From an uncultured Dehalococcoidales bacterium (lineage in GTDB: Bacteria > Chloroflexota > Dehalococcoidia > GIF9 > AB-539-J10), in assembly GCA_964394145.1 (NCBI GenBank), contig CAYMVL010000034.1:58660-122659 (forward strand): a DNA stretch of 64,000 nt, read 5' to 3'. Every line of letters begins with the position of its first letter. Positions within the stretch are counted from its first letter, which is position 1. This document shows positions 1-64,000 of this stretch, piece by piece. A model generated the notes under the pieces. It ran no database searches and had not been told where the DNA came from. It was given only the letters and a program-made list of their open reading frames with translations. The translations under genes were made by a program, and so were the position numbers.

Positions 1-133
1 AACAAGAATATCGGGCTGAGCAAGATGAACAGCGCGGGCGCTGTCGCGACCAGTACGGAGGCCGTCTTTTTTGAACTACTCAAGGTAGGAGAGGGGGAGC
101 GGTTGAAGGAAATCCAGAAGCTGGTCAAATGAC
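1..133 (+). CDS. C-terminal 43 codons of a CDS that starts upstream of the window; product unknown
   Basis: Open frame 1 runs from the window edge to TGA at 131-133. Translation ends ...EAVFFELLKVGEGERLKEIQKLVK*. No recognisable family. Confidence 0.3.
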
Positions 134-318
134 GGCTGCACCTGCTAGCCTTTGAATGATACAAGACTGGAGGCAGAATCGCCATCCGGGCCTCCCGGAA
201 CTTTGTGGTACCAGGCTTGGCATTGAATAGAAGACCTGCAGTCTTTTGAAATAGCTCTTTGTTTCTTGCCTTTGTATTTACCTCGTCCATTAAAGCGTAT
301 ATTTCGTATGCCAAACGC

Positions 319-347
319 TTGACAAACATAGGTGAGCCAACTATATT
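319..347 (+). promoter_or_regulatory. Sigma70-type promoter candidate for the 420..734 gene
   Basis: TTGACA at 319-324, exactly 17 nt spacer, TATATT at 342-347. RBS AAAGGAGGG lies about 8 nt before the ATG at 420. Confidence 0.5.
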
Positions 348-419
348 TGCTGTTAAGCAAGCTATTACAGCCTGAAATAAGTATTTGCGAGATAGACTTT
401 TCAGCAAAGGAGGGCCAAG

Positions 420-734
420 ATGGCAAAGGAAATTTCTATTTACAACCTTGCCGACGGTGTGACTGATGAGCAGTACCGGGAGTATGTCAAAAATGTCAAG
501 GGCCCATTCCTGGAGAGCCTGCCCTCGGTCAGAAAGTTCGAGCTGGTCAGGATAAAGGGAGCTGTGACGGGGGAGTCCCCCTACACTTATGTCGGCATCC
601 TGCACGTGGAAAATCTAGATGAATTCTACGGGAGAGATGTCCCATCCCGGCAATTCCAGGACTTTCAGAAGGAAGTAATGCGGATGATCAGGCAGGAAGA
701 CTATCACATGATGTATGGTAAGGAAATCTATTGA
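420..734 (+). CDS. Small 104-aa protein, probable dimeric alpha/beta-barrel (EthD/Dabb/REDY-like) fold protein
   Basis: ATG with strong RBS. N-terminal pattern IsIYnLadGVTDEQYreYv...P is reminiscent of stress-responsive alpha/beta barrel proteins. Family assignment is tentative. Confidence 0.4.
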   Translation: MAKEISIYNLADGVTDEQYREYVKNVKGPFLESLPSVRKFELVRIKGAVTGESPYTYVGILHVENLDEFYGRDVPSRQFQDFQKEVMRMIRQEDYHMMYGKEIY

Positions 735-839
735 TCAGTAAGAGGCTTCGTATTTTACGGAGGCAAGGCTATAAGGAGTGCTGGGCCTGCGGCTGTTGCA
801 AGCCTGTTTAGCATCCCGGTTGTTGGATCCAAGAGACAA

Positions 840-872
840 GGGGGAGCGGTGACGCTCCCCCTTAATTTCTTC
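840..872 (+). terminator. Intrinsic terminator-like hairpin after the 104-aa gene
   Basis: Perfect 9-bp stem GGGGGAGCG/CGCTCCCCC with GTGA loop, followed by the T-rich run TTAATTTCTT. Confidence 0.45.
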
Positions 873-1178
873 CCGCTAGTCCAGGTTCGAAGCTTGCCGA
901 ACTGTTCTTCTAGAAGAAGCATCTCATTCCATCTCTGCTACAGTTGTTTTTCTCCTATCCTGGGCCACAGCATAAGTCCATTGTGTCCGGTAGCATTCGT
1001 CAAGCAAGAGGAGGCGGTCAAGCAACACGATGTATTAGCATACGGAATAACTAATAAGTGTGGCTTTGGCTACAATAGAAAGAACAGTGTATAGTCTGAC
1101 AGCAAATCTAAGGTAGGAGGAGCCGTCACAGATGCAAGATACTGCAGTTATGAAAGGGAAGCAAGTGTCGGCGGGTAC

Positions 1179-1376
1179 TTGATCGTAGGAATCGACCCAA
1201 ATCAGAAGAAGCATGCTGCGGGTCTGATGACTAGAGATTTGACCAGCGAGGCCAAGTTCAAATTCGGGAATACCCGGGAAGGTCTGGATATGATGCTGGA
1301 CCGAGCGAAAGCGGAGATGGTGAAATCCGGTTGCGGGGGTGTCATGTTCGCCATCGATACAGGTGGTCACTACTAA
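1179..1376 (+). pseudogene. IS110-family transposase N-terminal fragment (DEDD domain remnant, about 65 aa, then stop)
   Basis: Translation MIVGIDPNQKKHAAGLM...GVMFAIDTGGHY* matches the IS110 N-terminal pattern (VGIDvsK..., ...vMEaTGgYe) and stops prematurely. Downstream frames carry only degenerate continuation. Confidence 0.5.
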
Positions 1377-1898
1377 GGGAATGTAGCGCACTGCCTTGGT
1401 GGGTGGAATATTCCGTTCCGTTTCATAAACCAGCATAGCTTAAGGCGGAGGCGTGAGCGGGAGGATCTCAACCGGAGGAAGAATGGCTATCGGGACAGCG
1501 AAGTAGCAGCGCAGCTTTTATATGCTGAGGAGTCTGTTGAGAGTATCATCTCGCAGGGTAATACCCGTTATGGCGGGGGATGGATTTGTGGCTACAATTG
1601 AAGCCTGACGTAAAGGGCGACGCCTGATGCGGTGGAAATTAAAGGCGCTTCATTACGCAGCCGCAACATAGATCGGGATCGATGCTGGCACCCGCTTACT
1701 GTCTTATGCAGTCACATTTCCGGCCGAAAAGCTCGGCTTGATTACGCAGCAGATTCGCATCATGGATGGGATGCTGGTCGAGTTAGTAGATGAAACAGGA
1801 GAGGGGAGATACTTGCGCTCGATACGGGGGCTCAAGTGTATTGCTGTGGCTGGGTTACTGGCGTGACAGCAGATTCTTCGGGAATCTGGCACAAGCTT

Positions 1899-2696
1899 TT
1901 AGCTAGAGACTGTGCCAGGCCTTTGGAGATGCTCTCCCATGTAGTATATGGTCTTTATGCCATTTATAAGCTGGGAGCTGGCTGCCCTCTTGGGGATGAA
2001 TCCATAGGCTCCTAACTGTTCAGCGGCAAGTATGTTCTCCTCATCATCGTATTGTGAAAGCATTAAGACCCTGGTTTGAGGGCATTCCTTGTATATCCGC
2101 TTGGTTGCCTCTAATCCGTCCATCTCCGGCATGACTATGTCCATTATTATCACGTCGGGCAAAATCTGGCGTGCTTTTTCCAGCGCATCTTTCCCATTCA
2201 CAGCTTCACCCACTACTTCGATGTCCTTTTGTAGCGTGAGCACGGCACGAATTCCATCTCTAACCACAGAATGGTCATCTACTATGAGCACTTTTATACG
2301 CTTGGCTGCTCTCTCAAGTACTGTCTGAGTTCGAACCGCTATCGAAGCTGGCTCAACCGGCTTAGCTACGTAGTCTTCAGCTTCCATCACCATAGCTTCG
2401 TCTCTTCTCCATCCCTTAATAAGCTGCTTTTCTGGCGCTGCGTCTATCACCAGGACAGGCAAATCCTTGGTCTTGGGATGCTGCCTGAGCCATTGGTGCA
2501 CAGAGAATGCTTCGCCACGAGGAGTCATGGTTCCCAGAATGATTACATCGGGATCCATAGTCTTGATTCTTTCCTGCACCTCTATTTTGTTGCTGGCAGT
2601 AGCAACCTGATATAGCCTGGCTTCTAATGTCTTTTGCAGAGCCAGCAGAAAATCGGGCTCATCATCCACAATTAGAATCTTTTTGCTGCTTGCCAT
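1899..2696 (-). CDS. Response regulator with two tandem receiver (REC) domains and no output domain
   Basis: Two D-D-...-K receiver signatures: ILIVDDEPDF...DVIILG and KVLIVDDHSVVRDG...DVIIMDIVMPEMDGLEA...LMLSQYDD. No HTH. Confidence 0.8.
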   Translation of the reverse strand: MASSKKILIVDDEPDFLLALQKTLEARLYQVATASNKIEVQERIKTMDPDVIILGTMTPRGEAFSVHQWLRQHPKTKDLPVLVIDAAPEKQLIKGWRRDEAMVMEAEDYVAKPVEPASIAVRTQTVLERAAKRIKVLIVDDHSVVRDGIRAVLTLQKDIEVVGEAVNGKDALEKARQILPDVIIMDIVMPEMDGLEATKRIYKECPQTRVLMLSQYDDEENILAAEQLGAYGFIPKRAASSQLINGIKTIYYMGEHLQRPGTVSS

Positions 2697-2765
2697 TTTA
2701 CGCCTCCCTTCATTATGTTACCTTTGGTTAGCTCGCTCGACCCGCGGCTGATTCTAAATCGAAAT

Positions 2766-3671
2766 TCAGTTACGCATGCTGACCCCCAATCCGGCAGCCT
2801 CCAGAATGTCAGGCACGATAGATTCTCTACCCACAGCCATGATATGAACGCCGTGGCATAGATTCAATTCTCTTATCGTCTTTACCAGCCGCACAGCAAT
2901 TTCGATGCCCTTCTGAAGCCCCTTTCCCTTTTCTGCGCTAGCTAGCTCATCAATTACAGCCTGGGGAACAACTACTCCAGGAACATTATCATTCATATAC
3001 TGAGCCATTCTCACTGAAGCTAAGACTATAATCCCCGCCAGGATCTTGACGTTGAATTGTCTTGAATATTGCATGAACTTGCGCAGGCAGTCTAGGTCAT
3101 ATACGCCCTGAGTCTGGAAAAACTGTGCGCCAGCTTCTACTTTCTTGTCAAACTTGATAAGTTGTGGCTCTATGAAATCCGCTGCGGGGTGAACCGAGGC
3201 ACCGATGCAGAATTTTGGAGCACCTTTTAGCTCATTCCCTCCAATGTCTTTACCCGATTCCATTATTTTGATCATTCTTATTAGCTGCACGGAATCCAGG
3301 TCAAATACTGGTTTCGCTTCCTTGTGGTCTCCCACATCAATAGAATCGCCAGTGAGGCAGAGCACATTAGTGATACCTCTGGAATACGCCAGAAGGAGGT
3401 CGGCCTGCAGTGCCAGGCGATTTCGGTCACGGGTAGTCATCTGAAACACAGGTTCGCCACCATGTTCCTTCACCAATAGACAGCCTCCCAGGGAAGGGAA
3501 CCTCATCACCGAACTTTGATGGTCGGTGATGTTAATAGCGTCAACCTTGTCCTTAAGCAATTCTATGTTATGAACCATCTCCGTTGTGTCTACTCCTTTT
3601 GGAGGTCCGACCTCTGCGGTCACCAAGAAATTACCTGAATCAAGTTTTTCCTCAAATAGCGATTTGGCCAT
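2766..3671 (-). CDS. metF: 5,10-methylenetetrahydrofolate reductase (MetF)
   Basis: 301-aa protein matching the MTHFR TIM-barrel family. 19-nt overlap with the upstream metV-like gene. Confidence 0.85.
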   Translation of the reverse strand: MAKSLFEEKLDSGNFLVTAEVGPPKGVDTTEMVHNIELLKDKVDAINITDHQSSVMRFPSLGGCLLVKEHGGEPVFQMTTRDRNRLALQADLLLAYSRGITNVLCLTGDSIDVGDHKEAKPVFDLDSVQLIRMIKIMESGKDIGGNELKGAPKFCIGASVHPAADFIEPQLIKFDKKVEAGAQFFQTQGVYDLDCLRKFMQYSRQFNVKILAGIIVLASVRMAQYMNDNVPGVVVPQAVIDELASAEKGKGLQKGIEIAVRLVKTIRELNLCHGVHIMAVGRESIVPDILEAAGLGVSMRN

Positions 3672-4347
3672 TACCTTCTCCTAGAATGATATCGGCTTTG
3701 TTCACGATTCTTCTTGGTCTAGGAATGGGGCGAAAATTCTTGGGGGGATAATATCGGCGCATCTTGTCCAACTGGCCTAATCTTTCCAACCTTTTGTAAA
3801 TCAGGATCCAGACACAATCCATGTCCTTATTCACCTCACATTTGCCATTCTTGCTACCGGCGCAGGGCCCGTTGAGTATTCCTTTGGGACATCTGGTAAT
3901 AGGGCAAATGCCACCAGTCTCAGCCAATATGCAATCGCCGCAAGCAGAACATCGCTCATCCCAAACACCCCACTCTTTAGACGCACCCATGAAAGATGTA
4001 TTAACCCCGGGCAGGGCAGGCGTATCCGGGAAACGCTCGGCCAGCATCTGCACTCCAACGCCACAGCCGAGAGAAAGGATGGCATCTACCTCACTGACTT
4101 TGTCCTCCAGCACATCCAGAAATTCAAGATCACACTGCCGTTTGATTGTGTATTCTGAAAAGCTATGGGCTTCACTTACACCTCTAGCCTGGGCAACTCT
4201 GAAGGCCCTGTGAAGCAGCGAGACCTCCCTCTCGCCTCCGGCGTTACAGACTGTCGTGCAGGTGCCACAACCAAGGATAAGCACCTTCTCATAAGGGGCG
4301 ATAAGGTGTAGCATTTCCTGTAAAGGTTTTTGCTGTGCCACTATCAA
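3652..4347 (-). CDS. metV: Methylene-THF reductase small subunit MetV-like (MTHFR C-terminal-domain protein, Cys-rich Fe-S/Zn)
   Basis: 231 aa with CGTCTTVCNAGGE and several further CxxC motifs. Overlaps metF. Confidence 0.7.
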   Translation of the reverse strand: MIVAQQKPLQEMLHLIAPYEKVLILGCGTCTTVCNAGGEREVSLLHRAFRVAQARGVSEAHSFSEYTIKRQCDLEFLDVLEDKVSEVDAILSLGCGVGVQMLAERFPDTPALPGVNTSFMGASKEWGVWDERCSACGDCILAETGGICPITRCPKGILNGPCAGSKNGKCEVNKDMDCVWILIYKRLERLGQLDKMRRYYPPKNFRPIPRPRRIVNKADIILGEGNGQIAI

Positions 4348-6527
4348 GATTTCACCTCCTGACTTATTACTGAGGCCAAATGTAGCTCACCTATTTGTTT
4401 GGTAAATTCGTCCAAGGCATTGGCGAAATCCGGTTCATTGGCATACAGATTGAAAGCTCGCAGCCGTTCAGGCTCAATGCCAATCTGGGCTAATAGCTTC
4501 TTGGCCTTTTCCAGCCGCTGTAGAGCCCAGAAGGCTGTATTCTGCCTGGCACACTGTTCTTCCCCGCAACCGGCAATAAAGACGCCTGCGGCGCCCATCT
4601 CGAAGGCGCGCAATATATGCTCAGTTTCTATCTTAGCAACACACAAGACAGGCACTATCGAGATGCCTAACTTAGGCTCTCTCCACAGGCCGGCCAGCGC
4701 ACCGGTGCCATAGAGCCCGTATTGGCAGCAAAAACCAATAATCAGTGGCTTGACCTTGGTGGACTCTGCAAACTTAAGAAGCTGAGCTAGACCTTCGTCT
4801 ACATGCTGTCTATCTTGTGGCTTGCGCAGGACTATAGCCTTGGCGGGACATTCAGCGGCGCATATGCCGCAAGCCTGGCATTGGTCGGCAGGTATTTGAA
4901 CGGTGCCACTGCCATCCAAGTATGGCACATCATAAGGGCAGATCCGTAAGCAGGTGAGACATGTGGCACACTTATCCGGGAACAGAATCTCGGCGCCCAT
5001 TCCGCACCTCAGACATCTCCTGGCTTCACTGACGGCAACTCCCCAATCATAGACCAGCTCCACCGGTTCAAATTCTCTTGCCCTTTCTTCAGCTGGAAGT
5101 ACGGGAGGCTCGAGGCGGCTGAGCTTCCTTATCGACTCTACAGTCTTAGGTAGAAGGTTACCTACCAGGGTTTCTTTTTCGCCCTTGGCGACTAACGGGT
5201 ACCTGTGTTGTAGATACTCATCAATGCGAAGAGCAGCCTGCTTACCTGTGGCCAGTGCCTGGACCACCGTCGCTGGCCCGGTGACAGCATCGCCTCCGGC
5301 GAAAACGCCCTCCCGATTTGTGGTGAGAGTGACCGGGTCAACTAAAATAGTGCTGCCTCTGCCGATGCGGAGACGGAAATCATCTGGAATTTGAGGAGCT
5401 TGGCCGATAGCTGTAATCAAAGTATCAAAGTCCATGCTGAATTCGCTATCCTTGATGGGCACCGGCCGACGCCGCCCGCTGGGATCTGGCGCGCCGAGCT
5501 CCATGCGCAAGCAGGTCAATTTCAACTTTGCATCGCTGCGTTCTATTTTAGTGGGTGTTACCAGGAATAGAATTTCTACTCCTTCGTCCTGTGCCTGTTC
5601 TACTTCTGATGGACTCGCCGGCATTTCCTCCTGACCGCGGCGGTAGAGCAGCGTTACATCTTCTGCGCCCAGCCTAAGTGCGGTACGCCCGGCATCAATC
5701 GCTACATCGCCTCCGCCTACCACAGCAACCCTATCACCGATATGTGGCTTAAAACCCAGATTTGCCTCACGGAGAAAAGTCGCCCCATCCACCACTCCTG
5801 GATTCTCCTCCCCTTCTATTCCTAACCTGAGACCTTGGTGAGCACCAACGGTTATAAAAGCAGCCTCGTAACCCATTTGGAAAAGCAGGTCCAGGGATAC
5901 TACCGAGGTGCTTGTCTCAATCTTCACCCCCATCTTAATCAACCTGTGGACCTCGGTATCAAGCACTTCTCGGGGAAGACGGTACTTAGGTATGCCTACT
6001 CGCAACATACCCCCCACTTCGGAATGGGCTTCAAAAATTGTCACAGGGTAGCTTAGACTTCTCAGATAGTAGGCAGCAGATAACCCTGCTGGACCGGATC
6101 CCACTATCGCCACTCTGTTCCCGTGCCTGTTCTCGCCTTCAATTTGTATCATTCTATCGCCGCCGAATTCCACTGCGAATCTCTTCAATGCTCTTATTGC
6201 TATCGGCTTATCTACCTGACCACGTCTGCAGGCAGTCTCACAAGGAGCAGTACATACGTGAGCGCAGATTGACGGGAACGGGTTAGTCTCCCTTATGACT
6301 TGTAAAGCCTCCATTATTCTCCCCTGAGCAATCAAGTCAACATATTCTCTAATTTCCATATGCAAAGGGCATGCTGCTTGGCAAGGTGGTATAAGAGTAT
6401 GGTCAAAAGAGCTTTCCCTGGCACCGTTTGGACACATGGACTTTCCCTCTGATTGGATATGGTTTTTGTCTCTTATAGGTATATAGTAATTCGAGTAATG
6501 TGGAACAGTAAGAGGGATCTCCCTCAA
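4344..6527 (-). CDS. Fusion oxidoreductase: GltD/NfnB-like NAD(P)H:FAD oxidoreductase, 2x[4Fe-4S] ferredoxin and MvhD (methyl-viologen-reducing hydrogenase delta subunit) domains
   Basis: N-terminus has the glutamate-synthase small-subunit Cys pattern (CPxxC...CxxxC) and two dinucleotide folds (IVGSGPAGLSAAYYL, AVVGGGDVAIDAG). The middle has CLRCGMG...CATCLTCLRICP...CQACGICAAECP. C-terminus has MvhD-like GFCCQYGLYGTG...GCGEEQC. Confidence 0.8.
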   Translation of the reverse strand: MREIPLTVPHYSNYYIPIRDKNHIQSEGKSMCPNGARESSFDHTLIPPCQAACPLHMEIREYVDLIAQGRIMEALQVIRETNPFPSICAHVCTAPCETACRRGQVDKPIAIRALKRFAVEFGGDRMIQIEGENRHGNRVAIVGSGPAGLSAAYYLRSLSYPVTIFEAHSEVGGMLRVGIPKYRLPREVLDTEVHRLIKMGVKIETSTSVVSLDLLFQMGYEAAFITVGAHQGLRLGIEGEENPGVVDGATFLREANLGFKPHIGDRVAVVGGGDVAIDAGRTALRLGAEDVTLLYRRGQEEMPASPSEVEQAQDEGVEILFLVTPTKIERSDAKLKLTCLRMELGAPDPSGRRRPVPIKDSEFSMDFDTLITAIGQAPQIPDDFRLRIGRGSTILVDPVTLTTNREGVFAGGDAVTGPATVVQALATGKQAALRIDEYLQHRYPLVAKGEKETLVGNLLPKTVESIRKLSRLEPPVLPAEERAREFEPVELVYDWGVAVSEARRCLRCGMGAEILFPDKCATCLTCLRICPYDVPYLDGSGTVQIPADQCQACGICAAECPAKAIVLRKPQDRQHVDEGLAQLLKFAESTKVKPLIIGFCCQYGLYGTGALAGLWREPKLGISIVPVLCVAKIETEHILRAFEMGAAGVFIAGCGEEQCARQNTAFWALQRLEKAKKLLAQIGIEPERLRAFNLYANEPDFANALDEFTKQIGELHLASVISQEVKS

Positions 6528-6619
6528 TATGTATGGTTTTAACGCTTGAATTCTTTGAATTACCCCCCTGTTTTAGGGAGGCGAAAATCCGGAGGATTCG
6601 GCAAATTCGGTTTGCATTA

Positions 6620-7276
6620 TTAGATGGTTATGATGCCTTTGCGTATGGCATATTTGATGAGGTCGGTCTTATTGTGGACATCAAGCTTGGCCATCAAATT
6701 GGTCTTGTGTCCCTCCACAGTCTTGGGACTGAGGACCAGTATGTCCGCTATCTCCTTGGTGGTATATCCTTCAACAAGTAACTTGAGGACCTCCCTTTCT
6801 CTGCCTGTCAGTTGTTCGTATGAGTCATTCCTTCCGCGCATTGGAGCTCCCAATTGATAGTCCTCAATGAAGGCCTTTGCTGCCACGGGGGAAAGAAAAG
6901 AATGCCCCTGGTGAACAGCTCGAATACCTGAGGCAAGCTCGGAAGAAGCTGCAGCTTTGCTGATGAAGCCTTGCGCTCCTGCTTCGATAATGGGGAAAAT
7001 ATATTCCTTTTCAGCATATTGGGTTAGCACCAGCACCTTCGTCCTGGGGAATTCCTTGGCTATTTTCCGCGTCGCCTCTAGGCCATCCATAATAGGCATG
7101 GCTATGTCCATAAGCACCACGTCAGGGGCCAGTTGCCTAACCTTATCCACCGCCTCCTTGCCATTTGCTGCTTCATCAACCACTTCGATATCTGCAGCCA
7201 GAGCTAGCAGAGCGCAGACGCCGTCCCTCACGACGGTGTGGTCATCAACCACCAGTACCCTTATCTTCTGCATCAA
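6620..7276 (-). CDS. NarL/FixJ-family response regulator (REC plus LuxR-type HTH)
   Basis: VLVVDDHTVVRDG receiver. C-terminal LTGREREVLKLLVEGYTTKEIADILVLSPKTVEGHKTNLMAKL LuxR HTH. Overlaps kinase gene by 32 nt. Confidence 0.9.
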   Translation of the reverse strand: MMQKIRVLVVDDHTVVRDGVCALLALAADIEVVDEAANGKEAVDKVRQLAPDVVLMDIAMPIMDGLEATRKIAKEFPRTKVLVLTQYAEKEYIFPIIEAGAQGFISKAAASSELASGIRAVHQGHSFLSPVAAKAFIEDYQLGAPMRGRNDSYEQLTGREREVLKLLVEGYTTKEIADILVLSPKTVEGHKTNLMAKLDVHNKTDLIKYAIRKGIITI

Positions 7277-8873
7277 CTGTGCTCCTGACTATCGGAATCG
7301 TGGCGATAATCTTGGTCCCTTTCCCGGGCTGGGAATCAATAGAACAGATGCCACCTACTAATTTCACACGTTCCTTCATGCCGTATAGGCCAGCACCACG
7401 GCCTCTTCTATCGATGCTCGTGATCTCGCTAACGTCAAATCCCTTGCCATCATCCTCAACGTGTAGGATACATTTATCCGCAGCGCATTCTATTCTAACA
7501 GCGGCATTTCTTGCCTCCGAATGTCTCAGGATGTTGCTCATAGCCTCCTGGGTAATACGGAAAAGCGCCAGCTCACTCTCCGCCGGCAACCGTTGCTCCA
7601 TCTTATGGAACGACGTTGATACATTGATGCCTTGAGAGTCGAGGTCAGCAGCAACGTGGCGAATAGCAGCAGGCAGTCCCAGTGTATCTAGCAAAGTTGG
7701 ACGCAGCTCCCTTATAAGCTTGTTCACCTCGGTGCCTGCATGCACAGCTATGGCCTGGGTCTTTTTCAGTATTTCCTTGATTTCAGCATCCTTGAACTGG
7801 CCCATCTCTATCATTTCGTTAACTGCCTGTAGGTTGAGAGTTAGGGCAGTTAGCTGCTGGCTCGTTTCATCATGTAGGTCTCTGGCGATTCTTTTCCGCT
7901 CCTGTTCCTGAACATTCAGAGCCTGCTGTAGCAGCATCTGATATCTTTGATTCCCCTCGCTCAACTCCGTATTTAGCTTTGCCTGCTCTATAGCAGTGCC
8001 AAGCTGGCAGGCTATAGAGTTGAGTAGGTACATGTCATCGAGGGCGAATTTGCCAGCCGAGTGGCTGGCCACATTCATCACACCTACGACCCTCTCCTTT
8101 GCTTTTAGAGGAACGCTGATGAATCCCTTAAGACCCTCTGCACTTATTAAAGCAGGAAATGCAACATCTGGATTTCTGGAGATATTCTCTAAGAGAGTCG
8201 GCTGGCCCGTTTGGGCCACTTTGCCGGCTATACCCTCACCGGTAGGGACGGATATTTCCGTGGCGTATTTGGCAGAGAGGCCACGGTGTACTTTATAGCA
8301 CCACTTCTGTGTTTTCTCATCAAGGAGCAGTATCCCGCCAACGCTGCCGCCAATAATTTGTAGCACAGTGTCCAGCGCTACGTTCAGTATAGCCTGCAGA
8401 TTATCCAGGCCAGAGACGGCAGATGAGACGCGATTTATAGAGTCGAGGTGATAATGCCGCCTAAGAATCTCTCTTTCCAGCTCTCTTTCTGCGGTAACAT
8501 CCCTTCTCAGTTCGACAACAGCATCGATAATGCCGTGGCTGTCTCTCAGCGGCCACATGCTGATTTTTACGTGCCTATCGCCGTAAGGATGAATTAGCGT
8601 TATTGGACTGCCATTTTGCAGCACCTTGCTCAGAGGGCATTCCCACAGAGGAGGGCCGCATGGTCTATCCCTGCCCTGCAATACATCATAACAGAGCTTA
8701 TCAACAGGTGACTCAGTGTTGTCACATGAGTGGCATATAGCCGAGTTAACAAATCTTACCCGGTATTCGGTATCGATAATTATGAGCTTGTCTTCCAGCC
8801 TATCCGCAACGGGCTCCAGACTTTGAATGAAGTCCGTATGCTGAGAGGTTCTGCGACTTGCCCGCTCTCTCAT
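7245..8873 (-). CDS. Soluble sensor histidine kinase: Cys-rich PAS, GAF, HisKA_3 and HATPase_c domains
   Basis: No hydrophobic segments. PAS region contains CHSCDN...C...C...CP. GAF block follows (GSVGGILLLDEKTQKW...). H-box is RIARDLHDETSQQLTAL (NarX-type). ATPase block HVEDDGKGFD. Confidence 0.85.
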   Translation of the reverse strand: MRERASRRTSQHTDFIQSLEPVADRLEDKLIIIDTEYRVRFVNSAICHSCDNTESPVDKLCYDVLQGRDRPCGPPLWECPLSKVLQNGSPITLIHPYGDRHVKISMWPLRDSHGIIDAVVELRRDVTAERELEREILRRHYHLDSINRVSSAVSGLDNLQAILNVALDTVLQIIGGSVGGILLLDEKTQKWCYKVHRGLSAKYATEISVPTGEGIAGKVAQTGQPTLLENISRNPDVAFPALISAEGLKGFISVPLKAKERVVGVMNVASHSAGKFALDDMYLLNSIACQLGTAIEQAKLNTELSEGNQRYQMLLQQALNVQEQERKRIARDLHDETSQQLTALTLNLQAVNEMIEMGQFKDAEIKEILKKTQAIAVHAGTEVNKLIRELRPTLLDTLGLPAAIRHVAADLDSQGINVSTSFHKMEQRLPAESELALFRITQEAMSNILRHSEARNAAVRIECAADKCILHVEDDGKGFDVSEITSIDRRGRGAGLYGMKERVKLVGGICSIDSQPGKGTKIIATIPIVRSTVDAEDKGTGG

Positions 8874-9229
8874 TTTCTATGTTTGGGATATAATTTCCTA
8901 TCGCGCTGCCTGATTCCTTCTCCTTCTATAATAGCCTGTATTTCCCAGTCATTCAAATCCAGTGTGGCTTACGGTTCAATCCCGTGTTCGGGCAATGCTT
9001 TGGCTCGAGATTTTCTTTTGTGGCATGTGCCGGTGCAGATGCGTATAAGCTGATTTACTTCTCAGGACAGCCTGAGGCCTTGCGAAGCACGCTGTCCTGC
9101 ATATGCTGGCAGCTGATTGGGCCAGGCTATTGCTGCCTGGCTAATTTAGCTTTCCTTTTGTGGAAGTAGCGGTATGTGATAATATAGTTCGCCTGTGCTA
9201 TCAATGAAACATATCGAGGCAGCCTGCTT

Positions 9230-10477
9230 TTGAGCAAGGACAGGCTTTTGCCCTCAAAAGGGGAGAAGCAGCCCCGTGTTTTCTATGGCTATTTTATCCT
9301 CCTGGCTTCTTTTGTTATCTTGATGGTAGTGTGGGGAGCCCACTTCAGTTTTGGAGTGTTTTTCAAGCCTGTATTGAGCGAATTCGGCTGGACAAGGGCT
9401 GCGACCTCAGGTGTCTACTCGCTGACTCTTTTTCTCATTGGTCTATATGGCATCTTTTTTGGCAGGCTAAGCGATAGATTCGGACCCAGATTAGTGGCTA
9501 CAGTCTGTGGCTTACTGATGGGCATCGGATACTTGCTTATGTCGCGGATTTGGCAAATCTGGCAGATGTATTTAATCTACGGTCTATTAATCAGTGTTGG
9601 AGTAGCAGGCACGTGGGTTCCGCTGCTATCCACTGTGACGAGATGGTTTGTCAAGAGAAGGGGGCTGGCAAGCGGTATTACTATGGCGGGGATAGGGGTT
9701 GGTGCTGCGATCATGCCACCGCTGGCAAACCAGCTGATCTCGAGCTACAGTTGGCGGACCTCTTATGTGATTATTGGACTAATCATTCTGGCACTGAGCG
9801 TCGTGCCTGCACAATTTCTGAGGCGTGACCCGAGTGAGAAAGGACTGCTGGCCTATGGAGCCGATTCAGTAAGCACGGCTAGCTCTGGCTCGGGAGTCCA
9901 GGGGTCTTCTCTTCGCGAAGCTCTTCGTGTTAGGCAATTCTGGATAATTCTTGTAATGTGCCTACTGGGCGGTATAGGAGTACATACTGTAATGGTACAT
10001 ATCGTTCCACATGCTACTGACATAGGAGTCGTGGCAACAGATGCTGCCACTATTCTATCCGTTGTGGGCATTATGAGCATTGGCACAAAAATTGGAACTG
10101 GCGGCATTGCAGACAAGTCTGGAAGCAGGCGGGTCATGATTATTGCATTCGTTCTGATGTCAGTGTCTTTCGTGGTGCTTCTCTTTGCCAGAGAGCTACC
10201 GGCGCTGTATCTAGCTGCAGCTATCTTTGCTGGCGCTTATGGAGGTTTTATTACGGCGCAGTCACCTATTGTAGCCGAGTTTTTTGGCCTGAGAGCCCAC
10301 GGGGAGGTGTTCGGGATGGCTGTATTTGCCTTTCTAATTGGAGGTGCTACTGGCTCCCTTGCATCCGGTCGCATATTTGATGTCAGCGGCAGTTACTACT
10401 GGGCGTTTGTAGTCTGTGCCTCGCTGGGCGTAGCAGGTCTGGCCCTGTCACTATCACTAAAGAGTCGCCGTAAGTAA
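9230..10477 (+). CDS. MFS transporter (oxalate/formate antiporter-like family)
   Basis: 415 aa with about 12 predicted TM segments and MFS signature loops GRLSDRFGPR / ADKSGSRR. Confidence 0.8.
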   Translation: MSKDRLLPSKGEKQPRVFYGYFILLASFVILMVVWGAHFSFGVFFKPVLSEFGWTRAATSGVYSLTLFLIGLYGIFFGRLSDRFGPRLVATVCGLLMGIGYLLMSRIWQIWQMYLIYGLLISVGVAGTWVPLLSTVTRWFVKRRGLASGITMAGIGVGAAIMPPLANQLISSYSWRTSYVIIGLIILALSVVPAQFLRRDPSEKGLLAYGADSVSTASSGSGVQGSSLREALRVRQFWIILVMCLLGGIGVHTVMVHIVPHATDIGVVATDAATILSVVGIMSIGTKIGTGGIADKSGSRRVMIIAFVLMSVSFVVLLFARELPALYLAAAIFAGAYGGFITAQSPIVAEFFGLRAHGEVFGMAVFAFLIGGATGSLASGRIFDVSGSYYWAFVVCASLGVAGLALSLSLKSRRK

Positions 10478-10991
10478 CGATCGCTTGCTGCGGTTTCGCA
10501 GCTTTGGGGACAAGACCGCTAGGAGAGCTCGTCTGAGATAGGTGGGGGAGTTGGGTCGGGACGAGGTGAAAGACAGTTTCGAATACCATGAATGGGCATT
10601 ATGTTAATGTTGTCAATATCTGTACCGCGCGCAACTGTTTCCGACTTATATAACATCTGTAACCACGATCTTAGAATTGAATAAGCCACGTTCTTCAATC
10701 GACAGCGACCTCGGTCCTATCATGTAGATGCTATCGCGATATCTAGTATTTGCGAATTGTCCTTATAGTGGGACTATAGCTATGCTGAGTTCACCGATGA
10801 CCTCCGGAGTAAATCCTAAGGTGTAGCAGTGATGTCAGCCACTTTCATAACGCAACTCCTTTGTAGAATACAAATATAGTGATATCTCCTTGATGGCAAT
10901 AAGGAAGTTGTTCAGGCTGTTAACGCTCTATAAGTTGCTCTACCGGCAGTGAGAATAGGAGACAGTCGTTTCAAGCAATTCAATGTGGTAG

Positions 10992-11831
10992 CTACTTCTT
11001 GTCTCCAAGTATAGCTACCAGGAGGAGGCCAGGACCTGTATGTGTGCCAATTGCAGGAGTCATTTTCGACCGGTAGATTCGCTCCCTGGGAAATATAACG
11101 CCAAGTCGCTCTGCTAGTGCCTCCGCTTCGTCAGGGCAAGCAGTGTCTTCCACCGCCATTTCCTCGATGCTAGAGTAGCTCATAGCGAAGTTGTATAGAC
11201 GCCTTACCGCCGCTGCTCTGGAATGAGTTCTGCCCTCGGGTTCAACCACACCGTTCCTCAGGGCAATTAGGGGATTTATCTTGAGTACCGAACCCAAAAA
11301 AGTCTGGGCCTTACCGATGCGGCCACCTCTCCGAAGATACTCCAGGGTATCGAAGGTGCACAGGAGGTCCACGCGGGGCATCGTCCCTTGAGCTACCTCC
11401 ATAACCTCATTCAAGCTCGCGCCGGCCCGGGCTGCTTCAGCTGCCTTCATAACTATGAAGCCCTGTGCCATAGTAGCCCATCCGGAGTCAATCACTTCTA
11501 CTCTGCATTTCTTTTTCATAAGTCCAACGCTCCGCTTTGCTACCTCATAGGTGCCGCTAAGCTTGGAGGTAAGAGTTACGACAAGGATTTCATTCCCACC
11601 TTCAGCCAGATTATCATATGCCTCCGCAAAGGTTACGGGTGATGGTACTGAAGTGCCGGGAGGAATCCTGCTCCGCTTCAGCCTGTCATAGAACTGCTCA
11701 ACACTCATATCAATGCCGTCGCGGTAGACCTCTGTTCCGAAGCGAACAAGGATGGGAATTACCATTATCCCGAGCTCTTCGACCACGCCTCTTGGTAAAT
11801 CGGAGACACTGTCAGTTAAGACTTTGACCAT
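10992..11831 (-). CDS. DegV family fatty-acid-binding protein
   Basis: MVKVLTDSVSDLP... with EDD-fold DegV pattern. Paralogous to the 21027..21863 gene. Confidence 0.85.
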   Translation of the reverse strand: MVKVLTDSVSDLPRGVVEELGIMVIPILVRFGTEVYRDGIDMSVEQFYDRLKRSRIPPGTSVPSPVTFAEAYDNLAEGGNEILVVTLTSKLSGTYEVAKRSVGLMKKKCRVEVIDSGWATMAQGFIVMKAAEAARAGASLNEVMEVAQGTMPRVDLLCTFDTLEYLRRGGRIGKAQTFLGSVLKINPLIALRNGVVEPEGRTHSRAAAVRRLYNFAMSYSSIEEMAVEDTACPDEAEALAERLGVIFPRERIYRSKMTPAIGTHTGPGLLLVAILGDKK

Positions 11832-11879
11832 CTATATTCGCCAGTAGTTGCTTTAGGCTGTATTCTATACGGTTGTTAT

Positions 11880-12200
11880 GCTGATAACAATGCTCCAGGC
11901 TGCAAGAATCGCTGTAACATTGAATGATAGTAAGGGACTCAAAGCAGTGAGCAGCAGGAGGTTGGAGAAGGGGCTGATGCACCATTCAGACCGCGGCAAA
12001 GTCAGTACTGCAGTTATAAATATCAGGGCCTCTTAAGGCAGAGGGAAGCAATTGAAGACATAACAGAATATATTGAGATATTTCACAACTGGCAGCGGCG
12101 GCATGTTAAACTGGGATTCGCATCAACTATAGCCCTTGCAGATAAATATTGTGCAGGGCTGGTAGCAGCATGAACGGTTGCGTGTCCATTATTGACATCC
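11880..12200 (+). pseudogene. IS3-family transposase (OrfB / rve integrase core) remnant with frameshift
   Basis: Frame +1 reads ...RRLEKGLMHHSDRGKVSTAV... (IS3 LIHHSDRGSQYTS motif) then stops. Frame +3, about 90 nt downstream, reads IEIFHNWQRRHVKLGF (IS3 IExFYNxxRxHSxLGY motif). It is 5'-truncated at the degV gene. Confidence 0.5.
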
Positions 12201-12750
12201 GACCTCAGTTGCGGCTCACCGGCCAACCTGGTGATTTGCTGTGAGAGCCTGGAAGTAGAGCTCGGCATCATCTCTGCAAACTGATTATTCCTGATTTGAT
12301 TTGCGATTGGTTGGGGTCTGTGCGCAAGAATGAGTCCTTGCTGGTTTGACGACCGAAATTCAGTTCAAGGCGAAAGATGCGAGGCCCAAATGCCAGATGT
12401 CAGGATTTTGCGCAGGGAGTCTCTAAGCTATAGCCGATACGATTGCTTCTGTATCTACGTGAATGGGTAAGCTACTTTTGTGGATTGATGTGATGGTCAG
12501 CTGATGGTTGAAAAGCAAAACGCCCCGAGTAACCTCACTTTTCCAGATAACCCCTTCACTTTCGGTTCCGGCTTACCGCCCTCATGGCTGGGATCCCACG
12601 CACTCTCAGCCTTCGCCTACTTTGTGACCCGGCTTCCCATTTGCCAGATCAAAGCTCTGATTACTCGGGACTTCTAAAGGATACCATATTTCCAGTTTTC
12701 CTGTCAAGTTTTTTTGGTTGTTAATCTTGTACCTGATCCTACACTGAGTC

Positions 12751-13647
12751 TTATCCTTGTGGCACAACATAACCGATAAGTTTGTAAGCCAGTTTAGCCA
12801 GAAGGAAAGCACAGGACACGGGACCTTCTCCGGGGGAGAATTCCATTAAATCAAAACCCACTATCTGCTTGCAACGGGCTACTGATTTTATTATGTCCAA
12901 AAGCTCCTGATAGTCCATACCACCTGGTTCGGGAGTACCTACCGCAGACATAATGGAAGGGTCCAGAACATCTACATCGATGGTGATGTAGACCTCTTGA
13001 CCAAGCGAGCGAATTATCCGCTCAGCAGAGGACATGCCTGATCTCAAGCTGTCCATATAGAATGGCGTCATCTCATGCCGGGCCAAGAATTGCTTCTCCT
13101 CCAGGCTCAGGCTACGTATTCCCACCTGCGCAATGGGGCAGAGCTCAGAAATACGACGCATAACAGAGGCCTGCCCATACCTGGTGCCGAGATAGCTGTT
13201 GCGCAGGTCAGCGTGGGCATCAAACTGCAACACGGAAAGCCTGGGGAACTTCTGCTTAAAAGCCTTGACCGTTCCCAGAGAGAGTGAATGTTCCCCGCCT
13301 AGCATTACCACGAATTTGCCCTTCCCTAGCAAGTCTTCAGTGACTTCGTAAACCCTTTCAATCATGCCTTCAGGGTTAGTCATCAGGGGTTCGACCCGGG
13401 GTAGAGTATGAATGCCAACCTCGTGTATTTCGCGATTCAGTTCCAAGTCGTAGAGTTCGAGGTATTGGGAGGCATCAATAATGGCTTGCGGGCCGTCGCG
13501 AGTACCGCTCCGCCATTCGGTGGTCCCGTCATAAGGGACGGGCAGAATCACCACCCTGGCTCTTTCCAGGTCTGAGTAAGGCGGTGTCAGTCCAGCGAAG
13601 ACACGTGGTGGAAGGAATATCTCCCCTTCATTCCGCATGGCTGACAA
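12751..13647 (-). CDS. speB: Agmatinase / ureohydrolase family (SpeB)
   Basis: Arginase-fold metal ligands GGEHS, DAHADL, IDVDVLDPS. Confidence 0.85.
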   Translation of the reverse strand: MSAMRNEGEIFLPPRVFAGLTPPYSDLERARVVILPVPYDGTTEWRSGTRDGPQAIIDASQYLELYDLELNREIHEVGIHTLPRVEPLMTNPEGMIERVYEVTEDLLGKGKFVVMLGGEHSLSLGTVKAFKQKFPRLSVLQFDAHADLRNSYLGTRYGQASVMRRISELCPIAQVGIRSLSLEEKQFLARHEMTPFYMDSLRSGMSSAERIIRSLGQEVYITIDVDVLDPSIMSAVGTPEPGGMDYQELLDIIKSVARCKQIVGFDLMEFSPGEGPVSCAFLLAKLAYKLIGYVVPQG

Positions 13648-14026
13648 AGTTCAGAGGCCTGCTGGTGGCAGCTTCCATGAGTGGCCATTCCCTATCGATT
13701 AAGCAGGTCCGCGATTTAAATAGATGAAATCCTTGCTGAAAATCTGCGATCGCCTTATCGGTATCAAAATCCTTGCAGGAAAAAACATCTATATTTACGT
13801 AATTGCGCTCCACAAATGTATGAACAGCAATATGGCTTTCGGCAATAAAAACGAAGCCGGATATTCCCCAATCCTCAAGCTTTGCACCTAGGTATCTGAG
13901 AACATATGGCGGTGAGATTCTGGTCATGTTGATCCTGGAAGGGTAAACTTCCAGCCAGTTACGAAGATAATCTTCATTCTGCAGAATTTCTGGTTTACTG
14001 GAATAGCCATCAATAATGAGATGCAT
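13628..14026 (-). CDS. speH: Pyruvoyl-dependent decarboxylase, class 1 S-adenosylmethionine decarboxylase proenzyme family (SpeH-like; could be a neofunctionalised arginine decarboxylase)
   Basis: 132 aa. Autoprocessing site FIAESHIAVHTF. Overlaps speB by 20 nt. Confidence 0.75.
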   Translation of the reverse strand: MHLIIDGYSSKPEILQNEDYLRNWLEVYPSRINMTRISPPYVLRYLGAKLEDWGISGFVFIAESHIAVHTFVERNYVNIDVFSCKDFDTDKAIADFQQGFHLFKSRTCLIDREWPLMEAATSRPLNFVSHAE

Positions 14027-15246
14027 TAGACCTCCTCTAAAAGTGCTTTGCTTAACTCGAAAAGAGCGGCATAAACCGCCCTTTGCTTTATTCTCAAACG
14101 ATTTCCAAGAAAGGCATAGGACCTGGTTCGTTTCAGTTTATCACCATTCAGCCCGATAAACACGTCGGCAGAATTTTCGTCCGGATTAATGCTGCCACTA
14201 ACGGCCAGGCCGAGATCGGCCCTGAAATTCCTGCGCACTGCTTCAGCCATTGCCTGAGCTTCATCGTTGCTTCCTTTATCATAATACTCTGGGGCGTGAG
14301 CATCCAAGCCAAGAATTGTTTTGGCTTCGTCGCAGCAGGCCACCAGTCCACCTCTGAAATAAGAAGAACTCTCCGGGCTAGTGCAGATACAATCGCTTAG
14401 AAGGCCGCCAGTGCAGGATTCCATTGTGGCTAAGCTCAAATGTTTTGCTTCGAGCAAGCCTGCAACAACAGACTCGAGGGTATCGTTATCGACTCCCCAT
14501 ATGTAAGGACTGATTCTATTGCGACTTTCCGTCTCCCTCTGAGCGATTATCTCTTTTGCCTCTGCCTCCCCCTTTGCCTTAACCGTGATACGCAGGTGAA
14601 CACCATCTGGCTTGACATAAGTAGCAAGGGTAGGGTTGCACAGGTGGAGCAAGGGGGCCAATAGCTCATCCATCCGGGCTTCACTCAGTCCGAAGGTCTT
14701 AATGGTCCTGGACATAATAACGTCTCCAGTCAGCTTCTGTTGTAATTCAGGCAATATGTCCTCTACCCACATTGCTCGCATCTCGTCTTCTGGTCCGGGT
14801 AGAGCCACGACTATGTGATTGTCTTTCTCAAGCCACCAGCCGGGAGCTGTGCCCGCAAAATTGGGAATTGCGCGGGCGGAAGGTACGATAGCGGCCTGCC
14901 TTATATTGCATTCGGGCAATTGCCAATGATGCTGGATAAATAAGCTCTGCAAATCTCGCCACAATCTATCATCCACCTCTAGCTCCTCGTCAACTAACTC
15001 TGCAATGCACTCGCGGGTAATGTCATCCTGGGTGGGGCCTAATCCGCCTGTAGTTATGATGAGACTGGCTCTCCTCCATGCCCTCCTCAAGGTGCTGAGC
15101 AACCTCTTGTGGTTGTCGCCAACCACGGAGATAAAATATAGGTCGATTCCCAGCGCAGGCAACTGGCCAGCTAGGAAGCAAGAATTAGTATCAACTATGT
15201 TGCCCAAGAGGATTTCTGTGCCGACGGGGATTATCTCTGCCTTCAC
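14026..15246 (-). CDS. cinA: CinA family protein (competence/damage-inducible protein A; MoCF-binding N-domain plus C-terminal NMN deamidase domain)
   Basis: MKAEIIPVGTEIL.G.IvdTN cinA N-terminal signature. 406 aa. Confidence 0.85.
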   Translation of the reverse strand: MKAEIIPVGTEILLGNIVDTNSCFLAGQLPALGIDLYFISVVGDNHKRLLSTLRRAWRRASLIITTGGLGPTQDDITRECIAELVDEELEVDDRLWRDLQSLFIQHHWQLPECNIRQAAIVPSARAIPNFAGTAPGWWLEKDNHIVVALPGPEDEMRAMWVEDILPELQQKLTGDVIMSRTIKTFGLSEARMDELLAPLLHLCNPTLATYVKPDGVHLRITVKAKGEAEAKEIIAQRETESRNRISPYIWGVDNDTLESVVAGLLEAKHLSLATMESCTGGLLSDCICTSPESSSYFRGGLVACCDEAKTILGLDAHAPEYYDKGSNDEAQAMAEAVRRNFRADLGLAVSGSINPDENSADVFIGLNGDKLKRTRSYAFLGNRLRIKQRAVYAALFELSKALLEEV

Positions 15247-15255
15247 CTTGGATAT

Positions 15256-16551
15256 CTAGTGCTTGATTGCCGAGCGAGCTAAATATTTGTCCACTATCGC
15301 CATAGCACAATATTTACCGCACATACTACAAGTTGCCCCGGAACTGGGAATCTTGCCATGGACTTGCCGCGAGAAGTCGGGGTCTAAAGATAGCCGGGCC
15401 TGAGCTTCCCAATCAAGGGCTTTGCGAGCCCTGGACATTTCATCATCCCACTCTCTCGCACCTCTCACGCCTTTGACAATATCGCCGGCATGGGCGGCTA
15501 TGCGAGAGGCGATCACTCCTTCCTTTACATCCTGCTCATCGGGAAGCGAAAGATGCTCTGCCGGAGTAACATAGCACAGAAAGTCTGCGCCGGCTGCAGC
15601 GGCAATGGCACCACCGATAGCGCCGGTGATATGGTCATAGCCGGCACCTATATCGGTCACCAGAGGGCCCAGAACATAGAAAGGCGCGCTATGGCAAAGG
15701 CTCTTCTCCAACTGAACATTGGTAGCTACCTGGTCCAGAGGTAAGTGACCCGGGCCTTCTACCATGGCTTGGACTCCGGCTTCCCGGGCGCGCTGCACCA
15801 GCTCCCCCATGATTATTAGCTCTTCCACCTGAGCCCTGTCGGTAGCATCGGCCAGACAGCCCGGACGCAAGCTATCGCCTAGACTCAATGTGAAATCATA
15901 TTTTCGGGCTAAGTCCAACAGGCGGTCGTAATATTGATACAGAGGATTCTCGCCTTCGTTATGCAGCATCCAGCCAGTCAGAAAGGCGCCTCCACGGGAT
16001 ACTATGTCTGTTATCCTTCCCTGATTCTTCAGCCGTGCTATAGACGCCTGAGTTACTCCGCAATGAACCGTCATAAAATCAGCGCCATCCCTGGCTTGCT
16101 CCTCGATTACCTCGAAAATCTCATCGACCGCCATGTGCACGATAGCTCCATGCCTCTCGATAGCTTCGATGCCGGCCTGATAAGTGGGTACTGTTCCTAC
16201 AGGTAGGGGGCTGGAAGCAATGATAGCTCTCCTGATGCCTGAAATATCCCCACCCGTGCTCAGGTCCATCACTGTATCGCTGCCGGAATCAACGGCAACG
16301 TGCAATTTCCTCAACTCTGTATTCATATCCGAATAGTCAGGGGAAGTGCCTATGTTAGCATTGACTTTGGTTCTCAGTCCCTTGCCTATGCCGCAGGGTA
16401 TCAGGCTCGTATGGTTAGCATTGGCTGGAACGACAACCGTCCCGTCGACCAATCCCTGCAAAACAGAATCTATTTCCACTCCCTCCACATCAGCTACATG
16501 TTTGACCGGGGGTGAAGCAACGCCTTTCCTGGCTAGTTCTACCTGAGTCAT
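15256..16551 (-). CDS. thiC: Phosphomethylpyrimidine synthase ThiC
   Basis: 431 aa radical-SAM ThiC. C-terminal [10 protein letters not shown] cluster motif. Confidence 0.9.
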
Positions 16552-16800
16552 TCTGCTATAACCATCTCATTCCATTATTTTCTCTGGTGAAGTTGACTTA
16601 AGACATAACAGCGGTCTGCGTCAGCTTAGATAGTAAATCTAACACAACAGGATTGCTAACGCAAACTCGGACACATGGGATTTTTGGCAAGCTACTGGCC
16701 CTGAGCTTCTCGAAGGGCAACTCAATTTCATCACGACTGGATCTCATGGTTGGGCATGCTCACCACGAGCGGTTAACAAAGAGTCTATTTATGACATACT

Positions 16801-18489
16801 CTACATCTTCTCAGGAGCGGTCATGCCCATGAGATGAAGGACTCTGGCCAGGACAATCTGAGTTGCCCTGACCAGCTTCAATCGAGCTTTGCTCAGCTCT
16901 TCATCTTTGGAGACGACGCGGCATTGCTTGTAGAAGCTGTGGAAGACGGTGGCCAAATCCTGAGCATAGTAGGGCAGATGGTGAGGCTCCAGCATGGTGG
17001 CAACCTGCTCTATTATTTCGGGCAGAAGAATCAGACGCCGAATCAGGGTCAGCTCTGGCTCAGATGAGAGCAAAGAAACATCGCCGTTGCTATAATCTAT
17101 TCCCCGCTCTTGGGCAAAGTGAAGAATGCTGGCAATGCGGGCATGAGCGTACTGAACATAGTACACCGGATTGTCTGCCGATTGCTTCTTAGCTAGCTCT
17201 ATATCGAAATCCATCTGGGCATCGGCCGAGCGAGAAAGGAACGAGAAGCGGCAGGCATCTGAACCCACTTCGTCCAGTAGCTCCCGCAGTGTAACTATAT
17301 CGCCACTACGTTTGGATAGCTTCACTATTTCCTCTCCGCGCCTCAAGGTGACCAGCTGGCAGATGATTACTTTGAGTTGCTCAGGGTCCTGGCCGAGAGC
17401 TTTGATTACCGCTTTCATTCGCGGGACGTGGCCCTGATGGTCAGCGCCCCAGATATCAATGACCCAGTCGAATTTCCGTTCCACAAGCTTGTTGTAATGA
17501 TAGGCTATGTCGGAGGCAAAATAGGTAGGAGTACCATCGCCTCGCACAAGCACATTATCCTTATCCTCTCCCAAAGCGGTGGATTCAAACCAGGTGGCAT
17601 TCTCCTTCTGGACCACATAGCCATTGTTTTCCAGCAGTGATATTGCCTTGCGGTATTGCTCGCCTTGATACAGGCTCTTTTCACTAAACCATACATCGAA
17701 TTGAACGTTCAGCAGCTTCAGGTCTTCCTTGATTCCCTGTATCATCCTGGCGCATCCGACACGGCCCAACTCCGCGGTAGCTTCGTCCTGTGGCAGAGAT
17801 AGGTATCTATCGCCCTGCTCTTCAATGATTTGCCTGGCTAGGTCAATCATGTAATTACCCAGGTAGCCGCCGGAGGGCATTGCAGTTTCTTTGCCCTGGC
17901 CTTGCTGGTAACGAGCATAGAGAGATCGGCCAAAAATATCTATCTGATTGCCCATATCATTTATGTAGTATTCCTTTTCTACGGAGTAACCGGCGGCTGC
18001 AAGGACATTGGCCAGTGTGCTGCCCAGGACAGCACCGCGTCCATGACCTACATGGAGAGGTCCTGTGGGATTCACACTGACAAATTCAAGTTGGACTCGA
18101 CTACCCTCGCCAAGATCAATGTTACCGTACGATTCAGCAGCATCTAAAATCAGTCCCACCTGCGTGCTTAGCCAATCATTCCGGAAAATGAAGTTGATGA
18201 ATCCGGGTGGAGCAATTAGTGCCTTTTCAATTTCAGGCGGCGGTACTATCTGCTCAGATATCTTCTCTGCTATGGCCATGGGAGACATTCCCATGGAGTG
18301 GGCCAACTTCAAAGGGAGTCCTGAGGCAAAATCTCCATGCTCAGGATTCTGAGGGTGTTCAATAACAACTTCAGACAGAGATGCAGAGATAATTGTGCCC
18401 TGTTTTTGTGCTTCCAGCACCGCCTGTTCCAGACACTTCGCTAGTTTTTGTTTAATTGTGGGATTTCCTCGCCTGCTTCTCAATGACAT
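16801..18489 (-). CDS. argS: Arginine--tRNA ligase
   Basis: Class I HIGH motif [12 protein letters not shown]. 562 aa. Confidence 0.9.
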
Positions 18490-18492
18490 TTT

Positions 18493-20979
18493 CTAACTCC
18501 ATTCAGCGTAATCAGATAGCGCTCGGCTTAGCTGTTGCTTTAACAGCCGATGTTCAACCTCCTTCAAATCAGGGTCGTTTCGGAAAAGTGTTATCGCCTC
18601 CTGGCGGGCCAGCTCCAAGAGCCGTAAATTAGACAGCTTAGCTATCTTAAGGGGAGGCAAACCGCTTTGCTGCGTGCCAAAGAACTCGCCGGGCCCCCTT
18701 AGTTCCAAGTCCTTTTCAGCAAGTGCGAAGCCATCATTAATTTTCTCCATCAGCTGAAGGCGGCTCTTGACTTCGGGCGTGAGCTTTTCCGAGATAAGTA
18801 TACAGTAGCCCGGTTCCTTACCTCGCCCCACCCGACCTCTGAATTGGTGGAGCTGTGATAAACCAAAGTGGTCAGCGCCTTCGACCAGGATTGTTGAAGC
18901 TTTAGGCACATCAATACCAACTTCCACTACCGATGTCGACACCAGGATATCAAGCTGCCCGGTACGGAAACTGCGCATTATACTCTCTTTTTCAGCGCTA
19001 TGCATCTGCCCGTGCAGTAATCCCAGCTTCAAATACGGAAAGACCTCTCTGGATAGTCGTTCGTACTCAGTAGTAGCAGCTTTCGCCTCGAGTGATTCCG
19101 ATTCTTCCACTAAAGGGCAAATAATGAAAACCTGTCTCCCAGCTTCAACCTGCTTTCGAAGGAAGTCATAAGCCTTACCCCTATAGCGTGCTTCCAGACA
19201 TTTAGTTTTCGCTACTTGCCTTCCGGGGGGCAACTCATCGATAACGGAGAGGTCGAGATCTCCGTACAACGTCAACGCCATGGTGCGAGGAATAGGTGTA
19301 GCCGTCATAACCAGCACATGCGGGTTAAATCCTTTCTGGCGCAAAGCAGAGCGTTGCAGCACGCCAAAACGATGTTGCTCATCTATCACCGCCAGACCTA
19401 AGTTAGCGAATTCCACTTCCTTTTGAATGATAGCGTGGGTGCCGATAACAATATCAAGTTCGCCTTGTTTGATTCGATTATGCAAGTCCTCTTTCTCGCT
19501 GGTGCTAAGGCTTCCAACAAGCAGAGCAATAGCGAGAGGCCTTGAAAGAAATTGTGCATAGGATCTGATATTATGGCTCTTCTTCTGTTCGCTGCTGGCC
19601 TTAGTTAAATAAGCACAGATGTTGTCAAAATGCTGCTCTGCCAGCACCTCAGTGGGTGCCATCAAGACTCCTTGATAACCGTTTGACACAGCTATCAGTA
19701 GAGCCAGGGTTGCAATCACGGTCTTGCCACTACCCACATCTCCCTGAAGAAGGCGGGACATAGCTCTGCCCTGTTTCAAATCGGATAAGATTTCCCAGAG
19801 CACCCGTTCCTGGGCAGGAGTTAAACTGAAAGGCAGGCAAGATAAAAATCTGTCAATAATCATCCGGTCTATCCGAAAAGCATTGCCCGGCTTGCTTTCT
19901 TGCCAATCCCGTTTTCTGGATAAGACAGCTAACTGAAGAAGAAATAGCTCATCGAAAGCCAATCTCTCCCTTGCTTTCTCCGCTAGTGCCTGGTTATCAG
20001 GATAATGAATCTGTGTTATGGCATCAAGGAGGTCTAGTAGCTGGCACCGATTCCTTGTCTCCCGGGGCAAGAACTCATCCGTTCGCCAGGCCCAGCCATC
20101 AATGGCTTCCTTAACCCATTTCCTCACCCGTCGGGCTGCTAGTCCTTGAGTAAGAGGATAAACAGGAACTAGACGGCCGGTATGAATGAGTTCCCTGTCT
20201 TTGAGCAATTCCCACTCAGGGGATTCAAACACCTTCTGTCCTTTGAATACGCCTACGGTGCCACTAAGTACCAGCCGGGCATTGGTAGGGAAGCCCTTGG
20301 CCAGATAAGGCTGGTTAAACCAGACGGCTCTTATATTTCCTGTTTCATCGCCTACGATTGCCTCAGTTCCACGCTTACGGCCAAAGGTAGCTACTCTCGC
20401 CTGCCATATCGTGGCTATCACAGTCTGTTCCTCACCTTCCTTTAGCTCAGCGATGAGTCTGCTCTGGCTGTAATCGATATATCTTCGAGGATAAAGGTAG
20501 AGTAAATCAGCAATGGTCCTCACATCCAGCTTGGCGAATTTAGTAGCTACGTTAGGTGTAATGCCTCTGATTATTGTTATGGGCGAATCTAATCCTGTAC
20601 TGGCCACTTCGGTTCTTCGGGGGCTCTGCTTCTGGGGCTGCGGCTTAGCTTGATCCAGCACTCCCTCGTTGTTCCTTTTGCTCGAAGAGACAGCAGAGAC
20701 AAGGCTATTGTTCCCTGCTTCTAACCTGCTTATCAGATCGAGAATGTCTTTCACCCAGACCCTGCGTTCATTAATACTGAGAGAACTATAATCAGAGTTA
20801 GCCAGGTCGAGTAGATCGAAACTGGCCAGGAGTTGCGGGTTGCTTCTGGCTATAGCCTGCCTGATTGAACCTGCCTGGTTTCTCAGGTACATATCCAACC
20901 CGCCCATTACTGCTCTGTTGGTATAAGCTTTTTTGCACTCCAGCTCAAGAACATTCCGCAGCAAATCAATGCTTGCCAT
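18493..20979 (-). CDS. recG: ATP-dependent DNA helicase RecG (with about 130-aa N-terminal extension)
   Basis: Helicase motifs GDVGSGKT, DEQHRFG and wedge domain. 828 aa. Confidence 0.85.
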   Translation of the reverse strand: MASIDLLRNVLELECKKAYTNRAVMGGLDMYLRNQAGSIRQAIARSNPQLLASFDLLDLANSDYSSLSINERRVWVKDILDLISRLEAGNNSLVSAVSSSKRNNEGVLDQAKPQPQKQSPRRTEVASTGLDSPITIIRGITPNVATKFAKLDVRTIADLLYLYPRRYIDYSQSRLIAELKEGEEQTVIATIWQARVATFGRKRGTEAIVGDETGNIRAVWFNQPYLAKGFPTNARLVLSGTVGVFKGQKVFESPEWELLKDRELIHTGRLVPVYPLTQGLAARRVRKWVKEAIDGWAWRTDEFLPRETRNRCQLLDLLDAITQIHYPDNQALAEKARERLAFDELFLLQLAVLSRKRDWQESKPGNAFRIDRMIIDRFLSCLPFSLTPAQERVLWEILSDLKQGRAMSRLLQGDVGSGKTVIATLALLIAVSNGYQGVLMAPTEVLAEQHFDNICAYLTKASSEQKKSHNIRSYAQFLSRPLAIALLVGSLSTSEKEDLHNRIKQGELDIVIGTHAIIQKEVEFANLGLAVIDEQHRFGVLQRSALRQKGFNPHVLVMTATPIPRTMALTLYGDLDLSVIDELPPGRQVAKTKCLEARYRGKAYDFLRKQVEAGRQVFIICPLVEESESLEAKAATTEYERLSREVFPYLKLGLLHGQMHSAEKESIMRSFRTGQLDILVSTSVVEVGIDVPKASTILVEGADHFGLSQLHQFRGRVGRGKEPGYCILISEKLTPEVKSRLQLMEKINDGFALAEKDLELRGPGEFFGTQQSGLPPLKIAKLSNLRLLELARQEAITLFRNDPDLKEVEHRLLKQQLSRALSDYAEWS

Positions 20980-21026
20980 TTTGAAGTTGTTTCATTTCAT
21001 TCGCAGCTAACATCTGACATAAGTGA

Positions 21027-21863
21027 CTATTCTGATTCAAGCACGGAAACGCCTAAAACATGAGGGCCAACGTGCGTGCCTACCACCGGGCTTATCCTGG
21101 AACGATAGACAGACTCTTGACGGACTATGCCACTCAGTTGCTGGGCTAATATCTCTAATTCATCAGGGGTATTAGCATGCTCAATAGCTAAAGCTTCGAT
21201 ATTACTAAAACCCTTGACAAAATTCACCAGGAAGCTTATCGCTTGAGCCCGGCTGCGAAGCCGGGCAAAGGGAAAAGTGTCTCCATCCTTTATTCCCAGG
21301 ACCGGGTTTAGCTTCAGCAAGCTGCCAAGGAAAGCCTGTGCCTTGCCGATACGTCCACCCCTTCTTAAATAGTCCAGGGTGTCGAAGCTCATGCGTACAT
21401 GTACTCGTGAAATCGCGTTTCGCAACCAGTCAACGATCTGGTATAAGTCAGCTCCTGATTTAGCCATCTGGTTCGCAAGAATTACCAGGAGCATCTGCCC
21501 GCCTATTGCTACTCGAGAATCAACAACCTCAATACGGCAATCGTTGCCGATCATGGCTTTGCCCTGAATCGCACTGCCGTAAGTGCCGCTAAATGTGTGA
21601 GAAGCCATTATAGCCAGGATTTCTCCTGTCCCTTCAGCCAGTTCACTAAAAAGTCCAGCAAAGAAATCAGGGGTCACGGTTGAAGTAGTAGGGATGGTCT
21701 TGCTTCTTGCTAGCCTCTGGTAAAATTCCTCGGTGCCTATATCAACATTATCACGATAAGACTCACTACCAAATTGGACATACAATGGGACCACGGTAAT
21801 ACCAAGGCTCTGGGCCAGCTGTGGAGTAATATCGGAGAGGCTATCAGTTACAATCTTAACCAT
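21027..21863 (-). CDS. DegV family fatty-acid-binding protein (second paralog)
   Basis: MVKIVTDSLSDI...; DegV fold. Immediately downstream of yloV, in the arrangement conserved in Firmicutes and Chloroflexi. Confidence 0.85.
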   Translation of the reverse strand: MVKIVTDSLSDITPQLAQSLGITVVPLYVQFGSESYRDNVDIGTEEFYQRLARSKTIPTTSTVTPDFFAGLFSELAEGTGEILAIMASHTFSGTYGSAIQGKAMIGNDCRIEVVDSRVAIGGQMLLVILANQMAKSGADLYQIVDWLRNAISRVHVRMSFDTLDYLRRGGRIGKAQAFLGSLLKLNPVLGIKDGDTFPFARLRSRAQAISFLVNFVKGFSNIEALAIEHANTPDELEILAQQLSGIVRQESVYRSRISPVVGTHVGPHVLGVSVLESE

Positions 21864-21881
21864 CTTTCTGGAGCTTCAAAA

Positions 21882-23510
21882 TTATTCCAGTGAGATTATA
21901 TAATCGTAGTGTGGTTGACCACCGTGAATTAGCTCGACCTCCACTTGGTATCTACTGCCGATTCCTTGAGCGATCTCTTCAGCTTCACTGATCTGAACCC
22001 CCGCTCCATAATACATGGTTGCTATCTCCATGTTTTCAGCTTCCGCTACCCTCAGGGCTTCAAAAATAGCATCTGACACCCTATCGCTGTTAGCTATCAA
22101 ACGCTCATCATCCAAAATGGCAATGAACTGACCTTTCTTGATTGTCAAGCCGTAAAGCTGGGTCTTACGCACAGCTCTAGTAATCTCTATTGTCTTCACC
22201 CGGGTTATCGCCTCATCCATACTTTGAGCATTTTCTTCCAAATTCATGTCATAATTGAAAGCTAGGAATGCTGCAACGCCTTGTGGGATAGTCCTGCTAG
22301 GCACAACTCTGACACTCTTCGAGGTTAAAGACTGGACTTGCGAAGCTGTGAGTATGATGTTCTTGTTATTAGGCAAGAGTATAACCTTGTCCGATGGAGC
22401 TGATTCCACAGCTTGCAAGAGCTCACGAACGCTGGGATTCATAGTCTGCCCTCCGGGGACTACGATGGCGTTGCCCAAGCTGCTGAATACCTCAAAAAGT
22501 CCGTCTCCAGAGGCAACTGTTATTAGAGAGATATCGACCATGGGGATTCTCTCCCTTTGCATCTTAATGAATTCAACATACTGGTCATCCATATTACTTA
22601 TTACTATCTGGTGCAGCTTGCCCAGACGCGTAGCATACTGAAGGACCTCTCCAGGGGCAAAGCTATGAATATGTACCCTGATTAAGCTGTCGCTACCGGT
22701 AACCATGAGAGACTGTCCTTTTTTGCTCAGGTCCTTTCTGATCTTACCCGGATTGAGACCCTGCCCTTCCACAACAAAATTAGTGCAATATCCGTAAGGC
22801 ATTTCCGGCGCTGTGGCCATTGAGGCTGACCTGGGGGCCAGTGCCGGCTCGGCAGCTACTATCGAAGGTGTCCAATACTCTATCTTCTGTGCATCACCCT
22901 TGAGGAAATGGAGGGCGCCCTCCAGCAAAACATAGAGGCCCTGCCCGCCAGCATCTACTACTCCGGCCTTCTTCAGCACTGGGAGCAAGCTAGGGGTACG
23001 GGCTACTGAATTCTGAGCCGCTCTTGCGGCAGCTTCCATTACTGAGACCAGCGTATGATCGTTTTCGCACGCTGTTTCAGCGGCGATAGAAGCATCCTTG
23101 AGTACAGTCAGAATAGTACCCTCCACAGGGTTGACAATACCTTCATAGGCAGTTTGTGATGCTGCAGTCAGTGCACTGGCAAGCTGTCTGCCATTACAAT
23201 GAGTCCTACCCTGTAACCCCTTAGCCAAACCACGCCAGAATTGAGACAGAATTACACCTGAATTGCCTCGGGCTCCCATCAGAGAACCATAGGCCATTGA
23301 TTTTGCTACTGAAGAAACATCGCTGTCTGAAGTCCGGTTTGCCTCCTCCATAGCGGACTTCATGGTCAGCAACATGTTAGTTCCGGTGTCACCATCGGGA
23401 ACAGGGAAAACATTTATGGCATTGATATCGGGAGTGCTTTTCTCGAGCCATGCGGTCGCTGAAGCAAACATGCCTTTCAGTATTTGTCCGTCAACTAATT
23501 CAGGCTCCAC
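21882..23510 (-). CDS. yloV: DAK2-domain fusion protein YloV (dihydroxyacetone-kinase-like)
   Basis: N-terminal Dak2 domain (DGDTGTNM). 542 aa. Confidence 0.85.
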   Translation of the reverse strand: MEPELVDGQILKGMFASATAWLEKSTPDINAINVFPVPDGDTGTNMLLTMKSAMEEANRTSDSDVSSVAKSMAYGSLMGARGNSGVILSQFWRGLAKGLQGRTHCNGRQLASALTAASQTAYEGIVNPVEGTILTVLKDASIAAETACENDHTLVSVMEAAARAAQNSVARTPSLLPVLKKAGVVDAGGQGLYVLLEGALHFLKGDAQKIEYWTPSIVAAEPALAPRSASMATAPEMPYGYCTNFVVEGQGLNPGKIRKDLSKKGQSLMVTGSDSLIRVHIHSFAPGEVLQYATRLGKLHQIVISNMDDQYVEFIKMQRERIPMVDISLITVASGDGLFEVFSSLGNAIVVPGGQTMNPSVRELLQAVESAPSDKVILLPNNKNIILTASQVQSLTSKSVRVVPSRTIPQGVAAFLAFNYDMNLEENAQSMDEAITRVKTIEITRAVRKTQLYGLTIKKGQFIAILDDERLIANSDRVSDAIFEALRVAEAENMEIATMYYGAGVQISEAEEIAQGIGSRYQVEVELIHGGQPHYDYIISLE

Positions 23511-23615
23511 TTACTATTCTCCTTGCCTACTGAAGTTGCCACCGCAACTTTAGTATGATAGCATTACTATGATAACCGAGGTATCATTTATAGTAAAGGG
23601 GGTTCAAACTCACCC

Positions 23616-23798
23616 GTGAAGTGTGAAATTTGTGGAAAAAGAGTGCAGTTTGGTAATAACGTAAGTCACTCCAAAAGACATACTAAGAGACGCTGGTTGC
23701 CTAACATCCACCGAGCTACAATTGTCGTGGATGGGGCGAAAAGAAAAGTCAATATCTGCACTCGATGTCTTCGCACTCACTATAAGGCGTCCAGTTAA
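23616..23798 (+). CDS. rpmB: 50S ribosomal protein L28
   Basis: 60 aa, GTG start. CEICGKR..GNNVSHS..TKRRWLPN is the canonical L28 pattern. Confidence 0.85.
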   Translation: MKCEICGKRVQFGNNVSHSKRHTKRRWLPNIHRATIVVDGAKRKVNICTRCLRTHYKASS

Positions 23799-23817
23799 TC
23801 CGAAATTCTTGTTCGGG

Positions 23818-24483
23818 TTAGCTTATTGCCTCCCTCATTCTCCGTAGCGATTCGTTTATCCCTTCCTTGGCTTTAAAGACGCTGTTCCCCGCTGCCAGAA
23901 CATTAGCTCCGGCTTCTACTATGCTATGCGCATTATCAATATTGATGCCTCCATCAACTTCAAGTTCAATGGCCAGGTTCTTATCATCGAGAATCTTACG
24001 GAGGCGACTTATCTTGCTGAGTGACTCCGCAATAAAAGTCTGCCCTCCAAAGCCAGGATTGACGCTCATCACAAGAATCAAATCCACCTGAGACATGACC
24101 TCGTCTATGGTGCTTAAGGGGGTGGCTGGGTTCAAAGCCACACCCACCTTTATGCCCAGTTCTTTTATAGACTGAATTGTCTTATGCAGGTGGGAGCAGG
24201 CTTCCACATGCACAGTTAGAATATTGGCACCGGAGCTGGCGAACTGAGAGATATAGCAGTCCGGGCGCTCTATCATTAAATGCACATCTAAAGGCAGGTG
24301 AGTCCAGGTCCGTAGCGAAGCCACTACGGAGGCACCAATAGTGATATTGGGCACAAAATGCCCATCCATGACGTCAACGTGGATATAGTCAGCTCCTGCC
24401 CTGGTGGCTTCAGCGACCTGCTCCCCAAGACGACTAAAATCGGCGGAAAGAATTGATGGTGCCAGTTTAACATGCATACCCAT
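23818..24483 (-). CDS. rpe: Ribulose-phosphate 3-epimerase
   Basis: 221 aa; SILSADF, HVDVMDGHFVPN motifs. Confidence 0.9.
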   Translation of the reverse strand: MGMHVKLAPSILSADFSRLGEQVAEATRAGADYIHVDVMDGHFVPNITIGASVVASLRTWTHLPLDVHLMIERPDCYISQFASSGANILTVHVEACSHLHKTIQSIKELGIKVGVALNPATPLSTIDEVMSQVDLILVMSVNPGFGGQTFIAESLSKISRLRKILDDKNLAIELEVDGGINIDNAHSIVEAGANVLAAGNSVFKAKEGINESLRRMREAIS

Positions 24484-24491
24484 AGCTACTA

Positions 24492-25850
24492 CTATATTAG
24501 CTCCTTCGCCTTCTTCAGCGCCATTTCGACCTGTTCCGGGGAAGTGCCCCCTATGCTGTTCCGAGCGGCTGCGGATGATTTCAAGGTTATGTTATATACG
24601 TCTTCGGCGAATAGGGGAGACAACTCGTGGTATTCTTTCAAGCTCAGCTCATGAAAACCCTTGCCTGTATTTGAGGCATATTCGCCCAGCTTAGCTACTA
24701 CTCCATAGGCTTCGCGGAATGGCAGGCCTCTCTTTACCAGGTAGTCGGCTATATCGGTAGCTAATAGGTAATCCTTTCTAATAGCCTGGCTAATACGCCT
24801 GGCATCGACCCTGACTGTCTTTACCATCTCAGCAAACACTGATAAGCTGGCATCTAAGGTATCCACGGTATCAAAGAGTCCTTCTTTGTCCTCCTGCAAA
24901 TCGCGGTTGTAAGAAAGAGGTAGAGCTTTCATAGTAATCAGAAGGCCCAGAAGGTTGCCATAGACTCGCCCGGTTTTCCCTCTGGCTAGCTCAGCCACAT
25001 CGGGATTTTTCTTTTGAGGCATAATGCTTGAGCCTGTGGTAAAGGCTGCTCCAATTTCTAGGAAGCCAAACTCAGACGATGACCATAAAACAAGCTCTTC
25101 AGCCCACCTCGAAAGGTGCATCATTGCCAGGGCAGCTATTGCTTCAAATTCTATCACAAAATCTCTGTCTGAGACCGCATCAATGCTATTAGTGCTCACT
25201 CTGGCGAAACCCAGTTCCCGGGCAAGAAATTCTCGGTCCACAGGGTACGAAACGCCAGCTAAGGCACCGCTACCCAGAGGCAAGACATCAACTCGTTTAA
25301 GGCAGTCATATAATCGCTCTTTATCTCGCTGAAACATCTCGAAATAGGCCAGCAAGTGGTGTGCTAGAAGAATTGGCTGTGCCTGCTGCAAATGAGTATA
25401 GCCAGGCATGATGACATCTTTATTTGCTTCGGCTAATTCCACCAGCGAACTTTGCAAGGTTTTTATTCTGTCAACGGTTCTTAGAATCTCTTCTTTGACG
25501 AACAGGCGTAAATCCAAAGCTATTTGGTCATTTCTCGACCTTGCGGTATGTAGTTTCCCTGCTACATTACCTATCTTTTCGAACAGTCGCGCCTCAATGT
25601 TCATATGTATGTCTTCAAGTTCAGCTTTGAATTGAAACTTCCCATGCTCGACTTCCTCGCGGATAGAGATAAGTCCCTTCGTTATAGCCTCAGCATCGCT
25701 GTCAGCTATTATTCCCTGCTTTGACAGCATCCTCGCGTGAGCGACCGAACCGGTGATGTCCTCGCGATATAATCGCTGGTCAAACGGGATAGAGGCAAGA
25801 TATTTTCTTGTTAGCTCACTCTTGTTCTTCAGCATTACCCTTTTGCTCAA
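24492..25850 (-). CDS. argH: Argininosuccinate lyase
   Basis: Fumarase/ASL signature SRNDQIALDLRL... GSSIMPQKKNPD. Confidence 0.9.
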   Translation of the reverse strand: MSKRVMLKNKSELTRKYLASIPFDQRLYREDITGSVAHARMLSKQGIIADSDAEAITKGLISIREEVEHGKFQFKAELEDIHMNIEARLFEKIGNVAGKLHTARSRNDQIALDLRLFVKEEILRTVDRIKTLQSSLVELAEANKDVIMPGYTHLQQAQPILLAHHLLAYFEMFQRDKERLYDCLKRVDVLPLGSGALAGVSYPVDREFLARELGFARVSTNSIDAVSDRDFVIEFEAIAALAMMHLSRWAEELVLWSSSEFGFLEIGAAFTTGSSIMPQKKNPDVAELARGKTGRVYGNLLGLLITMKALPLSYNRDLQEDKEGLFDTVDTLDASLSVFAEMVKTVRVDARRISQAIRKDYLLATDIADYLVKRGLPFREAYGVVAKLGEYASNTGKGFHELSLKEYHELSPLFAEDVYNITLKSSAAARNSIGGTSPEQVEMALKKAKELI

Positions 25851-27042
25851 ATAGCAATTGTGCCTGAGCTTGAGTTCTTACGGGCAGCCCCCAGATATGG
25901 ATGAAACCAGGAGAAGCGCTCTGGTCGAAGGCATCGCCTTTATCATAAGTAGCCAGGCTGTAATCATAAAGAGAATATGGCGATTTCTTACCTACTATCT
26001 GGCAACTGCCTTTGAAAAGCTTGACCCTGATACTGCCGGTGACGTATCTCTGTGTGCTTTCCACATAAGAAGCCAGGTCCTGTCGCATACCTGTAAACCA
26101 CAGCCCGTTATAAACAAGGTCGGCATACTCAGTAGCTACTTTGGCCTTGAAGCGCAGCTGTTCCTTAGTCAGCACGAGATTTTCTAGCGCCTGGTGGGAT
26201 TCAAGGAGAACCACAGCTGCCGGCGCCTCGTAAACCTCCCTTGATTTTATGCCCACAAGCCTATTCTCCACGTGGTCAATTCGCCCAACACCATGCTCAC
26301 AGGCTAGCTGATGGATTCTGTGGACAAGAGTCACAGCATCCAATTCTTCGCCATCAAGGCTTACCGGGATCCCCTTATCAAAGCCAATCACCACATAAGC
26401 AGGCTTCCCGGGGGCTGCTTCAGGAGACTTTGTCCAGAGAAAGACGTCATCGGGAGCTTCATTCCAGGGATCCTCCAGGACGCCGCATTCAATGGCTCTT
26501 CCCCACAAGTTCTCATCAATCGAATAAGGGCTGGCCTTAGTAATAGGGATAGGGATATTATGCAATTGAGCATAGGCAATTGTCTCTTCCCTGGTCATAT
26601 TCCATTCTCTAGCCGGGGCTATTACCTTAAGTTGAGGGGCCAAGGCTGCTACGCTGACATCAAACCTTACCTGGTCGTTCCCCTTGCCGGTGCAGCCATG
26701 GGCCACCGCTTTGGCGCCCTCCTTTTCAGCCGCCTCCACCAGGAGTTGGGCCATAAGAGGCCGTCCCAGAGCAGTGGCTAGAGGATATTGATTTTCGTAG
26801 CATGCGTCGGCCTGAAGAGCGGGGAAGGCAAAGGACTTAATGAATGGTTCTCTGGCATCAATCACCAATGCCTTTATGGCCCCTACGGCAAGTGCTTTTC
26901 GTTTAATAGCCTCAAGGTCAGCTACATTACCCACATCCACTGTGAAGGCGATTACATCCATATCATACCGCTCTTTGAGCCACTTTATGGCTACCGAAGT
27001 ATCCAGACCGCCGCTATATGCCAATACTACTTTATCCGACAT
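25816..27042 (-). CDS. argG: Argininosuccinate synthase (start placed at the internal Met of MSDKVVLAYSGGLDTS; the ORF as listed extends to 27072)
   Basis: PP-loop AYSGGLDTS. The internal start removes the overlap with argD. Confidence 0.9.
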   Translation of the reverse strand: MSDKVVLAYSGGLDTSVAIKWLKERYDMDVIAFTVDVGNVADLEAIKRKALAVGAIKALVIDAREPFIKSFAFPALQADACYENQYPLATALGRPLMAQLLVEAAEKEGAKAVAHGCTGKGNDQVRFDVSVAALAPQLKVIAPAREWNMTREETIAYAQLHNIPIPITKASPYSIDENLWGRAIECGVLEDPWNEAPDDVFLWTKSPEAAPGKPAYVVIGFDKGIPVSLDGEELDAVTLVHRIHQLACEHGVGRIDHVENRLVGIKSREVYEAPAAVVLLESHQALENLVLTKEQLRFKAKVATEYADLVYNGLWFTGMRQDLASYVESTQRYVTGSIRVKLFKGSCQIVGKKSPYSLYDYSLATYDKGDAFDQSASPGFIHIWGLPVRTQAQAQLLFEQKGNAEEQE

Positions 27043-28285
27043 GTTTACTCCTTGCTTTCTCGGCCAAGACATCCTGCAAAATGCTAATGGCCTTGTCTAC
27101 TTCCCTTTCAGTTATAATGAGTGGAGGCATGAATCGAAGCGTTGTTGGCTTCACCCTGTTAACCAGGAAGCCCTTGTCGATGCAAGCCATCACCACCTCT
27201 TCAGCAATTTCGCTATCAAATTCCAAAGCTACCAGTAACCCTCGACCTCTTACTTGAGTGATAAACTCGAATTGGCGCTTTAGATTTTCAAGCTTGGTCA
27301 TAAAATATTTGCCCACTTGCTCTACCCTTTGGGGGATATTGTTCTCGATGATATACTTCAGGGCAGCATAAGCAGCCGCACAGGCTAACGGGTTGCCACC
27401 GAAGGTAGAGCCATGTTCGCCCGGGGAGAAAAGGGAAAACTCTTCTTTGGCCAGAAATGCGCCGATGGGCACACCGCTGCCTAGCCCCTTAGCCAGTGTC
27501 ATTATATCCGGTTCTAAGTTATATTGCTCATAGGCGAAAAGCTTTCCCGTTCTACCTATTCCTGTCTGTATCTCATCGAGAATGAACAGGATTCCTTTCT
27601 GGCGACACCAGCTTTGCACTTTGTGCAAATAGTCGTCATCGGGTACGTTGACTCCCCCTTCTCCCTGGATCGGCTCCAGTATCACTGCACAAGTTTGCTC
27701 ATCAGTTGCCTGTTCAATTGCCTCAACGCTATTATAATCAACGTTAACAAAGCCAAGGGGCAGAGGTATATAGGGGTCCTGAAATTTGCTCTGTCCGGTC
27801 GCAGCAGTCATGGCCAGAGTCCTACCATGAAAAGAGCTATAAGTAGATATGACTTTGTAGGCGCCGTTGAGGTGGAGTCTGCCGTACCTGCGGGCCAGTT
27901 TAACAGCTCCTTCATTAGCTTCAGCGCCGCTGTTACAGAAGAAGACCCTATCAAGGCAACTGTGTCCTACCAGAAGGCGCGCCAACTCTATCTGTGGGAT
28001 AGTATAGAACTGATTTGATGCTTGGATTAGAGTCTTGGCTTGCTTTTCCAGAGCCTTGACTACCACCGGAGGACAATGTCCCAGACTGTTTACCGCCCAA
28101 CCACCAACGAAGTCAAGATACTCTCTGTTATGGTCGTCCCATGCCAAAGCACCTTTTCCCCGAACCAGCGTTACAGGGACTCTGGCTGCCGTCCTCAGAA
28201 ACAATTGTTTCTCCAGCTCCTGCCAATTATCCTCGTACAATGGTTGTCCCTCCTGATTGAGATTGTGTCGTTCTGCTTCCAACAA
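27032..28285 (-). CDS. argD: Acetylornithine aminotransferase
   Basis: Class III PLP aminotransferase; DEIQTGIGRTG lysine-region motif. Confidence 0.85.
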   Translation of the reverse strand: MLEAERHNLNQEGQPLYEDNWQELEKQLFLRTAARVPVTLVRGKGALAWDDHNREYLDFVGGWAVNSLGHCPPVVVKALEKQAKTLIQASNQFYTIPQIELARLLVGHSCLDRVFFCNSGAEANEGAVKLARRYGRLHLNGAYKVISTYSSFHGRTLAMTAATGQSKFQDPYIPLPLGFVNVDYNSVEAIEQATDEQTCAVILEPIQGEGGVNVPDDDYLHKVQSWCRQKGILFILDEIQTGIGRTGKLFAYEQYNLEPDIMTLAKGLGSGVPIGAFLAKEEFSLFSPGEHGSTFGGNPLACAAAYAALKYIIENNIPQRVEQVGKYFMTKLENLKRQFEFITQVRGRGLLVALEFDSEIAEEVVMACIDKGFLVNRVKPTTLRFMPPLIITEREVDKAISILQDVLAEKARSKHVG

Positions 28286-29027
28286 CGCTGAGCAAATTAT
28301 GAGACATTCTGCCGTCGATGATATGAACGGCGGACACCGTCGCCAGAGCTCTAATGCTAGCTTCCAATTTTGGGATCATCCCGCCTGTAGCTATGTCGGA
28401 CTCGAGCAGCACCTTGGCCTCTGTGGTATTGAGCTTAGATATTACTCTGCCGGATGCATCCTGGACACCATCAACGTCGGTAAGGAAGATAAGCTTCTCG
28501 GCAGCCAACACAGCCGCGATTTCACCAGCAGCAGCGTCTCCATTAACATTAAGCAACATTATCTTGCCCTCGACTGAGCCGAAACTTACGGGCGCCACCA
28601 CCGGCATGTAGTCTTCTTTCAGCAATAGCTTCAATACGGTGGGATCGACGGCTACAATCTCCCCTACATAACCTAGCTCCGGACTTTTGCTGATTGCCCG
28701 GAGCAAATTGCCATCACAACCACTGACACCTACAGCCTTAGCTCCCAAAGCCTGAATTGCTACTACTAATTCTTTATTAACCAGGCCACCCAGGACCGCC
28801 GTTACCACCTTTAAGCTATCAGCATCGGTAACCCTCAGGCCATTTATGAAGCTTGTGGAGATGCCAAGGCGGGAAAGCCAGTCGGAACTCATTTGGGCAC
28901 CACCATGAACCACCAGAGGGGAATTCCCCTGCCTTTGAAGCTCCACCAGGTCCTCTAAAGTGGTGTCATGCTTGCCCAGCGTACTGCCACCAATCTTTAC
29001 TACTATTGTCTCTCTTGGCAAAGTCAC
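28227..29027 (-). CDS. argB: Acetylglutamate kinase
   Basis: VVKIGGSTLG amino-acid kinase N-terminus. 266 aa. Confidence 0.9.
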   Translation of the reverse strand: MTLPRETIVVKIGGSTLGKHDTTLEDLVELQRQGNSPLVVHGGAQMSSDWLSRLGISTSFINGLRVTDADSLKVVTAVLGGLVNKELVVAIQALGAKAVGVSGCDGNLLRAISKSPELGYVGEIVAVDPTVLKLLLKEDYMPVVAPVSFGSVEGKIMLLNVNGDAAAGEIAAVLAAEKLIFLTDVDGVQDASGRVISKLNTTEAKVLLESDIATGGMIPKLEASIRALATVSAVHIIDGRMSHNLLSVVGSRTTQSQSGGTTIVRG

Positions 29028-29035
29028 CCTCTGTT

Positions 29036-30235
29036 TTAGGATGTATACTCGCTGTTTATCCTAACATATTCCTCAGAGAGGTCGCAGCCCCAAGCAGTGG
29101 CTTTGCCCTTTCCTGAATTGAGACATACCCTAATAAGTACAGTGTCACTGCTGCTCAAACTCACTATCATCTTATCTTTACTGAACAAGGCGGGTACACC
29201 CTGCTTCATAACGCAGGTACCATTTAAATATACATCTAGCCTGTCTTCTATTACCTTGGCTCGGCTCCGTCCTATAGCCGCAACAATACGTCCCCAGTTG
29301 GGGTCACTGCCATGTATAGCGGTCTTGACTAGCGGTGAACTGGCAATGGTTCGGGCTGCCAGGCAAGCTTCCGCTTGCTTGAATGCTCCCTCGACGCTAA
29401 CCTCAATGAGCTTAGTTGCCCCTTCGCCATCCTGAGCTATAGACTTGGCCAGCTGGATACAAACCTGGTTCAAGGCTTCCTGGAAGGCAGCACCATTGCC
29501 AGAATGGATCGGGGGGTTAGCAGCCAAGCCATTAGCCAGCAAGAATACGGAATCGCTGGGGCTGGTATCCCCATCAATGCTAATCATATTAAAGGAAAGA
29601 TCCGCTGCTTGCTTGAGGGCGGAGTGCAGAAATAGCGCATCTACCGAAGCATCCGTCGCTATGAAGCAAAGCATTGTAGCTAGGTTAGGATGTATCATAC
29701 CGGATCCTTTTGCTATCCCGGCGATAGAGAATCCAGCTCCGCCGTCACCAACGTGAACGGCTGTCTCTTTAGATTTAGTATCTGTGGTCATCATCGCCTT
29801 GGCAAGGCTGTGACCGTCTCTGCGGCTCAGCTCCATTTTCCGGATTCCGGCCCTTATACGATCCATAGGTAGTGGCACCCCAATTACACCGGTGCTAGCC
29901 ACAAGGACTTCCTCCGCAGATATGCCCAGCTTGGATGCTGTCAGGCTTGCCATTTCCAAAGCATCTGCTAGACCCTGCTGTCCCACACAAGCATTAGCAC
30001 AACCTGAGTTTACCACAATTGCCTGCGCCCGGTTCATGGCTAAATGTCTCCGGGATAGGATAACAGGAGCTGACTTGATCTGATTGCTGGTGAAGACGCC
30101 AGCGGCAGTGCAGGGCAGTTCGGAGTAGAGAATGCCCAGGTCAAGCTCGCCATTGGTTTTCATACCAGCGTTAACCGCTCCAGCCATAAAGCCCGCGACC
30201 GAAGTAATGGTGGCGGAAGGGATGAACTTGAACAT
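29036..30235 (-). CDS. argJ: Bifunctional ornithine acetyltransferase / N-acetylglutamate synthase ArgJ
   Basis: 399 aa. Autocatalytic ATML-type site (LATMLCFIATDA). Confidence 0.9.
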   Translation of the reverse strand: MFKFIPSATITSVAGFMAGAVNAGMKTNGELDLGILYSELPCTAAGVFTSNQIKSAPVILSRRHLAMNRAQAIVVNSGCANACVGQQGLADALEMASLTASKLGISAEEVLVASTGVIGVPLPMDRIRAGIRKMELSRRDGHSLAKAMMTTDTKSKETAVHVGDGGAGFSIAGIAKGSGMIHPNLATMLCFIATDASVDALFLHSALKQAADLSFNMISIDGDTSPSDSVFLLANGLAANPPIHSGNGAAFQEALNQVCIQLAKSIAQDGEGATKLIEVSVEGAFKQAEACLAARTIASSPLVKTAIHGSDPNWGRIVAAIGRSRAKVIEDRLDVYLNGTCVMKQGVPALFSKDKMIVSLSSSDTVLIRVCLNSGKGKATAWGCDLSEEYVRINSEYTS

Positions 30236-30770
30236 GTAAACAAATATAGCAAGAAATCGGGCCAGCGTCTACGCGGAGGCTGAGATGGGAAAGAGTACAA
30301 TTTCAATCTCCCATGCTAATCGCCTGGCTGTCTTGCCCTGATAGAGTATACTAAAAGCGAACTTACCAGAACCCATAGACCAGCGTTATCTATACGGTCA
30401 GCCAGCATATGTTAACTGTGCCAGTTTCAATACGAGCTTCTTTATACCCTCGCCCAGAGTATTGTGAGGCCTTTATCCTTGATGGCCATGTGCCAATGCT
30501 TGGGCGCCCTCCTTTCTATATGGCGGAAGGGTCCTTCTTACATCATGCAGGGAGAGGTCAAATAACTCAGCCAGTTCTATCCCAATTATCTGCCGCACCT
30601 CCATCTGGTTTAACACCAACAACCTCCCCTGTTCTTTCCTGTTCAATGTCACCATCTCCTTCAAAGGGTGACATTTTCTCAGAACATTTAAGGGTGACAT
30701 AATCATAGAAGATCTGCAAGAGCCCGTAACTAGTTGACAATGGCTGTCTCGTTGCGTTAATATTTGTGCC

Positions 30771-31562
30771 TTGGTGGAAACAATTTCCAATCATAGAGCT
30801 ACGCTGGCTGAATTAGGCGCGGGTTTTCTGTTAACTGTACCTCAACGTGATAGAGTAAAGGCACAAACGGAAATCTACAAGTTTATCCGCTGGTTTGGCT
30901 TGCATAGAAATGCGGATGAGCTTAGTCCTGTTGATGTGGGCAGTTATGGTGAACTGATCAGCCCGTCCGCAGTAAAACTGCTCAAGTCTTTCCTCGCTTA
31001 CATGTGTAAGAAGGGATTCACCAGAGCGAATTTATCTCCTCATCTAAGAGCGAAAAGGCCATCAGCTAACTTAACCGCTTTACAGCCGAGGCCCCGGGGC
31101 CAGACTACTTTAACTGCGGAGGGTTACGCTGAGATGGAATCGGAGCTGGCTAATTTGAAAAATCAGCGTGCCAGTGTTATTGAGGAGGTGCGAAGAGCTG
31201 CTGCTGATAAAGATTTTCGGGAAAATGCTCCGCTGCAAGCGGCTAGAGAACAAAAGTCGCATTTGGAAGGCAGAATTGAGGAACTGGAAGCAACCCTAAA
31301 ACTGGCGAAAATCGTTGATGGTAGCCAGTCCACAGTACGGATAAAAATTGGAGATACAGTAGTCCTTAGCGAGTTGTCATGCCACCAGGAGTCCAGCTAT
31401 ACTCTAGTTGATCCGCGGGAGGCGAATCCGACTAAGGGCAGAATTTCTGTTGCTTCACCCCTGGGCAAGGTACTTCTAGACAAAGAAAAGGGGCAAGTAG
31501 TTGAAGTTGCTGCTCCCGCCGGCGTTTTCAGCTACAGTATTGAAGACATTCACCAAGGATAG
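30771..31562 (+). CDS. greA: GreA/GreB-family transcription elongation factor with an N-terminal extension of about 105 aa
   Basis: C-terminal 155 aa (LTAEGYAEMESELANLKNQ... coiled coil, then FKBP-like IGDTVVL...) match GreA. The N-terminal 105 aa are unrelated. Confidence 0.7.
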   Translation: MVETISNHRATLAELGAGFLLTVPQRDRVKAQTEIYKFIRWFGLHRNADELSPVDVGSYGELISPSAVKLLKSFLAYMCKKGFTRANLSPHLRAKRPSANLTALQPRPRGQTTLTAEGYAEMESELANLKNQRASVIEEVRRAAADKDFRENAPLQAAREQKSHLEGRIEELEATLKLAKIVDGSQSTVRIKIGDTVVLSELSCHQESSYTLVDPREANPTKGRISVASPLGKVLLDKEKGQVVEVAAPAGVFSYSIEDIHQG

Positions 31563-32085
31563 CACGGCGAAACGAAACACAAAACATGACTCTTAAGGCC
31601 AGTGCGGGTCCATAATGTCAGCACCCCTCGATAGTCGTCGGCCCCCCGTAAATGTCCTAACCTGGCAATGACGATAATCTTTACAAATTCTGATCCTTAT
31701 CCATGAGCCGGTTTTTAGATCTTCTGGGACGTGTGACTTAAGGCGGGGTGTAGAGCTTGGTCCTATCTTCGGACATTGGAGATGCCATCTACAGCCAGTT
31801 CCCCAGCTGGCCACCAGTCTTGATAAGGAAGAAGCGACTCATTCGATTCGACTGATATGCCTTTTCCTCACTTCAGGAGTACAGTGTGCTGCTTTCTACG
31901 CTTAGCTCTAATACGCGGCACTAAACTGCCCGAGCCAGAAGCGGTGTAATTAGGCTGCACGAAAGGAACCATGACCTCAGTCGTATGTCTGTGCTGAAGT
32001 GCAATGAGCGTACTGCATGCCAGCAAGGCAGGAGACCAGGTTTGGGATGTAGCCGAGTATTGAGGCTAAAGACGTGGACTCAGAG

Positions 32086-33483
32086 TTATCCCTTGAGATA
32101 AGCGTCTATAGCGGCGGCGGAACGCTTCCCGGCACCCATAGCCTCGATCACCGTGGCTGCTCCCGTGGTTATATCCCCTCCGGCCCAGACCTTGTCCCTG
32201 GAAGTGTGCCCTGTAGCCGGATCTGCTACTATAGTGCCGTGTTTGGTGAGTTCCAGACCCGGTGTTGTCGAGGGCAGAAGCTTATTAGGCACAGTGCCCA
32301 GGGCTGACACAATGGTATCGAATTCCATAGTGAACTCGCTCCCCGGAATAGCTACGGGGCGGCGCCTGCCGCTGGCATCGGGCTCGCCAAGCTGCATCTT
32401 CAGGCACTCTATTCCTTCTACCCAGCCCCGCTGATTACCAAGAAATTGTTTGGGGTTCGTCAAGAGATGGAAGATAGCCCCTTCTTCCTTGGCATTTTCC
32501 AGTTCCTCCGCTCTTGCTGTCATCTCTGCTTCAGTCCGTCGATAGATGACGTGAACCTCCGCGCCAAATCTGATAGCCCATCTAACGCAATCCATGGCTA
32601 CATTGCCGGCTCCGACTATTGCGACCTTCTTCCCTACCTTAATAGGTGTGTCATATTCAGGGAAGAGATAAGCTTTCATCAAGTTTATCCTGGTTAGGAA
32701 TTCGTTAGCAGAGTAGATTCCTCCGAGATTCTCGCCGGGAGCATTCATGAACTGGGGAGCCCCCGCTCCGATTGCCAGAAATACAGCATGATATCCGTTG
32801 CTCAGCAATTCATCCACCGTGGTTACTTTGCCAATTACCATATCAAGCTTGGTCTCCACGCCCAGCGACCCTACAAAGTTGAGCTCAGCTTCCACAATTC
32901 GCTTGGGCAATCTGAATTCTGGTATGCCATACATAAGCACACCGCCTGCTACATGTAGGGCTTCGAGCATGGTAACCTGATGGCCCTTCTTTACCAGGTC
33001 AGCAGCACAAGCAAGCCCGGCTGGCCCTGAGCCAACAATTGCTACCTTCTTGCCTGTGGGCTTTGGGAGTTCTACCTTGAATACGCCGGATTCCTCCGGG
33101 TTCTCTCTGGCCCAGTCGGCGACGAACCTCTCCAATCTTCCTATAGCCACAGGTGCACCCAGCTTGGCCATAACACATTTCTTTTCACACTGGTCCTCTT
33201 GGGGGCAAACTCGGCCGCAAATTGCCGGAAGGCTGCTGGTACTGTAGATAACCTTTGCTGCTCGAGGCAGGTCCTCCTCTTGTAGCGCTTTAATGAAAGC
33301 GGGAATGTTCACGTTGACTGGACAGCCTGTTATACAGGGTGCTTTTGGAGCTTGGATGCAACGCTTCGCTTCAGCGATGGCTTGTTCGTAAGTATAACCT
33401 AGGGCTACCTCATTGAAGTTCTTGATACGGTCCTTTACTTCTTGCTTGGGTATCGGCACCCGGTTTACGTTAGCTTTTCCCAT
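32086..33483 (-). CDS. nfnB: NADH-dependent reduced ferredoxin:NADP+ oxidoreductase subunit B (GltD-like; NfnB/SudA)
   Basis: 2x Cys clusters plus FAD/NAD folds (VAIVGSGPAGLACA). 465 aa. Confidence 0.8.
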   Translation of the reverse strand: MGKANVNRVPIPKQEVKDRIKNFNEVALGYTYEQAIAEAKRCIQAPKAPCITGCPVNVNIPAFIKALQEEDLPRAAKVIYSTSSLPAICGRVCPQEDQCEKKCVMAKLGAPVAIGRLERFVADWARENPEESGVFKVELPKPTGKKVAIVGSGPAGLACAADLVKKGHQVTMLEALHVAGGVLMYGIPEFRLPKRIVEAELNFVGSLGVETKLDMVIGKVTTVDELLSNGYHAVFLAIGAGAPQFMNAPGENLGGIYSANEFLTRINLMKAYLFPEYDTPIKVGKKVAIVGAGNVAMDCVRWAIRFGAEVHVIYRRTEAEMTARAEELENAKEEGAIFHLLTNPKQFLGNQRGWVEGIECLKMQLGEPDASGRRRPVAIPGSEFTMEFDTIVSALGTVPNKLLPSTTPGLELTKHGTIVADPATGHTSRDKVWAGGDITTGAATVIEAMGAGKRSAAAIDAYLKG

Positions 33484-33495
33484 ATATCTCTCCTT

Positions 33496-34356
33496 CTAGC
33501 TGGCGCTAGCCTTTATCTTATTTTCTTGCTTGTGAGCACTCTTCAGATAAAGCTCCTTGGATAGAGCTTCCTCTTCCAAGAAGCGATTATTTCTGGCCAT
33601 AACCAGGTCAAAATTCACCAAGTGTGCGTCGAACATGGGGCCATCAACGCATGCAAACTTGGTCTCACCACCCACCTCCAGCCTGCACGAACCACACATA
33701 CCGGTTCCGTCAACCATGATCATACGCATTGTGACCATTGTAGGTATATTGTAGGCCCTGGTCAGCTCAGCTAGCTTGATGTAGGTTCCAAGGATCCCTC
33801 CTGCAAATACGGCATCCACCTTCCTATCTTCCAGCAACTCTTTTAATACGTCGAGGTAGGTCCCCTTCCTGCCATAAGAACCATCTATCGTCGTTATGTA
33901 GTATTCATCACTGACAGATCTCAGTTCATCCTCTAGATATACCATATCCTTGGATGGGAATGTTTGTATCGAAATTACATGGTTCCCTTTCTCGCGCAAC
34001 TCCTTGCATGCTGCGTAGTTCTCGGCATGCCCGCAGACCAGGTCTGAAGCAAAAACTACATTCCCGTAGAGTTTTGACTCGACAGGAGTCCCCAGAGGAC
34101 CAATCACATTCTCCAATGTATCACCAGCTTTGAGAGTATCAAGCTCCATGCTTGTCTTTCCCAGCTTCTTGATGAACATTGTGATTGTGTCTCCATCTGT
34201 CTTCTGCACGGACATTGGAATCCTCTCTCCCTTTTGGTGCACACGGAAAACCACAAAGTTTCCTGCTTTAAATTTCTTGGCCACCAAAGGCGCCCTCACC
34301 GTTATCGCGTAGTCCTCTGAATTGAGATCCCTTTTGTCTACAATCTCATAACTCAT
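33496..34356 (-). CDS. nfnA: NfnA / PyrK-like ferredoxin-NADP+ reductase subunit (start placed at the internal ATG MSYEIV...; the listed ORF extends to a TTG at 34425)
   Basis: FAD-binding RIPMS, 2Fe-2S CGSCRL...C motifs. AAGGAG RBS 6 nt upstream of the internal ATG. Confidence 0.8.
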   Translation of the reverse strand: MSYEIVDKRDLNSEDYAITVRAPLVAKKFKAGNFVVFRVHQKGERIPMSVQKTDGDTITMFIKKLGKTSMELDTLKAGDTLENVIGPLGTPVESKLYGNVVFASDLVCGHAENYAACKELREKGNHVISIQTFPSKDMVYLEDELRSVSDEYYITTIDGSYGRKGTYLDVLKELLEDRKVDAVFAGGILGTYIKLAELTRAYNIPTMVTMRMIMVDGTGMCGSCRLEVGGETKFACVDGPMFDAHLVNFDLVMARNNRFLEEEALSKELYLKSAHKQENKIKASAS

Positions 34357-35915
34357 ATACTGCTCCTTTTCTATAACTACATACTTAATTGCACTAAGAC
34401 TCTTTGCAGAGCTTACCAGCTTCAATAGTCATTAGTTAGCTTATATCCTCTAATTTTGCGTCCGTATATGTTATCAAATAATTATTGGTGCTTTCAAGTC
34501 TTCAAGGTCCTCTTGTGCGTCTGCCCGCAACCATTTCTAATCCTCCCTTCATGCCCAAGGATGAATCTTGCACCTTCATCAGCACTGAGACCTATAAAGA
34601 AGCCAAGCTCTAATCTATCATTACCCAGTACGATCACTATTGCTCGGAGACGTCTCATAGATGAAAACGGGAAACACCCCTAAGTCGACTTCGGGGGTCT
34701 ATGGCCTTTATCTGTTTCTGCTTTCATTCTGTATTATCTAACACTCTTCCTTGAAGTATACCTTCCAGTAGCCTAACTTGTCTTTCTCACGATGTGCTTT
34801 GTTCATATTCTATCTTGGCCACAATTTTGCTTCATTGCCTTTTGCCTGAGCGCAAGGTCTTCGGGTTGTCTGTGCTAGAGGATAATAAACTGAAATCCAA
34901 CTACTCCGCCCGACATGGTCTATCCTCTATCAGTCAAGGCTGGATTCGAAACAATGACGGCTTGGCGTTTCGTAAAACTCTTCAGGCCCTTTGTTGATGG
35001 ACAACTTCTCCATGGGGCAAATCCCTTCACCTTCACGATTCTGAATGTAAGGTGCGATTCTGATGAAGTGATATTCAACCTCATAGTGAGCCAGCGTCTT
35101 AACTGCAAGCTGGCTAAGCAAAGGGCTGTAGACTTCTTTGCAATGAGCCTTCAGTGATAGCAGGGCAGCGGCATTAGCCGCAACCTTATCAAATACTGTA
35201 ATCCCATGATGCGATTAAGCAGCACTATCAATGTAATCAAGCAAGGGCTGTACGGCTAGTTCTTTGATGAAAAGAGCAATCTGTCTCCATCATATAAGCG
35301 AAGGCTGTCAGCGCTTATTAGAAATCCTTAAATAGAGAACGATTCATCAGAGTCCTTCATACGGCACGAGTGGATACCCTAGTGGCCTATTCCATAAAGG
35401 CAATGGTAACGTGAGATTTCAGGTTCACCAGTTTTGGTCGAGTATCATAAGCCATGGGCGATTCCGAAGCATCGCGGGCTCCCCCAAGCGAGGTTGGTGA
35501 GAGCCCAAAGTGACTTATTTGTTTGGTGTACTACTCTGATCCCCTGAAGTGGCTCTGTGGGAACAGTACTATCTCCATACTTTACCCTTAAGACACTATA
35601 TAATGTCTATACTACCCCTGTTGTCCCTGTTTCAGCTGGCTTAAGATAGCCTATTGAGTCTACCCTTCAAGCCAATTCCATTAACACGTAGGAGCCGCCC
35701 AAATATCCTGCCAAATTGTTTCAGGAGCACACAATGCTAAGAAAATACCGAATTAGCTTGCCTAGCTTTACCAAGTGATGGGAAATTCAACTAGACAGAG
35801 GAACTGAAGGATGCCGGCATTATCAACTATATCGGGGAATGCGTTAGGTCAATTGATCATAACCAGCCACTATCGCTGGCAACTAGACAGAAAAGTACCC
35901 TTCTTACTAAGTGAA

Positions 35916-36122
35916 TCACTCCTCAAGAAGAAAAGTGATCTTCATCTGGACTCGGTACTCGGATATTTTCCCCGTGTCATCGAGTAGTATTTCCTGATTC
36001 CAAATCCACGCAGATTTGACATTCTTAAGAGTTTTTTGGGCACGAGCAATTCCTTTTTTCATTGCGTCATCGAAGCTGATTGGAGAGGATGATTTGACCT
36101 CAGTAGATCTTGAAATAGTCAT
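35916..36122 (-). CDS. Dodecin family flavin-binding protein
   Basis: 68 aa; pattern ...SFDDAMKKGIARAQKTLKNV...YRVQMKITFLLEE resembles dodecin. Confidence 0.6.
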   Translation of the reverse strand: MTISRSTEVKSSSPISFDDAMKKGIARAQKTLKNVKSAWIWNQEILLDDTGKISEYRVQMKITFLLEE

Positions 36123-36592
36123 TGGCGTCTCCTTCCGATATTTATTTGACTGGATTTTGTGTTGTAAAATCCAACAAGCATAATTATAGCACTTCCGTAT
36201 ATGGTTTAGTAGACAAACTAGTTACTGCTTTTACGCCAATAGGTGTGAAACCGTGGTCTTGAAGCCTGGGTTAGCTACCAATATTGTCAGCCAGAAGTTG
36301 TCCATGCTCCGGTAGTTATAAGCTATCCTCTTTATAATTCTGATCCTGTTGTTCTTACCCTGGCAAATCGGTTGTCGAGCATACGTTCCGGCCTACTCGT
36401 CCTCCATTAGTCATGCTTCATCGTCTATCACTACCACGTTCGCCACAAAGCTGTTAGCCTCATTCTGAAAACATAGATGATAGAGCGTAGTCATAATAGG
36501 GTGATGGAGGTGGGCTATCCCGCTACCTTGAACAAACACTCTTTCCACCAGCAATTTGAAACAATCTGTGACTCCATTATAATTACTTATGT

Positions 36593-37159
36593 ATGATGGA
36601 TAAGGAAATAATAACGGCGATTGCCCTGGGAATTGGCTTAGCCGCCAGTTGTGGCTTCAGAGTGTTTGTGCCATTGCTGGTAGCTAGCGTTGCTGCACAT
36701 CTGGGAGTCTTCCCTGCTCAGGAGGGGTTCCTCTGGCTGGCCGGCTGGCCTGCGATAATATCCTTCGGCACGGCTACGGTTTTCGAAATAGTGGCGTATT
36801 ATATCCCCGTTATGGACAATCTGCTGGATAGTATCAGCACACCTCTGGCTGTCGGCGCGGGTACTTTGCTTCTGACTTCCGTTCTTCCCATCGATAATGA
36901 GATGCTCAAATGGGTTAGTGGGTTTATCGTCGGTGGAGGTATAGCTGCAACAGTCCAAGGCGGCACCGTTTTGGCAAGGCTTGCTTCTACAAGCTTAACT
37001 GCGGGAACAGGGAATCCCTTAGTAGCCACAGGGGAACACGCTGCAGCTTTTACTACTTCACTGCTGTCGCTGGTCATTCCGTTTGTGGTTGTCACTGTTC
37101 TGGTGGTGCTCATCATTTTCATTGTCCTTAAATTCAGAAAACGACTCAGGAACCGCTGA
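36593..37159 (+). CDS. DUF4126-like integral membrane protein
   Basis: 188 aa; 4-5 TM helices, basic C-terminal tail KFRKRLRNR. Confidence 0.5.
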   Translation: MMDKEIITAIALGIGLAASCGFRVFVPLLVASVAAHLGVFPAQEGFLWLAGWPAIISFGTATVFEIVAYYIPVMDNLLDSISTPLAVGAGTLLLTSVLPIDNEMLKWVSGFIVGGGIAATVQGGTVLARLASTSLTAGTGNPLVATGEHAAAFTTSLLSLVIPFVVVTVLVVLIIFIVLKFRKRLRNR

Positions 37160-37349
37160 CGATGCACAACGATGAGCATTGGTTACCGACGTTTGATAGG
37201 ACAATGGCGGAAGGAATATAATCAGGTATGTTGACATAGTGCGAAGAATGACCAAGCACTAGCACCTGAGACGATATCGACTGTGCAAGAACTGGTATAG
37301 ACGTCAAAGGTTGCCTGAGATCACAAGATTAGTTCTAGAGGGGTATGAG

Positions 37350-38624
37350 ATGAGAAAGTCAGCATTACTTGTGTTGAAATTGGCGATGTTGGTCGGGCTA
37401 GTATGTTGTAGTCAGGTAGTGTCAAATCAGTTGATAAAGTCGAAAAAACAGCGAAATGCCTGGCCAGCAGCAAATGAAACTGACCTTGCAATGCTGGTTG
37501 CTGGTAATAGTGACTTTGCTTTCGACCTATATAGGACAATACGGCAAACGGGAACTAACCTGTTCTTCTCACCGTACAGTATATCGGAAGCGCTGGCAAT
37601 GGCTTATGCTGGTGCTCGTGGTGATACCGAGAAAGCTATGGTTGAAACTCTTAACTTCAACCTATCACCCGATTGCCTGCACCCGGCATTTAATAGCCTT
37701 GACCTTAGGTTCAAGGAGCGTGGTAAAGGAGCAAAAGGTAAGGACAAAGATGGTTTTAGACTGCATATAGTCAACGCCATCTGGGGACAAAAGGGCTATG
37801 ATTTTCTGGAGGGATTTCTCGACGTTCTTGCCCAGAACTATGGTGCAGGGTTGAGGGTACTGGACTTCATAAATGACACGGAGGAGTCACGGGTCGCTAT
37901 TAACAAATGGGTTAGCGACCAGACTGAGGGAAGAATCAATGGACTGGTTCCAAAGGGGGCGATAGACCCGCTAACACGACTCGTCTTAACCAATGCTGTC
38001 TACTTTAATGCAGCTTGGGAATCCCCCTTCAGTAAGAATTTGACTTCTGACGATACCTTCCATCTAATGGGTGATATTGATATCACTGTTCCCATGATAC
38101 GGCAAACCAAATCCTTCCGCTATACCGAAGGTGATGTTTATGAAGCTATTGAATTACCGTATGATGGGCATGAACTCTCCATGCTTATCCTGCTACCCAA
38201 AGCTGGGCAATTCGATGCCTTCGAAGAACTCTTGAACACGGAGCTTGTTAGGGCAATCACTGGCAAGTTAGAGTTGAATGAAGTGGCGCTGACAATGCCA
38301 AAATTTGAATATGAGTCCAATTTCGGCTTAAAAGAAGCACTCAGGAGGCTCGGCATGAGAGTGGCTTTTGAAGGGGGGGCTGATTTCTCAGGGATGAACG
38401 GTAATCGCGACCTGTTGATACAGGATGTCCTGCATAAAGCTTTTGTCTCCGTAGATGAAGCTGGCACCAAGGCAGCTGCGGCTACCGCAGTGATAATGGG
38501 GATGAAATTTATGCGCGCACTCGCGATCGAACTCAAGGTTGACCGCCCGTTCATCTTCCTTATCCGGGACATACCAACTGATAGCATAATATTTCTGGGA
38601 CGTCTTCTTAATCCGGCAAAATAG
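37350..38624 (+). CDS. Secreted serpin (serine protease inhibitor family) with N-terminal signal peptide; predicted P1 = Lys
   Basis: Signal peptide MRKSALLVLKLAMLVGLVCC preceded by GAGGGG RBS. Serpin core motifs NAVYFNAAWESPF, hinge EAGTKAAAATAV, and FKVDRPFIFLIRD. Confidence 0.85.
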   Translation: MRKSALLVLKLAMLVGLVCCSQVVSNQLIKSKKQRNAWPAANETDLAMLVAGNSDFAFDLYRTIRQTGTNLFFSPYSISEALAMAYAGARGDTEKAMVETLNFNLSPDCLHPAFNSLDLRFKERGKGAKGKDKDGFRLHIVNAIWGQKGYDFLEGFLDVLAQNYGAGLRVLDFINDTEESRVAINKWVSDQTEGRINGLVPKGAIDPLTRLVLTNAVYFNAAWESPFSKNLTSDDTFHLMGDIDITVPMIRQTKSFRYTEGDVYEAIELPYDGHELSMLILLPKAGQFDAFEELLNTELVRAITGKLELNEVALTMPKFEYESNFGLKEALRRLGMRVAFEGGADFSGMNGNRDLLIQDVLHKAFVSVDEAGTKAAAATAVIMGMKFMRALAIELKVDRPFIFLIRDIPTDSIIFLGRLLNPAK

Positions 38625-38663
38625 GGCACAATTCACTCATGAGGTCTCAAAATGAAAATCTGA

Positions 38664-38700
38664 ATATGGAGTGGTTGTATCCGAGTCACTCCATATGATC
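38664..38700. terminator. Hairpin between convergent serpin and C11-peptidase genes (possible bidirectional terminator)
   Basis: ATGGAGTG-(13 nt)-CACTCCAT inverted repeat sits between the two stop codons. Confidence 0.3.
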
Positions 38701-38721
38701 TTAATCGTCGGCTGGCCGTAT

Positions 38722-41184
38722 CTATCTCACGGTGATGCCAGTCAGGGCCTGCTGCTGATTACCGTCCAGGTCTGCGACCACAAAGCCCAGTGCATAATCC
38801 CCCGCGGCGGCGTCCAGCGTCTCCCAGGTAAACATTTGCGCTCCAAATGTCAGCGTGCTCCCGTCTTGAAAAACGGTAGCGCTCACCTGCCCGTTGCTGT
38901 CCAGATCCAGCCATTCTTCACGAACCGTGAACCTATCACCGGCGCTGGGAGTTATCTCGCGTGGAGCACTGGCCTCGCTTTCACCCGTGAAACCAAACAC
39001 TTGACGCATCACTCCATTAATGAAGTACAGGCGGGCTTCAAGATGTTGGCCGCTGTCAGCAAAGGTGTATATCCCATCGACTGTATAGGTAGCCTCTTCG
39101 GCATTGCGCCCGTAATCTTCAGGTTTGAACAGGGCTGGTACTGAAGTAGTCCCATCGCTGATTGCGAAAACCACTGGTTCCCAAACGAATTCCAGTGTGA
39201 AGTCACCCTGACCCCAATCAGGATAATAGACACCATTAACCTGCCGAATTTTAGAACTCTCCAGGTAATCCTGGTCAGCTACGAAGATTGAATTGGATGC
39301 CTGGTCGTAGAAACCCACGAACAAATAGATGTGGCCGATGTTGTCACCGCTTATATCGGCACTCAGCGTCACCGGCTGACCAGGGGCAGCTTCTGTATCG
39401 GAAGCGGCAACTGGAGAGACACTGATGCCACCAGCTGCAGGAGCACGCACGGACCCACTGGCTGGAACTACTGCCCCCGTATCACTGTCTGCGAACTTAC
39501 GACCGGAATAATGATAAGCCAGAAAATCATCCCAGAGAGATTTGCCGGCAAAGCGGCTGGCGATGGCTGTATAGGACTCCGCTCCTGTAATCGAGTTCTG
39601 GTAGAGCTGCGAGTTGGGAAAGTAGATTGCCACACCTGTAGCACCTGGTTTCTGAGGGCCATGCTTTTCGGCAATCACTGCCTGCCTAATAGTGGAGAGC
39701 ACGTCGTCAGCTGCCTGGGTGATTTCAGCATTGCTTGTATTTTGCGTGACTATCTGCAAAAAGTTACCAAGGTCAATGTATGAGGGCGGGACTTGGGAGC
39801 CAAAGACACTCGTAAAGCTCTCAGCATAGCTACGGCTGCCAGCTAGTGTCTTCTGGTCAGCCTTCTGGAAAATGAAAGCCAGGTTATTCAAGCTGCTGTT
39901 CAATATACTAATTTTGGACAGGTCGACTGCCGTCAATGTACTGCTCTGCCCTATCTCACGGGCTAATTGCTGGGGAGAAACATCCGTCGGCTGGCCGAAA
40001 AGGCCTCCCAAGGGAGAACCCTGGCTAAGGAAATCTGCCCTTGCGCTGCTATCCAGAATAATCTGATCCTCCTCAATATAGCCCTGCACGATCAACCTGG
40101 AGAACTCTGCCCCATCCATGTCGGGGTTCTGTGTCAACGCCTTCAGAAAATCGGTATAAGCCCAACCCAAGGACGGTTCCACCTCCTGAGAGGCGACCGC
40201 ATAACGGGCGTGTGGCTCCAGAGCAGTAAAAACCTCCACCTGGCCCATTAAGCAAGCATCGAGCCCGATCATTTCAAATTTATCTAACCCTGTATTAGCC
40301 CGAATCTGGTCAAGTGCATCGTCCATCTCATTCAGGTAAAGCATATCGCCCAGGCGAGCCTGCATAGGAATAGTGGTGTCCACACTACCTTTAGGGATGG
40401 AGTCAGTCCAGCCGCCAGGCCAGCCCATCCCATGGTCAGAGAGTATCAGAACATGTTTATCGGCCGGATAGGACTTAATGGCCCAGGAAGCGAAGTCAAT
40501 CAGAGTCTGGCTGGAGGACATGTTGAGTTCACCCAAATTAGCTACTTGCTGCGAAGCTAATCGCCCCAGGTTATCATCCTGACTGATTAGAAAGCATCTG
40601 GTATCTGTCCAGTCGCCGTCTCCGCTGTAAGCTCCATCGTACCGGTCAACCTGCGCCACTATTTTAACCCGATCCGACGCACCTGCTTTTTCGGCTTCGT
40701 TCAAATCAAGATAGATATCTTTTTCCAGTATATTGTCATCGGCATCCTGGTAGAGCATAACTAACCAGGTCTGGTCGGTCCTGGTCGAAGTCTCGCTGGT
40801 TATTTCAGGGTAGTTCGTGACAAATGGGGCAGCCGAGTCCAGACTCGAGATCTGGCCAGTGTCCGAGCCAGTCGAGGGGAGCGTAGGCAGGGAATGCCCG
40901 TCTTCAGGGCTGGGAGTTCCGCAGCTCCGCACTCCAAAAATGATAACAGCTATAATAATCACGATAATAATAGAAACAACTGACATGCAACCCTTGCTTC
41001 CACGAGTAGGTAGCCGACTCCTGATGCTAGATCCTGAGCTAGCACCCATTCCAGCCCTTGCATCTCCGACCTGCCTGCGCTGGGGCGCCTCAGCGCGTTC
41101 GCGCCCACCCTGCGGTGCAGCTTCAGGTTTGCGGCGACGCCGAGCTTGAATTATGCGCTTCTTCCGATCCCCGTTGGAAGTCAT
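38722..41184 (-). CDS. Clostripain-family (peptidase C11) cysteine protease, membrane-anchored, with large C-terminal extension
   Basis: Arg-rich cytoplasmic N-terminus, single TM VVSIIIVIIIAVIIFGV, catalytic His (ILSDHGMGW) and Cys (MIGLDACLMG) in C11 order. 820 aa. Confidence 0.8.
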   Translation of the reverse strand: MTSNGDRKKRIIQARRRRKPEAAPQGGRERAEAPQRRQVGDARAGMGASSGSSIRSRLPTRGSKGCMSVVSIIIVIIIAVIIFGVRSCGTPSPEDGHSLPTLPSTGSDTGQISSLDSAAPFVTNYPEITSETSTRTDQTWLVMLYQDADDNILEKDIYLDLNEAEKAGASDRVKIVAQVDRYDGAYSGDGDWTDTRCFLISQDDNLGRLASQQVANLGELNMSSSQTLIDFASWAIKSYPADKHVLILSDHGMGWPGGWTDSIPKGSVDTTIPMQARLGDMLYLNEMDDALDQIRANTGLDKFEMIGLDACLMGQVEVFTALEPHARYAVASQEVEPSLGWAYTDFLKALTQNPDMDGAEFSRLIVQGYIEEDQIILDSSARADFLSQGSPLGGLFGQPTDVSPQQLAREIGQSSTLTAVDLSKISILNSSLNNLAFIFQKADQKTLAGSRSYAESFTSVFGSQVPPSYIDLGNFLQIVTQNTSNAEITQAADDVLSTIRQAVIAEKHGPQKPGATGVAIYFPNSQLYQNSITGAESYTAIASRFAGKSLWDDFLAYHYSGRKFADSDTGAVVPASGSVRAPAAGGISVSPVAASDTEAAPGQPVTLSADISGDNIGHIYLFVGFYDQASNSIFVADQDYLESSKIRQVNGVYYPDWGQGDFTLEFVWEPVVFAISDGTTSVPALFKPEDYGRNAEEATYTVDGIYTFADSGQHLEARLYFINGVMRQVFGFTGESEASAPREITPSAGDRFTVREEWLDLDSNGQVSATVFQDGSTLTFGAQMFTWETLDAAAGDYALGFVVADLDGNQQQALTGITVR

Positions 41185-42293
41185 ACGGGACCACCAATCC
41201 TTTTTGAGGATTCTCTGTTTCCGTACTGCGTTAAGCCTGAGGCAGCCGGTTCAGATGGTGTAAACAAAGCGTTAAATACTTGTTTCATTTGCTTGTCTGC
41301 ATCGATGAGTCGACATATCAACGTTCTAACCTATAGAAGAGCAACCTTGAGCTTCCCAGGGCAAAAGATAAGCAACTATGCTGTACATAGAGCTCCTTTC
41401 AAGTGTGGTTGATGAGATATTATATAGGTTTATATGAAAATTTCCCATACTAAGTGATGAAGTGGTGGCGTTTTTTGATGAGAGTAGCTCCGGTGTTAAG
41501 AGCTAAGTCCACTATTCATAATGGGTCAGACACTAGGGTCTCCACTATACATGCATTGCCAATTTCTGCTGGTGTTGAAATTGATAGCTACTCACCCCAT
41601 ATCGGTTCACAAAAAGACTGTACCTTAGCTTTCCGTCGCTGCTTATGAAGACTCAATTGCTGGTCCTATTCCGATTTTCAGCAGTAATGTGGCTGCATAT
41701 TTACTGACGAGTCGTCGAACTGAGAGTTAGGATACTTGAGAGAAAACCTTGCTTACGGAAGGAGCCAGAGCGGGCGAGAGAAGACGGTAGCAGGGACCAA
41801 TCCATGCTCTTTTTGGTCTCGTGCCTGCGTTGAGCCGTGTTCTCGTTATGGTGCGGGGAAGGCTCTTATTAGAGCGCCGTCAAGTGTGACTTATTCGTAT
41901 GGGCTGATAACAAGTTGACCGTGGTAGCGCTTTGGCTGACTTACGGCTCAGTTTGAGAGAAGAGGGAAGGGTGATGCTAGCCGTTTGTGTGCTTGTGGAG
42001 TCTATGTGTCACACAGTAGCCTGAAGCCGGCAATTGCTTCAGGGTTTAACTGAAGAAAGAGCAGACCCAGATAAAAGCTCCCATCTATCCTCCAATCAGG
42101 CCCAGTCTTCTTTCAGAGAGGTAAGGTTTCCCTATTTACCTGATTTTACTCAGCTGCGGATGATGGCCAATCCTCAAGTCTACCTCAATAGTCAATGGCA
42201 CAACCGATGAGCATCAAAAGGGCGAAAAATAAGACTTCGCTGGTATTTGCTGCAATATAGTAGGCAGTGCCGGTATGACGAAGCGGACTCTAT

Positions 42294-42659
42294 TTAGGAT
42301 TCTAGTTTACCGGCTTTGTCTTCCTGCCGTATTTCTTCATAGCTATCCAAAATTCTAGCTGCAATAGTGTCAATGTCTTCAAAGCCCCCAGCTTCGTAGT
42401 ACCTGAAATAGCAGTTTTCGGGCGGCTCTGGCTCATGTAATCGTATTAATAGTCTCTTGTGCAGATTTGAAATCTTTCCCAAACGCCAGAGTTTTTTCCC
42501 GCCGGGGCTGACATACGCTATTTCATAGACCCCCGGAGCCTCGGGCACGCTATTAACGTTTTCTTTTGTGAATTTAATCCAGGTCTTCTCTGCTCCCACT
42601 AAAGTTGCCCTCACAAAGGCCTTACATGATGGAAGGTAACCCTCACCATGTTGCTGCAT
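42294..42659 (-). CDS. Small GIY-YIG (URI) nuclease-domain protein
   Basis: PGVYEIAY...GKKLWRLGKISNLHKRLLIRLHEPE fits GIY-(10-11)-YIG...R...H...E. Confidence 0.5.
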   Translation of the reverse strand: MQQHGEGYLPSCKAFVRATLVGAEKTWIKFTKENVNSVPEAPGVYEIAYVSPGGKKLWRLGKISNLHKRLLIRLHEPEPPENCYFRYYEAGGFEDIDTIAARILDSYEEIRQEDKAGKLES

Positions 42660-42980
42660 TATAGCATAGTTGTTTTACCATTATGGTAACCCGTGATAGT
42701 AATTCAGTATTGATGATAAGTATGCCACGAGTGTTACCGAATATCTCAGCGTCCACATCCTGCCTAACTCAATAGCTCAGATTCTGCTGGGTGGACCATT
42801 TTTCTTCATGGATATGCAGACGGTCTTCATCAATTCCACCCTCTATTGACCAAATGGAGAAATTTTGGTAGCATAGTATAAGGCAGCTGACCTTTAAGGC
42901 AGTGAGCTTGAAATTAGAGTAGACGAGTTTTCCGCTTGGATCGGTAACGACTGAGACGGATTAACAGGGTGTGATGCGAT

Positions 42981-43016
42981 GCCCTCTCGGTTGTGCCGAG
43001 AGGGTTTTTTGTTGTT
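42981..43016 (+). terminator. Rho-independent terminator/attenuator in the leader upstream of the pan operon
   Basis: Perfect 9-bp stem CCCTCTCGG/CCGAGAGGG with 5-nt loop, followed by TTTTTTGTTGTT. No annotated + strand ORF upstream. Confidence 0.6.
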
Positions 43017-43168
43017 ATGTACTGTGTCATAAGTGAAGTTCATACAATTGGAGTAGGACGGCATACCGGTAGAAAAGGAACGACGGTCTTTATGGCAATT
43101 CGCCCTGAGCAATGGGCCGTAGCTTGGGTCGATTTCAGTGGCTTGGTAGCAGCAAAGCATCTGGTGTG

Positions 43169-44026
43169 ATGATGAAAGTTGGCTTTATTGGCGCTGGAAC
43201 GGTGGGCACGGCATTAGCAGTCAGGCTTTACAGAGCAGGGTGTGCTGTAGTCTCTGTGTCCAGCCGAAGTCCACACTCGGCACACAAATTGGCTGAGCTG
43301 GTGAGTAATTGTGAAGTCTACCAGAATGGCCAGGGGGTAGCAGATACCGCTGAACTGGTTTTCATCACTACTCCTGATGATGTTATAGCCAAGGTTGTGG
43401 GTGAGATTGGGTGGCATGCAGGACAGGATGCCATCCACTGTAGTGGTGCGCATTCTATTGATATTCTGGAGCCGGCGAGGCAATCAGGGGCCAATGTGGG
43501 TTCTTTCCACCCACTCCAGACATTTGCGAGCTATGAACAGGCTATGGAGAATTTGCCCGGGTCTGCCTTTGCGTTAGAGGCTGAGGAACCTCTATTAACC
43601 AAGTTGAAGCAACTAGCTCATATTTTAGGTGGGAGCTACATAGAGCTTAAGCCAGGGGACAAGGTGCTGTATCATGCTGCAGCCGTTTTTGCGTCTAACT
43701 ATCTGGTGGCTTTGGTCAAGTTAGCCGTGGATTTATGGCAGTATTTCGGGGTGTCACCCGAAGAGGCACTTAAGGCTTTGATGCCTCTGCTCAAAGGTAC
43801 GATAAGCAATATTGAGAGTATTGGTTTACCTCGTTGTCTCACAGGGCCTGTAGCTCGCGGGGATTTGAGTACAATAAGCAAGCATTTGAGTGGCCTTAAA
43901 GCTAGAGACTCTGGTTTATTGACCACTTATAGAGAATTGGGTCTTCAGACTATTCCTATTGCTCTGGCTAAAGGCGGAATCGATGCCCGGAGGGCAACCA
44001 TGTTGGAGGCGTTGCTTAAGCAATAG
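43169..44026 (+). CDS. Rossmann-fold / DUF2520 oxidoreductase (putative ketopantoate reductase, PanG-like)
   Basis: MKVGFIGAGTVGTALA dinucleotide fold. First gene of the panD-panB-panC operon. Start placed at the internal Met (the listed ORF starts at 43112). Confidence 0.65.
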   Translation: MMKVGFIGAGTVGTALAVRLYRAGCAVVSVSSRSPHSAHKLAELVSNCEVYQNGQGVADTAELVFITTPDDVIAKVVGEIGWHAGQDAIHCSGAHSIDILEPARQSGANVGSFHPLQTFASYEQAMENLPGSAFALEAEEPLLTKLKQLAHILGGSYIELKPGDKVLYHAAAVFASNYLVALVKLAVDLWQYFGVSPEEALKALMPLLKGTISNIESIGLPRCLTGPVARGDLSTISKHLSGLKARDSGLLTTYRELGLQTIPIALAKGGIDARRATMLEALLKQ

Positions 44027-44042
44027 ATAAAGGAGAGAGAAA

Positions 44043-44444
44043 ATGAGAACCATGTTAAAGAGCAAGATTCATCGAGCTCGAGTTACACAGGTTAACCTAG
44101 GTTATGAAGGTAGCATTACCATTGACAAATCTCTCCTGGAGGCCAGTGATATCTTGCCGTTTGAACGAGTAGAAGTGCTAAACATCAATAACGGCGCCAG
44201 GTTCAGTACTTACGCTATAGAGGGAGAGGACAGTTCAGGCGTTATCTGCGTCAATGGTGCTGCTGCCAGGCTGGTTGCAAAAGGGGATATAGTGATCATC
44301 CTTTCTTACTGCCAGATTGCGGATGATGAGGCGATGGTTGTCACACCAACCAGAGTTTATGTGGATAGCAGAAACAGGATTATTGAACCCCCGTCTATAG
44401 GTCCTATTTCTGGAAGTCAAAGAGATGTAGTGAGTGCGAGGTAG
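44043..44444 (+). CDS. panD: Aspartate 1-decarboxylase
   Basis: [11 protein letters not shown]...L.YEGSItID. Pyruvoyl processing site G-S. Confidence 0.9.
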
Positions 44445-45294
44445 TAATGCCATGAGGGTTACCATCGCTGAGATAAAGGAAATGAAGCGGAAAGGGGACA
44501 AAATCCCCATGCTCACTGCTTACGATTATGTCACGGCTAAAATAATCGATGAAGCTAATGTACCTTTGATCCTGGTTGGAGATAGCCTTGGTATGGTGAT
44601 GTTGGGCTACGAATCAACTATACCCGTGACTATTGATGAGATGTTACATCATACTAAAGCTGTGGTGAGAGGTGCTAGGAAGGGTCTGATAGTAGGTGAC
44701 ATGCCTTTTATGACCTATCATATGAGTATTGCCGAGACTCTACGCAACGCGGCGCGTTTGATCCAGGAGGGAGGGGCTCAGGCTGTGAAATTGGAGGGGG
44801 GTGAAGTTGTTGCTGAGGAAATAAGGCACCTTACAGAATGTGGCATACCTGTTATGGGGCATATTGGCTTTACCCCGCAATCGATACATCAATTGGGTGG
44901 ATTCAAAGTACAGGGAAGAGCACTAGAGGAAGCTAAGAAATTGTTGCAAGATGCCCTTATTTTGGAGCAGGCTGGCGTTTTTGCTACCGTTTTGGAGTGT
45001 ACTCCAGCACCTCTTTCTAAGCTGATTACCCGGAAGCTAGCTGTTCCCACAATAGGCATCGGTGCAGGACCCTATTGTGATGGACAAGTCCAGGTAATCA
45101 GCGATATTCTGGGGCTTTATACCGATTTTGTCCCCAAGCATTCCAAGCAATATGCTAAGTTGGCGGGGGAAATAGAGGCTGCCGTGGCTGGCTATGTATC
45201 TGAAGTTAAGACGCAAAGCTTCCCCACCATGAAACAGAGCTATGCTATGGATGAGAGTCTCCTTGAGTCTCTTGAGACCCTATCTTCTTCTTAG
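44434..45294 (+). CDS. panB: 3-methyl-2-oxobutanoate hydroxymethyltransferase
   Basis: Family motifs [23 protein letters not shown]. Confidence 0.9.
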
Positions 45295-45328
45295 TAGTAA
45301 GTGGGGAAGATTAGGCTGGTAGTGAGAA

Positions 45329-46162
45329 ATGCAGGTGGTCAGGGCTGTCTCTGAGATGGGGGAACTGAGGAGACAACTCAGCAGCTCCGTTGGCTTTGTA
45401 CCTACCATGGGCTATCTTCACGAAGGACATCTGTCTCTGGTGAGACAAGCCAAAGCAGAAAATTCTAGCGTTGTAGTTAGCATTTATGTGAATCCTGCCC
45501 AGTTTGGTGCAAGCGAAGATCTTGTAGCTTACCCACGAGACTTAAACCGTGACCTGGCACTCTTAGAAGAGGAAGAAGCAGACATAGTGTTTGTTCCTCC
45601 TGATGAAGAAATGTATCCGTCCGGGTTCAGTACTTGGGTGGATGTGGAAAGAGTAAGTGAGTGTCTTGAGGGGGAGTCGCGGCCGGGCCATTTCAGAGGA
45701 GTGGCAACGATTTGTGTTAAGTTGTTCAATATTGCCCAACCGGCCAGGGCGTACTTTGGACAGAAGGATGCTCAGCAAGTAATAGTCATAAAGCGGATGG
45801 TAAGCGACCTCAATATGAACCTTGACATTGTGGTTGTTCCTACAGTCAGGGAGAGCGACGGCCTAGCCATTAGCAGCCGTAATATCTACTTACGGCCTGA
45901 CGAACGCCAGTCGGCGGCGGTTCTCTTTGGTGCCTTATCTTTAGCCAAGGAGTTATGGCAGGATGGGGAGAGGGATGCGGACATAATTCGCCGGCAAATG
46001 ATATCGCACATCCAGAAGGAGCCACTGGCACGGATTGACTATGTGAGTATCGCTGATAGTACTACTCTGGAAGAACTGGAACATATTGAGTATATGGCAC
46101 TGGTATCACTGGCCGTTCGTATTGGCAGAGCTAGGTTAATAGATAACATAATCCTGCGGTAA
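45329..46162 (+). CDS. panC: Pantoate--beta-alanine ligase
   Basis: VPTMGYLHEGHLSL HIGH-like motif. Confidence 0.9.
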   Translation: MQVVRAVSEMGELRRQLSSSVGFVPTMGYLHEGHLSLVRQAKAENSSVVVSIYVNPAQFGASEDLVAYPRDLNRDLALLEEEEADIVFVPPDEEMYPSGFSTWVDVERVSECLEGESRPGHFRGVATICVKLFNIAQPARAYFGQKDAQQVIVIKRMVSDLNMNLDIVVVPTVRESDGLAISSRNIYLRPDERQSAAVLFGALSLAKELWQDGERDADIIRRQMISHIQKEPLARIDYVSIADSTTLEELEHIEYMALVSLAVRIGRARLIDNIILR

Positions 46163-46317
46163 GAATGCAGAGACTCGGGTTCTGCCCAATTCGTTGTCAT
46201 ATAAGTAGAAATAGATGGCTCCTCCAACTGGTGGGGTTGTTTGTTGGGGATGTTGACATTACAATGTGTGGTGGAGTATGTTAAGTGTAGATTAGCTCAT
46301 AAGGGGGAACACAGAGC

Positions 46318-47442
46318 ATGGGACCAATAAACGTAGCGATTATAGGTGTGGGCAATTGTGCCTCTTCATTGATTCAGGGGGTTCACTACTATAAGAATGC
46401 CGGAGAAGATGAGTTTGTTCCTGGCCTAATGCATGTCAATCTTGGTGGATATCATATATCTGATATAAACTTCGTGGCTGCATTTGATATTGACAAGAAC
46501 AAAGTGGGCAAGGATTTGGCGGAAGCCATTTTTGTCCCGCCTAATAACACGATCAAGTTTTGCGATGTGCCGGATATTGGCGTCCGGGTTCAACGAGGCA
46601 TGACACATGATGGTCTGGGCAAGTATCTTTCTCAAGTGATTACCAAGGCGTCAGGGCCAACTGCTGATGTGGTAGGCATACTTAAGGAGACCAAAACAGA
46701 CGTAGTGCTCAATTATTTGCCTGTAGGCAGCGAGGAAGCGACCAAGTGGTATGTAGAGCAGGTACTGGCTGCCGGTTGTGGCTTGATTAATTGTATGCCG
46801 GTTTTTATCGCTCGTGAACGCTATTGGCAGGATAGGTTTGCCAAGAGGGGACTGCCTGTTATCGGTGATGACATAAAGTCTCAGGTCGGCGCGACCATAA
46901 CCCATCGGGTTTTAACCAGGCTTTTTCGTGACCGCGGGGTTAGATTGGAACGAACGTATCAGCTTAACTTTGGTGGTAATACTGATTTCTATAATATGCT
47001 GGAGCGGGAGCGTTTGGAGTCCAAGAAGATTTCCAAGACTAACGCTGTTACTTCCCAGCTTGACTATGATATCGGCTCTGATAATATCCATGTTGGTCCC
47101 AGCGACTACGTGCCATGGCTGGCTGACCGCAAATTCTGTTATATAAGGATGGAAGGTCGTACGTTTGGTGATGTTCCACTAAACTTGGAATTGAAGATGG
47201 AAGTATGGGATAGCCCTAATTCGGCTGGGGTGGTTATCGATGCTTTAAGGTGCTGTAAATTAGCTTTAGATCGGAGTATCAGTGGGACTATAGTTGCTCC
47301 CGCTGCGTACTTTATGAAATCGCCGCCAATTCAATATTCGGACGACGAGGCGCGCATGAAGACGGAGGCATTCATTAACGGGGAAGAACAGGAAGGCCCC
47401 GTTTCATTGCCTGAACCGCAACTAGCCGAGATTAAAGTCTAA
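46318..47442 (+). CDS. ino1: myo-Inositol-1-phosphate synthase (short archaeal/bacterial type)
   Basis: [19 protein letters not shown] fold. 374 aa. Confidence 0.75.
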
Positions 47443-47826
47443 GCAGATTCTCAAGAGGACGATGAGAATAGCGTGGAGTTTGATTGTTTTGCCTTTAAGG
47501 TTATTCTTATTTTGCGCCTACGCTAAGTGAGTGAGGCCCAGCGGGCTTTTCAGGTAGGCGACATCTCTGGAAGGATTGAATTCATTGGTTACGTCTTGTT
47601 ACGTCATCTTGCTCGGCAAATATGGCAGTCAGGTATTGCTGGATGGGGGGCCTCGGTGACGAAGTTCGGGTCGTGTGCGATGGGTTTCTGTTGGCGGGAA
47701 CCCGTCGAGGGAGGGGAATGAGCATCACGGACAACAAGAGCTTGAAATGTGTCTGGGCGGAATCGGTATAATTTGAGCTAAACTTGACTTAATGTTGCTG
47801 GAATGGGTTCTATAGAGACGGGCTAG

Positions 47827-48441
47827 ATGGCAAATCTAACACAAATGCGGAGGGATATAGGTTATCGGATTGCCAATCCGATGGTTAGGATCCTGGCTAG
47901 GAGCAGCCTGAAGCCTGACACCTTGACTTTGCTGGGGTTAGCAGTAAATCTTGGTGCAGCTTACACTATTGCTCGCGACTATCTTGTCCTTGGCGGCGTG
48001 TTAGTCTTAGTTTCGGGGATATTTGATCTCCTTGATGGAGCGTTGGCTCGCTTTGCTAAACGAGCAACGAAGTTCGGTGCTATTCTGGATTCTACTGTTG
48101 ACCGTGTTTCTGAGGCGGCAGTGCTCTTTGGTCTCATAGTCTGGTATGTCTCAAAGGGGGCTGAGATCGAGATTCTGCTTGTATTTGCTGTCCTGATTGG
48201 TTCGTTTCTCGTCAGCTATGTAAGAGCAAGAGGTGAGGGGCTAGGGTTGCAATGTCAGGTTGGCTTGTTTACCAGGGCTGAACGCGTTATAGTATTGGCT
48301 GTGGGTTTATTGCTGAGCGGTGTGGATGTTGTAATCCCACCTGTAACGATCGCATTATGGATTTTGCTTGTGTTCGTTTATGTTACTGTTGCGCAAAGGC
48401 TGTTTTACCTGCGTAAGCAAGCAAATAGTGGAGGTGGCTAA
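47827..48441 (+). CDS. CDP-alcohol phosphatidyltransferase family protein (likely phosphatidyl-/archaetidyl-inositol-phosphate or inositol-phosphate transferase)
   Basis: Perfect motif D-x2-DG-x2-AR-x8-G-x3-D-x3-D (DLLDGALARFAKRATKFGAILDSTVD). 204 aa; about 6 TM. Confidence 0.8.
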   Translation: MANLTQMRRDIGYRIANPMVRILARSSLKPDTLTLLGLAVNLGAAYTIARDYLVLGGVLVLVSGIFDLLDGALARFAKRATKFGAILDSTVDRVSEAAVLFGLIVWYVSKGAEIEILLVFAVLIGSFLVSYVRARGEGLGLQCQVGLFTRAERVIVLAVGLLLSGVDVVIPPVTIALWILLVFVYVTVAQRLFYLRKQANSGGG

Positions 48442-49731
48442 ATGGCAGTCGTAGCTATCGTAGGAGGCCAATGGGGTGATGAAGGTAAAGGAAGGGTGAT
48501 TGACCTCGTGGCGGAGAAGGCTAGGATGGTGGTTCGTTTTTCAGGTGGGGATAACGCCGGTCATACGGTGGTTAATCCCTATGGTGAATTTCGGCTACAT
48601 CTTATACCTTCGGGCATATTTTACCCTCATATAACCTGTATCATAGGCAATGGCGTAGCTATCAACCCCGCAGTGCTTCTTAGCGAAATGGACGAGCTTC
48701 AAAATCGCGACGTTAACCTGAGTCGCTTGTTCATCAGCAATCGTGCTCATCTTATTATGCCTTATCATACCCTCCTGGACAGGCTGGAGGAGGAGAGGCG
48801 CAGTAAAGGAGCTTTAGGAACTACGGGTAGGGGGATTGGGCCTGTATTTGCTGATAAAGTGGCTCGTTTAGGGATTCGAGCTGGAGATCTATTGAATAAA
48901 GATGTTTTCTTTAGCCGGCTGAAGTCAGCTCTTGAGTTCAAAAATGCTATTGTGACTAAGGTATATGAGGCTTCACCCCTATCATTGGAAGGAATATATG
49001 AACAATACTGCCATTATGGAGAGCAATTAGCACCTTTTATTCGGGAAACTAGCGCTATGGTTTATGAGGCATTAGAGAAGAAGGAGCTGGTGTTACTGGA
49101 AGGTGCTCAGGGGGCGCTGCTGGACCCGGATTTTGGTACCTATCCTTATGTGACCTCGTCTTCACCATTAGCTGGTGCGGGAGCTACAGGGGCAGGCGTT
49201 AGCCCCAGGGCGATAGATCGTATTATCGGTGTATTCAAAGCTTATGTTACCAGGGTTGGCAATGGACCAATGCCCACTGAGCTTAAGGATGAGGTCGGCA
49301 ATTTGATACGGGAAAAGGCTCACGAATACGGTGCTACTACGGGAAGGCCGCGACGTTGTGGTTGGTTTGATGCCGTGGCTGGTCGTTTCAGCGCTCAAAT
49401 AAATGGGTTCAGCAGCATAGCTCTAACTCACCTTGATATTTTTGATGGCTTCCCCTCGATCAAGATATGTATTGCTTACAGATTTGAGGACAGGATTTTG
49501 AATTACTTTCCCAGTGATCCAAACGTTTTAGAGAGATGCCAACCTTTGTATGAGGAACTACCTGGTTGGGAAGCGTCGATAGGTGGAATTCGCAGATTTA
49601 ATAAGCTGCCATCTGAGGCTCGCCACTACATAAGGAAACTTGAAGAACTACTCTCCTGCCCTGTTACTCTTGTTTCGGCTGGGCCAGAGAGGGGGCAAAT
49701 AATAAGAATAAGGCCCCGTATTTCTAGCTAG
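48442..49731 (+). CDS. purA: Adenylosuccinate synthetase
   Basis: QWGDEGKGR P-loop, GGDNAGHTV. Confidence 0.9.
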   Translation: MAVVAIVGGQWGDEGKGRVIDLVAEKARMVVRFSGGDNAGHTVVNPYGEFRLHLIPSGIFYPHITCIIGNGVAINPAVLLSEMDELQNRDVNLSRLFISNRAHLIMPYHTLLDRLEEERRSKGALGTTGRGIGPVFADKVARLGIRAGDLLNKDVFFSRLKSALEFKNAIVTKVYEASPLSLEGIYEQYCHYGEQLAPFIRETSAMVYEALEKKELVLLEGAQGALLDPDFGTYPYVTSSSPLAGAGATGAGVSPRAIDRIIGVFKAYVTRVGNGPMPTELKDEVGNLIREKAHEYGATTGRPRRCGWFDAVAGRFSAQINGFSSIALTHLDIFDGFPSIKICIAYRFEDRILNYFPSDPNVLERCQPLYEELPGWEASIGGIRRFNKLPSEARHYIRKLEELLSCPVTLVSAGPERGQIIRIRPRISS

Positions 49732-50629
49732 TTTTGACCTGAATAGGCAGGTCAATCTTATAGTCTTTCAGCGTTTCTCTGATAATCTCGGCTGATTTTG
49801 CGTCAGGCTCGGTTAACGGCAGACGAGGCTTGCCAACACTGAAACCCAGATGATTTAGAGCATATTTGATGGGCATAGGATTAGGGACGATAAACAAAGC
49901 ATCTATCAGGGGCAATAGATAACGGTGAATGCTGGCTGCCTGCTCTCTTTCGTGGTTAAGGCATTTCTCTATCATGTCCTTAATTTGAATCCCTGTCAGA
50001 TGAGAGGCTACACTGACTACGCCATAACCGCCCAAAGCGATGATAGGCAGGGTTACTATGTCGTCGCCACTGTAAACCAGAAAGTCGTCCTTTGCGCCCT
50101 GTATAATCTTTGATACCTGACCAAGGTTAGCGCTGGCTTCTTTTATGCCAACAATATTATCCACTTGGCTCAGCGTTATTGCCGTATCGGCGGTCATATT
50201 GGTAACCGTTCGTGATGGCACATTATAAATGATACAGGGTAAAGCGGTAGCTTCGGCGATAGCCTTAAAATGCACGATCAAACCTTGTTGGGTGGGACGA
50301 TTATAATACGGAACTACCAAGAGGCAAGCATCAGCACCCAGTCTCTCTGCCTCCTTGGTCAGCTCTTGACTTTCCCTGGTGCTGTAGTTACCCGTTCCAG
50401 CTACTAGCGTTCCGCGGTTACCTATTGCTGACTTTATTTCAGAGAAGAGTCGTAGTTTTTCTTCACGTTTAAGTGTAGGTGATTCCCCTGTAGTGCCGCA
50501 AACTACCAATCCATCGCTGCCGGACTCCAGCAAAGATAAAGCTAAGGTCTTGGCTTGGATGTAGTCAACCTCGCCGTCAGCGGTGAAGGGTGTGACCATA
50601 GCTGTTAACAAGCGCCCTATCTTGTTCAT
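49724..50629 (-). CDS. dapA: 4-hydroxy-tetrahydrodipicolinate synthase
   Basis: TAMVTPF, GTTGE, Schiff-base Lys region. Confidence 0.9.
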   Translation of the reverse strand: MNKIGRLLTAMVTPFTADGEVDYIQAKTLALSLLESGSDGLVVCGTTGESPTLKREEKLRLFSEIKSAIGNRGTLVAGTGNYSTRESQELTKEAERLGADACLLVVPYYNRPTQQGLIVHFKAIAEATALPCIIYNVPSRTVTNMTADTAITLSQVDNIVGIKEASANLGQVSKIIQGAKDDFLVYSGDDIVTLPIIALGGYGVVSVASHLTGIQIKDMIEKCLNHEREQAASIHRYLLPLIDALFIVPNPMPIKYALNHLGFSVGKPRLPLTEPDAKSAEIIRETLKDYKIDLPIQVKTS

Positions 50630-50630
50630 T

Positions 50631-51707
50631 TCAAAGCTCCTGAAATTCGTTAGATGGTGAGCGGGTCAGTGAAAGTCTCAGATTTCTGTTATTACTTATC
50701 CATCCCGTTCTTATCCCTTCCTCGGCAATCTGTACGGCATTTATTGCCGCCCCCCTGTGCAAGTTATCGGCTACTATCCACATAACTAGTCCGTTAGGGT
50801 GAGAGACGTCTTTTCTGATTCTGCCCACAAATATATGTTCTGAGCCAGTAGCTGCCCAGGGTTGGGGGTAGACACTGACGCTGGGATCATCGAGTACTCT
50901 TATTCCAGGCGCTTGAGCTAGTATTTTCCTTGCCTCGTCTGGAGTTATAGGCGCACTGAATTCCACATTCACCGCTTCGCTATGTCCAAAGTAAACAGGG
51001 ACTCTGACACAAGTTGCCGAAATAGCTATGTCCTGGCTATGCATTATCTTTTGTGTTTCCTGTACCAGACTCTGTTCTGACTTGGTATAGCCATTATCCA
51101 GGAAGACATCAATCTCTGGTAACAGGTTGAACGCTATTTGGTGAGAATAGATGTGAGGGCAAACCTGGCGCCCTTCTAGGATTGCCTGTGTCTCGCTCGT
51201 AAGTTCTTTCAAAGCAGCGCCTCCGCTTTGAGAAACTGATTGATACGTGCTCACTACAATTCGTTTGATAGGATTGATTTTATGTAAGGGATAAAGGGCT
51301 ATAGCCAATTGCGTTACACAGCAATTAGGATTCGAGATTATACCTTTGTGGTGTTTGATATCTTCAGGATTCACCTCGGGAACTACTAAAGGGACTGATG
51401 GTTTCAACCTGAAAGCGGAACTATTGTCAATGACTACTGCTCCAGCTTCAGCAGCCAACGGTGACAATCTCCGGCTGGTCTCAGCATCTGCGCAGAAAAA
51501 GGCGACGTCGATATCGTTGAATATCTCCGGTGTGGCTTCCTCGACCTCAATTCCATGGTGGTTGAAAAAGAGTCTGGTGTTTGCAGGGTTGTTAGAATCC
51601 AGCAGCTGAATCGATGCTACCAGGGGACTCCGTTGCTCGAGCACTTTGATAAACTCCTGTCCCAAAAGACCGGTGGCGCCGATGATGGCTACATTGAAAC
51701 CGTTCAT
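50631..51707 (-). CDS. asd: Aspartate-semialdehyde dehydrogenase
   Basis: VAIIGATGLLG; active-site NPNCCVT. Confidence 0.9.
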   Translation of the reverse strand: MNGFNVAIIGATGLLGQEFIKVLEQRSPLVASIQLLDSNNPANTRLFFNHHGIEVEEATPEIFNDIDVAFFCADAETSRRLSPLAAEAGAVVIDNSSAFRLKPSVPLVVPEVNPEDIKHHKGIISNPNCCVTQLAIALYPLHKINPIKRIVVSTYQSVSQSGGAALKELTSETQAILEGRQVCPHIYSHQIAFNLLPEIDVFLDNGYTKSEQSLVQETQKIMHSQDIAISATCVRVPVYFGHSEAVNVEFSAPITPDEARKILAQAPGIRVLDDPSVSVYPQPWAATGSEHIFVGRIRKDVSHPNGLVMWIVADNLHRGAAINAVQIAEEGIRTGWISNNRNLRLSLTRSPSNEFQEL

Positions 51708-51716
51708 AATATTCCC

Positions 51717-52514
51717 CTACAGCTTAATTAAGGAATCCAGCCCATAGATGAACTCCTTGCGTTTTGTTACTTCCTTGATTGCCAGGGCGATTCCAGACAT
51801 ATAGCACTCTCTATTTATGGTTTCATGGCGTAATGTGAGGGTTTCACCGGCCTCACTGAATATGACTTCCTGTCCCGCCATAAATCCTGGTAAGCGCAGG
51901 CTATGAATTGCTATTCCGTCCATTTGTCCGCCCCTGGTATTGTTAATTATTTCCCTTTCAGCTTTGGTGTGAACAAAAGGTTGTCCGCGTGCTTGAGACA
52001 TGGCTTTTGCAGTGGCGATGGCGGTTCCTGAGGGAGCATCAATTTTCTTATCATGGTGCATTTCTATAATCTCAGCGTGATCAAAGAACTTAGCAGCAAG
52101 TCTAGCCAGGTGAATCAGCAGCGATGCTCCCAAAGAGAAATTGGGAGCTACCACAGCTCCTACTTTGTTCGCTTGGCATAGCTGCTCAATTTCTGCCAGA
52201 TCCTTCTCAGAGAGTCCAGTTGTACCTATAACTAAGTTCACCTTGCGGTTAGTAGCGGTGCGAGCTGCAGCCATAGCGGCTTCAGCGTTAGTGAAATCTA
52301 CGAGGACATCCGGATTGCATCTCTTCAGCAAAGTGATTAAATCAGAAGAGAATGGTACTAATTCTCCGGTCTCGGGTAGAGGGAGGTATTGTTGAGTCAC
52401 CTCTTTTTCCGCAGCACCAACTAGCTTCAATTCAGAGTCACGGATTATTGTTTTGGTTACTTCTTGCCCCATCTTGCCTAAAGCGCCATTTATAACTACC
52501 CTTATTCTTTCCAT
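51717..52514 (-). CDS. dapB: 4-hydroxy-tetrahydrodipicolinate reductase
   Basis: RVVINGALGKMG; EIIEMHHDKKIDAPSGTA. Confidence 0.9.
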   Translation of the reverse strand: MERIRVVINGALGKMGQEVTKTIIRDSELKLVGAAEKEVTQQYLPLPETGELVPFSSDLITLLKRCNPDVLVDFTNAEAAMAAARTATNRKVNLVIGTTGLSEKDLAEIEQLCQANKVGAVVAPNFSLGASLLIHLARLAAKFFDHAEIIEMHHDKKIDAPSGTAIATAKAMSQARGQPFVHTKAEREIINNTRGGQMDGIAIHSLRLPGFMAGQEVIFSEAGETLTLRHETINRECYMSGIALAIKEVTKRKEFIYGLDSLIKL

Positions 52515-52584
52515 ATTTCCCTCTCAAATTGCAGGCTCCAAATAAATTCAAATTCCCAAAATAGTAGGGTTCTGAATCCAGTGC

Positions 52585-54768
52585 CTAGGAATTTTCCGTG
52601 CGCGGATGGAAGCGTCGAGGATGCCTTGGTTTTTGTTGTCCTTGGTCTTTTGCGGCTGAGGTAGCGTTTTCCCTGGCGTCAGGTAGCTGAGAGGGCGCCC
52701 CAAATACTGCCTTACGTGACAAGTTTACTCTGCCCAAGTTGTCAATTCCAATAACTTTTACCGATATTTCATCGCCCACTTTAGCTACATCCTCAACTTC
52801 ACGGACGTGGTAGTCAGCTAGCTCGCTGATATGTACCAGGCCCTCCTTCCCAGGCAAAATCTCTACCATAGCACCAAAATTAAGTATTCGTGTTACTCTC
52901 CCAGTATAAACATTCCCGGGTTTCACCTCCTGGGTCAAATCTTCTATCATTTGAATAGCCTTTTGAGCTGCTTCCTCACTTAGAGAGCCAATAACGACAG
53001 TGCCGTCATTCTTAATATCTATGGTTGTTTTTGTCTCGTCTATAATAGACCTGATGGTCTTTCCACCGGGCCCGATGACTGTGCCAATCTTAGCTGTATC
53101 GATAGCTATCTCATGGATCTTAGGGGCGTAGGGGCTTAGTTCAGCGCGGCTGACATCAATGGTCTCATGCATCTTACCCAGTATTCTCATCCGTGCTTGA
53201 CGAGCTTTACTTAGCGCTTCTCCCAAGATTGTGTAGTCCACGCCTTTAAGCTTGATATCAAGCTGCAAAGCAGTAATTCCCTGAGACGTACCGGCAACCT
53301 TGAAATCCATGTCACCGTACGCGTCTTCCATGCCTGCTATGTCGGTCAAAATGACGTGGTCTCCATCTTCTGCAGTAACCAGGCCCATGGCTATGCCAGC
53401 CACAGGCGCTTTAATAGGGACACCTGCATCCATCAGGGAGAGAGTTGACGCACAAGCACTGGCCATAGAGGTGCTGCCATGCGAACTGAGGACTTCAGAC
53501 ACGAGGCGAATAGTGTAGGGAAAATCCTCTTCAGCTGGTAGTATTGGGGCAATAGCTCGTTCGACAAGATTGCCATGCCCGATTTCTCGTCTTCCTGGGG
53601 TGCCTATCCGCTTTACCTCACCGGTAGAAAAGGGAGGAAAATTGTAATGATGAATAAAGCGCTTGGTTTCTACCAGGCCCAGGCCATCCAGTGCTTGCTC
53701 CTGGCGCATAGAGCCCAGAGTGGTGATAGTCAGAACCTGTGTTTCCCCTCGCGAAAACAGTCCTGAGCCGTGGGTACAGGGCAGCAGGCCCACTTCACTA
53801 CTGAGAGGCCGGATTTCGTCCGCCGGGCGACTGTCTATATGCTGCTTTTCCTGCACTATTATCCTCCTCACCTCTTGCTTAAGCTGACTTTCGATAACAA
53901 AATCAGCTTCAGCTTCTGAGAGAGAAGTGCTCAGTTGTTCCTCTGCCTCTTGTTTGAGTGAGGCTAAGGCCTGCTCCTGTTGTAATCTCCCTGGTTGCCT
54001 GACAGCTTGCAGCAGCCTGCCGCCAAACATTGAGGAGACTTGAGTGAAAAATTCGGGAGCAATATCTCTGGATTCGATTTCTATCTTGGGCTGACCATGG
54101 GCTTGCTGTAGCTCTTGTTGTAGTCTAATGATCTCTTGATTGGCCTCATGTCCAAATTTGATCGCTTCCAGAATCAGTTCTTCAGAAATTTCCTTGGCAC
54201 TCGCCTCTGTCATCACTATGGCCTCTTTGGTGCTGGCAACAACGAGGTCGAGCGAGCTATTTTCCATCTCAGGCAAAGTAGGATTCAGGGCTAGGCGGCC
54301 ATCCAGGTAACCAACGTGCACTGCTGACACAGGACCCCAGAATGGGATAGCTGAGATGGTTAAAGCTGCTGATGCGCCAATAAGGGCGCAAACATCAGGG
54401 TCATTCTCTTTATCTACCGAAAGCACGGTAGCTATAATCTGTGTCTCATAACCAAAATCTTTTGAAATAAGAGGGCGCAAACATCGATCGATAAGACGGC
54501 TGGTTATGATCGCCTCCTCGGTCGGTCGTCCCTCGCGTCTTATAAAACTACCTGGTATTTTGCCCGCGGCGTATAGCCTCTCTTCGTAATCCACTGTCAG
54601 TGGCAAGAAATCTCTCTTAGCGGAAGGTTCGGCCTTGGTACACACAGTAGCCAGAACCACTGTATTTCCGTATCGTACAACCGCTGCACCATCAGCTTGC
54701 TGAGCTACCTTTCCTATCTCAACAGCTAGTGTTCGGCCAGCGACGGGGCACTCAAAGACTTTAAACAT
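52585..54768 (-). CDS. pnp: Polyribonucleotide nucleotidyltransferase (PNPase)
   Basis: Two RNase PH domains plus KH and S1. 727 aa. Confidence 0.9.
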   Translation of the reverse strand: MFKVFECPVAGRTLAVEIGKVAQQADGAAVVRYGNTVVLATVCTKAEPSAKRDFLPLTVDYEERLYAAGKIPGSFIRREGRPTEEAIITSRLIDRCLRPLISKDFGYETQIIATVLSVDKENDPDVCALIGASAALTISAIPFWGPVSAVHVGYLDGRLALNPTLPEMENSSLDLVVASTKEAIVMTEASAKEISEELILEAIKFGHEANQEIIRLQQELQQAHGQPKIEIESRDIAPEFFTQVSSMFGGRLLQAVRQPGRLQQEQALASLKQEAEEQLSTSLSEAEADFVIESQLKQEVRRIIVQEKQHIDSRPADEIRPLSSEVGLLPCTHGSGLFSRGETQVLTITTLGSMRQEQALDGLGLVETKRFIHHYNFPPFSTGEVKRIGTPGRREIGHGNLVERAIAPILPAEEDFPYTIRLVSEVLSSHGSTSMASACASTLSLMDAGVPIKAPVAGIAMGLVTAEDGDHVILTDIAGMEDAYGDMDFKVAGTSQGITALQLDIKLKGVDYTILGEALSKARQARMRILGKMHETIDVSRAELSPYAPKIHEIAIDTAKIGTVIGPGGKTIRSIIDETKTTIDIKNDGTVVIGSLSEEAAQKAIQMIEDLTQEVKPGNVYTGRVTRILNFGAMVEILPGKEGLVHISELADYHVREVEDVAKVGDEISVKVIGIDNLGRVNLSRKAVFGAPSQLPDARENATSAAKDQGQQKPRHPRRFHPRTENS

Positions 54769-54769
54769 A

Positions 54770-55027
54770 TTATTTCCGTAGTCCTAATTTGGCAACAAGG
54801 GAGCTATATCGCTGAGGTGCTGTCCTATTCAGATAGGCCAGAAGCCGCCTCTGTTTTCCTAGTACTTTAAGAAGCGAGCGTCGGGAGTGGCCATCATGGC
54901 TGTTTGATTTGAGATGCTCGGTTAGTTGACTTATCCTCTCTGTGAGCAAGGCTACCTGAACCTCAACAGAGCCGGTGTCTCCATCCTTAACCCTAAATTT
55001 GCTAATGATATCTGTTTTGCTTTCCAT
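54770..55027 (-). CDS. rpsO: 30S ribosomal protein S15
   Basis: 85 aa; HDGHSRRSLLKVLGKQRRLLAYL. Confidence 0.9.
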   Translation of the reverse strand: MESKTDIISKFRVKDGDTGSVEVQVALLTERISQLTEHLKSNSHDGHSRRSLLKVLGKQRRLLAYLNRTAPQRYSSLVAKLGLRK

Positions 55028-55144
55028 GTCTAATATATATTACCTTTCAATAGTGTGCTATATGATAACATTATGAGAAATTATTGTATAGAAATTGACC
55101 CAGAAGCTAGGTTACTTTATAATCTAGGGCGAAGGCAACTTTTT

Positions 55145-56554
55145 ATGCACGAAAGTTGCGGTGTTTTTGGAATATACGCTCCAGGACTAGGTATAGCCCG
55201 GCTGATCTTTTTTGCGCTCTTTGCGTTACAGCATCGTGGGCAAGAAAGCGCTGGCATCGCTGTTACCGACGGCAATGAAATAAGAATCCATACCAGTATG
55301 GGTTTGGTTTCACAGGCATTCACCGAAAATCACCTTGCTTCACTCAAAGGGCATATCGGGATTGGGCACAACCGTTACTCTACGACAGGCTCCAGCAAGC
55401 CGCACAATACTCAACCCATAATAGCTAAGTCAGGAGACTTGACTGTTGCTCTGGCCCACAACGGCAATATTCTTAACAGCAAAGCACTCCACGACGAACT
55501 TGAAGAACGGGGCTATGTATTCCATAGCACCACGGATTCCGAAGTCATCGCAAACTTAATACTGGACTCACAGGGGAAGGATTGGGAGGAAAGAGTCAGG
55601 CATGCCATGCATCGCCTCCAAGGTGTTTACTCTCTGACCATTATGACCCCGGAGCAACTCATCGGGGTCCGCGACCCGTTGGGCGTTCGTCCTCTTTGTC
55701 TGGGAAGCATTGATGGTGGTTGGCTGATTGCATCAGAAAGCTGTGCTCTGGATCATATAGGCGCCGAATTTGTTCGGGAGATTGCGCCGGGGGAAATAGT
55801 AGTTATCGATAAGAACGGGCCGAGGAGTTCCCATGTGAAGAGCGATAAGAAGGCCCTGTGCATCTTTGAATATATTTATTTTGCCCGTCCTGATAGCGTC
55901 ATCCAAGGTAAATTGCTTTACCAGGCAAGACAAGCTATGGGCGGGATGTTAGCTCGAGAATACCCTGTCGATGCTGATCTGGTCATGGGCGTTCCTGATT
56001 CGGCTACTGCAGCCAGTATTGGTTATTCCAAAGCTTCGGGTATTCCGTATTGCGAGGGCTTATTGAAAAACCGCTATGTGGGCCGCACCTTTATTGAGCC
56101 CGACCAGAGAATAAGGGAGCTGGGCGTTCAGCTAAAATTTAACCCGCTCTCTAAGATAATTGCGGGGAAGCGATTGGTAGTGGTTGACGACAGTATTGTT
56201 CGTGGTACGACCACTCCGCATGTCGTCAATCTGCTTAAAAAAGCCGGCGCCAAAGAGATTCATTTGCGGATTTGCGCTCCGCCTATTCGGTATCCCTGTT
56301 TCTTCGGTGTTGATATGGCAACCAAGTGGGAACTTATCGCTGCCAGGAAGACTATCCCGGAAATCAGAGAGCACCTCGGTGTTGACACACTGGGCTATCT
56401 GAGCCTTGATGGTCTCATCAAGGCTGTGGACTTGCCCAGAGATATTTTCTGTCTTGCTTGCTTTACTGGGGAATACCCCATTCCGGTACAAATAGAGATG
56501 GACAAATTAGCTTTGGAGCCCCTTCCCCTGAAGGAACTCAGTGAAGTCAAGTAG
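55145..56554 (+). CDS. purF: Amidophosphoribosyltransferase (start placed at MHES-CGVFGIY; the listed ORF starts at 55055)
   Basis: N-terminal nucleophile Cys in CGVFGIY; PRTase motif VVVDDSIVRGTT. Confidence 0.9.
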   Translation: MHESCGVFGIYAPGLGIARLIFFALFALQHRGQESAGIAVTDGNEIRIHTSMGLVSQAFTENHLASLKGHIGIGHNRYSTTGSSKPHNTQPIIAKSGDLTVALAHNGNILNSKALHDELEERGYVFHSTTDSEVIANLILDSQGKDWEERVRHAMHRLQGVYSLTIMTPEQLIGVRDPLGVRPLCLGSIDGGWLIASESCALDHIGAEFVREIAPGEIVVIDKNGPRSSHVKSDKKALCIFEYIYFARPDSVIQGKLLYQARQAMGGMLAREYPVDADLVMGVPDSATAASIGYSKASGIPYCEGLLKNRYVGRTFIEPDQRIRELGVQLKFNPLSKIIAGKRLVVVDDSIVRGTTTPHVVNLLKKAGAKEIHLRICAPPIRYPCFFGVDMATKWELIAARKTIPEIREHLGVDTLGYLSLDGLIKAVDLPRDIFCLACFTGEYPIPVQIEMDKLALEPLPLKELSEVK

Positions 56555-57584
56555 CAGATTAGCTGGATCAAATTATGATGGAACTTATGCTGCCGCCGGC
56601 ATCGATCTCAATACAGGTGATAGTATAAAAAAATCCATCGCCGCTCAAGTAAAGTCTACGTTCAGCTCCAGAGTTCTAAATTTTGGCTCCTTCGGCAGCA
56701 TGTTCCGGCTTGAAGGATATAGTGAGCCAGTCTTAGTCTCGAGCGTTGATGGAGTAGGTACCAAGCTAAAAATCGCTTCTTTATTGGAGAAGAATAACAC
56801 TGTGGGCAAGGATATCGTTAACCACTGTGTTAACGATATCCTTTGCTGTGGAGCCGAGCCACTTTTCTTCCTGGACTATATTGCCATGGACAAACTTGCG
56901 CCCCAGCAAGTGAAGTCTGTTATCACCGGGATGGCGCAAGCTTGCAGGGAAGTTGGTTGCTCGCTAGTTGGTGGTGAGACTGCCGAAATGCCGGGCATCT
57001 ATGCCCAAGGGACTTATGACTTGGTCGGTTTTGTTGTTGGAGTGGTAGAAAAGAAAAATATCATTGATGGTGCCTCTGTAAGTCGGGGCGATATAATTCT
57101 TGGCTTACCTTCATCTGGCCTGCATACGAACGGGTATTCCTTGGTACGAATGGTTTTTGGCATAGATGATAGTACCTCGAGCTTGAATAGGTTTTATCCT
57201 GAGCTAGGGGAGAGCCTGGGTGAAGAACTGCTCAAAATCCATCACTGCTACTATCACGAACTCAAGCCAGTCCTAACGCAAATTAAAGGTTTAGCACATG
57301 TCACTGGCGGGGGCTTCATAGGGAACATACCCCGCATCTTACCTCCGGGCCTTGCTGCACATGTTCGCAAGGGTTCATGGAATGTACTACCTATCTTCAA
57401 GCTAATACAAGAGACTGGCAAAGTAGAAGAAGCAGAAATGTATCGGGTATTCAATATGGGAATAGGCATGGTTATTATTTGTTCACCTCAGCAGTTGACC
57501 GGACTTGCTACTGCCTTGCGTGGAGTTAAGGTTATTGGTGAAATTATCGAGGCAAAAGGTGATACGAAGGTGATAATTGAGTGA
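56541..57584 (+). CDS. purM: Phosphoribosylformylglycinamidine cyclo-ligase
   Basis: GTG start. AIR-synthase motifs VDGVGTK, HVTGGG. Confidence 0.9.
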   Translation: MKSSSRLAGSNYDGTYAAAGIDLNTGDSIKKSIAAQVKSTFSSRVLNFGSFGSMFRLEGYSEPVLVSSVDGVGTKLKIASLLEKNNTVGKDIVNHCVNDILCCGAEPLFFLDYIAMDKLAPQQVKSVITGMAQACREVGCSLVGGETAEMPGIYAQGTYDLVGFVVGVVEKKNIIDGASVSRGDIILGLPSSGLHTNGYSLVRMVFGIDDSTSSLNRFYPELGESLGEELLKIHHCYYHELKPVLTQIKGLAHVTGGGFIGNIPRILPPGLAAHVRKGSWNVLPIFKLIQETGKVEEAEMYRVFNMGIGMVIICSPQQLTGLATALRGVKVIGEIIEAKGDTKVIIE

Positions 57585-57594
57585 AGGAGGAATT

Positions 57595-59133
57595 ATGCGG
57601 GCTATTATAAGCGTTTCGAATAAGTCCGGCGTATCCGATTTTGCGAGGAGCTTGCAGGAGTTGGGCGTCGAAGTCTTTAGCACCGGGGGTACCAAGAAGT
57701 CCCTTGAAGGTTCTGGAATCAAGGTGCATAGCATCTCGGAGCTCACCGGTTTTCCAGAAATACTTGATGGCAGGGTGAAGACTTTGCATCCCGCAGTCCA
57801 CGGTGGCATTCTGGCAAGGCGAGATTTACCTCAGCACTTAGAAGAGCTTAATAGGAGTCATATCGGGACTATTGATATCGTAGTGGTAAACCTCTATCCC
57901 TTTGTCGAGACGGTAAGCAGAGGGAATGTTTCTTTAGACGAGGCTTTGGAGAATATTGACATTGGCGGCCCAACTATGATTCGCTCAGCGGCCAAGAATT
58001 TCCCATCGGTCCTGGTGGTTGTGGATCCCGGGGATTATGGTGCGGTGCTGCAGAAGCTGCGCCAGGGCAGTGTAGATTCAGAATATAGAAAACGCTTAGC
58101 CCAGAAAGCTTTCCAGCATGTAGCTATTTACGACACTGCCATTGCTCAATATCTCAGTGCAGAAACCTTTCCTGAGGAGATGACCATATCCTTGAGAAAG
58201 GCTTGCGACCTGCACTATGGCGAGAACCCGCACCAACGGGCTGCGTTCTATGAGACGCAAGATGTGAAACGGCGACAACATGGGCTGTCCTCCTTGATTC
58301 AACTGGGCGGCCCCGAGGTCTCCTTCAACAATCTACTCGACTTTGATGCCGCGTTGAATGTGCTGAGCAGTTTCACTGCTCCTACTATTGCCATAATGAA
58401 ACATACTAATCCCTGTGGACTGTCCAGTGATGAGAATCTGGCTAAAGCCTATCAAGAAGCCTTGTCAGGTGATCCGGTAGCTGCTTTTGGTGGTGTGGTA
58501 GGCAGCAATCAAATCATAGATTTGGCCACTGCCCGGGAAATAGACAGGAGTCACTATGATGCTATCATTGCCCCCAGATATGAAAATGAGGCCCTGGAGC
58601 TGCTGGGGCGCAAGAAAAACTTGCGCTTGGTAGAAGTGCCTGCTGCCTACTCCAAGTCTGAAGGGGATAGAGAGCCAAGCCTCGAGTTTCGTTACATAGA
58701 GGGAGGTTTTCTGGCTCAAATAGCGGACTTTTTTAGCGAATCAGAGTTCCGGCCTGGCGTAGTAACGCAACGGCAGCCTACAGAAATTGAGCTATCGGAC
58801 TTGTTTTTTGCCTGGAAAGCAGTAAAGAGCATAAAATCTAATGCGATAGTTATAGCCAAGGATAAGACGTTGTTAGGCATGGGAGCGGGCCAGCCTAGCC
58901 GTGTGGTAAGCGTGGAGCTGGCTTTGAAGAAGGCAGGCGACCGGGTCAAGAACAGCGTTCTTGCTTCTGATGCTTTCTTCCCTTTTCCTGATGGTCCTGA
59001 GTTGGCGGCGAAGAGCGGAGTTGTGGCTATTATTCAACCGGGTGGTTCCGTAAAAGACAAAGAGGTGATTGAAATAGCGGATAAGTATAATCTGGCTATG
59101 GTGTTCACAGGTGCACGCCATTTCAGGCACTAA
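57595..59133 (+). CDS. purH: Bifunctional AICAR transformylase / IMP cyclohydrolase (start at ATG after GAAGGAGGA RBS; listed ORF starts at TTG 57577)
   Basis: MRAIISVSNKSG MGS-like N-terminus; 512 aa. Confidence 0.9.
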   Translation: MRAIISVSNKSGVSDFARSLQELGVEVFSTGGTKKSLEGSGIKVHSISELTGFPEILDGRVKTLHPAVHGGILARRDLPQHLEELNRSHIGTIDIVVVNLYPFVETVSRGNVSLDEALENIDIGGPTMIRSAAKNFPSVLVVVDPGDYGAVLQKLRQGSVDSEYRKRLAQKAFQHVAIYDTAIAQYLSAETFPEEMTISLRKACDLHYGENPHQRAAFYETQDVKRRQHGLSSLIQLGGPEVSFNNLLDFDAALNVLSSFTAPTIAIMKHTNPCGLSSDENLAKAYQEALSGDPVAAFGGVVGSNQIIDLATAREIDRSHYDAIIAPRYENEALELLGRKKNLRLVEVPAAYSKSEGDREPSLEFRYIEGGFLAQIADFFSESEFRPGVVTQRQPTEIELSDLFFAWKAVKSIKSNAIVIAKDKTLLGMGAGQPSRVVSVELALKKAGDRVKNSVLASDAFFPFPDGPELAAKSGVVAIIQPGGSVKDKEVIEIADKYNLAMVFTGARHFRH

Positions 59134-59259
59134 GTTCACATGGAGATTTGTAATCCCGGAAGATTCTGCTTGTAAGACTGATGGATAGGAGACCGAGGAG
59201 GCAACGTAGTTAGCTTTGTTGGTTGAGTCTTGATCGAATAGATGTAGTGGGAGAAGGAA

Positions 59260-59664
59260 ATGGTAAAAATCAACGATGATATGAAGAGAGTGGTGGGAAA
59301 TGCGGAAGTATTTGCTGTAGCCACTGCTACTCGAGATGGTGAACCAAATGTAGTTGTGGTGAGTTTTGGCAAATTGCTCTCTGACGATGAGTTTCTACTG
59401 GTTGACAACTTCATGAAGAAGACCATTGATAACATAAAGGCGAATCCCAGAGTGGCGATATCGGTATGGAAGAAAGGGGACTCAGAAGGATATCAATTCA
59501 AGGGTAATGCCAGAATTGAAACCTCTGGGAAAGTATTCAATGAAGGGTTTAAGATGGTGAAGTCGGAATCACCGGAACTTAATCCCGTGGCTGCGGTTAT
59601 TGTTAAGGTGGACTCTATCTACTTGATTACGCCAGGGCTCGATGCCGGGAAACAGGTGGACTAG
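59260..59664 (+). CDS. Pyridoxamine 5'-phosphate oxidase-like FMN-binding split-barrel protein
   Basis: 134 aa; VATATRDGEPNVVVV pattern. Confidence 0.7.
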   Translation: MVKINDDMKRVVGNAEVFAVATATRDGEPNVVVVSFGKLLSDDEFLLVDNFMKKTIDNIKANPRVAISVWKKGDSEGYQFKGNARIETSGKVFNEGFKMVKSESPELNPVAAVIVKVDSIYLITPGLDAGKQVD

Positions 59665-59711
59665 AGCGCGTAGGAATAAGAGCTGGCAATCAGTTGAGTT
59701 AGTACGAAGGT

Positions 59712-61238
59712 ATGGCTAGAGTTGTAATTGTATCGGATATGTTGCGCGGTTTTCTCGAGGAGGGTTACCCGCTTTACTGTGGCATTGGTGCCCGGAGTAT
59801 CATACCCAATGTCGCGAAACTGCTGGAACGGGAGTTGAAACAGGGCTCGAAAATCTTCTATCTATGCGATCGCCATGCACCCGATGACCCTGAATTCAAG
59901 ATGTTTCCGCCGCATTGTCTTGAAGGCAGTATTGAGGCTGAGATCATACCTGAGCTTTCTCCTTATCCCGGTGAAGTAATACCCAAAAGGACTTATAGCA
60001 GTTTTTACAATACCTCGTTGGCGCAGAAACTGGAGGCGCTCAGTCCTGAAGCCATAGTGATCTGCGGCGTATGCACTGATATTTGTGTTCTGCAGGCAGC
60101 GATTGATGCCAGAAACAGAGGCTATGAAGTTGAAATCCCTGTAGATTGTGTTGCTTCCTTTAACACGAAAGCTCATTTCTTCGCCCTGGACTACATGGAG
60201 AAGGTGCTTGGCGCCAAGCTCATCACTCCAGGAGCTGAGATAGCCAGGGCGCGCTTTGAAATTCCAGACTTGTGGTTAAGCGGGGACACCGCAGATGTCT
60301 ATTTCCCCCGCACTGTAGAGATACTCAAGAAAGAAGGGATAAATCCAGTAGCTACTATGGAGGTTTTCTCGAGTAAGGATGGGCTTCTTTGCGGCATGGA
60401 GGAGGTAAAGGCCCTCTTAGCCAAGGTTCTTCCCGAAGTTAATCGTGAAGTCTGGGCACTATCCGAAGGAGAGTCATTCCATAGAAAAGAGGTAGTCCTG
60501 CGCATAAAAGCTCCATATCAAAGCTATGGAAGTTATGAGACTGTCTATCTGGGTATGCTTTCGCATTGTAGTGGATGGGCTACTGCTGCCCGCGCATGTG
60601 TTGATGCCGCCCAGGGGATTCCGGTCGTTAGTTTTGGGGCGCGCCATGTTCATCCATCTGTGGTTGCTATTATGGAGTACTGCGCGATGATCGGGGGCTG
60701 CAATGGCTGTGCCAGCACGGCCGGAGCAAAGCTTGCCGGCATTCAGCCTACAGGGACTATACCCCATGCGCTCATCATCATTATGGACAGCACTGTTAAA
60801 GCGACGGTTTCCTTCGACAAGCACATGCCGACGGAGATACCGCGGATTGCACTGGTGGATACTTTTGAGGACGAGGTAAGGGAAAGTGTAAAGGTTGCTA
60901 AAGCAATGGGAGGGAGGCTGCACGGTGTGAGATTAGATACTCCCTCGGAAAGAGGCAGGGTCACCGCTGATCTGGTCAAAGAAGTGAGAGCGTGGCTCGA
61001 TCTTGAGGGATTTAAAGAGGTGCAGATAGTTGTGAGCGGTGGACTTGACCCGGAGCGCATCAGGTATTTTATTGCTGAGGGGGCCCCGGTTGACATCTTT
61101 GCTGTGGGCAGTCACATCAGCGATGCTAAGCCCATTGACTTCACTGCCGACCTTCATGAGGTGGAAGGTAAGCCCATCGCTAAGAGGGGCAGAATGCCTG
61201 GCATTACACCCAATGCCAGGCTAAAGAGGGTGATGTGA
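59712..61238 (+). CDS. Fusion protein: isochorismatase-family nicotinamidase (PncA-like) N-domain plus nicotinate phosphoribosyltransferase-family (type II PRTase) C-domain
   Basis: N-terminal hydrolase triad region with catalytic Cys in ICGVCTDICV. C-terminus has GTIPHALI, GVRLDTPS, IVVSGGLD, DIFAVGS motifs of the NAPRTase family. Confidence 0.75.
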   Translation: MARVVIVSDMLRGFLEEGYPLYCGIGARSIIPNVAKLLERELKQGSKIFYLCDRHAPDDPEFKMFPPHCLEGSIEAEIIPELSPYPGEVIPKRTYSSFYNTSLAQKLEALSPEAIVICGVCTDICVLQAAIDARNRGYEVEIPVDCVASFNTKAHFFALDYMEKVLGAKLITPGAEIARARFEIPDLWLSGDTADVYFPRTVEILKKEGINPVATMEVFSSKDGLLCGMEEVKALLAKVLPEVNREVWALSEGESFHRKEVVLRIKAPYQSYGSYETVYLGMLSHCSGWATAARACVDAAQGIPVVSFGARHVHPSVVAIMEYCAMIGGCNGCASTAGAKLAGIQPTGTIPHALIIIMDSTVKATVSFDKHMPTEIPRIALVDTFEDEVRESVKVAKAMGGRLHGVRLDTPSERGRVTADLVKEVRAWLDLEGFKEVQIVVSGGLDPERIRYFIAEGAPVDIFAVGSHISDAKPIDFTADLHEVEGKPIAKRGRMPGITPNARLKRVM

Positions 61239-61389
61239 CAGGGCGCACCTACGAGTTATACGCGAGCTAAGGATGCTCGAGCAATCTCGATACACGTTAT
61301 TTGTGCTGTTCAAGGCCATCGGCGTCTCCAGGCCAATGCTGAGTTCGGATGAAGACTATGCTTTGCATGACTTTGTCCGTTGCTAATGG

Positions 61390-62427
61390 CTACCGTGTGA
61401 AACCAATCCCCCGTATCTCTATGACGTTGCCCTGCACCTTCGTTTCAGCGCCAAGAAATTCCCGGATTAGCCATAGATTTGTCTCTACGTGTTCGGTGAC
61501 AAATGGAATTGAATAGCGGCTGGTCCCTTTGGCCAAACCAGCATAAAGTATGAGTTGGTCTGCTGCATACCTATCCACCGCAGCGCCGTTCTTAATATCG
61601 TCGATTAAGTTTTGGGCTACGTACTTTCCTATTGATTCGGAGCCCCTGCCGCGTTTTCCGGCCCTGTCTGAGCCTATTCTGCTGCCCAGGCTTGTCTCGG
61701 CATATATCGCCAGTGCAGCGCCCTCTTGAAGCGAGCTCTCGTCACAAATCCGCTGGATTTGCGCTGTGTACCCGTGTGATAACAACAGCTTCTGACATGC
61801 CTCGGCCATCCGCTGGCTCACCCTCTTTTCGTCCAAATGTGAGGCAAGGGAGATTCCCTTAATGTCAAGCAGTTGACCTTGTTCCGTGAGGTTCAAGGGA
61901 CTTAGGTTCTTCACCGGCTGGGCCTTAATCTCTATAATGCCGCCGCCCCGTGGCACATATCCCGGGCGGATTATGTCCAGCTCAGCGTGAGCACCCATCT
62001 GCTGCAGAAGAGACAGGAGAACAAATTTCATATGAAAGGCAGAAGGTGCGAAATCCTGAAATAACCCGCCTTCCAGCCGGAACTTTGACGGACTCTGAGC
62101 GAAGCAAGCTAGAGGCAGAAGGGCCTGGCCCATCATTGTGGTGGACCCTGCCGTTCCTATGTCCCAGGAGTATTCGCCCCCCTTAAACTTCTCCTTAGGC
62201 GTATAAACGATTTCCTGGGAGCCCACCTCAGCATTCTCCACTACCCCCTGGCACATCTCCTGGCATGCCCGTATAGCCTTAAGGTGTTGTGCCCTCAGCC
62301 CTGGCTTATCCCTTCTCCCCCTGATGTTTTCTATCCTTATTTGCGTCCCCAGCAAGCTAGCCAGTGCAACAGAGTAGCGTACTATCGTTCCGCTTCCCGA
62401 TTTTGCCCCACCATCTATGGTTATCAT
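61390..62427 (-). CDS. rtcA: RNA 3'-terminal phosphate cyclase
   Basis: IDGGAKSGSGTIVRYSVALASL... 345 aa. Confidence 0.85.
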   Translation of the reverse strand: MITIDGGAKSGSGTIVRYSVALASLLGTQIRIENIRGRRDKPGLRAQHLKAIRACQEMCQGVVENAEVGSQEIVYTPKEKFKGGEYSWDIGTAGSTTMMGQALLPLACFAQSPSKFRLEGGLFQDFAPSAFHMKFVLLSLLQQMGAHAELDIIRPGYVPRGGGIIEIKAQPVKNLSPLNLTEQGQLLDIKGISLASHLDEKRVSQRMAEACQKLLLSHGYTAQIQRICDESSLQEGAALAIYAETSLGSRIGSDRAGKRGRGSESIGKYVAQNLIDDIKNGAAVDRYAADQLILYAGLAKGTSRYSIPFVTEHVETNLWLIREFLGAETKVQGNVIEIRGIGFTR

Positions 62428-62687
62428 ATTCAGTTGTTTCTATACCTTGGAAAGGCGTTGATATTTTATATCTTTACCCTTGGTATACTCCAGAATACAA
62501 GTTGCGGCTTTCAATAATCAGGCGGAGAGTCTATAGTATATGCAGAAGATCCTCGCGTATTCTCGCTTCCTGAAAGGGAGCTGTTAGGTGAGAGTCGAGC
62601 TATCTGAGTTCTTGCTTCCAGCTCATGCCTGCCAGGGAGGAGAAGAGGGTGTGGGGTTCTGTGGCTGATTATCAGGGGAGGTAATTC

Positions 62688-63605
62688 ATGGGAGTGAAAT
62701 TGTTCCGACAACCTGAGCTGGAAAGCCCGGAGCTGATTTGTGGTTGGCCGGGGATTGGAAATGTTGGGCTAGTTGCGGTTGATACCTTGAAAGGGATGCT
62801 GATGGCAGAGGAATTTGGAGAGATAGAGCCCTGGGAATTCTTCTATCCTAAGCACGTCACCATCAAGGACGGCTTGCTCCAGGGCCTGGAGTTCCCCGCC
62901 AACAAATTTTACTATCAGAGAGTGAAGAAGAGGGACCTGCTATTTTTTATCGGGGAGAAACAGCCTGCTGCTGAAGGTGGACTGTATGCCAGTGGAGGGA
63001 AGGCTTGCGAGATAGCCAATCTGGTCCTGGATGTGGCGGAAAAGTTCGGCTGCGGGAGGGTCTATACTTCAGGTGCTTGCGTTTCGCCTACCCATCACGG
63101 TTTGAAACCGAGAGTTGTTTCTGTGGCAAGTTCTGCCCAGTTAACACAGGAAATAAGAAGGTATCAGAATACAATCTTGATGAGCGAACTGGAAGCTGGG
63201 GAAGGTGAGGGAGTCATTACCGGATTGAACGGACTTATGCTGGCGCTGGCTAAGAAGAGGGGATTAGAAAGCATTTGTCTTATGGGCGAGATACCGGATT
63301 GGCTTACAGGAGCCCCGTTTCCCTACCCGCAGGCTTCGAAGTCCGTGCTTGAAGTCTTTGCTGATATTTTGGGCGTTACAATTGAGTCCAGGGTCCTTGA
63401 TAAGATGATTGCCCAACTAGAAGATGTTATTGAAAGACTCTATGAAGGATTTCCCCCGGAAATGAAGGAGCGATACGACCAAAGGAAGTTTATTGCGCAG
63501 GCTAAGCCGGGAGGAATAACAGAAGAGGATGCCAGATGGATCAAGGAGCATATCGAGGGACTATTTAAGAGAGGGGATGAGCGAGGTGGAGAAAAGTCTG
63601 TTTGA
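62688..63605 (+). CDS. PAC2-family protein (proteasome-assembly-chaperone-like fold)
   Basis: 305 aa; N-terminal PELESPELICGWPGIGNVG pattern. Confidence 0.6.
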   Translation: MGVKLFRQPELESPELICGWPGIGNVGLVAVDTLKGMLMAEEFGEIEPWEFFYPKHVTIKDGLLQGLEFPANKFYYQRVKKRDLLFFIGEKQPAAEGGLYASGGKACEIANLVLDVAEKFGCGRVYTSGACVSPTHHGLKPRVVSVASSAQLTQEIRRYQNTILMSELEAGEGEGVITGLNGLMLALAKKRGLESICLMGEIPDWLTGAPFPYPQASKSVLEVFADILGVTIESRVLDKMIAQLEDVIERLYEGFPPEMKERYDQRKFIAQAKPGGITEEDARWIKEHIEGLFKRGDERGGEKSV

Positions 63606-64000
63606 AATCTATCGGGCTCCTCAGCTTGAAAATCCGTGTTTGATTATTGGCTGGCAGAACGATGACGTCGGCCGGTTGAGTTCCAGTGTTACCCATTTCC
63701 TGGCCGAGAAATTAGAGACCCAGCGGGTTGCCGAAATAAAGGCCACAGACTTTTTCCCACTTGGAGGAGCAACATTTAGAGACAACGTAGTCCAGGTTTT
63801 AGAGAGCAAGTTTTGGGCTTGCCAGGACCATAACCTCTTGGTTTTCAGCTCTGAAGAGCCCAGATACGAATGGTATAGGTTCTTGAACGCAATCCTGGAT
63901 TTTGCTGAACAGCATTACCAGGTCAAAGAGTTATACACCATTAGCGGAACTCTATCCCTTGCTGCACACACCGCACCCCGGAAAATGCTGGCAGTGTACA
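63577..64000 (+). CDS. Second PAC2-family paralog, 3'-truncated by the window edge
   Basis: ATG at 63577 in a different frame; overlaps the previous gene by 29 nt. MSEVEKSLFEIYRAPQLENPCLIIGWQNDDVG parallels the N-terminus of the preceding protein. Confidence 0.55.
   Translation, partial: MSEVEKSLFEIYRAPQLENPCLIIGWQNDDVGRLSSSVTHFLAEKLETQRVAEIKATDFFPLGGATFRDNVVQVLESKFWACQDHNLLVFSSEEPRYEWYRFLNAILDFAEQHYQVKELYTISGTLSLAAHTAPRKMLAVY

What the first reader, a model, noticed from the sequence alone, without database searches (positions are those of the whole stretch)
1899..8873. Two-component-controlled operon encoding MetF, MetV and a GltD-ferredoxin-MvhD fusion oxidoreductase: candidate unusual methylene-THF reductase
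Six co-directional, overlapping or tightly spaced minus-strand genes run HK, NarL-RR, 727-aa fusion oxidoreductase, MetV, MetF, 2xREC regulator. In characterised acetogens MetFV partners with HdrABC-MvhD or RnfC-like subunits. Here HdrA is replaced by a glutamate-synthase-small-subunit-like NAD(P)H:flavin oxidoreductase fused to a 2x[4Fe-4S] ferredoxin and an MvhD domain, all in one polypeptide. That domain combination suggests a compact NAD(P)H-dependent, possibly electron-bifurcating MTHFR. A dedicated sensor kinase and regulator for such a core C1 enzyme is unusual.
Basis: partly seen in the sequence, partly recalled or inferred. Interest (0 to 1): 0.7.

Follow-up and report, generated by a model that had tools for sequence, protein, structure and literature searches.

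The report
NADPH-module–MetVF methylene-THF reductase, two-component regulated
A Dehalococcoidia bacterium encodes the folate-pathway enzyme methylene-tetrahydrofolate reductase (MetF+MetV) next to a single large iron-sulfur flavoprotein that most likely feeds it electrons from NADPH. This subunit arrangement fits none of the four recognised types of the enzyme, recurs in several bacterial phyla, and is here under its own sensor-regulator control.

Summary
Six minus-strand genes encode a PAS-GAF histidine kinase, a NarL-type regulator, a fusion oxidoreductase, MetV, MetF and a double-receiver protein.

Three corrections:
- The fusion is 697 aa (ATG at 6437), not 727.
- A promoter-like element in the 182-nt gap before it suggests two transcription units.
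- The first receiver domain of the last gene is a pseudo-receiver.

HMM searches confirm the fusion's domains: GltD/NfnB-like flavoprotein, 2x[4Fe-4S] ferredoxin and MvhD.

In Dehalococcoidia genomes MetV+MetF follow the fusion in 53 of 55 loci, the double receiver in 49 of 50, and the kinase and regulator precede it in 43 of 49. Distant relatives in cultured Dethiobacter alkaliphilus and in Bacillota and Actinomycetota MAGs sit beside acs (Wood-Ljungdahl) genes. Other relatives lie in Hdr-containing clusters.

The flavin module is the circularly permuted StnC/NfnABC kind. It has an invariant Lys where bifurcating NfnB has Glu, and an NADPH-type YRR motif where distant relatives have CLE.

Best reading: a linear NADPH -> FAD -> Fe-S wire -> MetV -> MetF reductase. 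It works like type III but has an unrelated input module. Bifurcation is disfavoured, not excluded. Earlier papers filed similar clusters under the Moorella type IV. Verdict: new variant of a known kind, untested biochemically.

The parts
7245..8873 (-). Cytoplasmic sensor histidine kinase (542 aa): PAS_4, GAF, HisKA_3, HATPase_c. It has three invariant Cys in the PAS domain (C61, C72, C79) and a conserved phospho-His box (H334).
   Evidence: Pfam. Conservation in 51 orthologues. Lies immediately upstream together with the RR in 43/49 loci.
6620..7276 (-). NarL/LuxR-type response regulator (REC + GerE HTH; 217-218 aa). The acceptor Asp57 is conserved in 54/54 orthologues. Its start overlaps the end of the HK gene.
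   Evidence: Pfam/NCBIfam..
6543..6580 (-). Conserved sequence block upstream of the promoter-like element. It is a candidate binding site for the regulator (inferred, not shown).
   Evidence: MAFFT alignment of 46 RR-fusion intergenic regions. No clear palindrome was found.
6483..6511 (-). Promoter-like element: -35 TTACTG (6511-6506), 17-nt spacer, -10 TACTAT (6488-6483). The orthologue consensus for the -10 is TAccAT.
   Evidence: Sequence, alignment. The generic scan missed it, so this is a conserved pattern, not a demonstrated promoter.
4344..6437 (-). Fusion oxidoreductase, 697 aa. Residues 15-435 plus 436-480 form a circularly permuted GltD/NfnB-like module with FAD, an NADPH-type site (YRR 265-267) and two [4Fe-4S] clusters (C19, C23, C58, C62, C66, C70, C475, C478, Lys85). 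Residues 486-535 are a 2x[4Fe-4S] ferredoxin domain (C490/493/496/500 and C520/523/526/530). Residues 563-685 are an MvhD-like [2Fe-2S] domain (C570/571/599/624/629).
6438..6527 (-). Upstream extension of the mechanical ORF (TTG start). It is probably not translated: it has no SD, lies upstream of the promoter-like element, and is not conserved in orthologues.
3652..4347 (-). MetV (231 aa, DUF5981/MTHFR_C), the Fe-S/Zn small subunit of MetVF-type reductases. It has 13 invariant Cys, and its start overlaps the fusion's stop by 4 nt.
   Evidence: Pfam. Cys conservation 63/63.
2766..3671 (-). MetF (301 aa, MTHFR TIM barrel), the catalytic subunit. It scores far below the cut-off of the NAD(P)H-dependent MetF equivalog (TIGR00676: 69.7 vs 293.7 bits). 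It overlaps metV by 20 nt.
1899..2696 (-). Double-receiver protein (265 aa) with no output domain. Domain 1 is a pseudo-receiver, with the acceptor Asp replaced by Gly55 in 55/55 orthologues. Domain 2 is intact (D140, D141, D186, T/S214, K236) and is 58% identical to the receiver of the NarL regulator.
   Evidence: Follows metF in 49/50 loci.

Best explanation
The cassette encodes a three-subunit, pyridine-nucleotide-dependent methylene-THF reductase: the fusion protein plus MetV plus MetF.

The fusion is the electron-input module. NADPH binds its GltD-like flavin domain and reduces FAD. Electrons then leave one at a time through the two [4Fe-4S] clusters of the permuted GltD cluster domain, the two [4Fe-4S] clusters of the ferredoxin domain and the [2Fe-2S] of the C-terminal MvhD domain. 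The MvhD domain docks on MetV, and MetV's clusters pass the electrons to the flavin of MetF, which reduces methylene-THF to methyl-THF.

Functionally this resembles the type III enzyme of Acetobacterium woodii (RnfC2-MetVF; linear, not bifurcating). It differs in having an unrelated NADPH-specific input module, built from the same kind of module that StnC and NfnABC use as their NADPH port.

Expression of the three enzyme genes is probably driven from their own promoter. That promoter would be controlled by the adjacent cytoplasmic PAS-GAF kinase and NarL-type regulator. The pseudo-REC/REC protein would act as a second phospho-acceptor, either as a sink or as a protein-level modulator.

What is shown: domain content, cofactor ligands, synteny, the permutation and the motif dichotomy. 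What is inferred: complex formation, NADPH specificity, linear wiring, direction of the reaction, and control by the regulator.
For: Domains and ligands:
- Pfam/NCBIfam support all four modules.
- All cluster cysteines are invariant or nearly so in 65 orthologues, and in 31 sequences down to 35% identity.

Link to MetVF:
- MetV+MetF follow the fusion in 53/55 loci, with a conserved 4-nt stop/start overlap between the fusion and metV.
- The same triad lies beside acsE in cultured Dethiobacter alkaliphilus (after AcsB, AcsC, RACo and AcsD). It lies inside CODH/ACS clusters in two MAGs and next to cooC-acsE in an Actinomycetota MAG. This is the slot where Moorella has hdrCBA-mvhD-metVF (PMC8760232).
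- An MvhD module sits directly upstream of metV in every layout seen: here, in L074, and in Moorella according to the literature.

Kind of flavin module:
- The best sequence and fold matches are NfnABC (9n5u_A, 9bov_A) and StnC (8oh5_C), ahead of NfnB.
- Lys85 is invariant (65/65, and across phyla). It aligns with StnC K170, whereas NfnB, including the window's own NfnB, has Glu.
- StnC's FAD is experimentally non-bifurcating (PMC10482914).

Permutation: residues 438-477 align to the N-terminus of the window's NfnB. Grafting them in front raises the Fer4_20 score from 74.4 bits (profile positions 30-107) to 102.5 bits (positions 2-107).

NADPH: the [LI]YRR[ST] motif is present in about 60/65 orthologues and is identical in position to the motif of NADPH-specific NfnB and StnC.

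MetF: it is not the NAD(P)H-type equivalog, so an external donor module is needed, as for other MetVF enzymes.

Regulation: the kinase-regulator pair and the double receiver are syntenic in most loci, and the 182-nt gap holds a conserved promoter-like element and an upstream block.
Against: - No biochemical, proteomic or transcript data exist for any member of this arrangement, as far as the searchable literature shows.
- Complex formation is inferred from gene order only.
- Two distant relatives of the fusion stand alone between ppdK and dnaG, so the module is not obligatorily tied to MetVF.
- In some lineages (L074, L077) a FUS-like gene coexists with HdrA, MvhD and HdrBC. The fusion may therefore need, or once have needed, further partners encoded elsewhere.
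- The Lys/Glu marker comes from one characterised system.
- The wiring (linear or branched) could not be checked, because no model coordinates are available and the ferredoxin domain is modelled with low confidence.
- A seven-cluster wire with NADPH as donor wastes about 120 mV or more, which is the classical argument for expecting energy coupling.
- No acs genes lie within 8 kb in any Dehalococcoidia locus or in the window. A catabolic Wood-Ljungdahl role in this organism is therefore not shown; the role could be anabolic.
Confidence: 0.58

Rival explanations
1. The complex bifurcates or confurcates electrons. NADPH reduces the FAD of the fusion. One electron goes energetically downhill via MvhD and MetV to MetF and methylene-THF. 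The other goes uphill through the second cluster branch to ferredoxin: 2 NADPH + Fd(ox) + CH2-THF -> 2 NADP+ + Fd(red) + CH3-THF. The reaction would be reversible for methyl-group oxidation.
For: - Thermodynamically attractive: -320 mV donor, -200 mV and about -450 mV acceptors (values as quoted).
- The flavin module shares its fold with bifurcating NfnB.
- The protein carries two separable sets of clusters, the GltD-type pair and the ferredoxin/MvhD set, which could form two exits.
- MvhD modules are otherwise known from bifurcating Hdr complexes.
- FUS-like genes sit inside Hdr-MetV clusters in L074 and L077.
Against: - The module is the StnC/NfnABC kind, with an invariant Lys instead of the Glu ligand that gives NfnB's proximal cluster its low potential. 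StnC's FAD does not bifurcate.
- The organism has a separate canonical NfnAB with the Glu.
- Apart from MetF's, there is no second flavin to collect single electrons.
- Characterised type II and III MetVF enzymes do not bifurcate.
Confidence: 0.2
2. The fusion is not a subunit of the reductase. It would be a separate redox enzyme that is merely co-regulated. Examples are an NADPH:ferredoxin (or other carrier) oxidoreductase that supplies the reductant for a type II MetVF, or a module that docks on an Hdr-like complex encoded elsewhere.
For: - Type II MetVF works with reduced ferredoxin in vitro.
- Homologues of the fusion occur alone and with Hdr genes.
- The permuted GltD module is a promiscuous building block, found in fusions of 450-1700 aa.
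Against: - The stop/start overlap with metV is conserved, and the order fusion-metV-metF is near-invariant across phyla at 35-40% identity.
- The C-terminal MvhD domain is always the part adjacent to metV.
- No ferredoxin or Hdr gene is present in the cassette or in the window ORFs examined.
Confidence: 0.12
3. The fusion is the beta subunit of an NADP-dependent formate dehydrogenase, as the automatic JGI/KEGG-derived label says.
For: Source names 'formate dehydrogenase (NADP+) beta subunit' and 'formate dehydrogenase beta subunit' appear on many members. GltD-like NADPH subunits do partner Fdh catalytic subunits in other systems (L082 has such a gene further downstream).
Against: No molybdopterin/FdhA gene is adjacent in the window, in the identical contigs or in any surveyed Dehalococcoidia locus. 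The neighbour is always metV-metF.
Confidence: 0.02

Closest known systems
Type III MTHFR, RnfC2-MetV-MetF of Acetobacterium woodii (Bertsch et al. 2015, as summarised in PMC8760232)
   Same: It has a MetVF core plus one extra subunit that carries the pyridine-nucleotide site, a flavin and several [4Fe-4S] clusters. It runs a linear, non-bifurcating NAD(P)H -> methylene-THF reaction, and the three genes are contiguous.
   Different: Its input subunit is RnfC/NuoF-like (FMN, NADH) with a MetV-like docking domain. Here the input subunit is a permuted GltD/NfnB-like FAD module with an NADPH-type site, a ferredoxin domain and an MvhD docking domain. There is no sequence relationship between the two input subunits.
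Type IV MTHFR, HdrABC-MvhD-MetVF of Moorella thermoacetica (Mock et al. 2014, as summarised in PMC8760232 and PMC13040438)
   Same: It has a MetVF core with an MvhD module encoded immediately upstream of metV. In relatives of the fusion, the triad occupies the same position inside acs clusters.
   Different: The cassette, and the part of the window examined, have no HdrA, HdrB or HdrC. MvhD is a domain of the NADPH module rather than a separate protein. The donor is predicted to be NADPH, not NADH. An intermediate layout that holds both Hdr genes and a FUS-like gene exists in other Chloroflexota and in Poribacteria (L074, L077).
StnC of the Sporomusa ovata Stn transhydrogenase (PDB 8oh5) and NfnA of the NfnABC complexes (9bov, 9n5u)
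   Same: These are the best sequence and fold matches to residues 15-480. They share the same permuted GltD-like NADPH module, the YRR motif, and a Lys at the position of the non-Cys ligand of the FAD-proximal cluster.
   Different: In those proteins the module is fused to NuoG/Fdh-like domains and feeds a HydBC-like bifurcating core. Here it is fused to a ferredoxin domain and MvhD, and is paired with MetVF.
hdrABC-mvhD-metVF cluster of marine Anaerolineae (DscP3, An-B22, SM23; Sewell et al. 2017, PMC5736913)
   Same: It comes from Chloroflexi. The domain drawing has Fer4, Pyr_redox_2 and FlpD genes next to metVF, and two-component genes flank metF. L074 in this study reproduces that layout and contains a FUS-like gene.
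   Different: Those clusters also hold HdrA, a free MvhD and an HdrCB fusion, and were interpreted as Moorella-type. That paper stated that no other Chloroflexi clade has metV. The present cassette is Hdr-free, belongs to Dehalococcoidia, carries the NADPH-type motif (the L074 type has CLE), and adds the pseudo-REC/REC gene.
NfnB, the large subunit of NfnAB (PDB 5jca_L, 4ylf_B)
   Same: GltD-like fold, FAD, NADPH site and two [4Fe-4S] clusters. It is 36% identical to the window's own NfnB over 418 residues.
   Different: NfnB is not permuted, has Glu rather than Lys at the proximal cluster, partners NfnA, and bifurcates.

Membership tests
MetVF-type methylene-THF reductase (core) | MetF catalytic subunit with an MTHFR TIM-barrel domain | tested here: met
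   PF02219, 132.6 bits, full length 6-294. Remote PDB MTHFR hits.
MetVF-type methylene-THF reductase (core) | MetV small subunit (MTHFR_C/DUF5981, Cys-rich Fe-S/Zn protein) encoded directly upstream of metF | tested here: met
   PF12225, 130 bits. 13 Cys invariant in 63 orthologues. 20-nt overlap with metF.
MetVF-type methylene-THF reductase (core) | Methylene-THF reduction activity that does not use NAD(P)H at MetF itself | not testable with these tools
   The only indirect evidence is that MetF scores 69.7 bits against the NAD(P)H MetF equivalog TIGR00676 (cut-off 293.7).
Type IV MTHFR (HdrABC-MvhD-MetVF) | HdrA flavoprotein subunit encoded with metVF | tested here: not met
   The cassette has no HdrA. 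The only HdrA-model match is to the C-terminal ferredoxin+MvhD part of HdrA2 (residues 516-716). The flavin module is GltD/NfnB-like.
Type IV MTHFR (HdrABC-MvhD-MetVF) | HdrB/HdrC (CCG domain) subunits | tested here: not met
   None in the cassette, in the +/-10 kb gene table of the identical contig, or among the 20 larger window ORFs scanned. Genes elsewhere in the genome cannot be excluded.
Type IV MTHFR (HdrABC-MvhD-MetVF) | MvhD [2Fe-2S] module adjacent to metV | tested here: met
   FlpD domain, 91 bits, with five conserved Cys. It is present as the C-terminal domain of the fusion rather than as a separate protein.
Type III MTHFR (RnfC2-MetVF) | RnfC/NuoF-like NADH/FMN subunit encoded with metVF | tested here: not met
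   No Complex1_51K/RnfC domain is found in any cassette protein.
NfnB (bifurcating subunit of NfnAB) | GltD-like FAD/NADPH fold with two [4Fe-4S] clusters | tested here: met
   5jca_L E 3e-81 and 4ylf_B E 7e-78. Foldseek TM (target) 0.76-0.77.
NfnB (bifurcating subunit of NfnAB) | Glu ligand on the FAD-proximal [4Fe-4S] cluster | tested here: not met
   Lys85 occupies that position in 65/65 orthologues and in all 31 cross-phylum sequences. The window's true NfnB has Glu.
NfnB (bifurcating subunit of NfnAB) | Adjacent NfnA (PyrK-like, [2Fe-2S], FAD) partner | tested here: not met
   The only NfnA-like gene is at 33496-34425, next to the canonical NfnB and 26 kb away.
Stn/NfnABC-type GltD-like NADPH module | Permuted cluster domain, Lys at the proximal cluster, and an NADPH-type YRR motif | tested here: met
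   These proteins are the best PDB matches by both sequence and fold.
Stn/NfnABC-type GltD-like NADPH module | Fusion to NuoG/Fdh-like domains and HydBC-like partner subunits | tested here: not met
   The C-terminus is ferredoxin + MvhD, and no NuoE/NuoF-like genes are in the cassette.
NADP-dependent formate dehydrogenase beta subunit (automatic label, K15022-type) | Adjacent molybdopterin/tungstopterin FdhA catalytic subunit | tested here: not met
   None is present in the window cassette or in the identical contigs. The downstream neighbour in 53/55 Dehalococcoidia loci is metV-metF.
NarL-family two-component system | HisKA_3 + HATPase_c kinase with a conserved phospho-His, and a REC + GerE regulator with the acceptor Asp | tested here: met
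   Pfam. H334 conserved 51/51 and D57 conserved 54/54.

The most novel reading that the evidence does not exclude
The fusion-MetV-MetF complex would be a minimal, three-polypeptide, NADPH-dependent electron-bifurcating/confurcating methylene-THF reductase. It would couple the exergonic reduction of methylene-THF to ferredoxin reduction without any Hdr subunit, using the two cluster sets of the fusion as the two exits from one FAD. The Dehalococcoidia clade would switch it on and off through a redox-sensing PAS(Cys3)-GAF kinase. This is the long-sought energy-conserving coupling at the MTHFR step.
Probability: 0.17. Interest if true: 0.88.

Novelty: new variant of a known kind. Interest (0 to 1): 0.62.

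Why it matters
How methylene-THF reduction is supplied with electrons, and whether it is coupled to energy conservation, is a long-standing open point in the bioenergetics of the Wood-Ljungdahl pathway. The reviews read here still list the type IV partner as unknown and the type II donor as a dilemma.

This cassette defines a fifth subunit architecture: MetVF plus a permuted GltD-type NAD(P)H module carrying ferredoxin and MvhD domains.
- It is widespread: one tight Dehalococcoidia clade plus about 30 further 50%-identity clusters among the 150 best-scoring family representatives. The relatives whose source or context could be read come from Bacillota, Actinomycetota, Poribacteria and other Chloroflexota.
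- It occurs in a cultured organism, Dethiobacter alkaliphilus, so it is directly testable.
- It predicts a split in nucleotide specificity within one family: YRR (NADPH) in the two-component-regulated Dehalococcoidia clade, CLE (NADH) in the acs-cluster relatives.

It also has practical consequences for metagenome interpretation:
- The fusion is automatically labelled as a formate dehydrogenase beta subunit.
- Its MvhD domain next to metVF has been taken as evidence for a Moorella-type Hdr complex.
- An earlier paper stated that metV is absent from Chloroflexi clades other than marine Anaerolineae.

Finally, a conserved dedicated kinase, regulator and pseudo-receiver on a core C1 enzyme suggests that these Dehalococcoidia switch this step conditionally.

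Tried and rejected
- **Riboswitch or leader RNA upstream of the enzyme genes.** Rfam in permissive mode on 1-12000 found nothing.
- **NreB-like four-Cys [4Fe-4S] oxygen sensor in the kinase PAS domain.** The CxxC (C47/C50) is not conserved (3-4 of 51). Only C61, C72 and C79 are invariant, so the NreB analogy was dropped.
- **A guessed palindromic regulator site** (CCyTA-N-TArGG) in the RR-fusion spacer. It was present in 2/52 loci, no more than in shuffled controls. An unbiased alignment was used instead.
- **The 727-aa ORF at 52585-54768 as a paralogue.** It is polynucleotide phosphorylase.
- **The idea that the N-terminal cluster domain is degenerate, with only six Cys.** This was replaced by the circular-permutation explanation after the BLASTP secondary hit and the graft test.
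- **L047 as a genuine metVF-less exception.** It keeps a 31-codon metV remnant.
- **L077 as a metVF-less Hdr cluster.** It holds a metV stub cut by a transposase, plus metF fragments.
- **T. phaeum, 'Ca. Contubernalis' and 'Ca. Syntrophonatronum' as prior descriptions.** These have separate hdrA and mvhD genes and are type IV-like.
- **Generic promoter/terminator scan.** It gave counts no different from shuffles and did not find the conserved element.
- **The predicted structure** (pLDDT 73.8). It could not settle the wiring, because coordinates are not returned and the ferredoxin domain is poorly modelled.

Full report
**What is in the sequence**

Six co-directional minus-strand ORFs occupy 1899-8873. 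Pfam and NCBIfam scans give the following.
- A cytoplasmic sensor kinase, 7245-8873: PAS_4, GAF, HisKA_3, HATPase_c.
- A NarL/LuxR-type response regulator, 6620-7276: REC + GerE.
- A fusion oxidoreductase, mechanical ORF 4344-6527.
- MetV, 3652-4347: DUF5981/MTHFR_C, 130 bits.
- MetF, 2766-3671: MTHFR, 133 bits.
- A protein made of two receiver domains, 1899-2696.

In 727-aa numbering the fusion carries Fer4_20 (residues 47-121), Pyr_redox_2 (138-428), a 2x[4Fe-4S] dicluster domain (517-565) and FlpD/MvhD (596-715, 91 bits).

Its region 40-568 scores 493 bits against the GltD-plus-ferredoxin subfamily PRK12771. Its region 516-716 matches the C-terminal ferredoxin+MvhD part of HdrA2.

**Corrections to the anatomy**

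The fusion is 697 aa.
- The ATG at 6437 is preceded by GAGGG at a 7-nt spacing. The TTG at 6527 has no Shine-Dalgarno.
- The identical protein is called at 697 aa on five public contigs.
- Orthologues do not conserve anything upstream of that start.

HK/RR, fusion/metV and metV/metF overlap by about 29, 4 and 20 nt. A 182-nt spacer separates the regulator gene from the fusion gene. An alignment of 46 orthologous spacers shows three things:
- a conserved -35/-10-like pair, TTACTG (6511-6506), 17 nt, TACTAT (6488-6483), with consensus TAccAT;
- a conserved block further upstream (6543-6580);
- the TTG start lying upstream of this element.

The cassette is therefore probably two transcription units: the kinase-regulator pair, and the enzyme genes with or without the double receiver. 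This is inference from sequence, and no transcript data exist. No Rfam family matches 1-12000 even in permissive mode.

**Origin and synteny**

The identical contig is from a sediment metagenome (JGI 3300001533, 105 kb).

A scan of species-representative genomes found 70 related loci at 57-88% identity, nearly all of them Dehalococcoidia or Dehalococcoidales MAGs. By tblastn:
- MetV+MetF follow the fusion in 53 of 55 loci with enough sequence;
- the double-receiver gene follows in 49 of 50;
- the regulator and kinase lie immediately upstream in 43 of 49.

One MetVF exception (L047) retains the first 31 codons of metV, so it is a secondary deletion or an assembly join. The other (L070) has fragmented hits.

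None of these loci, nor the window, has CODH/ACS or corrinoid-protein genes within 8 kb. The rest of the window is housekeeping: arginine, lysine and purine biosynthesis, RecG, ArgRS and PNPase. It also holds a canonical NfnAB pair at 32086-34425, and no HdrB/C gene among the ORFs scanned.

**The fusion protein in detail**

Across 65 orthologues the cofactor ligands are invariant or nearly so:
- two CxxCxxCxxxC motifs (C490-C500, C520-C530);
- five MvhD cysteines (C570, C571, C599, C624, C629);
- six N-terminal cysteines (C19, C23, C58, C62, C66, C70);
- an extra CxxC (C475, C478).

The N-terminal domain matches only profile positions 30-107 of Fer4_20 and lacks the first CxxC of the GltD motif.

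BLASTP against the window's own NfnB explains this. Besides the main alignment (36% identity over 418 residues), fusion residues 438-477 (...AVSEARRCLR) align to NfnB residues 5-44 (...AIAEAKRCIQ).

I tested the implied circular permutation by grafting residues 436-480 in front of residue 17. The Fer4_20 score rose from 74.4 bits (positions 30-107) to 102.5 bits (positions 2-107). The isolated segment alone hits positions 1-28.

The module therefore has a full complement of eight Cys plus one non-Cys ligand for two [4Fe-4S] clusters. In total the protein should hold FAD, four [4Fe-4S] clusters and one [2Fe-2S] cluster.

**Which kind of GltD-like module**

By sequence, the best solved relatives are the following:
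- NfnA of the Thermococcus sibiricus NfnABC complex (9n5u_A, E 4e-117);
- the Caldicellulosiruptor NfnABC subunit (9bov_A, 7e-115);
- StnC of the Sporomusa ovata Stn transhydrogenase (8oh5_C, 2.5e-99).

These rank ahead of NfnB of NfnAB (5jca_L at 3e-81, 4ylf_B at 7e-78). An AlphaFold model (pLDDT 73.8, pTM 0.68) gives the same order by Foldseek.

The Stn structure paper reports three relevant points (PMC10482914):
- StnC's GltD-like domain is the NADPH port;
- its FAD is non-bifurcating;
- the FAD-proximal cluster has Lys170 where NfnB has a Glu thought to set that cluster's low potential.

In the HMMER alignments, StnC K170 aligns with Lys85 of the fusion (AIRALKRFA). 9n5u and 9bov also have Lys. 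Both NfnB structures and the window's own NfnB have Glu. Lys85 is invariant in 65/65 orthologues and in 31 sequences spanning several phyla.

This is the main reason to prefer a non-bifurcating FAD. It rests on one characterised system.

**Nucleotide specificity**

The second Rossmann motif is followed by [LI]-Y-R-R-[ST] in about 60/65 orthologues. The same YRR[ST] is found in the NADPH-specific NfnB, StnC and NfnABC proteins.

In all 18 distant family members aligned, the same positions read C-L-E-[S/C/A]. That set includes the L074 type, Dethiobacter, Actinomycetota, Bacillota and Poribacteria.

By the general rule for Rossmann sites, basic residues at the end of beta-2 bind the 2'-phosphate and an acidic residue excludes it. 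On that rule I predict NADPH for the window's enzyme and NADH for the relatives. This is inference, not measurement.

**Distribution and context beyond Dehalococcoidia**

The four-domain architecture (about 670-740 aa) is found in Chloroflexota, Bacillota, Actinomycetota, Poribacteria and cultured Dethiobacter alkaliphilus.

An exhaustive search of 50%-identity representatives collapses the Dehalococcoidia clade to one representative (73% identity), and the next is at 46%. About 30 of the top 150 representatives are full-length fusions. The permuted flavin module alone occurs in proteins of 450-1700 aa, with 4795 representatives at E <= 1e-30.

Gene tables for eight distant members:
- D. alkaliphilus: AcsB, AcsC, RACo, AcsD, AcsE, fusion, MetV, MetF, and two genes on, a HisKA_3 kinase and a NarL regulator.
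- Two MAGs: FolD, AcsD, CooS, AcsB, AcsC, fusion, MetV, MetF, CooC, then a further Pterin_bind or CdhD-family acs gene.
- An Actinomycetota MAG: fusion, MetV, MetF, CooC, AcsE.
- A Dehalococcoidia MAG with the CLE motif: fusion, MetV, MetF, with no regulators.
- A Poribacteria contig: NuoF-like, HdrA-like, MvhD, HdrC, HdrB, fusion, then a metV stub cut by a transposase, with metF fragments nearby.
- Two contigs with the fusion alone between ppdK and dnaG-sigA.

L074, a Chloroflexota MAG at 38% identity, has a double HdrA, MvhD, a FUS-like gene, MetV, an HdrCB fusion, a NarL regulator and a GAF-PAS kinase.

Four conclusions follow.
- The fusion is linked to metVF in six of eight distant loci.
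- In four of them the triad sits beside acs genes, the position where Moorella has hdrCBA-mvhD-metVF. In three of those it lies in a cluster that also holds CODH/ACS.
- Hdr-containing and Hdr-free versions both exist.
- An MvhD module always directly precedes metV, which I take as the docking element (inference).

**Comparison with what is known**

The current scheme has four MTHFR types (PMC8760232; repeated in 2026 in PMC13040438):
- I: MetF alone;
- II: MetVF;
- III: RnfC2-MetVF, NADH-dependent and non-bifurcating;
- IV: HdrABC-MvhD-MetVF, with NADH plus an unknown second acceptor.

None has a GltD-like partner.

Full-text searches combining MetVF/MetFV, MvhD, GltD/NfnB/glutamate synthase, Dehalococcoidia and Dethiobacter found no paper that describes the fusion as an MTHFR subunit.

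The nearest prior sighting is Sewell et al. 2017 (PMC5736913). Their domain figure for marine Anaerolineae shows Fer4, Pyr_redox_2 and FlpD genes beside metVF, with two-component genes flanking metF. They interpreted it as the Moorella type and stated that no other Chloroflexi clade has metV.

Other genome papers likewise read 'HdrA/MvhD next to metVF' as type IV. A survey of bifurcating enzymes assumed that HdrABC is present whenever MetF, MetV and MvhD co-localise (PMC6085437).

Many subscription papers are not searchable, so a description could have been missed.

The automatic label 'formate dehydrogenase (NADP+) beta subunit' is contradicted by context.

**The regulators**

The kinase has no transmembrane prediction among its domains, and it has a conserved phospho-His (H334, 51/51).

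Of its PAS cysteines only C61, C72 and C79 are invariant, in the pattern LC-x9-PC-x6-CP. The CxxC is not conserved, so an NreB-like four-Cys cluster is unlikely. The signal is unknown. A thiol-, metal- or redox-based signal is a guess.

The NarL regulator has its acceptor Asp (54/54).

In the double-receiver protein, the acceptor Asp of domain 1 is replaced by Gly in 55/55 orthologues, while the acidic pair and the Lys are kept. Domain 2 is fully intact and is 58% identical to the regulator's receiver.

It is therefore a pseudo-receiver plus a true receiver without an output domain. It would most simply be a second target of the same kinase, acting as a phosphate sink or a protein-level modulator (inference).

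The combination of two-component genes, double receiver, NADPH-type motif and separation from acs genes is specific to this Dehalococcoidia clade.

**Most likely mechanism and alternatives**

I favour, at about 0.58, a linear NADPH:methylene-THF oxidoreductase. Its path would be NADPH, FAD, two GltD-type clusters, two ferredoxin-domain clusters, the MvhD [2Fe-2S], the MetV clusters, the MetF flavin and finally methylene-THF. It works like type III but is built from unrelated parts.

- **Bifurcation or confurcation with ferredoxin** remains possible, at about 0.2. The energetics invite it, and the protein has two sets of clusters. However, the Lys marker, the StnC precedent, the separate canonical NfnAB and the lack of a collecting flavin all speak against it.
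- **The fusion acting as a separate enzyme** gets about 0.12. The conserved overlap and gene order argue against this.
- **The formate dehydrogenase reading** is effectively excluded.

The window cannot decide whether the enzyme serves a catabolic Wood-Ljungdahl pathway or anabolic methyl-group supply in this organism.

**Verdict**

This is a new variant of a known kind: an unclassified, widespread MetVF partner architecture. It has a testable split in nucleotide specificity and, in Dehalococcoidia, dedicated signal-transduction control.

It is not unique to this window and has been glimpsed before under another name. No biochemical evidence exists yet.

Noticed in passing
window 32086-34425 (-): A canonical NfnAB pair. 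The NfnB-like protein is 465 aa, with full-length Fer4_20 + Pyr_redox_2 and the Glu ligand (LERFV). The PyrK/NfnA-like protein is 309 aa. The organism therefore has a conventional bifurcating transhydrogenase in addition to the fusion.
   Followed up: partly
window 4344-6437 (-) and homologues P0001-P0240: Source annotations call this protein 'formate dehydrogenase (NADP+) beta subunit' or 'hydrogenase iron-sulfur subunit', yet no FdhA or hydrogenase gene is adjacent in any surveyed locus. This is probably a systematic mis-annotation, and it could inflate FDH or Hdr calls in MAG metabolic reconstructions.
   Followed up: partly
alignment A1; window residues 263-268 of the fusion: The nucleotide-site motif splits cleanly within the family. 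The two-component-regulated Dehalococcoidia clade has [LI]YRR[ST]. All acs-cluster or Hdr-cluster relatives have CLE[S/C/A]. This predicts a difference between NADPH and NADH specificity.
   Followed up: yes
window 7245-8873 (-), kinase residues 55-85: The PAS domain has three invariant cysteines (C61, C72, C79; LC-x9-PC-x6-CP) in 51/51 orthologues. A neighbouring CxxC is not conserved. The ligand or signal is unknown.
   Followed up: partly
window 1899-2696 (-): The first domain of the double-receiver protein has Gly instead of the phospho-acceptor Asp in 55/55 orthologues, making it a pseudo-receiver. The second domain is a close paralogue (58% identity) of the NarL regulator's receiver.
   Followed up: yes
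L077 9208-9450 and 13161-13771: In a Poribacteria contig, the Hdr + fusion cluster continues into a metV stub of about 51 codons, followed by an IS240-type transposase gene. metF fragments lie about 4 kb away on the other strand. The cluster has been disrupted by an insertion or rearrangement.
   Followed up: partly
L079 7001-9079; L081 7001-9055: Full-length homologues of the fusion stand alone between ppdK and dnaG-sigA, with no metVF, Hdr or acs genes nearby. Their partner is unknown.
   Followed up: no
L075 11935-14070: In Dethiobacter alkaliphilus, a HisKA_3 kinase and a NarL-type regulator (39% identical to the window's regulator) lie two genes downstream of fusion-metV-metF. This may be an independent or ancestral link between this kind of regulator and the triad.
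   Followed up: no
window 37311-38624 (+) and 38722-41184 (-): A bacterial serpin (375 bits to the Serpin model) is encoded convergently next to an 820-aa clostripain-family (C11) peptidase. They may form an inhibitor-protease pair.
   Followed up: no
window 10992-11831, 21027-21863, 21882-23510 (-): Two DegV-family genes and a FakA-like fatty acid kinase subunit. One DegV gene is separated from the others by about 9 kb.
   Followed up: no
L076 6714-8456; L078 12818-14638; L082 12394-14841: In the acs clusters of the Bacillota and Actinomycetota MAGs, a second gene with the same permuted GltD module lies a few genes downstream of metF. In L082 it is fused to Fer2 and molybdopterin domains, which makes it Stn- or Fdh-like.
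   Followed up: no

Follow-up and report, generated by a model that had tools for sequence, protein, structure and literature searches.

A gene-poor stretch between nfnA and the pan operon of an uncultured Chloroflexota population: gene remnants, an insertion sequence relic and a pan motif leader

The pan motif is a structured RNA of tandem hairpins, the stems of which carry conserved bulged A residues. It sits in the 5′ leaders of panB, panC and panD genes, has been described from three phyla, the Chloroflexota among them, and has been suggested to have a dimeric protein as its partner (Weinberg et al. 2010, PMC2864571). Two further kinds of system bear on the locus described here. Genomic islands are recognised by an integrase or recombinase, a tRNA or attachment site and flanking direct repeats, and a functional insertion sequence (IS) by a complete DDE transposase with terminal inverted repeats. 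We compared these systems with a gene-poor stretch, positions 34426-43111, in a window of 64,000 nt, the whole stretch of DNA that was analysed. The host population is an uncultured Dehalococcoidia-like Chloroflexota from Mono Lake sediment, and the 8.7-kb stretch is an ordinary variable region of its genome.

Coding density and gene content

ORFs of at least 100 aa (greedy non-overlapping set) cover 54.2% of positions 34426-43111, or about 56% when the 68-aa dodecin is counted, while the same set covers 88.8% of the remaining window. A sequence-only reading had described this region as an accessory block of low coding density, with two ORF-free stretches of more than 1 kb and genes in mixed orientation, flanked by nfnAB and the pan operon, and all of these points held. 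Gap 1 (34426-35915) is ORF-free over 1490 bp, or as far as 36592 when dodecin is left out of account, and gap 2 is ORF-free over 1109 bp; minor gaps lie at 36123-36592 (470 bp) and 42660-43111 (452 bp). The five named genes are oriented -,+,+,-,- in order, with nfnA-like/nfnB on one flank and DUF2520-panD-panB-panC on the other. As for the claim of five confident genes, dodecin, DUF4126, serpin and peptidase C11 passed the Pfam gathering score, whereas the fifth, named GIY-YIG, produced only a sub-threshold match to DUF7508.

This fifth ORF, of 121 aa, is probably a real gene: its coding signal is 0.1-0.2 and it is called in all population contigs. Its composition is atypical. The name given to it could not be upheld, since the DUF7508 match, at 23.2 bits, fell short of the cut-off of 26, no match was obtained in NCBIfam or by sequence in the PDB, and the AF2 model (pLDDT 50) was too poor for a structure search.

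With a metagenome-assembled genome as source, the low coding density might be put down to contig chimerism or to the collapse of repeats. However, 20 independent contigs, from Mono Lake and other samples and from different assemblers and sources (JGI, Logan, NCBI), carry the stretch at 99.8-100% identity and span every junction. This refutes an assembly or binning artefact, the probability of which is practically negligible.

The features are collected in the table below. At the left boundary we corrected the start of nfnA from TTG 34425 to ATG 34356, which gives the 286-aa form seen in the exact-match protein P0121 and predicted by gene callers. NfnA shares 83% aa and 79% DNA identity with the related locus L104, and the DNA homology continues through the nfnA leader and then stops. 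A 1-nt indel polymorphism at 34387 in five population contigs fits the non-coding nature of this site. The adjoining non-coding segment at 34489-34929 showed no similarity to the L104 DNA 5′ of its nfnA, no match in Pfam, NCBIfam or Rfam searches, no coding signal and folding z-scores near 0. Likewise, the non-coding segment between dodecin and the larA remnant lacked matches in these three databases as well as coding and folding signals.

Table. Features of the nfnA-pan operon interval in window coordinates
Feature	Position	Strand	Evidence or remark
nfnA leader/promoter region	34357..34488	-	DNA homology with L104 ends at 34488
Non-coding DNA, nfnA leader to TM1506 pseudogene	34489..34929		441 bp, no matches
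TM1506/DUF1893 pseudogene	34930..35360	-	Pfam PF08973
Putative LarA-like (Lar_N) remnant, first ~70 codons	35396..35594	-	tblastn match
Non-coding DNA, dodecin stop to larA remnant	35595..35915		321 bp, no matches
Dodecin gene, intact, 68 aa	35916..36122	-	Pfam PF07311, E=3e-18
Dodecin leader common to L016	36123..36178	-	Alignment homology
ISL3-family IS relic	36179..36368	-	Pfam, NCBIfam, phmmer, tblastn
DUF4126 membrane protein gene	36593..37159	+	Pfam PF13548, E=5e-45
Serpin gene	37311/37350..38624	+	Pfam PF00079, E=7e-112
Clostripain-family (C11) peptidase gene, 820 aa	38722..41184	-	Pfam PF03415, E=2e-34
Gap 2, non-coding	41185..42293		Between C11 start and 121-aa gene
121-aa ORF	42294..42659	-	Sub-threshold DUF7508
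pan operon leader	42846..43014	+	Rfam RF01749, promoter/terminator scan, fold
Promoter-like site of pan leader	42846-42874	+	Promoter scan
pan motif RF01749, two tandem hairpins	42882-42963	+	Rfam covariance model
Intrinsic terminator of pan leader, then T run	42981-43005	+	Terminator scan
DUF2520/Rossmann oxidoreductase-panD-panB-panC operon (flank)	43169..46162	+	Pfam

Gene remnants and an insertion sequence relic

The suggestion that the gaps might hide pseudogenes proved correct, and three remnants were recovered: TM1506/DUF1893, a putative LarA-like N-terminal fragment and the 3′ relic of an ISL3 transposase. The first two lie in gap 1, which by their alignments contains a putative two-gene operon in decay, encoded on the minus strand. 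The TM1506 remnant matched PF08973 over profile positions 22-114 of 130 (E=8e-21, 74.5 bits; gathering score 27), and its reconstructed product matched intact 131-140-aa Chloroflexota DUF1893 proteins with 68% identity over 86-92% coverage (E=4.6e-47). While the score places the remnant in this family, the uninterrupted frame of ~130-140 codons is gone. Between ATG 35360 and the terminal TGA at 34932-34930, both the tblastn alignments and the sequence itself revealed two in-frame TAA codons (35330-35328 and 35217-35215) and a frameshift near 35258-35254. Because of these lesions, the locus is a pseudogene rather than a functional family member; it retains residual coding signal and a native composition. 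On the opposite strand, gene callers predict an overlapping 80-aa ORF, and the annotation of this site is corrected to the TM1506 pseudogene.

The LarA-like remnant was detected by tblastn with the 477-aa Lar_N protein of locus L094 (GCA_975966375.1), residues 5-40 and 37-70 of which matched with 47-53% identity (joint E=3e-9), that is, as a single 66-residue match in two pieces and two frames; the six-frame Pfam scan returned no Lar_N domain (PF09861) here. Judged by this match, the remnant would have lost its start codon and codons ~71-477 (about 1.2 kb), with one frame change near 35497-35487. In L094 the Lar_N gene lies directly 5′ of an intact TM1506 gene, in the same order and orientation as here, and TM1506 is 66-68% identical, whereas both genes would be dead in the present population. 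The pairing is not universal among Chloroflexota, since an HpaB-family gene precedes TM1506 in L095-L097.

The intact dodecin gene encodes a protein with 91% aa identity to its counterpart in L016. Homology with L016 extends from the dodecin ATG through the short leader and is absent beyond it. At this breakpoint an ISL3-family relic begins, comprising the last ~44 transposase codons (36368->36234), a stop codon (36233-36231) and a presumed 52-nt IS end (36230-36179). The fragment aligned with positions 215-239 of 240 of Pfam DDE_Tnp_ISL3 (E=0.099) and 342-369 of 370 of NCBIfam transpos_ISL3 (E=0.0019). Exhaustive phmmer yielded 24 matches at E<=1e-3 (best full-length-identity matches 9.6e-11 to 2e-9, at 61-68% identity), with the ~44 residues being 61-71% identical to the C-terminal part of DDE_Tnp_ISL3 proteins. 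All 10 matches scanned with Pfam contained DDE_Tnp_ISL3, with the relic aligning at or near their C-terminus, and a return tblastn search of the window reached E=6e-16. Together these data assign the relic to the ISL3 family by homology. No transposase sequence was detectable 5′ of the last ~44 residues, and no matching inverted repeat was found within the window; the relic is thus not a functional element.

On the far side of the relic lie DUF4126, preceded at 36556-36583 by a promoter-like site close to consensus (11/12 matches in the promoter scan), and the serpin gene (424 aa counted from ATG 37350), with a promoter-like site at 37193-37222 (11/12 matches). In L016, neither gene is present, and C11 and dodecin adjoin, 0.6 kb apart. 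The 5′ end of the serpin gene (37326-37884) holds 13 of the 26 population SNP sites. The C11 and serpin genes stand tail-to-tail. A serpin adjoining a clostripain-like protease, together with the 5′ SNP cluster, provides a small lead for studies of bacterial serpins.

The pan operon leader and gap 2

That non-coding RNAs might be hidden in the gaps was also confirmed, by the leader of the pan operon. Its pan motif matched the Rfam model over the full length (positions 1-92) with 37.4 bits, barely above the gathering score of 36.2. Both hairpins were aligned by cmscan, the first being divergent, with two non-canonical pairs. The minimum free energy fold contains both hairpins (42881-42909 and 42927-42965) as well as a terminator stem of 11 bp, with z=-3.3. 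In its tandem hairpins, its Chloroflexota host and its position before panD-panB-panC the motif is as previously known, and it also precedes DUF2520-panD-panB-panC in L110 and L113. However, it lies 205 nt 5′ of the operon start here, versus about 80-90 nt in those two loci, and the leader here includes a strong intrinsic terminator. DNA similarity to L110 within the leader spans 42933-43010, and the operon is kept in the Dehalococcoidia-type MAGs L108 and L110-L113. Presumably, the leader acts as an attenuator; as one more pan motif instance with an attached terminator, it fits an attenuation mechanism.

At the C11 gene, a hydrophobic N-terminal stretch in the predicted product suggests a membrane anchor. 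Among 380 metagenome relatives, the 80 that were kept share 50-74% identity and stand in unrelated gene contexts. In blastx, gap 2 remained blank against ORFs of more than 160 related loci. Six-frame searches of gap 2 gave no Pfam or NCBIfam match, and no match was obtained among 5.8 billion proteins, a search of uncertain sensitivity for short products because it did not return short ORFs that gene callers predict in sister contigs. Plasmid and phage DNA gave no match either.

Conceivably, the matchless DNA, above all gap 2, could encode a lineage-specific functional element, such as a C11 leader or regulatory RNA, a small RNA or small proteins. Gap 2 is at least 99.9% identical over all population contigs, with a single SNP at 42029, and lies between two co-oriented genes. 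It contains weak promoter-like sites (41402-41375) and, past the 121-aa gene, a terminator-like hairpin (42240-42222), all on the minus strand, and gene callers predict ORFs of 56-76 aa in it. However, the near-identity of the contigs reflects one young population rather than constraint; no relatives at 80-95% DNA identity were found. Moreover, Rfam gave no match even at E<=10, folding energies were as in shuffles on both strands (z from -1.7 to +2.1), and neither a codon signal nor a protein homologue was detected. The regions 5′ of C11 homologues are unrelated and short, measuring up to about 600 bp for 60 or so of them, so that gap 2 is about twice the largest. We therefore consider a functional element in the matchless DNA quite unlikely, and a long non-coding leader or RNA in gap 2 that would control the putatively membrane-anchored C11 protease very unlikely. 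About 2 kb of the stretch, mostly gap 2, has no match to anything, and these negative results point to decayed or spacer DNA that would have retained no function.

Origin of the stretch and comparison with known systems

The variable, accessory character proposed for the stretch was supported by its nearest relatives, as the content beside nfnA differs in L104 and that between C11 and dodecin differs in L016. The proposed insertion of an island between core genes that otherwise abut was not supported. A classical island, horizontally acquired and inserted in one piece to separate nfnA from the pan operon, is conceivable: the genes are of accessory type (serpin, C11 peptidase, DUF4126, dodecin and the orphan 121-aa gene), no relative that was found has such neighbours beside nfnA or the pan operon, and an IS relic lies inside. 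Serpin, dodecin and the 121-aa gene deviate in composition. The serpin scored lower in synonymous codon use than each of 1500 core samples matched for length, with its GC content (46.5%) at the 0.9th percentile, and dodecin (GC 41%) fell at the 0.7th percentile of such samples in synonymous codon use. By contrast, native composition was seen in DUF4126 and the TM1506 pseudogene, and by the coding-signal scan also in C11, for which the length-matched null was uninformative. Since the genome shows weak codon bias, with an average of 0.04 bit per codon, these tests have low power.

Against an island, there is no recombinase or integrase in the five genes or the six-frame gap scans, and no tRNA or bounding direct or inverted repeat around the stretch. 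The linkage of dodecin and C11 in L016 implies that at least part of the block predates the IS event. Furthermore, no related genome that was found has nfnA directly next to the pan operon, and in GTDB relatives synteny breaks down to either side of this operon, the downstream 'core' side included. Missing synteny is therefore no mark of an island, and the synteny test cannot single out 34426-43111. Altogether, an island acquired as one unit is unlikely. Of the original idea of an old acquired or decaying island, decay was borne out by the remnants, while only the ISL3-DUF4126-serpin segment (36179-38740) may plausibly have been acquired horizontally; this segment is IS-bounded, carries the atypical serpin and is the only segment shown as an indel, with L016 as the single outgroup.

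We consider it probable that the stretch is a lineage-specific mosaic, gene-poor because of operon decay, IS-associated rearrangement and a long cis-regulatory pan leader, with decayed or spacer DNA making up the rest. The lesions, breakpoints and leader elements are those described above; the order of events is inferred. A former larA-like/TM1506 operon beside nfnA would have decayed in place, losing a start codon and ~1.2 kb of internal sequence and gaining two premature stops and, with one per remnant, at least two frame changes. An ISL3 element may have inserted 55 bp 5′ of dodecin and later been cut to its last ~190 bp, and DUF4126 and the serpin, on the IS side of the junction, most likely owe their entry or retention to IS-associated rearrangement. 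The long cis-regulatory leader in front of the pan genes would consist of a promoter, the pan motif with its tandem hairpins and an intrinsic terminator.

With genomic islands and islets the stretch shares accessory content, variable presence, an IS relic and some atypical genes; it differs from them in lacking an integrase, a tRNA target and flanking repeats, in its mixed composition and in that none of the relatives found has abutting flanks. As in pseudogene decay and IS deletion scars of bacteria, premature stops, frameshifts and an internal deletion are present, along with AT-enriched matchless DNA and, where synteny breaks off, the 3′ end of a truncated transposase gene. The significance beyond annotation is small, and consists in the documentation of a local gene-decay patch with an IS scar. 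In contrast to a host-restricted bacterium, the population described here is a free-living, sediment-dwelling one of the Chloroflexota, and its decay is local, the remaining window being 89% coding.

Coding content and integrity of the region

Against a window of about 49% G+C, the low coding density that the sequence-only reading had ascribed to positions 34426-43111 was borne out: when non-overlapping ORFs of ≥100 aa were picked greedily, they covered 54.2% of this region versus 88.8% elsewhere in the window, and inclusion of the dodecin gene (68 aa) brought the inside fraction to ∼56%. The two ORF-free stretches of more than 1 kb are present (34426-35915 and 41185-42293), and the flanks are as claimed: one side has nfnB and nfnA, encoded by the minus strand, and the other has the plus-strand genes DUF2520-panD-panB-panC. 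Pfam confirmed all but one of the five named genes. The exception, a supposed GIY-YIG gene, could not be confirmed as such, because its 121-aa product gave only a sub-threshold DUF7508 match, NCBIfam and PDB searches returned no match, and the AF2 model (pLDDT 50) was unusable.

An assembly artefact was ruled out for the sequence of the region, since its every junction is spanned at 99.8-100% identity by 20 contigs, which stem from three sources and from samples that include Mono Lake. Exact-protein look-ups returned the same population only, at 99.8% identity or more. In MLSed_10000861 (L098), a contig from Mono Lake sediment, 59 bp of the window (24403-24461) are missing, an indel polymorphism close to the 5′ end of ORF 23818-24483. 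Furthermore, five population contigs carry a one-base deletion polymorphism at 34387. This position separates the nfnA ATG (34356) from the TTG (34425), which shows that the real nfnA is the 286-aa form and not the 309-aa ORF that begins with the TTG.

Coordinates of genes, pseudogene lesions and leader elements in the region
Feature	Position	Strand	Basis
TM1506 pseudogene, ATG	35360	-	alignments and sequence
TM1506 pseudogene, first in-frame TAA	35330-35328	-	alignments and sequence
TM1506 pseudogene, frameshift	near 35258-35254	-	alignments and sequence
TM1506 pseudogene, second in-frame TAA	35217-35215	-	alignments and sequence
TM1506 pseudogene, normal stop	34932-34930	-	alignments and sequence
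Dodecin	35916-36122	-	Pfam above gathering score
DUF4126	36593-37159	+	Pfam above gathering score
Serpin	37311/37350-38624	+	Pfam above gathering score
Peptidase C11	38722-41184	-	Pfam above gathering score
121-aa ORF	42294-42659	-	sub-threshold DUF7508 match only
Promoter-like site, extended -10 TG	42846-42874		promoter scan
pan motif	42882-42963		Rfam, 37.4 bits vs gathering score 36.2
11-bp G+C-rich hairpin, then T run	42981-43005		terminator scan

Contents of the two long ORF-free stretches

The proposal that the gaps hide pseudogenes or non-coding RNAs proved correct, in the form of a TM1506 pseudogene, a putative larA remnant, an ISL3 relic and a pan motif. The first two lie in the stretch next to nfnA. 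On its minus strand, a six-frame Pfam search detected TM1506/DUF1893 (positions 22-114 of the 130 in the profile, E=8e-21), and the product rebuilt across the lesions is 68% identical to intact Chloroflexota DUF1893 proteins of 131-140 aa, at 86-92% coverage (E=4.6e-47). An 80-aa ORF predicted by gene callers (34915-35157, plus strand) overlaps this pseudogene in antisense orientation. In relatives, TM1506 is preceded by a Lar_N (LarA-like) gene (L094, with an intact pair) or by an HpaB-family gene (three other loci, L095-L097). The LarA-like protein of L094 is matched in two frames of the window, with residues 5-40 at 35594-35487 and residues 37-70 at 35497-35396 (joint E=3e-9). The start codon is gone, and the match ends 36 nt short of the TM1506 ATG, which indicates that larA probably lost ∼1.2 kb by deletion. 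A folding signal at 35410-35559(-), within the larA remnant, fell from z=-4.4 with 30 shuffles to z=-1.85 with 200. Searches with Pfam, NCBIfam, Rfam, codon signal and folding gave no assignment for a further 441 bp (34489-34929) and 321 bp (35595-35915) of this stretch.

The nfnA leader is kept only as far as 34488 in comparison with L104, a relative whose NfnA is 83% identical at the amino acid level. Upstream of its nfnA (656-796 and 2-499), L104 has different content, which includes ∼600 bp of non-coding DNA and a degraded duplicate, 46 codons long, of the N-terminal end of the neighbouring HdrD-like Fe-S oxidoreductase gene. This pseudo-fragment shows that gene decay beside nfnA is not unique to the present genome.

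Translated in six frames, the second stretch (41185-42293) matched no Pfam or NCBIfam model and none of 5.8 billion proteins. It was likewise without a match in a blastn search of plasmids and phages and, when searched alone, in Rfam up to E≤10; blastx and blastn against the ORFs and DNA of more than 170 fetched loci revealed no similarity. Its codon signal was flat, and its folding z-scores (-1.7 to +2.1, both strands) did not differ from those of shuffles. The idea that a conserved gene preceding C11 had left a remnant here was considered and rejected, as the upstream neighbours of more than 60 homologues are mutually unrelated. Three short inverted matches between the two stretches had raised the idea that the missing part of larA lies here in inverted orientation, and this was likewise rejected, as tblastn with full-length LarA gave no match there. 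In the ∼60 C11 homologues with a readable upstream neighbour, no more than 597 bp lie between the two genes, and these neighbours, too, bear no relation to one another; the 1.1-kb gap is thus specific to this lineage. We read it as decayed or spacer DNA, within a comparison set that amounts to one near-clonal population; that it encodes a lineage-specific RNA is improbable.

The ISL3 relic and the serpin-DUF4126 segment

The gap between dodecin and DUF4126 (36123-36592) gave a weak Pfam match to the last 25 profile positions of DDE_Tnp_ISL3 (E=0.099), and NCBIfam transpos_ISL3 was matched at positions 342-369 of 370 (E=0.0019). Exhaustive phmmer of the 53-aa stop-free segment against 1.84 billion representatives produced 24 matches at E≤1e-3, the best full-length-identity matches (9.6e-11 to 2e-9) being 61-68% identical. 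All ten phmmer matches scanned with Pfam contain DDE_Tnp_ISL3, the matched part lies at or near the C-terminus of the retrieved sequences, and tblastn back to the window located it at 36362-36237 (E=6e-16). What survives here is thus the 3′ end of an ISL3 transposase, its last ∼44 codons (36368→36234, stop 36233-36231). A tblastn search of plasmids with the fragment gave no match, the query being too short for that database. A 15-nt inverted match (34474-34488/36135-36149) was dismissed as a pair of IS ends, as its first arm lies on the wrong side of the relic.

In L016, the nearest relative found (dodecin 91%, C11 74% identical in amino acids), C11 is followed after 0.6 kb by dodecin, and serpin and DUF4126 are absent between them. 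DNA homology with the window breaks off at two points: position 36178 next to dodecin, which is 52 nt away from the stop of the transposase, and position 38741 next to C11. Judged by these breakpoints, the 2.56 kb comprising the IS relic, DUF4126 and serpin (36179-38740) are an indel bounded by the IS end. L016 has two convergent dodecin paralogues (3674-3880 and 4042-4266, 3′ ends facing); the window has a single dodecin, then pseudogene remnants.

Codon usage deviated for the serpin gene, the synonymous-codon score of which lay under all 1500 length-matched core-gene samples and the G+C content of which (46.5%) ranks at the 0.9th percentile. A native composition was apparent for DUF4126, for the TM1506 pseudogene and, in a coding-signal scan, for C11. 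Of the earlier suggestion of an old horizontally acquired or decaying island, decay is well supported; the IS-bounded serpin/DUF4126 segment is the only part for which horizontal acquisition is plausible. The region contains no tRNA, bounding repeat or recombinase. The claim of IS remnants elsewhere in the window found weak support in a stop-free fragment at ∼11934-12170(+), best at 12036-12125, which is similar to the C-terminus of an IS3-family transposase (positions 336-364 of 369 in NCBIfam transpos_IS3, E=0.0034) and sits in a 919-bp ORF-free gap (11832-12750).

Serpin and C11 are convergent, with 97 bp between their stops (38625-38721), and could constitute an inhibitor-protease pair; no serpin was present near C11 in any of 80 C11 homologue loci. 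An N-terminal hydrophobic stretch suggests a signal peptide in the serpin and a membrane anchor in the clostripain-like C11. Across 19 near-identical population contigs (∼31 kb covered), 13 of the 26 polymorphic sites fall within 37326-37884, the initial ∼560 bp of the serpin gene plus leader. Such clustering points to recombination between alleles or to diversifying selection that acts on the N-terminal region of the serpin.

Synteny and the pan leader

The C11 homologues in the 80 metagenome loci lie in unrelated gene contexts. In L020 (10136-13962) and L021 (3796-12205), a 70% identical C11 adjoins homologues of genes that occupy 15.4-25.4 kb in the window, which indicates rearrangement between lineages. 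The pan motif match was a first pointer to Chloroflexota as the source. A genome scan with a PanB alignment gave, as the best matches listed, MAGs labelled Chloroflexota, Dehalococcoidales and Dehalococcoidia (PanB identity 73-59%), and a scan with NfnA alone gave no match. The DUF2520-panDBC operon is kept in the closest GTDB genomes among the matches listed, and no synteny was detected there for the rest of the window over 24-55 kb on either side of it, including the downstream ino1-purA-dap block. In none of the relatives found do nfnA and the pan operon abut. With synteny lost on both sides, this test cannot mark 34426-43111 as an insertion. NfnA homologues at 60-68% identity were discarded as synteny anchors, as archaeal proteins are among them and the single gene context retrieved, that of P0127, was an unrelated MBH-type operon. 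The only relative found with nfn and pan genes close together is L113, a Dehalococcoidia MAG, in which (13923-17955) ∼3.7 kb separate panC from nfnA/nfnB-like genes downstream of it, after which comes a T-box leader.

The region is a real but ordinary feature: it is variable, partly decayed and composed of known kinds of element. One of these is the pan leader in the gap before the pan operon (42660-43168). The minimum free energy fold of 42875-43020 comprises two hairpins and the terminator (z=-3.3), the pan motif occupies the same position in L113 and in another fetched locus, L110, and DNA similarity to L110 extends over 42933-43010. As a terminator is attached to the motif, attenuation is suggested. 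In its original description (PMC2864571), the pan motif consists of hairpins arranged in tandem, which contain bulged A residues and precede panB, panC and aspartate decarboxylase operons in three phyla; a dimeric protein was suggested there as its partner. The leader found here is a further instance of this known element.

Follow-up and report, generated by a model that had tools for sequence, protein, structure and literature searches.

A serpin with a predicted P1 Lys encoded tail-to-tail with a membrane-anchored C11 peptidase in one Dehalococcoidia lineage: a candidate cognate pair

Trapping of clan-CD cysteine proteases by a serpin is known from CrmA and the caspases, and cytoplasmic inhibitors encoded beside secreted cysteine proteases are established in bacteria with the pairs staphostatin/staphopain and Spi/SpeB. 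Both bacterial pairs consist of a papain-like protease (clan CA) and an inhibitor other than a serpin, encoded by co-transcribed genes. For a clan-CD protease specific for Arg and Lys the serpin precedent is AtSerpin1 with metacaspase 9 of Arabidopsis (cited in PMC2064784), in which the P1 residue of the serpin is reported to match the strict basic S1 preference of the protease. Both serpin systems are eukaryotic or viral and intracellular, and the partners are not gene-linked. Among the bacterial serpins, miropin of Tannerella forsythia is said to act on plasmin via a Lys site in its loop. Inhibition of human plasmin by miropin is documented (PMC8233489), and chloropin of Chlorobium limicola is an active inhibitor, assayed only against serine proteases from mammals (PMC10090351). 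Miropin and other characterised bacterial serpins have been interpreted as acting on host proteases, and in the literature searched no endogenous, gene-linked protease partner was found for the characterised ones.

In the present study a serpin gene and the gene of a C11 (clostripain-family) cysteine peptidase were analysed in a window of 64,000 nucleotides, the whole stretch of DNA under investigation, from an uncultured Dehalococcoidales bacterium (Table 1). As in the staphopain and SpeB systems, genes for a protease and an inhibitor lie side by side, but here they are convergent, tail-to-tail, with a 97-bp spacer between the stop codons. In contrast to CrmA and AtSerpin1, the protease is bacterial and membrane-anchored and the link between the two partners is a genomic one only. 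This arrangement had been recognised in the original prediction, and both genes were recovered as described there except for the serpin start, which had been placed at a TTG at 37311. That codon is disfavoured; the ATG at 37350, just preceded by a Shine-Dalgarno-like GAGGGG and chosen by the gene callers, is most likely the start.

Table 1. Coordinates of features at the serpin-C11 locus, counted from the first nucleotide of the window.
Feature	Position	Strand	Remarks
DUF4126 multi-pass membrane protein gene, 188 aa	36593..37159	+	Pfam PF13548, E 4.7e-45
Promoter-like site TTGATA-18-TATAAT	37193..37222	+	DUF4126-serpin gap; consensus scan, 11/12, pattern match only
Serpin CDS	37350..38624	+	424 aa + stop; inhibitory type; same length from gene callers
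N-terminal signal-like segment MRKSALLVLKLAMLVGLVCCSQ	37350..37415	+	comparison of N-termini and alignment
Hinge and reactive-centre loop, E370 to V397	38457..38540	+	hinge counting; chloropin alignment
Perfect 10-bp inverted repeat ATATGGAGTG / CACTCCATAT, 13-nt loop	38664..38696	.	in the 97-bp spacer
C11 (clostripain-family) cysteine peptidase gene, 820 aa	38722..41184	-	
Two tandem beta-sandwich (FnIII/Ig-like) domains, aa ~585-820	38725..39432	-	conserved phylum-wide
C11 catalytic domain and helical C-terminal subdomain, aa 140-560	39505..40767	-	
C11 Cys311	40252-40254	-	catalytic dyad
C11 Asp309	40258-40260	-	S1 Asp
C11 Lys265	40390-40392	-	His+14; aligned with autoprocessing sites clostripain Arg190 and PmC11 Lys147
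C11 His251	40432-40434	-	catalytic dyad
Single transmembrane helix, ~aa 67-87	40924..40986	-	AF2 helix 69-87; hydrophobic run VVSIIIVIIIAVIIFGV
Cytoplasmic Arg-rich N-terminal tail, aa 1-66	40987..41184	-	alignment, charge count, AF2

The serpin shows the full-length fold signature of its superfamily (MEROPS I4), matching Pfam Serpin (PF00079, E 7e-112) over model positions 2-370 of 370, and 193 serpins of the PDB are matched at E<=1e-20, with chloropin (8gxv, E 5e-78) as the closest solved homologue. Its hinge, E370-A-G-T-K-A-A-A-A-T-A-V, fits the inhibitory consensus ExGTEAAAA (P17-P9) as quoted for chloropin (PMC10090351). The inhibitory subclass is defined by Glu at P17, Gly at P15, Thr or Ser at P14 and small residues, neither Pro nor charged, at P12-P9, all of which are present in E370-A-G-T-K-A-A-A-A-T, and the inhibitory type originally assigned to this hinge was upheld. 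Miropin likewise has a hinge of inhibitory type. Counted from P17 Glu or from P15 Gly372, P1 is Lys386 (codon 38505-38507) and P1' is Phe387. In the HMMER alignment with chloropin, which has the same hinge and a loop of comparable length (a single one-residue gap), Lys386 falls on the Arg-Ser P1-P1' site verified there by mass spectrometry (PMC10090351). These two independent placements agree with the P1 Lys of the original prediction and support a basic P1 in the window serpin, although chloropin presents Arg-Ser and the window serpin Lys-Phe, together with a conserved C11 neighbour. A basic P1 (K/R) is rare in the serpin family, with eight cases among 118.

Less certain is the export of this serpin, which had been called secreted. 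The canonical bacterial lipobox, [LVI][ASTVI][GAS]C, closes the signal peptide. The N-terminus of the window serpin is homologous to the lipoprotein signal of its relatives, and to this extent the claim holds, but its lipobox is degenerate and non-canonical, with LVCC (Cys at -1) against L[IL]GC in relatives with Thr at P1, and export is left uncertain.

The neighbouring protein was assigned to Pfam Peptidase_C11 (E 2e-34, residues 145-557, 120.1 bits against a gathering cut-off of 25.8). With 55.4 bits it lies far under the cut-off of 550 for clostripain proper (NCBIfam equivalog TIGR02806) and is hence regarded as a member of the C11 family, not as clostripain. The best Foldseek match of its AF2 model is clostripain (9cip, E 2e-18, TM (target) 0.65); further matches are the P. 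distasonis C11 zymogen (6mzo), PmC11 of Parabacteroides merdae and two B. thetaiotaomicron C11 proteases, 6n9j and 6nag ('iotapain'). PmC11 and clostripain share with the window C11 the fold, the His/Cys dyad and an Asp placed two positions ahead of the Cys, at only 14-21% identity in structural alignments. His251, Cys311 and Asp309, invariant across 23 C11 orthologues, align with the catalytic region of clostripain and correspond to PmC11 His133, Cys179 and Asp177. The roles of these residues were described for PmC11, and an S1 Asp confers Arg/Lys specificity in PmC11 and clostripain (PMC4850288). With the expected acidic Asp309 in place, the window C11 would, we infer, accept Lys at P1, in line with the Arg/Lys specificity predicted for it. 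Like both enzymes it also has a basic residue at the autoprocessing position His+14, where K/R is found in 4/4 serpin-adjacent C11s versus 14 of the 74 orthologues without a serpin neighbour and hence is not shared by the orthologue group at large.

Unlike PmC11 and clostripain, the window C11 possesses a cytoplasmic Arg-rich tail, a membrane anchor and two C-terminal beta-sandwich domains. The tail motif RRR...R.RAEAP.R is invariant or nearly so across the phylum in the orthologue alignment, and AF2 pLDDT reaches 76-90 at residues 11-40. Charges are biased, with 18 K/R against 5 D/E in the tail and 1 K/R against 7 D/E in the stalk following the transmembrane helix, and together with the modelled single helix this supports the type-II topology already proposed, N-in/C-out with the catalytic domain predicted to lie outside the membrane. 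The C-terminal region, earlier put at about 330 aa, amounts to about 260 aa outside the C11 model, which are predicted to fold as the two beta-sandwich domains.

The C11 gene belongs to an orthologue group found throughout the phylum Chloroflexota, in more than 500 species and with 55-70% identity across classes. Its pairing with a serpin is, as newly found here, confined to one small Dehalococcoidia lineage. A convergent C11 was confirmed for six serpin lineages (the window, L084, L125/L168, the P0208 locus, L164 and L169) and is probable for a seventh, P0129, whereas no serpin lay within 10 kb of the C11 orthologue at any of 80 genome loci fetched, and no C11 neighbour was found at 61 other serpin loci whose downstream flank extended for 500 bp or more. 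The cognate module of the original prediction is partly supported, as a clade-restricted pairing with a matching P1, but not as a general module. In most related serpins P1 is Thr, and this Thr-P1 sister clade is never found beside C11; in a tree with the reactive-centre loop masked, the Lys-P1 serpins are separate from the monophyletic Thr-P1 clade. The P1 Lys is invariant in C11-adjacent serpins, whereas P2 (M/T/P/V) and P1' (F/L/S) vary, and in the one subgroup that lost the C11 neighbour P1 is K, R or S.

A DUF4126 gene adjoins the serpin or C11 in the window, L084, the P0208 locus, L164, L165/L166, L168 and L169, lying on the far side of C11 in L164 and on the opposite strand in L168, and by tblastn (E<=1e-5) none was detected near Thr-P1 serpins or serpin-less C11 orthologues. 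As a conserved third gene, DUF4126 usually accompanies serpins of the Lys-P1 clade.

Since this lineage keeps a Lys-P1 serpin beside a C11 expected to cut after Lys and Arg, the C11 is a plausible natural target, and the two proteins form a moderately supported candidate cognate pair in which Lys386 would match the conserved Asp309. A lipoprotein-type serpin copy may have landed tail-to-tail with the phylum-wide membrane-anchored C11 in one Dehalococcoidia sublineage, and its reactive-centre loop would then have been retooled from P1 Thr to an invariant Lys. The reading tentatively preferred here, with somewhat less than an even chance of being correct, is that the window serpin is a suicide-substrate, cross-class inhibitor of the adjacent C11. 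The exposed loop would offer Lys386-Phe387 to the acidic S1 pocket (Asp309), attack by Cys311 would lead to a thioacyl intermediate, the permissive hinge (GTKAAAATAV) would allow the cleaved loop to insert into beta-sheet A, and the C11 would be trapped and its activity limited at the outer face of the cytoplasmic membrane. It is presumed in this that serpin and C11 meet in the same compartment and that a covalent complex forms. The trapping of a clan-CD His/Cys protease through a P1 matched to S1 would resemble CrmA with the caspases and AtSerpin1 with metacaspase 9. That the Lys evolved to trap the organism's own C11, and that with DUF4126 the genes constitute a three-gene unit controlling surface proteolysis, is put forward just as cautiously. 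If true, a prokaryotic serpin would for the first time have an endogenous, gene-linked target, and family C11 its first assigned proteinaceous inhibitor.

It is only slightly less likely that the adjacency reflects inherited synteny only, i.e. one ancestral rearrangement that has not yet been broken, and that the serpin is directed at another Lys-specific protease, which might be a different endogenous enzyme or, for example, a trypsin-like serine peptidase from competitors or the surrounding sediment. A single origin of the arrangement emerges from the serpin tree and the C11 tree alike, the serpin-adjacent C11s being monophyletic and 79-86% identical, and in 6/9 control C11 pairs at 75-85% identity an unrelated downstream neighbour was shared; at this C11 divergence synteny often persists by inertia. 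The suggested check by co-occurrence yielded six lineages and a probable seventh within one Lys-P1 clade, but with a single origin and such control retention the keeping of a neighbour alone is weak evidence. Against mere inertia, however, the three genes stayed together despite reshuffled outer flanks, which differ among the window, the P0208 locus and L164, with DUF4126 in three arrangements. The convergent layout and the promoter-like site of the serpin itself indicate that there is no operon and no co-transcription, as would suit unrelated neighbours. The spacer also contains an inverted repeat. In the L165 subgroup an intact serpin under purifying selection is accompanied by DUF4126 but not by C11, and two independent Thr-to-Lys P1 variants within the Thr clade (L170, L171) are not C11-linked either. 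Nevertheless, the switch to the rare basic P1 coincides with the position beside a family specific for basic P1 residues, and Lys is fixed in all adjacent lineages and varies only after loss of the C11 neighbour. Characterised bacterial serpins such as chloropin inhibit serine proteases via a basic P1, but serine protease genes were absent from all neighbourhoods fetched, and the annotated parts of the window (~1.9-50 kb and one gene at 52.6-54.8 kb) contained no further protease gene.

Unlikely, but worth considering, is a functional link other than the extracellular inhibition preferred above. The serpin could stand guard in the cytoplasm or near the membrane against C11 that is mislocalised or active too early, as staphostatins are for staphopains and Spi offers a further precedent with SpeB, or it could be a substrate, cleaved by C11 at the Lys of its loop and so inactivated, which would free a different protease. 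At least three sublineages of the Lys-P1 clade lost the signal peptide, namely L165/L167, L168 and L169, each confirmed at the DNA level, and in addition P0208 according to its gene call, and these signal-less serpins are under purifying selection, those of L168, L169 and P0208 still adjoining C11. Such losses conflict with an extracytoplasmic catalytic domain of C11, and the decay of the lipobox throughout the Lys-P1 clade points to a shift in compartment. The window serpin, however, retains its signal-like N-terminus, and co-translational insertion of a type-II protein should leave little of its catalytic domain exposed to the cytoplasm. As to the substrate option, a substrate and an inhibitor look alike in sequence, and the hinge is fully inhibitor-like.

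A non-inhibitory serpin or a decaying pair with no current protease-related function is very improbable, for although the degenerate lipobox, the signal peptide losses in relatives and the C11 reading frames interrupted in L164 and L169 (which may be assembly errors or real decay) would fit it, dN/dS is 0.15-0.25 between the window serpin and its relatives and 0.13-0.25 over all serpin pairs, the hinge is perfectly conserved in the serpin alignment and the window C11 is intact in a family well conserved across classes.

PADLOC anti-phage models gave no match for the serpin, C11, DUF4126 or a 121-aa neighbour. The inverted repeat in the spacer was not reported by the terminator scan, owing to the lack of a T-run. 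It is possibly a bidirectional terminator hairpin, with minimum free energies for the spacer of -25.1 kcal/mol (plus strand) and -22.0 kcal/mol (minus strand).

The serpin and the membrane-anchored C11 peptidase lie tail-to-tail, as the original prediction had correctly observed, with a 97-bp spacer between them that holds a perfect 10-bp inverted repeat. The hypothesis offered there, that the serpin is the cognate inhibitor of the adjacent peptidase, is the best single explanation of the locus, although it is held tentatively. The serpin probably starts with the ATG at 37350 behind a GAGGGG site, resulting in 424 aa in agreement with public gene calls. Its hinge (E370-AGTKAAAATAV) fits the inhibitory consensus, and counting from P17/P15 puts P1 at Lys386 and P1' at Phe387. 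Lys386 also aligns with the P1 Arg of chloropin from Chlorobium limicola, the closest solved homologue (PDB 8gxv, E 5e-78), whose P1 was confirmed by analysing the C-terminal peptide that is released with mass spectrometry (PMC10090351). As hinge counting and this independent alignment agree, the earlier assignment of Lys to P1 was borne out and kept. Arg389 at P3', where a backward count from the C-terminal DRPF would place P1, was rejected because this Arg is not conserved (mostly Pro in the clade) and the length of the reactive-centre loop (RCL) is constant. Cleavage after a hydrophobic P2 is disfavoured in the clade with P1 Lys, whose C11-adjacent lineages differ at P2 (M, T, P or V) and P1' (F, L or S) but share an invariant Lys.

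The peptidase scores far under the clostripain equivalog cut-off; its His251, Asp309 and Cys311 align with the clostripain catalytic region and are equivalent to His133, Asp177 and Cys179 of PmC11, the C11 peptidase of Parabacteroides merdae. In PmC11 this Asp forms part of the acidic S1 pocket on which Arg/Lys specificity depends (PMC4850288). Lys265 (His +14) aligns with clostripain Arg190, itself aligned with the PmC11 autoprocessing site Lys147, and the top Foldseek matches of an AF2 model (pLDDT 68.9) were clostripain and gut-bacterial C11 structures. Residues 1-66 contain 18 K/R versus 5 D/E and are followed by one TM helix and a stalk with 1 K/R versus 7 D/E, a charge pattern from which the catalytic domain is predicted to be extracytoplasmic. 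Among 2,425 homologues scored, the best 120 were 54-74% identical at a query coverage of 83-100%, except two at 74-80%, and at least 510 species, from different Chloroflexota classes, share the full 820-aa architecture at 55-70% identity. An alignment of 23 sequences spanning Dehalococcoidia, Anaerolineae and Ardenticatenaceae revealed conservation of the catalytic domain, the C-terminal domains and the cytoplasmic N-terminal motif RRR…R.RAEAP.R, which is invariant or almost so in orthologues of all three groups; the tail bearing it matches none of the families.

Thr occupies the canonical P1 in 101 of 118 close serpin homologues (…IVGL-T-S/A-xP…, the dominant Chloroflexota clade), Lys in seven, Arg in one and another residue in nine, and the RCL length is practically constant. 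When RCL and N-terminus were masked, an NJ tree set the K/R-P1 serpins apart from the monophyletic Thr-P1 clade (among loci L085-L163 and proteins P0124-P0260), which carries a lipoprotein signal of the canonical form L[IL]GC and has serpin paralogues as its only conserved neighbours. Thr-P1 serpins often occur as tandem paralogue pairs (L117, L123, L127, L132, L153, L155). P0143, a 690-aa protein encoded on a 3.57-Mb contig, starts partway through a serpin domain and runs into a full serpin with Glu at the canonical P1, pointing to partial tandem duplication or to a fusion. Within the Thr clade two independent Lys-P1 variants were found, L170 (with an upstream lipobox) and L171, and a C11 or DUF4126 neighbour is absent from both. 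The Thr-P1 serpin P0213 is labelled 'Nitrososphaerota archaeon', and CAZAMM010000011.1 (L041), binned as 'uncultured Methanosarcinales archaeon', carries a C11 orthologue of the Chloroflexota type (53% identity); both archaeal labels probably reflect mis-binning and not transfer.

A convergent C11 downstream was seen at just two of 80 metagenome serpin loci, L084 (serpin 80% identical) and L125 (62%), both with P1 Lys, compared with none of the 61 others with at least 500 bp downstream (at least 1.5 kb in 34 of them). Further members of the Lys-P1 clade were looked up individually. The P0208 locus displays Dodecin, the membrane-protein gene DUF4126, the serpin and a convergent 854-aa C11; P0210/L164 the serpin, a convergent, frame-interrupted C11, GYD and DUF4126; P0241/L168 a DUF4126 on the opposite strand, the serpin and a convergent C11 (79% identity); P0243/L169 DUF4126, the serpin and a convergent C11; and in P0129 the serpin is followed by a convergent unannotated gene of at least 648 aa, truncated at the contig end. 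The exception is the subgroup P0125/P0126/P0127, with K, R and S at P1 in its three members and stop codons in the signal-peptide region, where L165 keeps DUF4126 and serpin and the downstream genes are unrelated. Co-occurrence of serpin and C11 holds for lineages of the Lys-P1 clade, but not for C11 loci at large. At least 510 C11 loci were obtained by scanning a single genome from each species; among the best 80, taken with as much as 10 kb of flank as far as the contigs reached, tblastn detected serpin or DUF4126 at 0/80, and a general serpin-C11 module was discarded, as no serpin lies within 10 kb of these orthologues. Conserved operon partners hinting at C11 function were not found there either, the commonest neighbour family being present at 11/80 loci.

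The main rival, only slightly less likely, is that the serpin aims at another Lys-specific protease and that its position beside the C11 is an inherited accident. Serpin-adjacent C11s are monophyletic within the Dehalococcoidia branch, so the juxtaposition arose once, and they are 79-86% identical to one another (His251 to C-terminus). Control C11 pairs without serpin shared their downstream neighbour in 6/9 cases at 75-85% identity and in 4/132 at 65-75%; since neighbours are thus often kept in the upper range, retention of the adjacency alone is not compelling. On the other side, synonymous sites between the serpin of the window and those of L168/L169 are saturated (dS ~1.6), outer flanks differ among the three long-context loci, where DUF4126, serpin and C11 stay together with DUF4126 in three different positions, and the switch to a basic P1, rare in the family, coincides with arrival beside a basic-specific protease. 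Saturation, reshuffled flanks and P1 switch each add weight to the synteny. The comparative case goes back to a single evolutionary event, and a compartment problem is added to it.

A signal peptide is absent from L165/L167, L168 and L169 (DNA-checked) as well as from P0208 (as called), and was lost in several Lys-P1 sublineages, including L168 and L169 in the region upstream of the serpin. In L165 and L167 a remnant of the lipoprotein signal is recognisable (…LVYCSQ and …LIRCSQ, respectively), broken by in-frame stops, with a new Met start just downstream. As dN/dS is 0.13-0.25 in all serpin pairs, a signal-less, presumably cytoplasmic serpin is being kept next to a C11 with an active domain predicted outside. 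This would suit a non-classical link, with the serpin as cytoplasmic guard or as substrate of the C11, which we consider unlikely. At its N-terminus the serpin of the window carries MRKSALLVLKLAMLVGLVCCSQ, a homologue of its relatives' lipoprotein signal (…LLGLIGCSQ), with a Lys within the hydrophobic core and Cys replacing Gly at -1, so that export is plausible and lipidation doubtful. The C11 frame is broken in L164 by several frameshifts and in L169 by two near the 3' end, either by assembly error or gene decay; indel errors are suggested for L164 because the contig is long and the serpin N-terminus is aberrant as well. Convergence, signal loss, unlinked Lys-P1 variants and broken C11 frames count against a simple extracellular inhibitor-protease pair.

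A mobile-element or horizontal-transfer origin was dismissed, since nothing stands out in the GC content and the pair is flanked by housekeeping genes (arg, pan, RecG, ArgRS, ThiC), and so was a defence system, a PADLOC match being absent.

Characterised bacterial serpins were assayed on mammalian proteases or interpreted as aimed at host proteases, and their physiological targets are mostly not known, a question on which the pair bears. Cross-class serpin inhibition of clan-CD proteases is known in viruses, animals and plants, and family C11 peptidases are common in anoxic sediments and gut bacteria. Searches of one literature library found no paper that connects serpins of bacteria with C11 peptidases, no natural protein inhibitor of family C11 and no functional work on DUF4126; the precedents nearest in function are serpin/clan-CD pairs known from plants and viruses. 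With P1 Lys and C11 adjacency at the same node, the pair is concrete, clean and directly testable at the bench. If the cognate-inhibitor hypothesis is true, cross-class inhibition of clan-CD proteases extends to bacteria, and a handle on the function of the 820-aa Chloroflexota C11 is gained.

Features of the window and of related loci (positions within the respective sequence)
Sequence	Feature	Position	Strand	Remarks
Window	Arginine-metabolism genes	24492-30235, 12751-13647, 16801-18489		argH, argG, ArgD-like aminotransferase, argB, argJ, arginase-family protein, arginyl-tRNA synthetase
Window	Promoter-like hexamer pair	37193-37222	+	strong; upstream of serpin
Window	Serpin ORF	37311-38624	+	full-length; PF00079, E 7e-112
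Window	C11 peptidase ORF	38722-41184	-	820 aa; Peptidase_C11 match, residues 145-557
Window	C11 cytoplasmic N-terminal tail	40987-41184	-	residues 1-66; RRR…R.RAEAP.R; AF2 pLDDT 76-90 (residues 11-40)
Window	1.1-kb stretch upstream of C11 start	41185-42293		longest ORF at most 88 aa
Window	121-aa ORF	42294-42659	-	DUF7508 match below threshold (23.2 bits, cut-off 26)
Window	'pan motif' cis-regulatory RNA	42882-42963	+	Rfam RF01749, 37.4 bits (gathering score 36.2)
Window	Rossmann-like/DUF2520, panD, panB, panC	43112-46162		
L165	Signal remnant	1090-1340		
L167	Signal remnant	1-290		
L164	Broken C11 frame	9464-11937		
L169	Broken C11 frame	1708-2301		

The window is chromosomal DNA of an uncultured member of the Dehalococcoidia (Chloroflexota): identical copies of its C11 protein occur on JGI contigs from sediment metagenomes (105 kb at most), and the nearest named relatives of serpin and C11 are Dehalococcoidia/Dehalococcoidales MAGs. 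Genes around the pair serve housekeeping (arginine biosynthesis, ArgRS, RecG, FakA/DegV, ThiC, MTHFR, pan operon, PNPase); arginine-metabolism genes near an Arg/Lys-type peptidase are noted only as a coincidence. In the stretch upstream of the C11 start neither an Rfam match nor a tRNA was found, and public gene callers put odd short genes there (76 aa over 776 bp in L001, 56 aa in L002). Conservation of the 121-aa ORF is confined to identical contigs, outside the conserved three-gene set. The 'pan motif' RNA precedes the gene set from Rossmann-like/DUF2520 to panC.

Follow-up and report, generated by a model that had tools for sequence, protein, structure and literature searches.

The window, by which we mean the whole 64-kb stretch of DNA that was analysed, carries panD, panB and panC on its + strand (Pfam and NCBIfam matches of 2.6e-48 to 6.2e-115), preceded by a gene encoding a DUF2520 protein. 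All four genes lie 3' of a pan motif and on the same strand as this motif, and the same arrangement was found in 70 related loci. The genes at and around the locus are the following.

38722–41184, − strand: 820-aa clostripain-family (Peptidase_C11) protein, further upstream
42294–42659, − strand: divergent upstream gene, 121-aa protein with a weak, sub-threshold DUF7508 match
43017 (ATG)–43169 (TGA), + strand: 50-codon ORF, putative remnant of a Peptidase_S58 (DmpA-like) gene, by homology to relatives L001–L003
43169–44026, + strand: DUF2520/Rossmann-like oxidoreductase, first intact operon gene (Pfam DUF2520, 5.5e-35; start by homology to L003)
44043–44444, + strand: panD (Pfam/NCBIfam)
44434–45294, + strand: panB (Pfam/NCBIfam)
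45329–46162, + strand: panC (Pfam/NCBIfam)
46318–47442, same strand as panC: inositol-3-phosphate synthase gene (NCBIfam TIGR03450, 1.1e-162, below the model cut-off), 155 nt after panC

Translated from the ATG at 43169, the DUF2520 protein begins MMKVGFIGAGTVG, and its nearest solved structures are those of uncharacterised proteins (2i76, 3d1l). A published description (PMC4572677) treats DUF2520 proteins as homologues of FTT1388, a ketopantoate reductase from Francisella, and cites the PanG paper of Miller et al. 2013; judged by this family assignment, a ketopantoate reductase of the PanG type is the probable identity of the window protein. With such a reductase homologue in first position, the operon probably encodes the whole pantothenate pathway.

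The gap between the leader terminator described below and the operon is filled by the 50-codon ORF at 43017–43169, the stop codon of which overlaps the ATG of the DUF2520 gene. The stretch 43006–43146 and the beginning of an intact Peptidase_S58 gene in L001–L003 (Pfam assignment for the L003 ORF) share about 70% identity, and the alignment with these sequences jumps from the 5' end of the S58 gene to the start of DUF2520. From this alignment, we conclude that the gap before the first gene is the remnant of an S58 deletion. Such a deletion would account for the distance of approximately 100–160 nt between the terminator and the first operon gene, counted to the ATG at 43112 or to the homology-supported start at 43169, which is the distance reported earlier in a reading made from the sequence only. 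Together with the homology to the relatives, the remnant places the gene start at 43169 and not at the ATG at 43112 chosen by the ORF finder. In L001–L003, the closest relatives, the pan leader is followed first by the intact S58 gene (~328 aa) and then by DUF2520, and L005 and L008 have the same S58 N-terminal sequence right after their terminators. Release of beta-alanine from peptides is one possible reason for the presence of an S58 peptidase under pan control. Two other ORFs of this region have no Pfam match: an 88-aa ORF on the − strand (42894–43160), which looks spurious, and a + strand ORF at 42993–43169, which corresponds to the S58 remnant.

Promoter and pan motif of the leader

The leader contains the following features, all on the + strand.

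42846–42874, + strand: sigma-70-like promoter (-35 TTGACC at 42846–42851; 17-nt spacer; extended -10 TG at 42866–42867; -10 TAGCAT at 42869–42874)
42882–42908, + strand: pan motif hairpin 1 (P1) according to the Rfam alignment, with bulged A42890 (5' side) and A42905 (3' side)
42909–42931, + strand: linker between P1 and P2, 23 nt, unconserved, its length and sequence varying in the alignments
42932–42959, + strand: pan motif hairpin 2 (P2), CCGCUUGG-A-UCG GUAA CGA-CUGAG-A-CGG, with its 3' strand at 42948–42959
42948–42993, + strand: proposed antiterminator, a candidate pairing of the P2 3' strand (42948–42959) with the terminator 5' arm (42982–42993)
42966–42985, + strand: small lineage-specific hairpin AGGGUGU/AUGCCCU seen in partial-transcript folds, overlapping the first bases of the terminator 5' arm
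42981–43016, + strand: intrinsic terminator (stem 42982–42990/42996–43004, loop 42991–42995, U-tract 43005–43010, then GUUGUU)

The sequence-only reading had assigned the regulatory element to 42660–43111; this interval does contain it, and is too wide, as the functional part extends from about 42846 to 43016. It had also suspected an element of the pan-motif type and proposed an Infernal search with the Rfam models. In that search of the full window (Rfam 15), the pan motif RF01749 was found at 42882–42963 on the + strand with 37.4 bits against a gathering score of 36.2, and it was the sole family to reach its threshold in the window, which has no tRNA or tmRNA matches either. Matches to snoRNA and lncRNA families with E values of 0.3–1.8 were regarded as chance. 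The E value of the pan match was 0.0077 in the scan of the whole window and 0.00012 in a 1-kb scan, which gave no other credible match. Its margin is just 1.2 bits over the threshold, at the lower end of the 36.3–48.1 bits obtained for relatives, due to a mismatch in P1 (A42885 × G42904) that adjoins the 3' bulge. P1 of the window has A × G where relatives have C-G, and G-U where relatives have A-U (42885/42904), which leaves the window copy with the lowest Rfam score among its close relatives. Together with the S58 deletion, this mismatch may indicate some decay of the window leader. In P2, the bulged A residues are A42940 and A42956 and all 11 pairs are standard in the Rfam alignment. Both hairpins were recovered by unconstrained minimum free energy (MFE) folding, and they are arranged in tandem, P1 then P2, each with both bulged A residues, as in most members of the pan motif family.

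The pan motif was described by Weinberg et al. 2010 (Genome Biol 11:R31, PMC2864571; Rfam RF01749), with a range comprising Chloroflexi, Firmicutes and delta-proteobacteria. The window copy shares with it the tandem hairpins with two bulged A residues each, the core GGAUC...GAC.GAGAC.GG, the position in the 5' leader of a panB/panC/panD operon and the occurrence in Chloroflexi, one of the three reported phyla; it differs in nothing essential, having only the A × G mismatch in P1 and the marginal score. It is near-identical to the rows of the three Dehalococcoides genomes in the published alignment (PMC2864571), which share with it both the P1 variant GCCACCGACC...GGCGGUGAGC and the P2 sequence CCGCUUGGAUCG...CGGCCGAGACGG. 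Because of this match in both hairpins, we consider its family membership firm, and on alignment evidence the window adds one more copy to the known pan motif family. The Dehalococcoidales (Chloroflexota) lineage is already represented in the RF01749 seed alignment.

The promoter is the only + strand promoter-like site found in a scan of 41500–44500, and ends 7 nt before P1. Transcription is predicted to start at approximately 42881–42882, at the first base of P1. In the same scan, there was no second promoter-like site between the terminator and the operon.

Conservation of the leader in related loci

With PanB, 80 related loci were retrieved, almost all from Dehalococcoidales/Dehalococcoidia MAGs, at 59–86% identity, which places the window in this lineage of Chloroflexota. 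Of the 20 closest loci, 17 had a match above the gathering score of the Rfam pan model 5' of panB, and with a covariance model built from these matches the motif was found 5' of panB, and on its strand, in 70 of 81 sources. In nine of the 11 sources without the motif, the sequence 5' of panB is shorter than 1.7 kb, and the leader usually lies further away than this. L058 and L078, and possibly L051, have 1.7–4 kb 5' of panB and no pan motif match; some Dehalococcoidia may have lost the leader or rearranged the operon. Downstream of panB, a c-di-GMP-II riboswitch (55.8 bits) was found in L020 at 8147–8230, approximately 3.3 kb 3' of panB, and in several close relatives (3' ends of L004 and L006–L009) a 23S rRNA gene, absent from the window, starts ~1–4 kb 3' of panB.

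Over the 70 sequences, the pan structure is 96.4% paired, with double changes in 14 of 21 pairs, and none of 500 shuffles reached the observed values; the related leaders share ancestry, so that such counts represent non-independent events. The two hairpins evolve differently. P1 has changes on both sides in 8 of 10 pairs among the 70 relatives, and P2 is 97.6–99.5% paired with a nearly invariant sequence; in the 18 closest sequences, 7 of 11 pairs are invariant in P2 versus 2 of 10 in P1. A second pairing partner of the P2 strands would lead one to expect such a far stronger sequence conservation of P2.

The promoter is conserved as well: a TTGAC-N-TAnnnT arrangement lies at most 55 nt 5' of the motif in 56 of the 70 related loci, and its -10 element usually ends 5–7 nt before the motif. 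As far as these alignments can tell, the promoter, the pan hairpins and the terminator are conserved as one unit. This corroborates the earlier proposal of a cis-regulatory leader or attenuator, as motif and terminator are kept together in orthologous leaders and the promoter lies directly 5' of the motif. That proposal had named two observations that would speak against it. One, orthologous leaders devoid of conserved structure, does not apply, with the structure kept in 70 of 81 sources; the other, transcripts starting 3' of the terminator, is contradicted at the level of sequence by a promoter-like site that is present only upstream of the motif.

Intrinsic terminator

The textbook + strand terminator claimed previously is present exactly as described, with a 9-bp stem of 42982–42990 (CCCTCTCGG) and 42996–43004 (CCGAGAGGG), the 5-nt loop TTGTG and six T residues (43005–43010) followed by GTTGTT. 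The free energy of its 9-bp core is -17.8 kcal/mol. In a consensus scan, which gave a stem of 11 pairs (7 of them G-C) at 42981–43005, it was the strongest of five terminator-like sites in 41500–44500. This number of sites compares with 2.9 ± 1.5 in shuffled sequences and is not significant as a count alone. The fold of the 145-nt leader has a z-score of -2.84 and is more stable than 198 of 200 shuffles. Direct reading of the sequence revealed no T-run after the hairpin on the − strand, and the terminator would thus work in one direction. The reported lack of an upstream + strand ORF was borne out for ORFs of at least 40 aa, none of which occurs 5' of the terminator in 42210–42993.

The terminator follows the end of the pan motif by 18 nt. 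A hairpin with a U-tract occurs at the same place in 60–65 of 70 orthologous leaders, in almost all of them 11–35 nt 3' of the motif; the higher count is that of terminators predicted after the motif (65 of 70), and the lower that of an anchored analysis, which yielded 60 hairpins with 58 distinct sequences. Across relatives, the terminator is 99.4% paired, with compensatory changes in 5 of 8 core pairs. In addition, RNAalifold returned exactly P2 and the terminator from a MAFFT alignment of 40 leaders that spanned P2 to the U-tract and had been fitted to no structure beforehand. Its constant position, pairing and compensatory changes in orthologous leaders lead us to conclude that the terminator is more than a chance feature.

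Proposed attenuation mechanism

Taken together, we propose, at a probability of about 70%, that this stretch serves as 5' leader to a panG-like/panD/panB/panC operon and that its pan motif and terminator act as an OFF-type transcription attenuator. Transcription would start at approximately 42881, and the first 82 nt would fold into the pan motif with its two tandem bulged-A hairpins. Two partners would then compete for the P2 3' strand (CGACUGAGACGG): the P2 5' strand, with which it makes P2, and the pyrimidine-rich terminator 5' arm (CCCUCUCGGUUG), with which it would make an antiterminator. A factor that stabilises the pan hairpins would leave the terminator 5' arm free, so that the terminator forms, a transcript of ~130 nt is released and the operon is OFF; without the factor, the terminator 5' arm would invade P2, the antiterminator would form and RNA polymerase would continue into the operon (ON). 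Because P2 and the terminator are compatible and the antiterminator excludes both, stabilised P2 should cause termination, which in this model should amount to feedback repression of a biosynthetic operon. The switching, its direction and the nature of the factor are what we infer here; candidates for the factor are a dimeric protein, as the discoverers of the motif suggested, or a metabolite of the pantothenate/CoA pathway.

The original description of the pan motif gave neither an expression platform nor a mechanism (PMC2864571). The link to a terminator and the proposed competition between P2 and an antiterminator come from the present comparison of at least 65 leaders. Several Clostridium rows of the published alignment (PMC2864571, supplement file 11) have a hairpin GUAUCAC...GGAGGUGAUAC after the motif and no terminator. 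A DUF2520-like gene would have its ribosome-binding site occluded by this hairpin, so that the pan family seems to use both transcriptional and translational platforms.

The case for the antiterminator, as we propose it, rests on conserved complementarity and not on covariation. In the window, the helix comprises 11 pairs with one C × C mismatch (42957 × 42984). Alternative folding, which had been suggested earlier as a check on an attenuator, gave a divided answer: an antiterminator helix is predicted, at -12.5 kcal/mol versus -11.7 kcal/mol for P2 (parameters for the bulged-A helices are approximate), and in the partial transcript of the window the P2 state, together with the hairpin at 42966–42985, is predicted to be 3.5 kcal/mol more stable than the antiterminator state even without a factor. 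The default of the window leader may therefore lean towards termination. Antiterminator helices formed by the spacer, of the kind of the hairpin at 42966–42985, were rejected as a family feature, as spacer-to-terminator pairing in 65 leaders gave -4.86 kcal/mol versus -4.67 kcal/mol with shuffled spacers; the hairpin is thus probably not a feature of the family.

Among relatives, the terminator 5' arm is almost always CCYUYYC, which apart from one constant C × Y mismatch is complementary to GAGACGG, the invariant 3' strand of P2. The pattern CCYUYYY occurs in the 5' arm of 50 of 53 pan-associated terminators; of 48 further terminators from the same 630 kb of DNA, 4 have it. Duplexes with the P2 3' strand have a mean energy of -9.2 kcal/mol for pan terminators, compared with -4.0 kcal/mol for unrelated terminators and -4.6 kcal/mol for the 3' arms of the pan terminators themselves. 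With the transcript folded up to the terminator loop and its P2 5' strand blocked, 51 of 65 leaders had the antiterminator helix in their MFE structure, and the helix was part of the unconstrained partial-transcript MFE in roughly half of the leaders. In the core of the helix, complementarity is conserved at 87–100%. Register-anchored counts were as follows in leaders selected for a CCYUYYY match, a selection that by itself determines what pairs with G88, G87 and A85 and allows nothing but pyrimidines across from G84, A83 and G82.

G88-C: 95% paired
G87-C: 100% paired
C86 × Y: 0% paired
A85-U: 100% paired
G84-Y: 100% paired
A83-U: 88% paired
G82-Y: 95% paired
Pairs beyond G82: 64–78% paired

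The outer extension pairs are weak (75% paired versus 69% in shuffles). There was no covariation in the antiterminator: both of its strands are nearly invariant and the pair counts equal those of shuffles, which makes this a test without power. Of the three lineages in which the P2 3' strand has changed, only one retains complementarity at the altered position. Two features of the terminator fit the model: its core pairs show no orientation flip in 60 leaders, in contrast to the flanking pairs, which do flip, and the sole freely covarying core position (C-G in 19, U-A in 19) is the mismatched position of the antiterminator. Outside the Chloroflexota, inspection by eye of the published alignment (PMC2864571) showed that in Bacillus subtilis, B. 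amyloliquefaciens and B. licheniformis the conserved 3'-terminal tail of the pan motif, AGAGGGAU, complements the terminator 5' arm AUCCUUCU, and that in the B. cereus group CAGAGGG complements CCCUUCUG. By this complementarity, the Bacillus pan leaders have the same design in a shifted register.

Alternative explanations

The hairpins and the terminator could be genuine parts of a leader that has no RNA antiterminator. Termination would then be modulated by a hairpin-bound protein, through contact with RNA polymerase or NusA or as a roadblock, with the CCYUYYC arm kept by some other constraint, or else the leader would be a constitutive partial attenuator. Such an explanation agrees with the lack of covariation in the antiterminator, with the inconsistent compensation in lineages with variant P2, with the thermodynamic preference for the P2 state in the window and with the discoverers' preference for a dimeric protein-binding site. 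However, the 5' arm complements the P2 3' strand far more often than unrelated terminators do, the terminator core lacks the orientation flips of its flanking pairs, the one freely covarying core position coincides with the antiterminator mismatch, and matching complementarity is found in Bacillus leaders, so that we regard a leader without an antiterminator as unlikely.

Far less probable is the independent sRNA that the sequence-only reading had offered as an alternative, in which the ~130-nt terminated transcript acts in trans and the pan operon has its own promoter. The discrete promoter-to-terminator unit of ~130 nt would suit an sRNA, as would the 155-nt gap before the first intact gene in the window, but this gap appears to be the remnant of the deleted S58 gene, the start codon of which lies ~10 nt after the terminator in relatives, and in relatives generally the first gene starts ~10–60 nt after it. 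The lack of a promoter-like site between terminator and operon further disfavours an sRNA, as do the occurrence of the motif before pan genes in three phyla and its single copy in the 64-kb window. Attenuation mediated by a ribosome, with translation of a short upstream ORF controlling the terminator, has the lowest probability of all and was rejected: although an ATG-initiated ORF of at least 10 codons starts in the leader of 41 of 65 relatives, a Shine-Dalgarno-like sequence precedes such an ORF in only 5 of the 65, so that no conserved upstream ORF with a Shine-Dalgarno sequence was found in these leaders. Moreover, the would-be coding spacer is unconserved in sequence and length, and what is conserved consists of RNA helices that show compensatory changes.

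Signal and comparison with known systems

As to the signal sensed by an attenuator of the proposed kind, the discoverers favoured a dimeric protein-binding site (PMC2864571), and in-line probing of a Geobacter pan RNA showed no modulation by 1 mM pantothenate, CoA or beta-alanine, with caveats concerning the construct. The pan RNAs of delta-proteobacteria are typically single hairpins. In the literature searched (ligand, protein and Term-seq studies), we found no ligand, binding protein or mechanism demonstrated since 2010, and the later mentions of the pan motif in searchable literature are confined to transcriptome catalogues. According to a 2022 review, no CoA or pantothenate riboswitch is known, and CoA is among the conspicuous cofactors without one; the pan motif is absent from a 2024 study on B. 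subtilis CoA synthesis. It is conceivable, if rather doubtful, that the pan hairpins are a direct metabolite sensor, and thus the missing riboswitch of the pantothenate/CoA pathway, or that the leader is autoregulated by an enzyme of the operon, e.g. PanC, which is homodimeric. A sensor of this type might recognise, for example, pantoate, ketopantoate, 4'-phosphopantetheine or acyl-CoA, or might need both hairpins, and would act via the same competition between P2, antiterminator and terminator.

As an annotation, the leader is routine, since a standard Rfam scan labels it and Dehalococcoides copies are already in the published alignment. The ~65 Dehalococcoidia leaders are of importance because they provide a concrete model, testable by mutation, in which P2 and the antiterminator compete for the P2 3' strand. 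The same logic is visible in B. subtilis, where genetics is easy, and this turns the question of the pan motif signal into a termination or reporter assay. If true, the metabolite-sensor reading would supply the missing pantothenate/CoA-pathway riboswitch.

The proposed logic resembles that of two known systems. In the PyrR-dependent pyr attenuators of Bacillus, a protein-stabilised anti-antiterminator hairpin allows the terminator to form, which switches the biosynthetic operon off, and in the pan leader a stabilised hairpin would likewise sequester the antiterminator strand. The pan leader differs from the pyr attenuators in RNA sequence and structure, no PyrR-type protein is implicated, and the Rfam PyrR model had no match. 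In transcriptional OFF riboswitches such as those for TPP and SAM-I, the 3' strand of the aptamer closing helix is shared with the antiterminator, and the pan leader as proposed here would have the same logic of sensor helix, antiterminator and terminator, with a cofactor biosynthesis operon downstream. The pan sensor differs from TPP and SAM-I riboswitches in that the sole published binding tests were negative and in that it consists of two simple hairpins and has no multi-helix junction.
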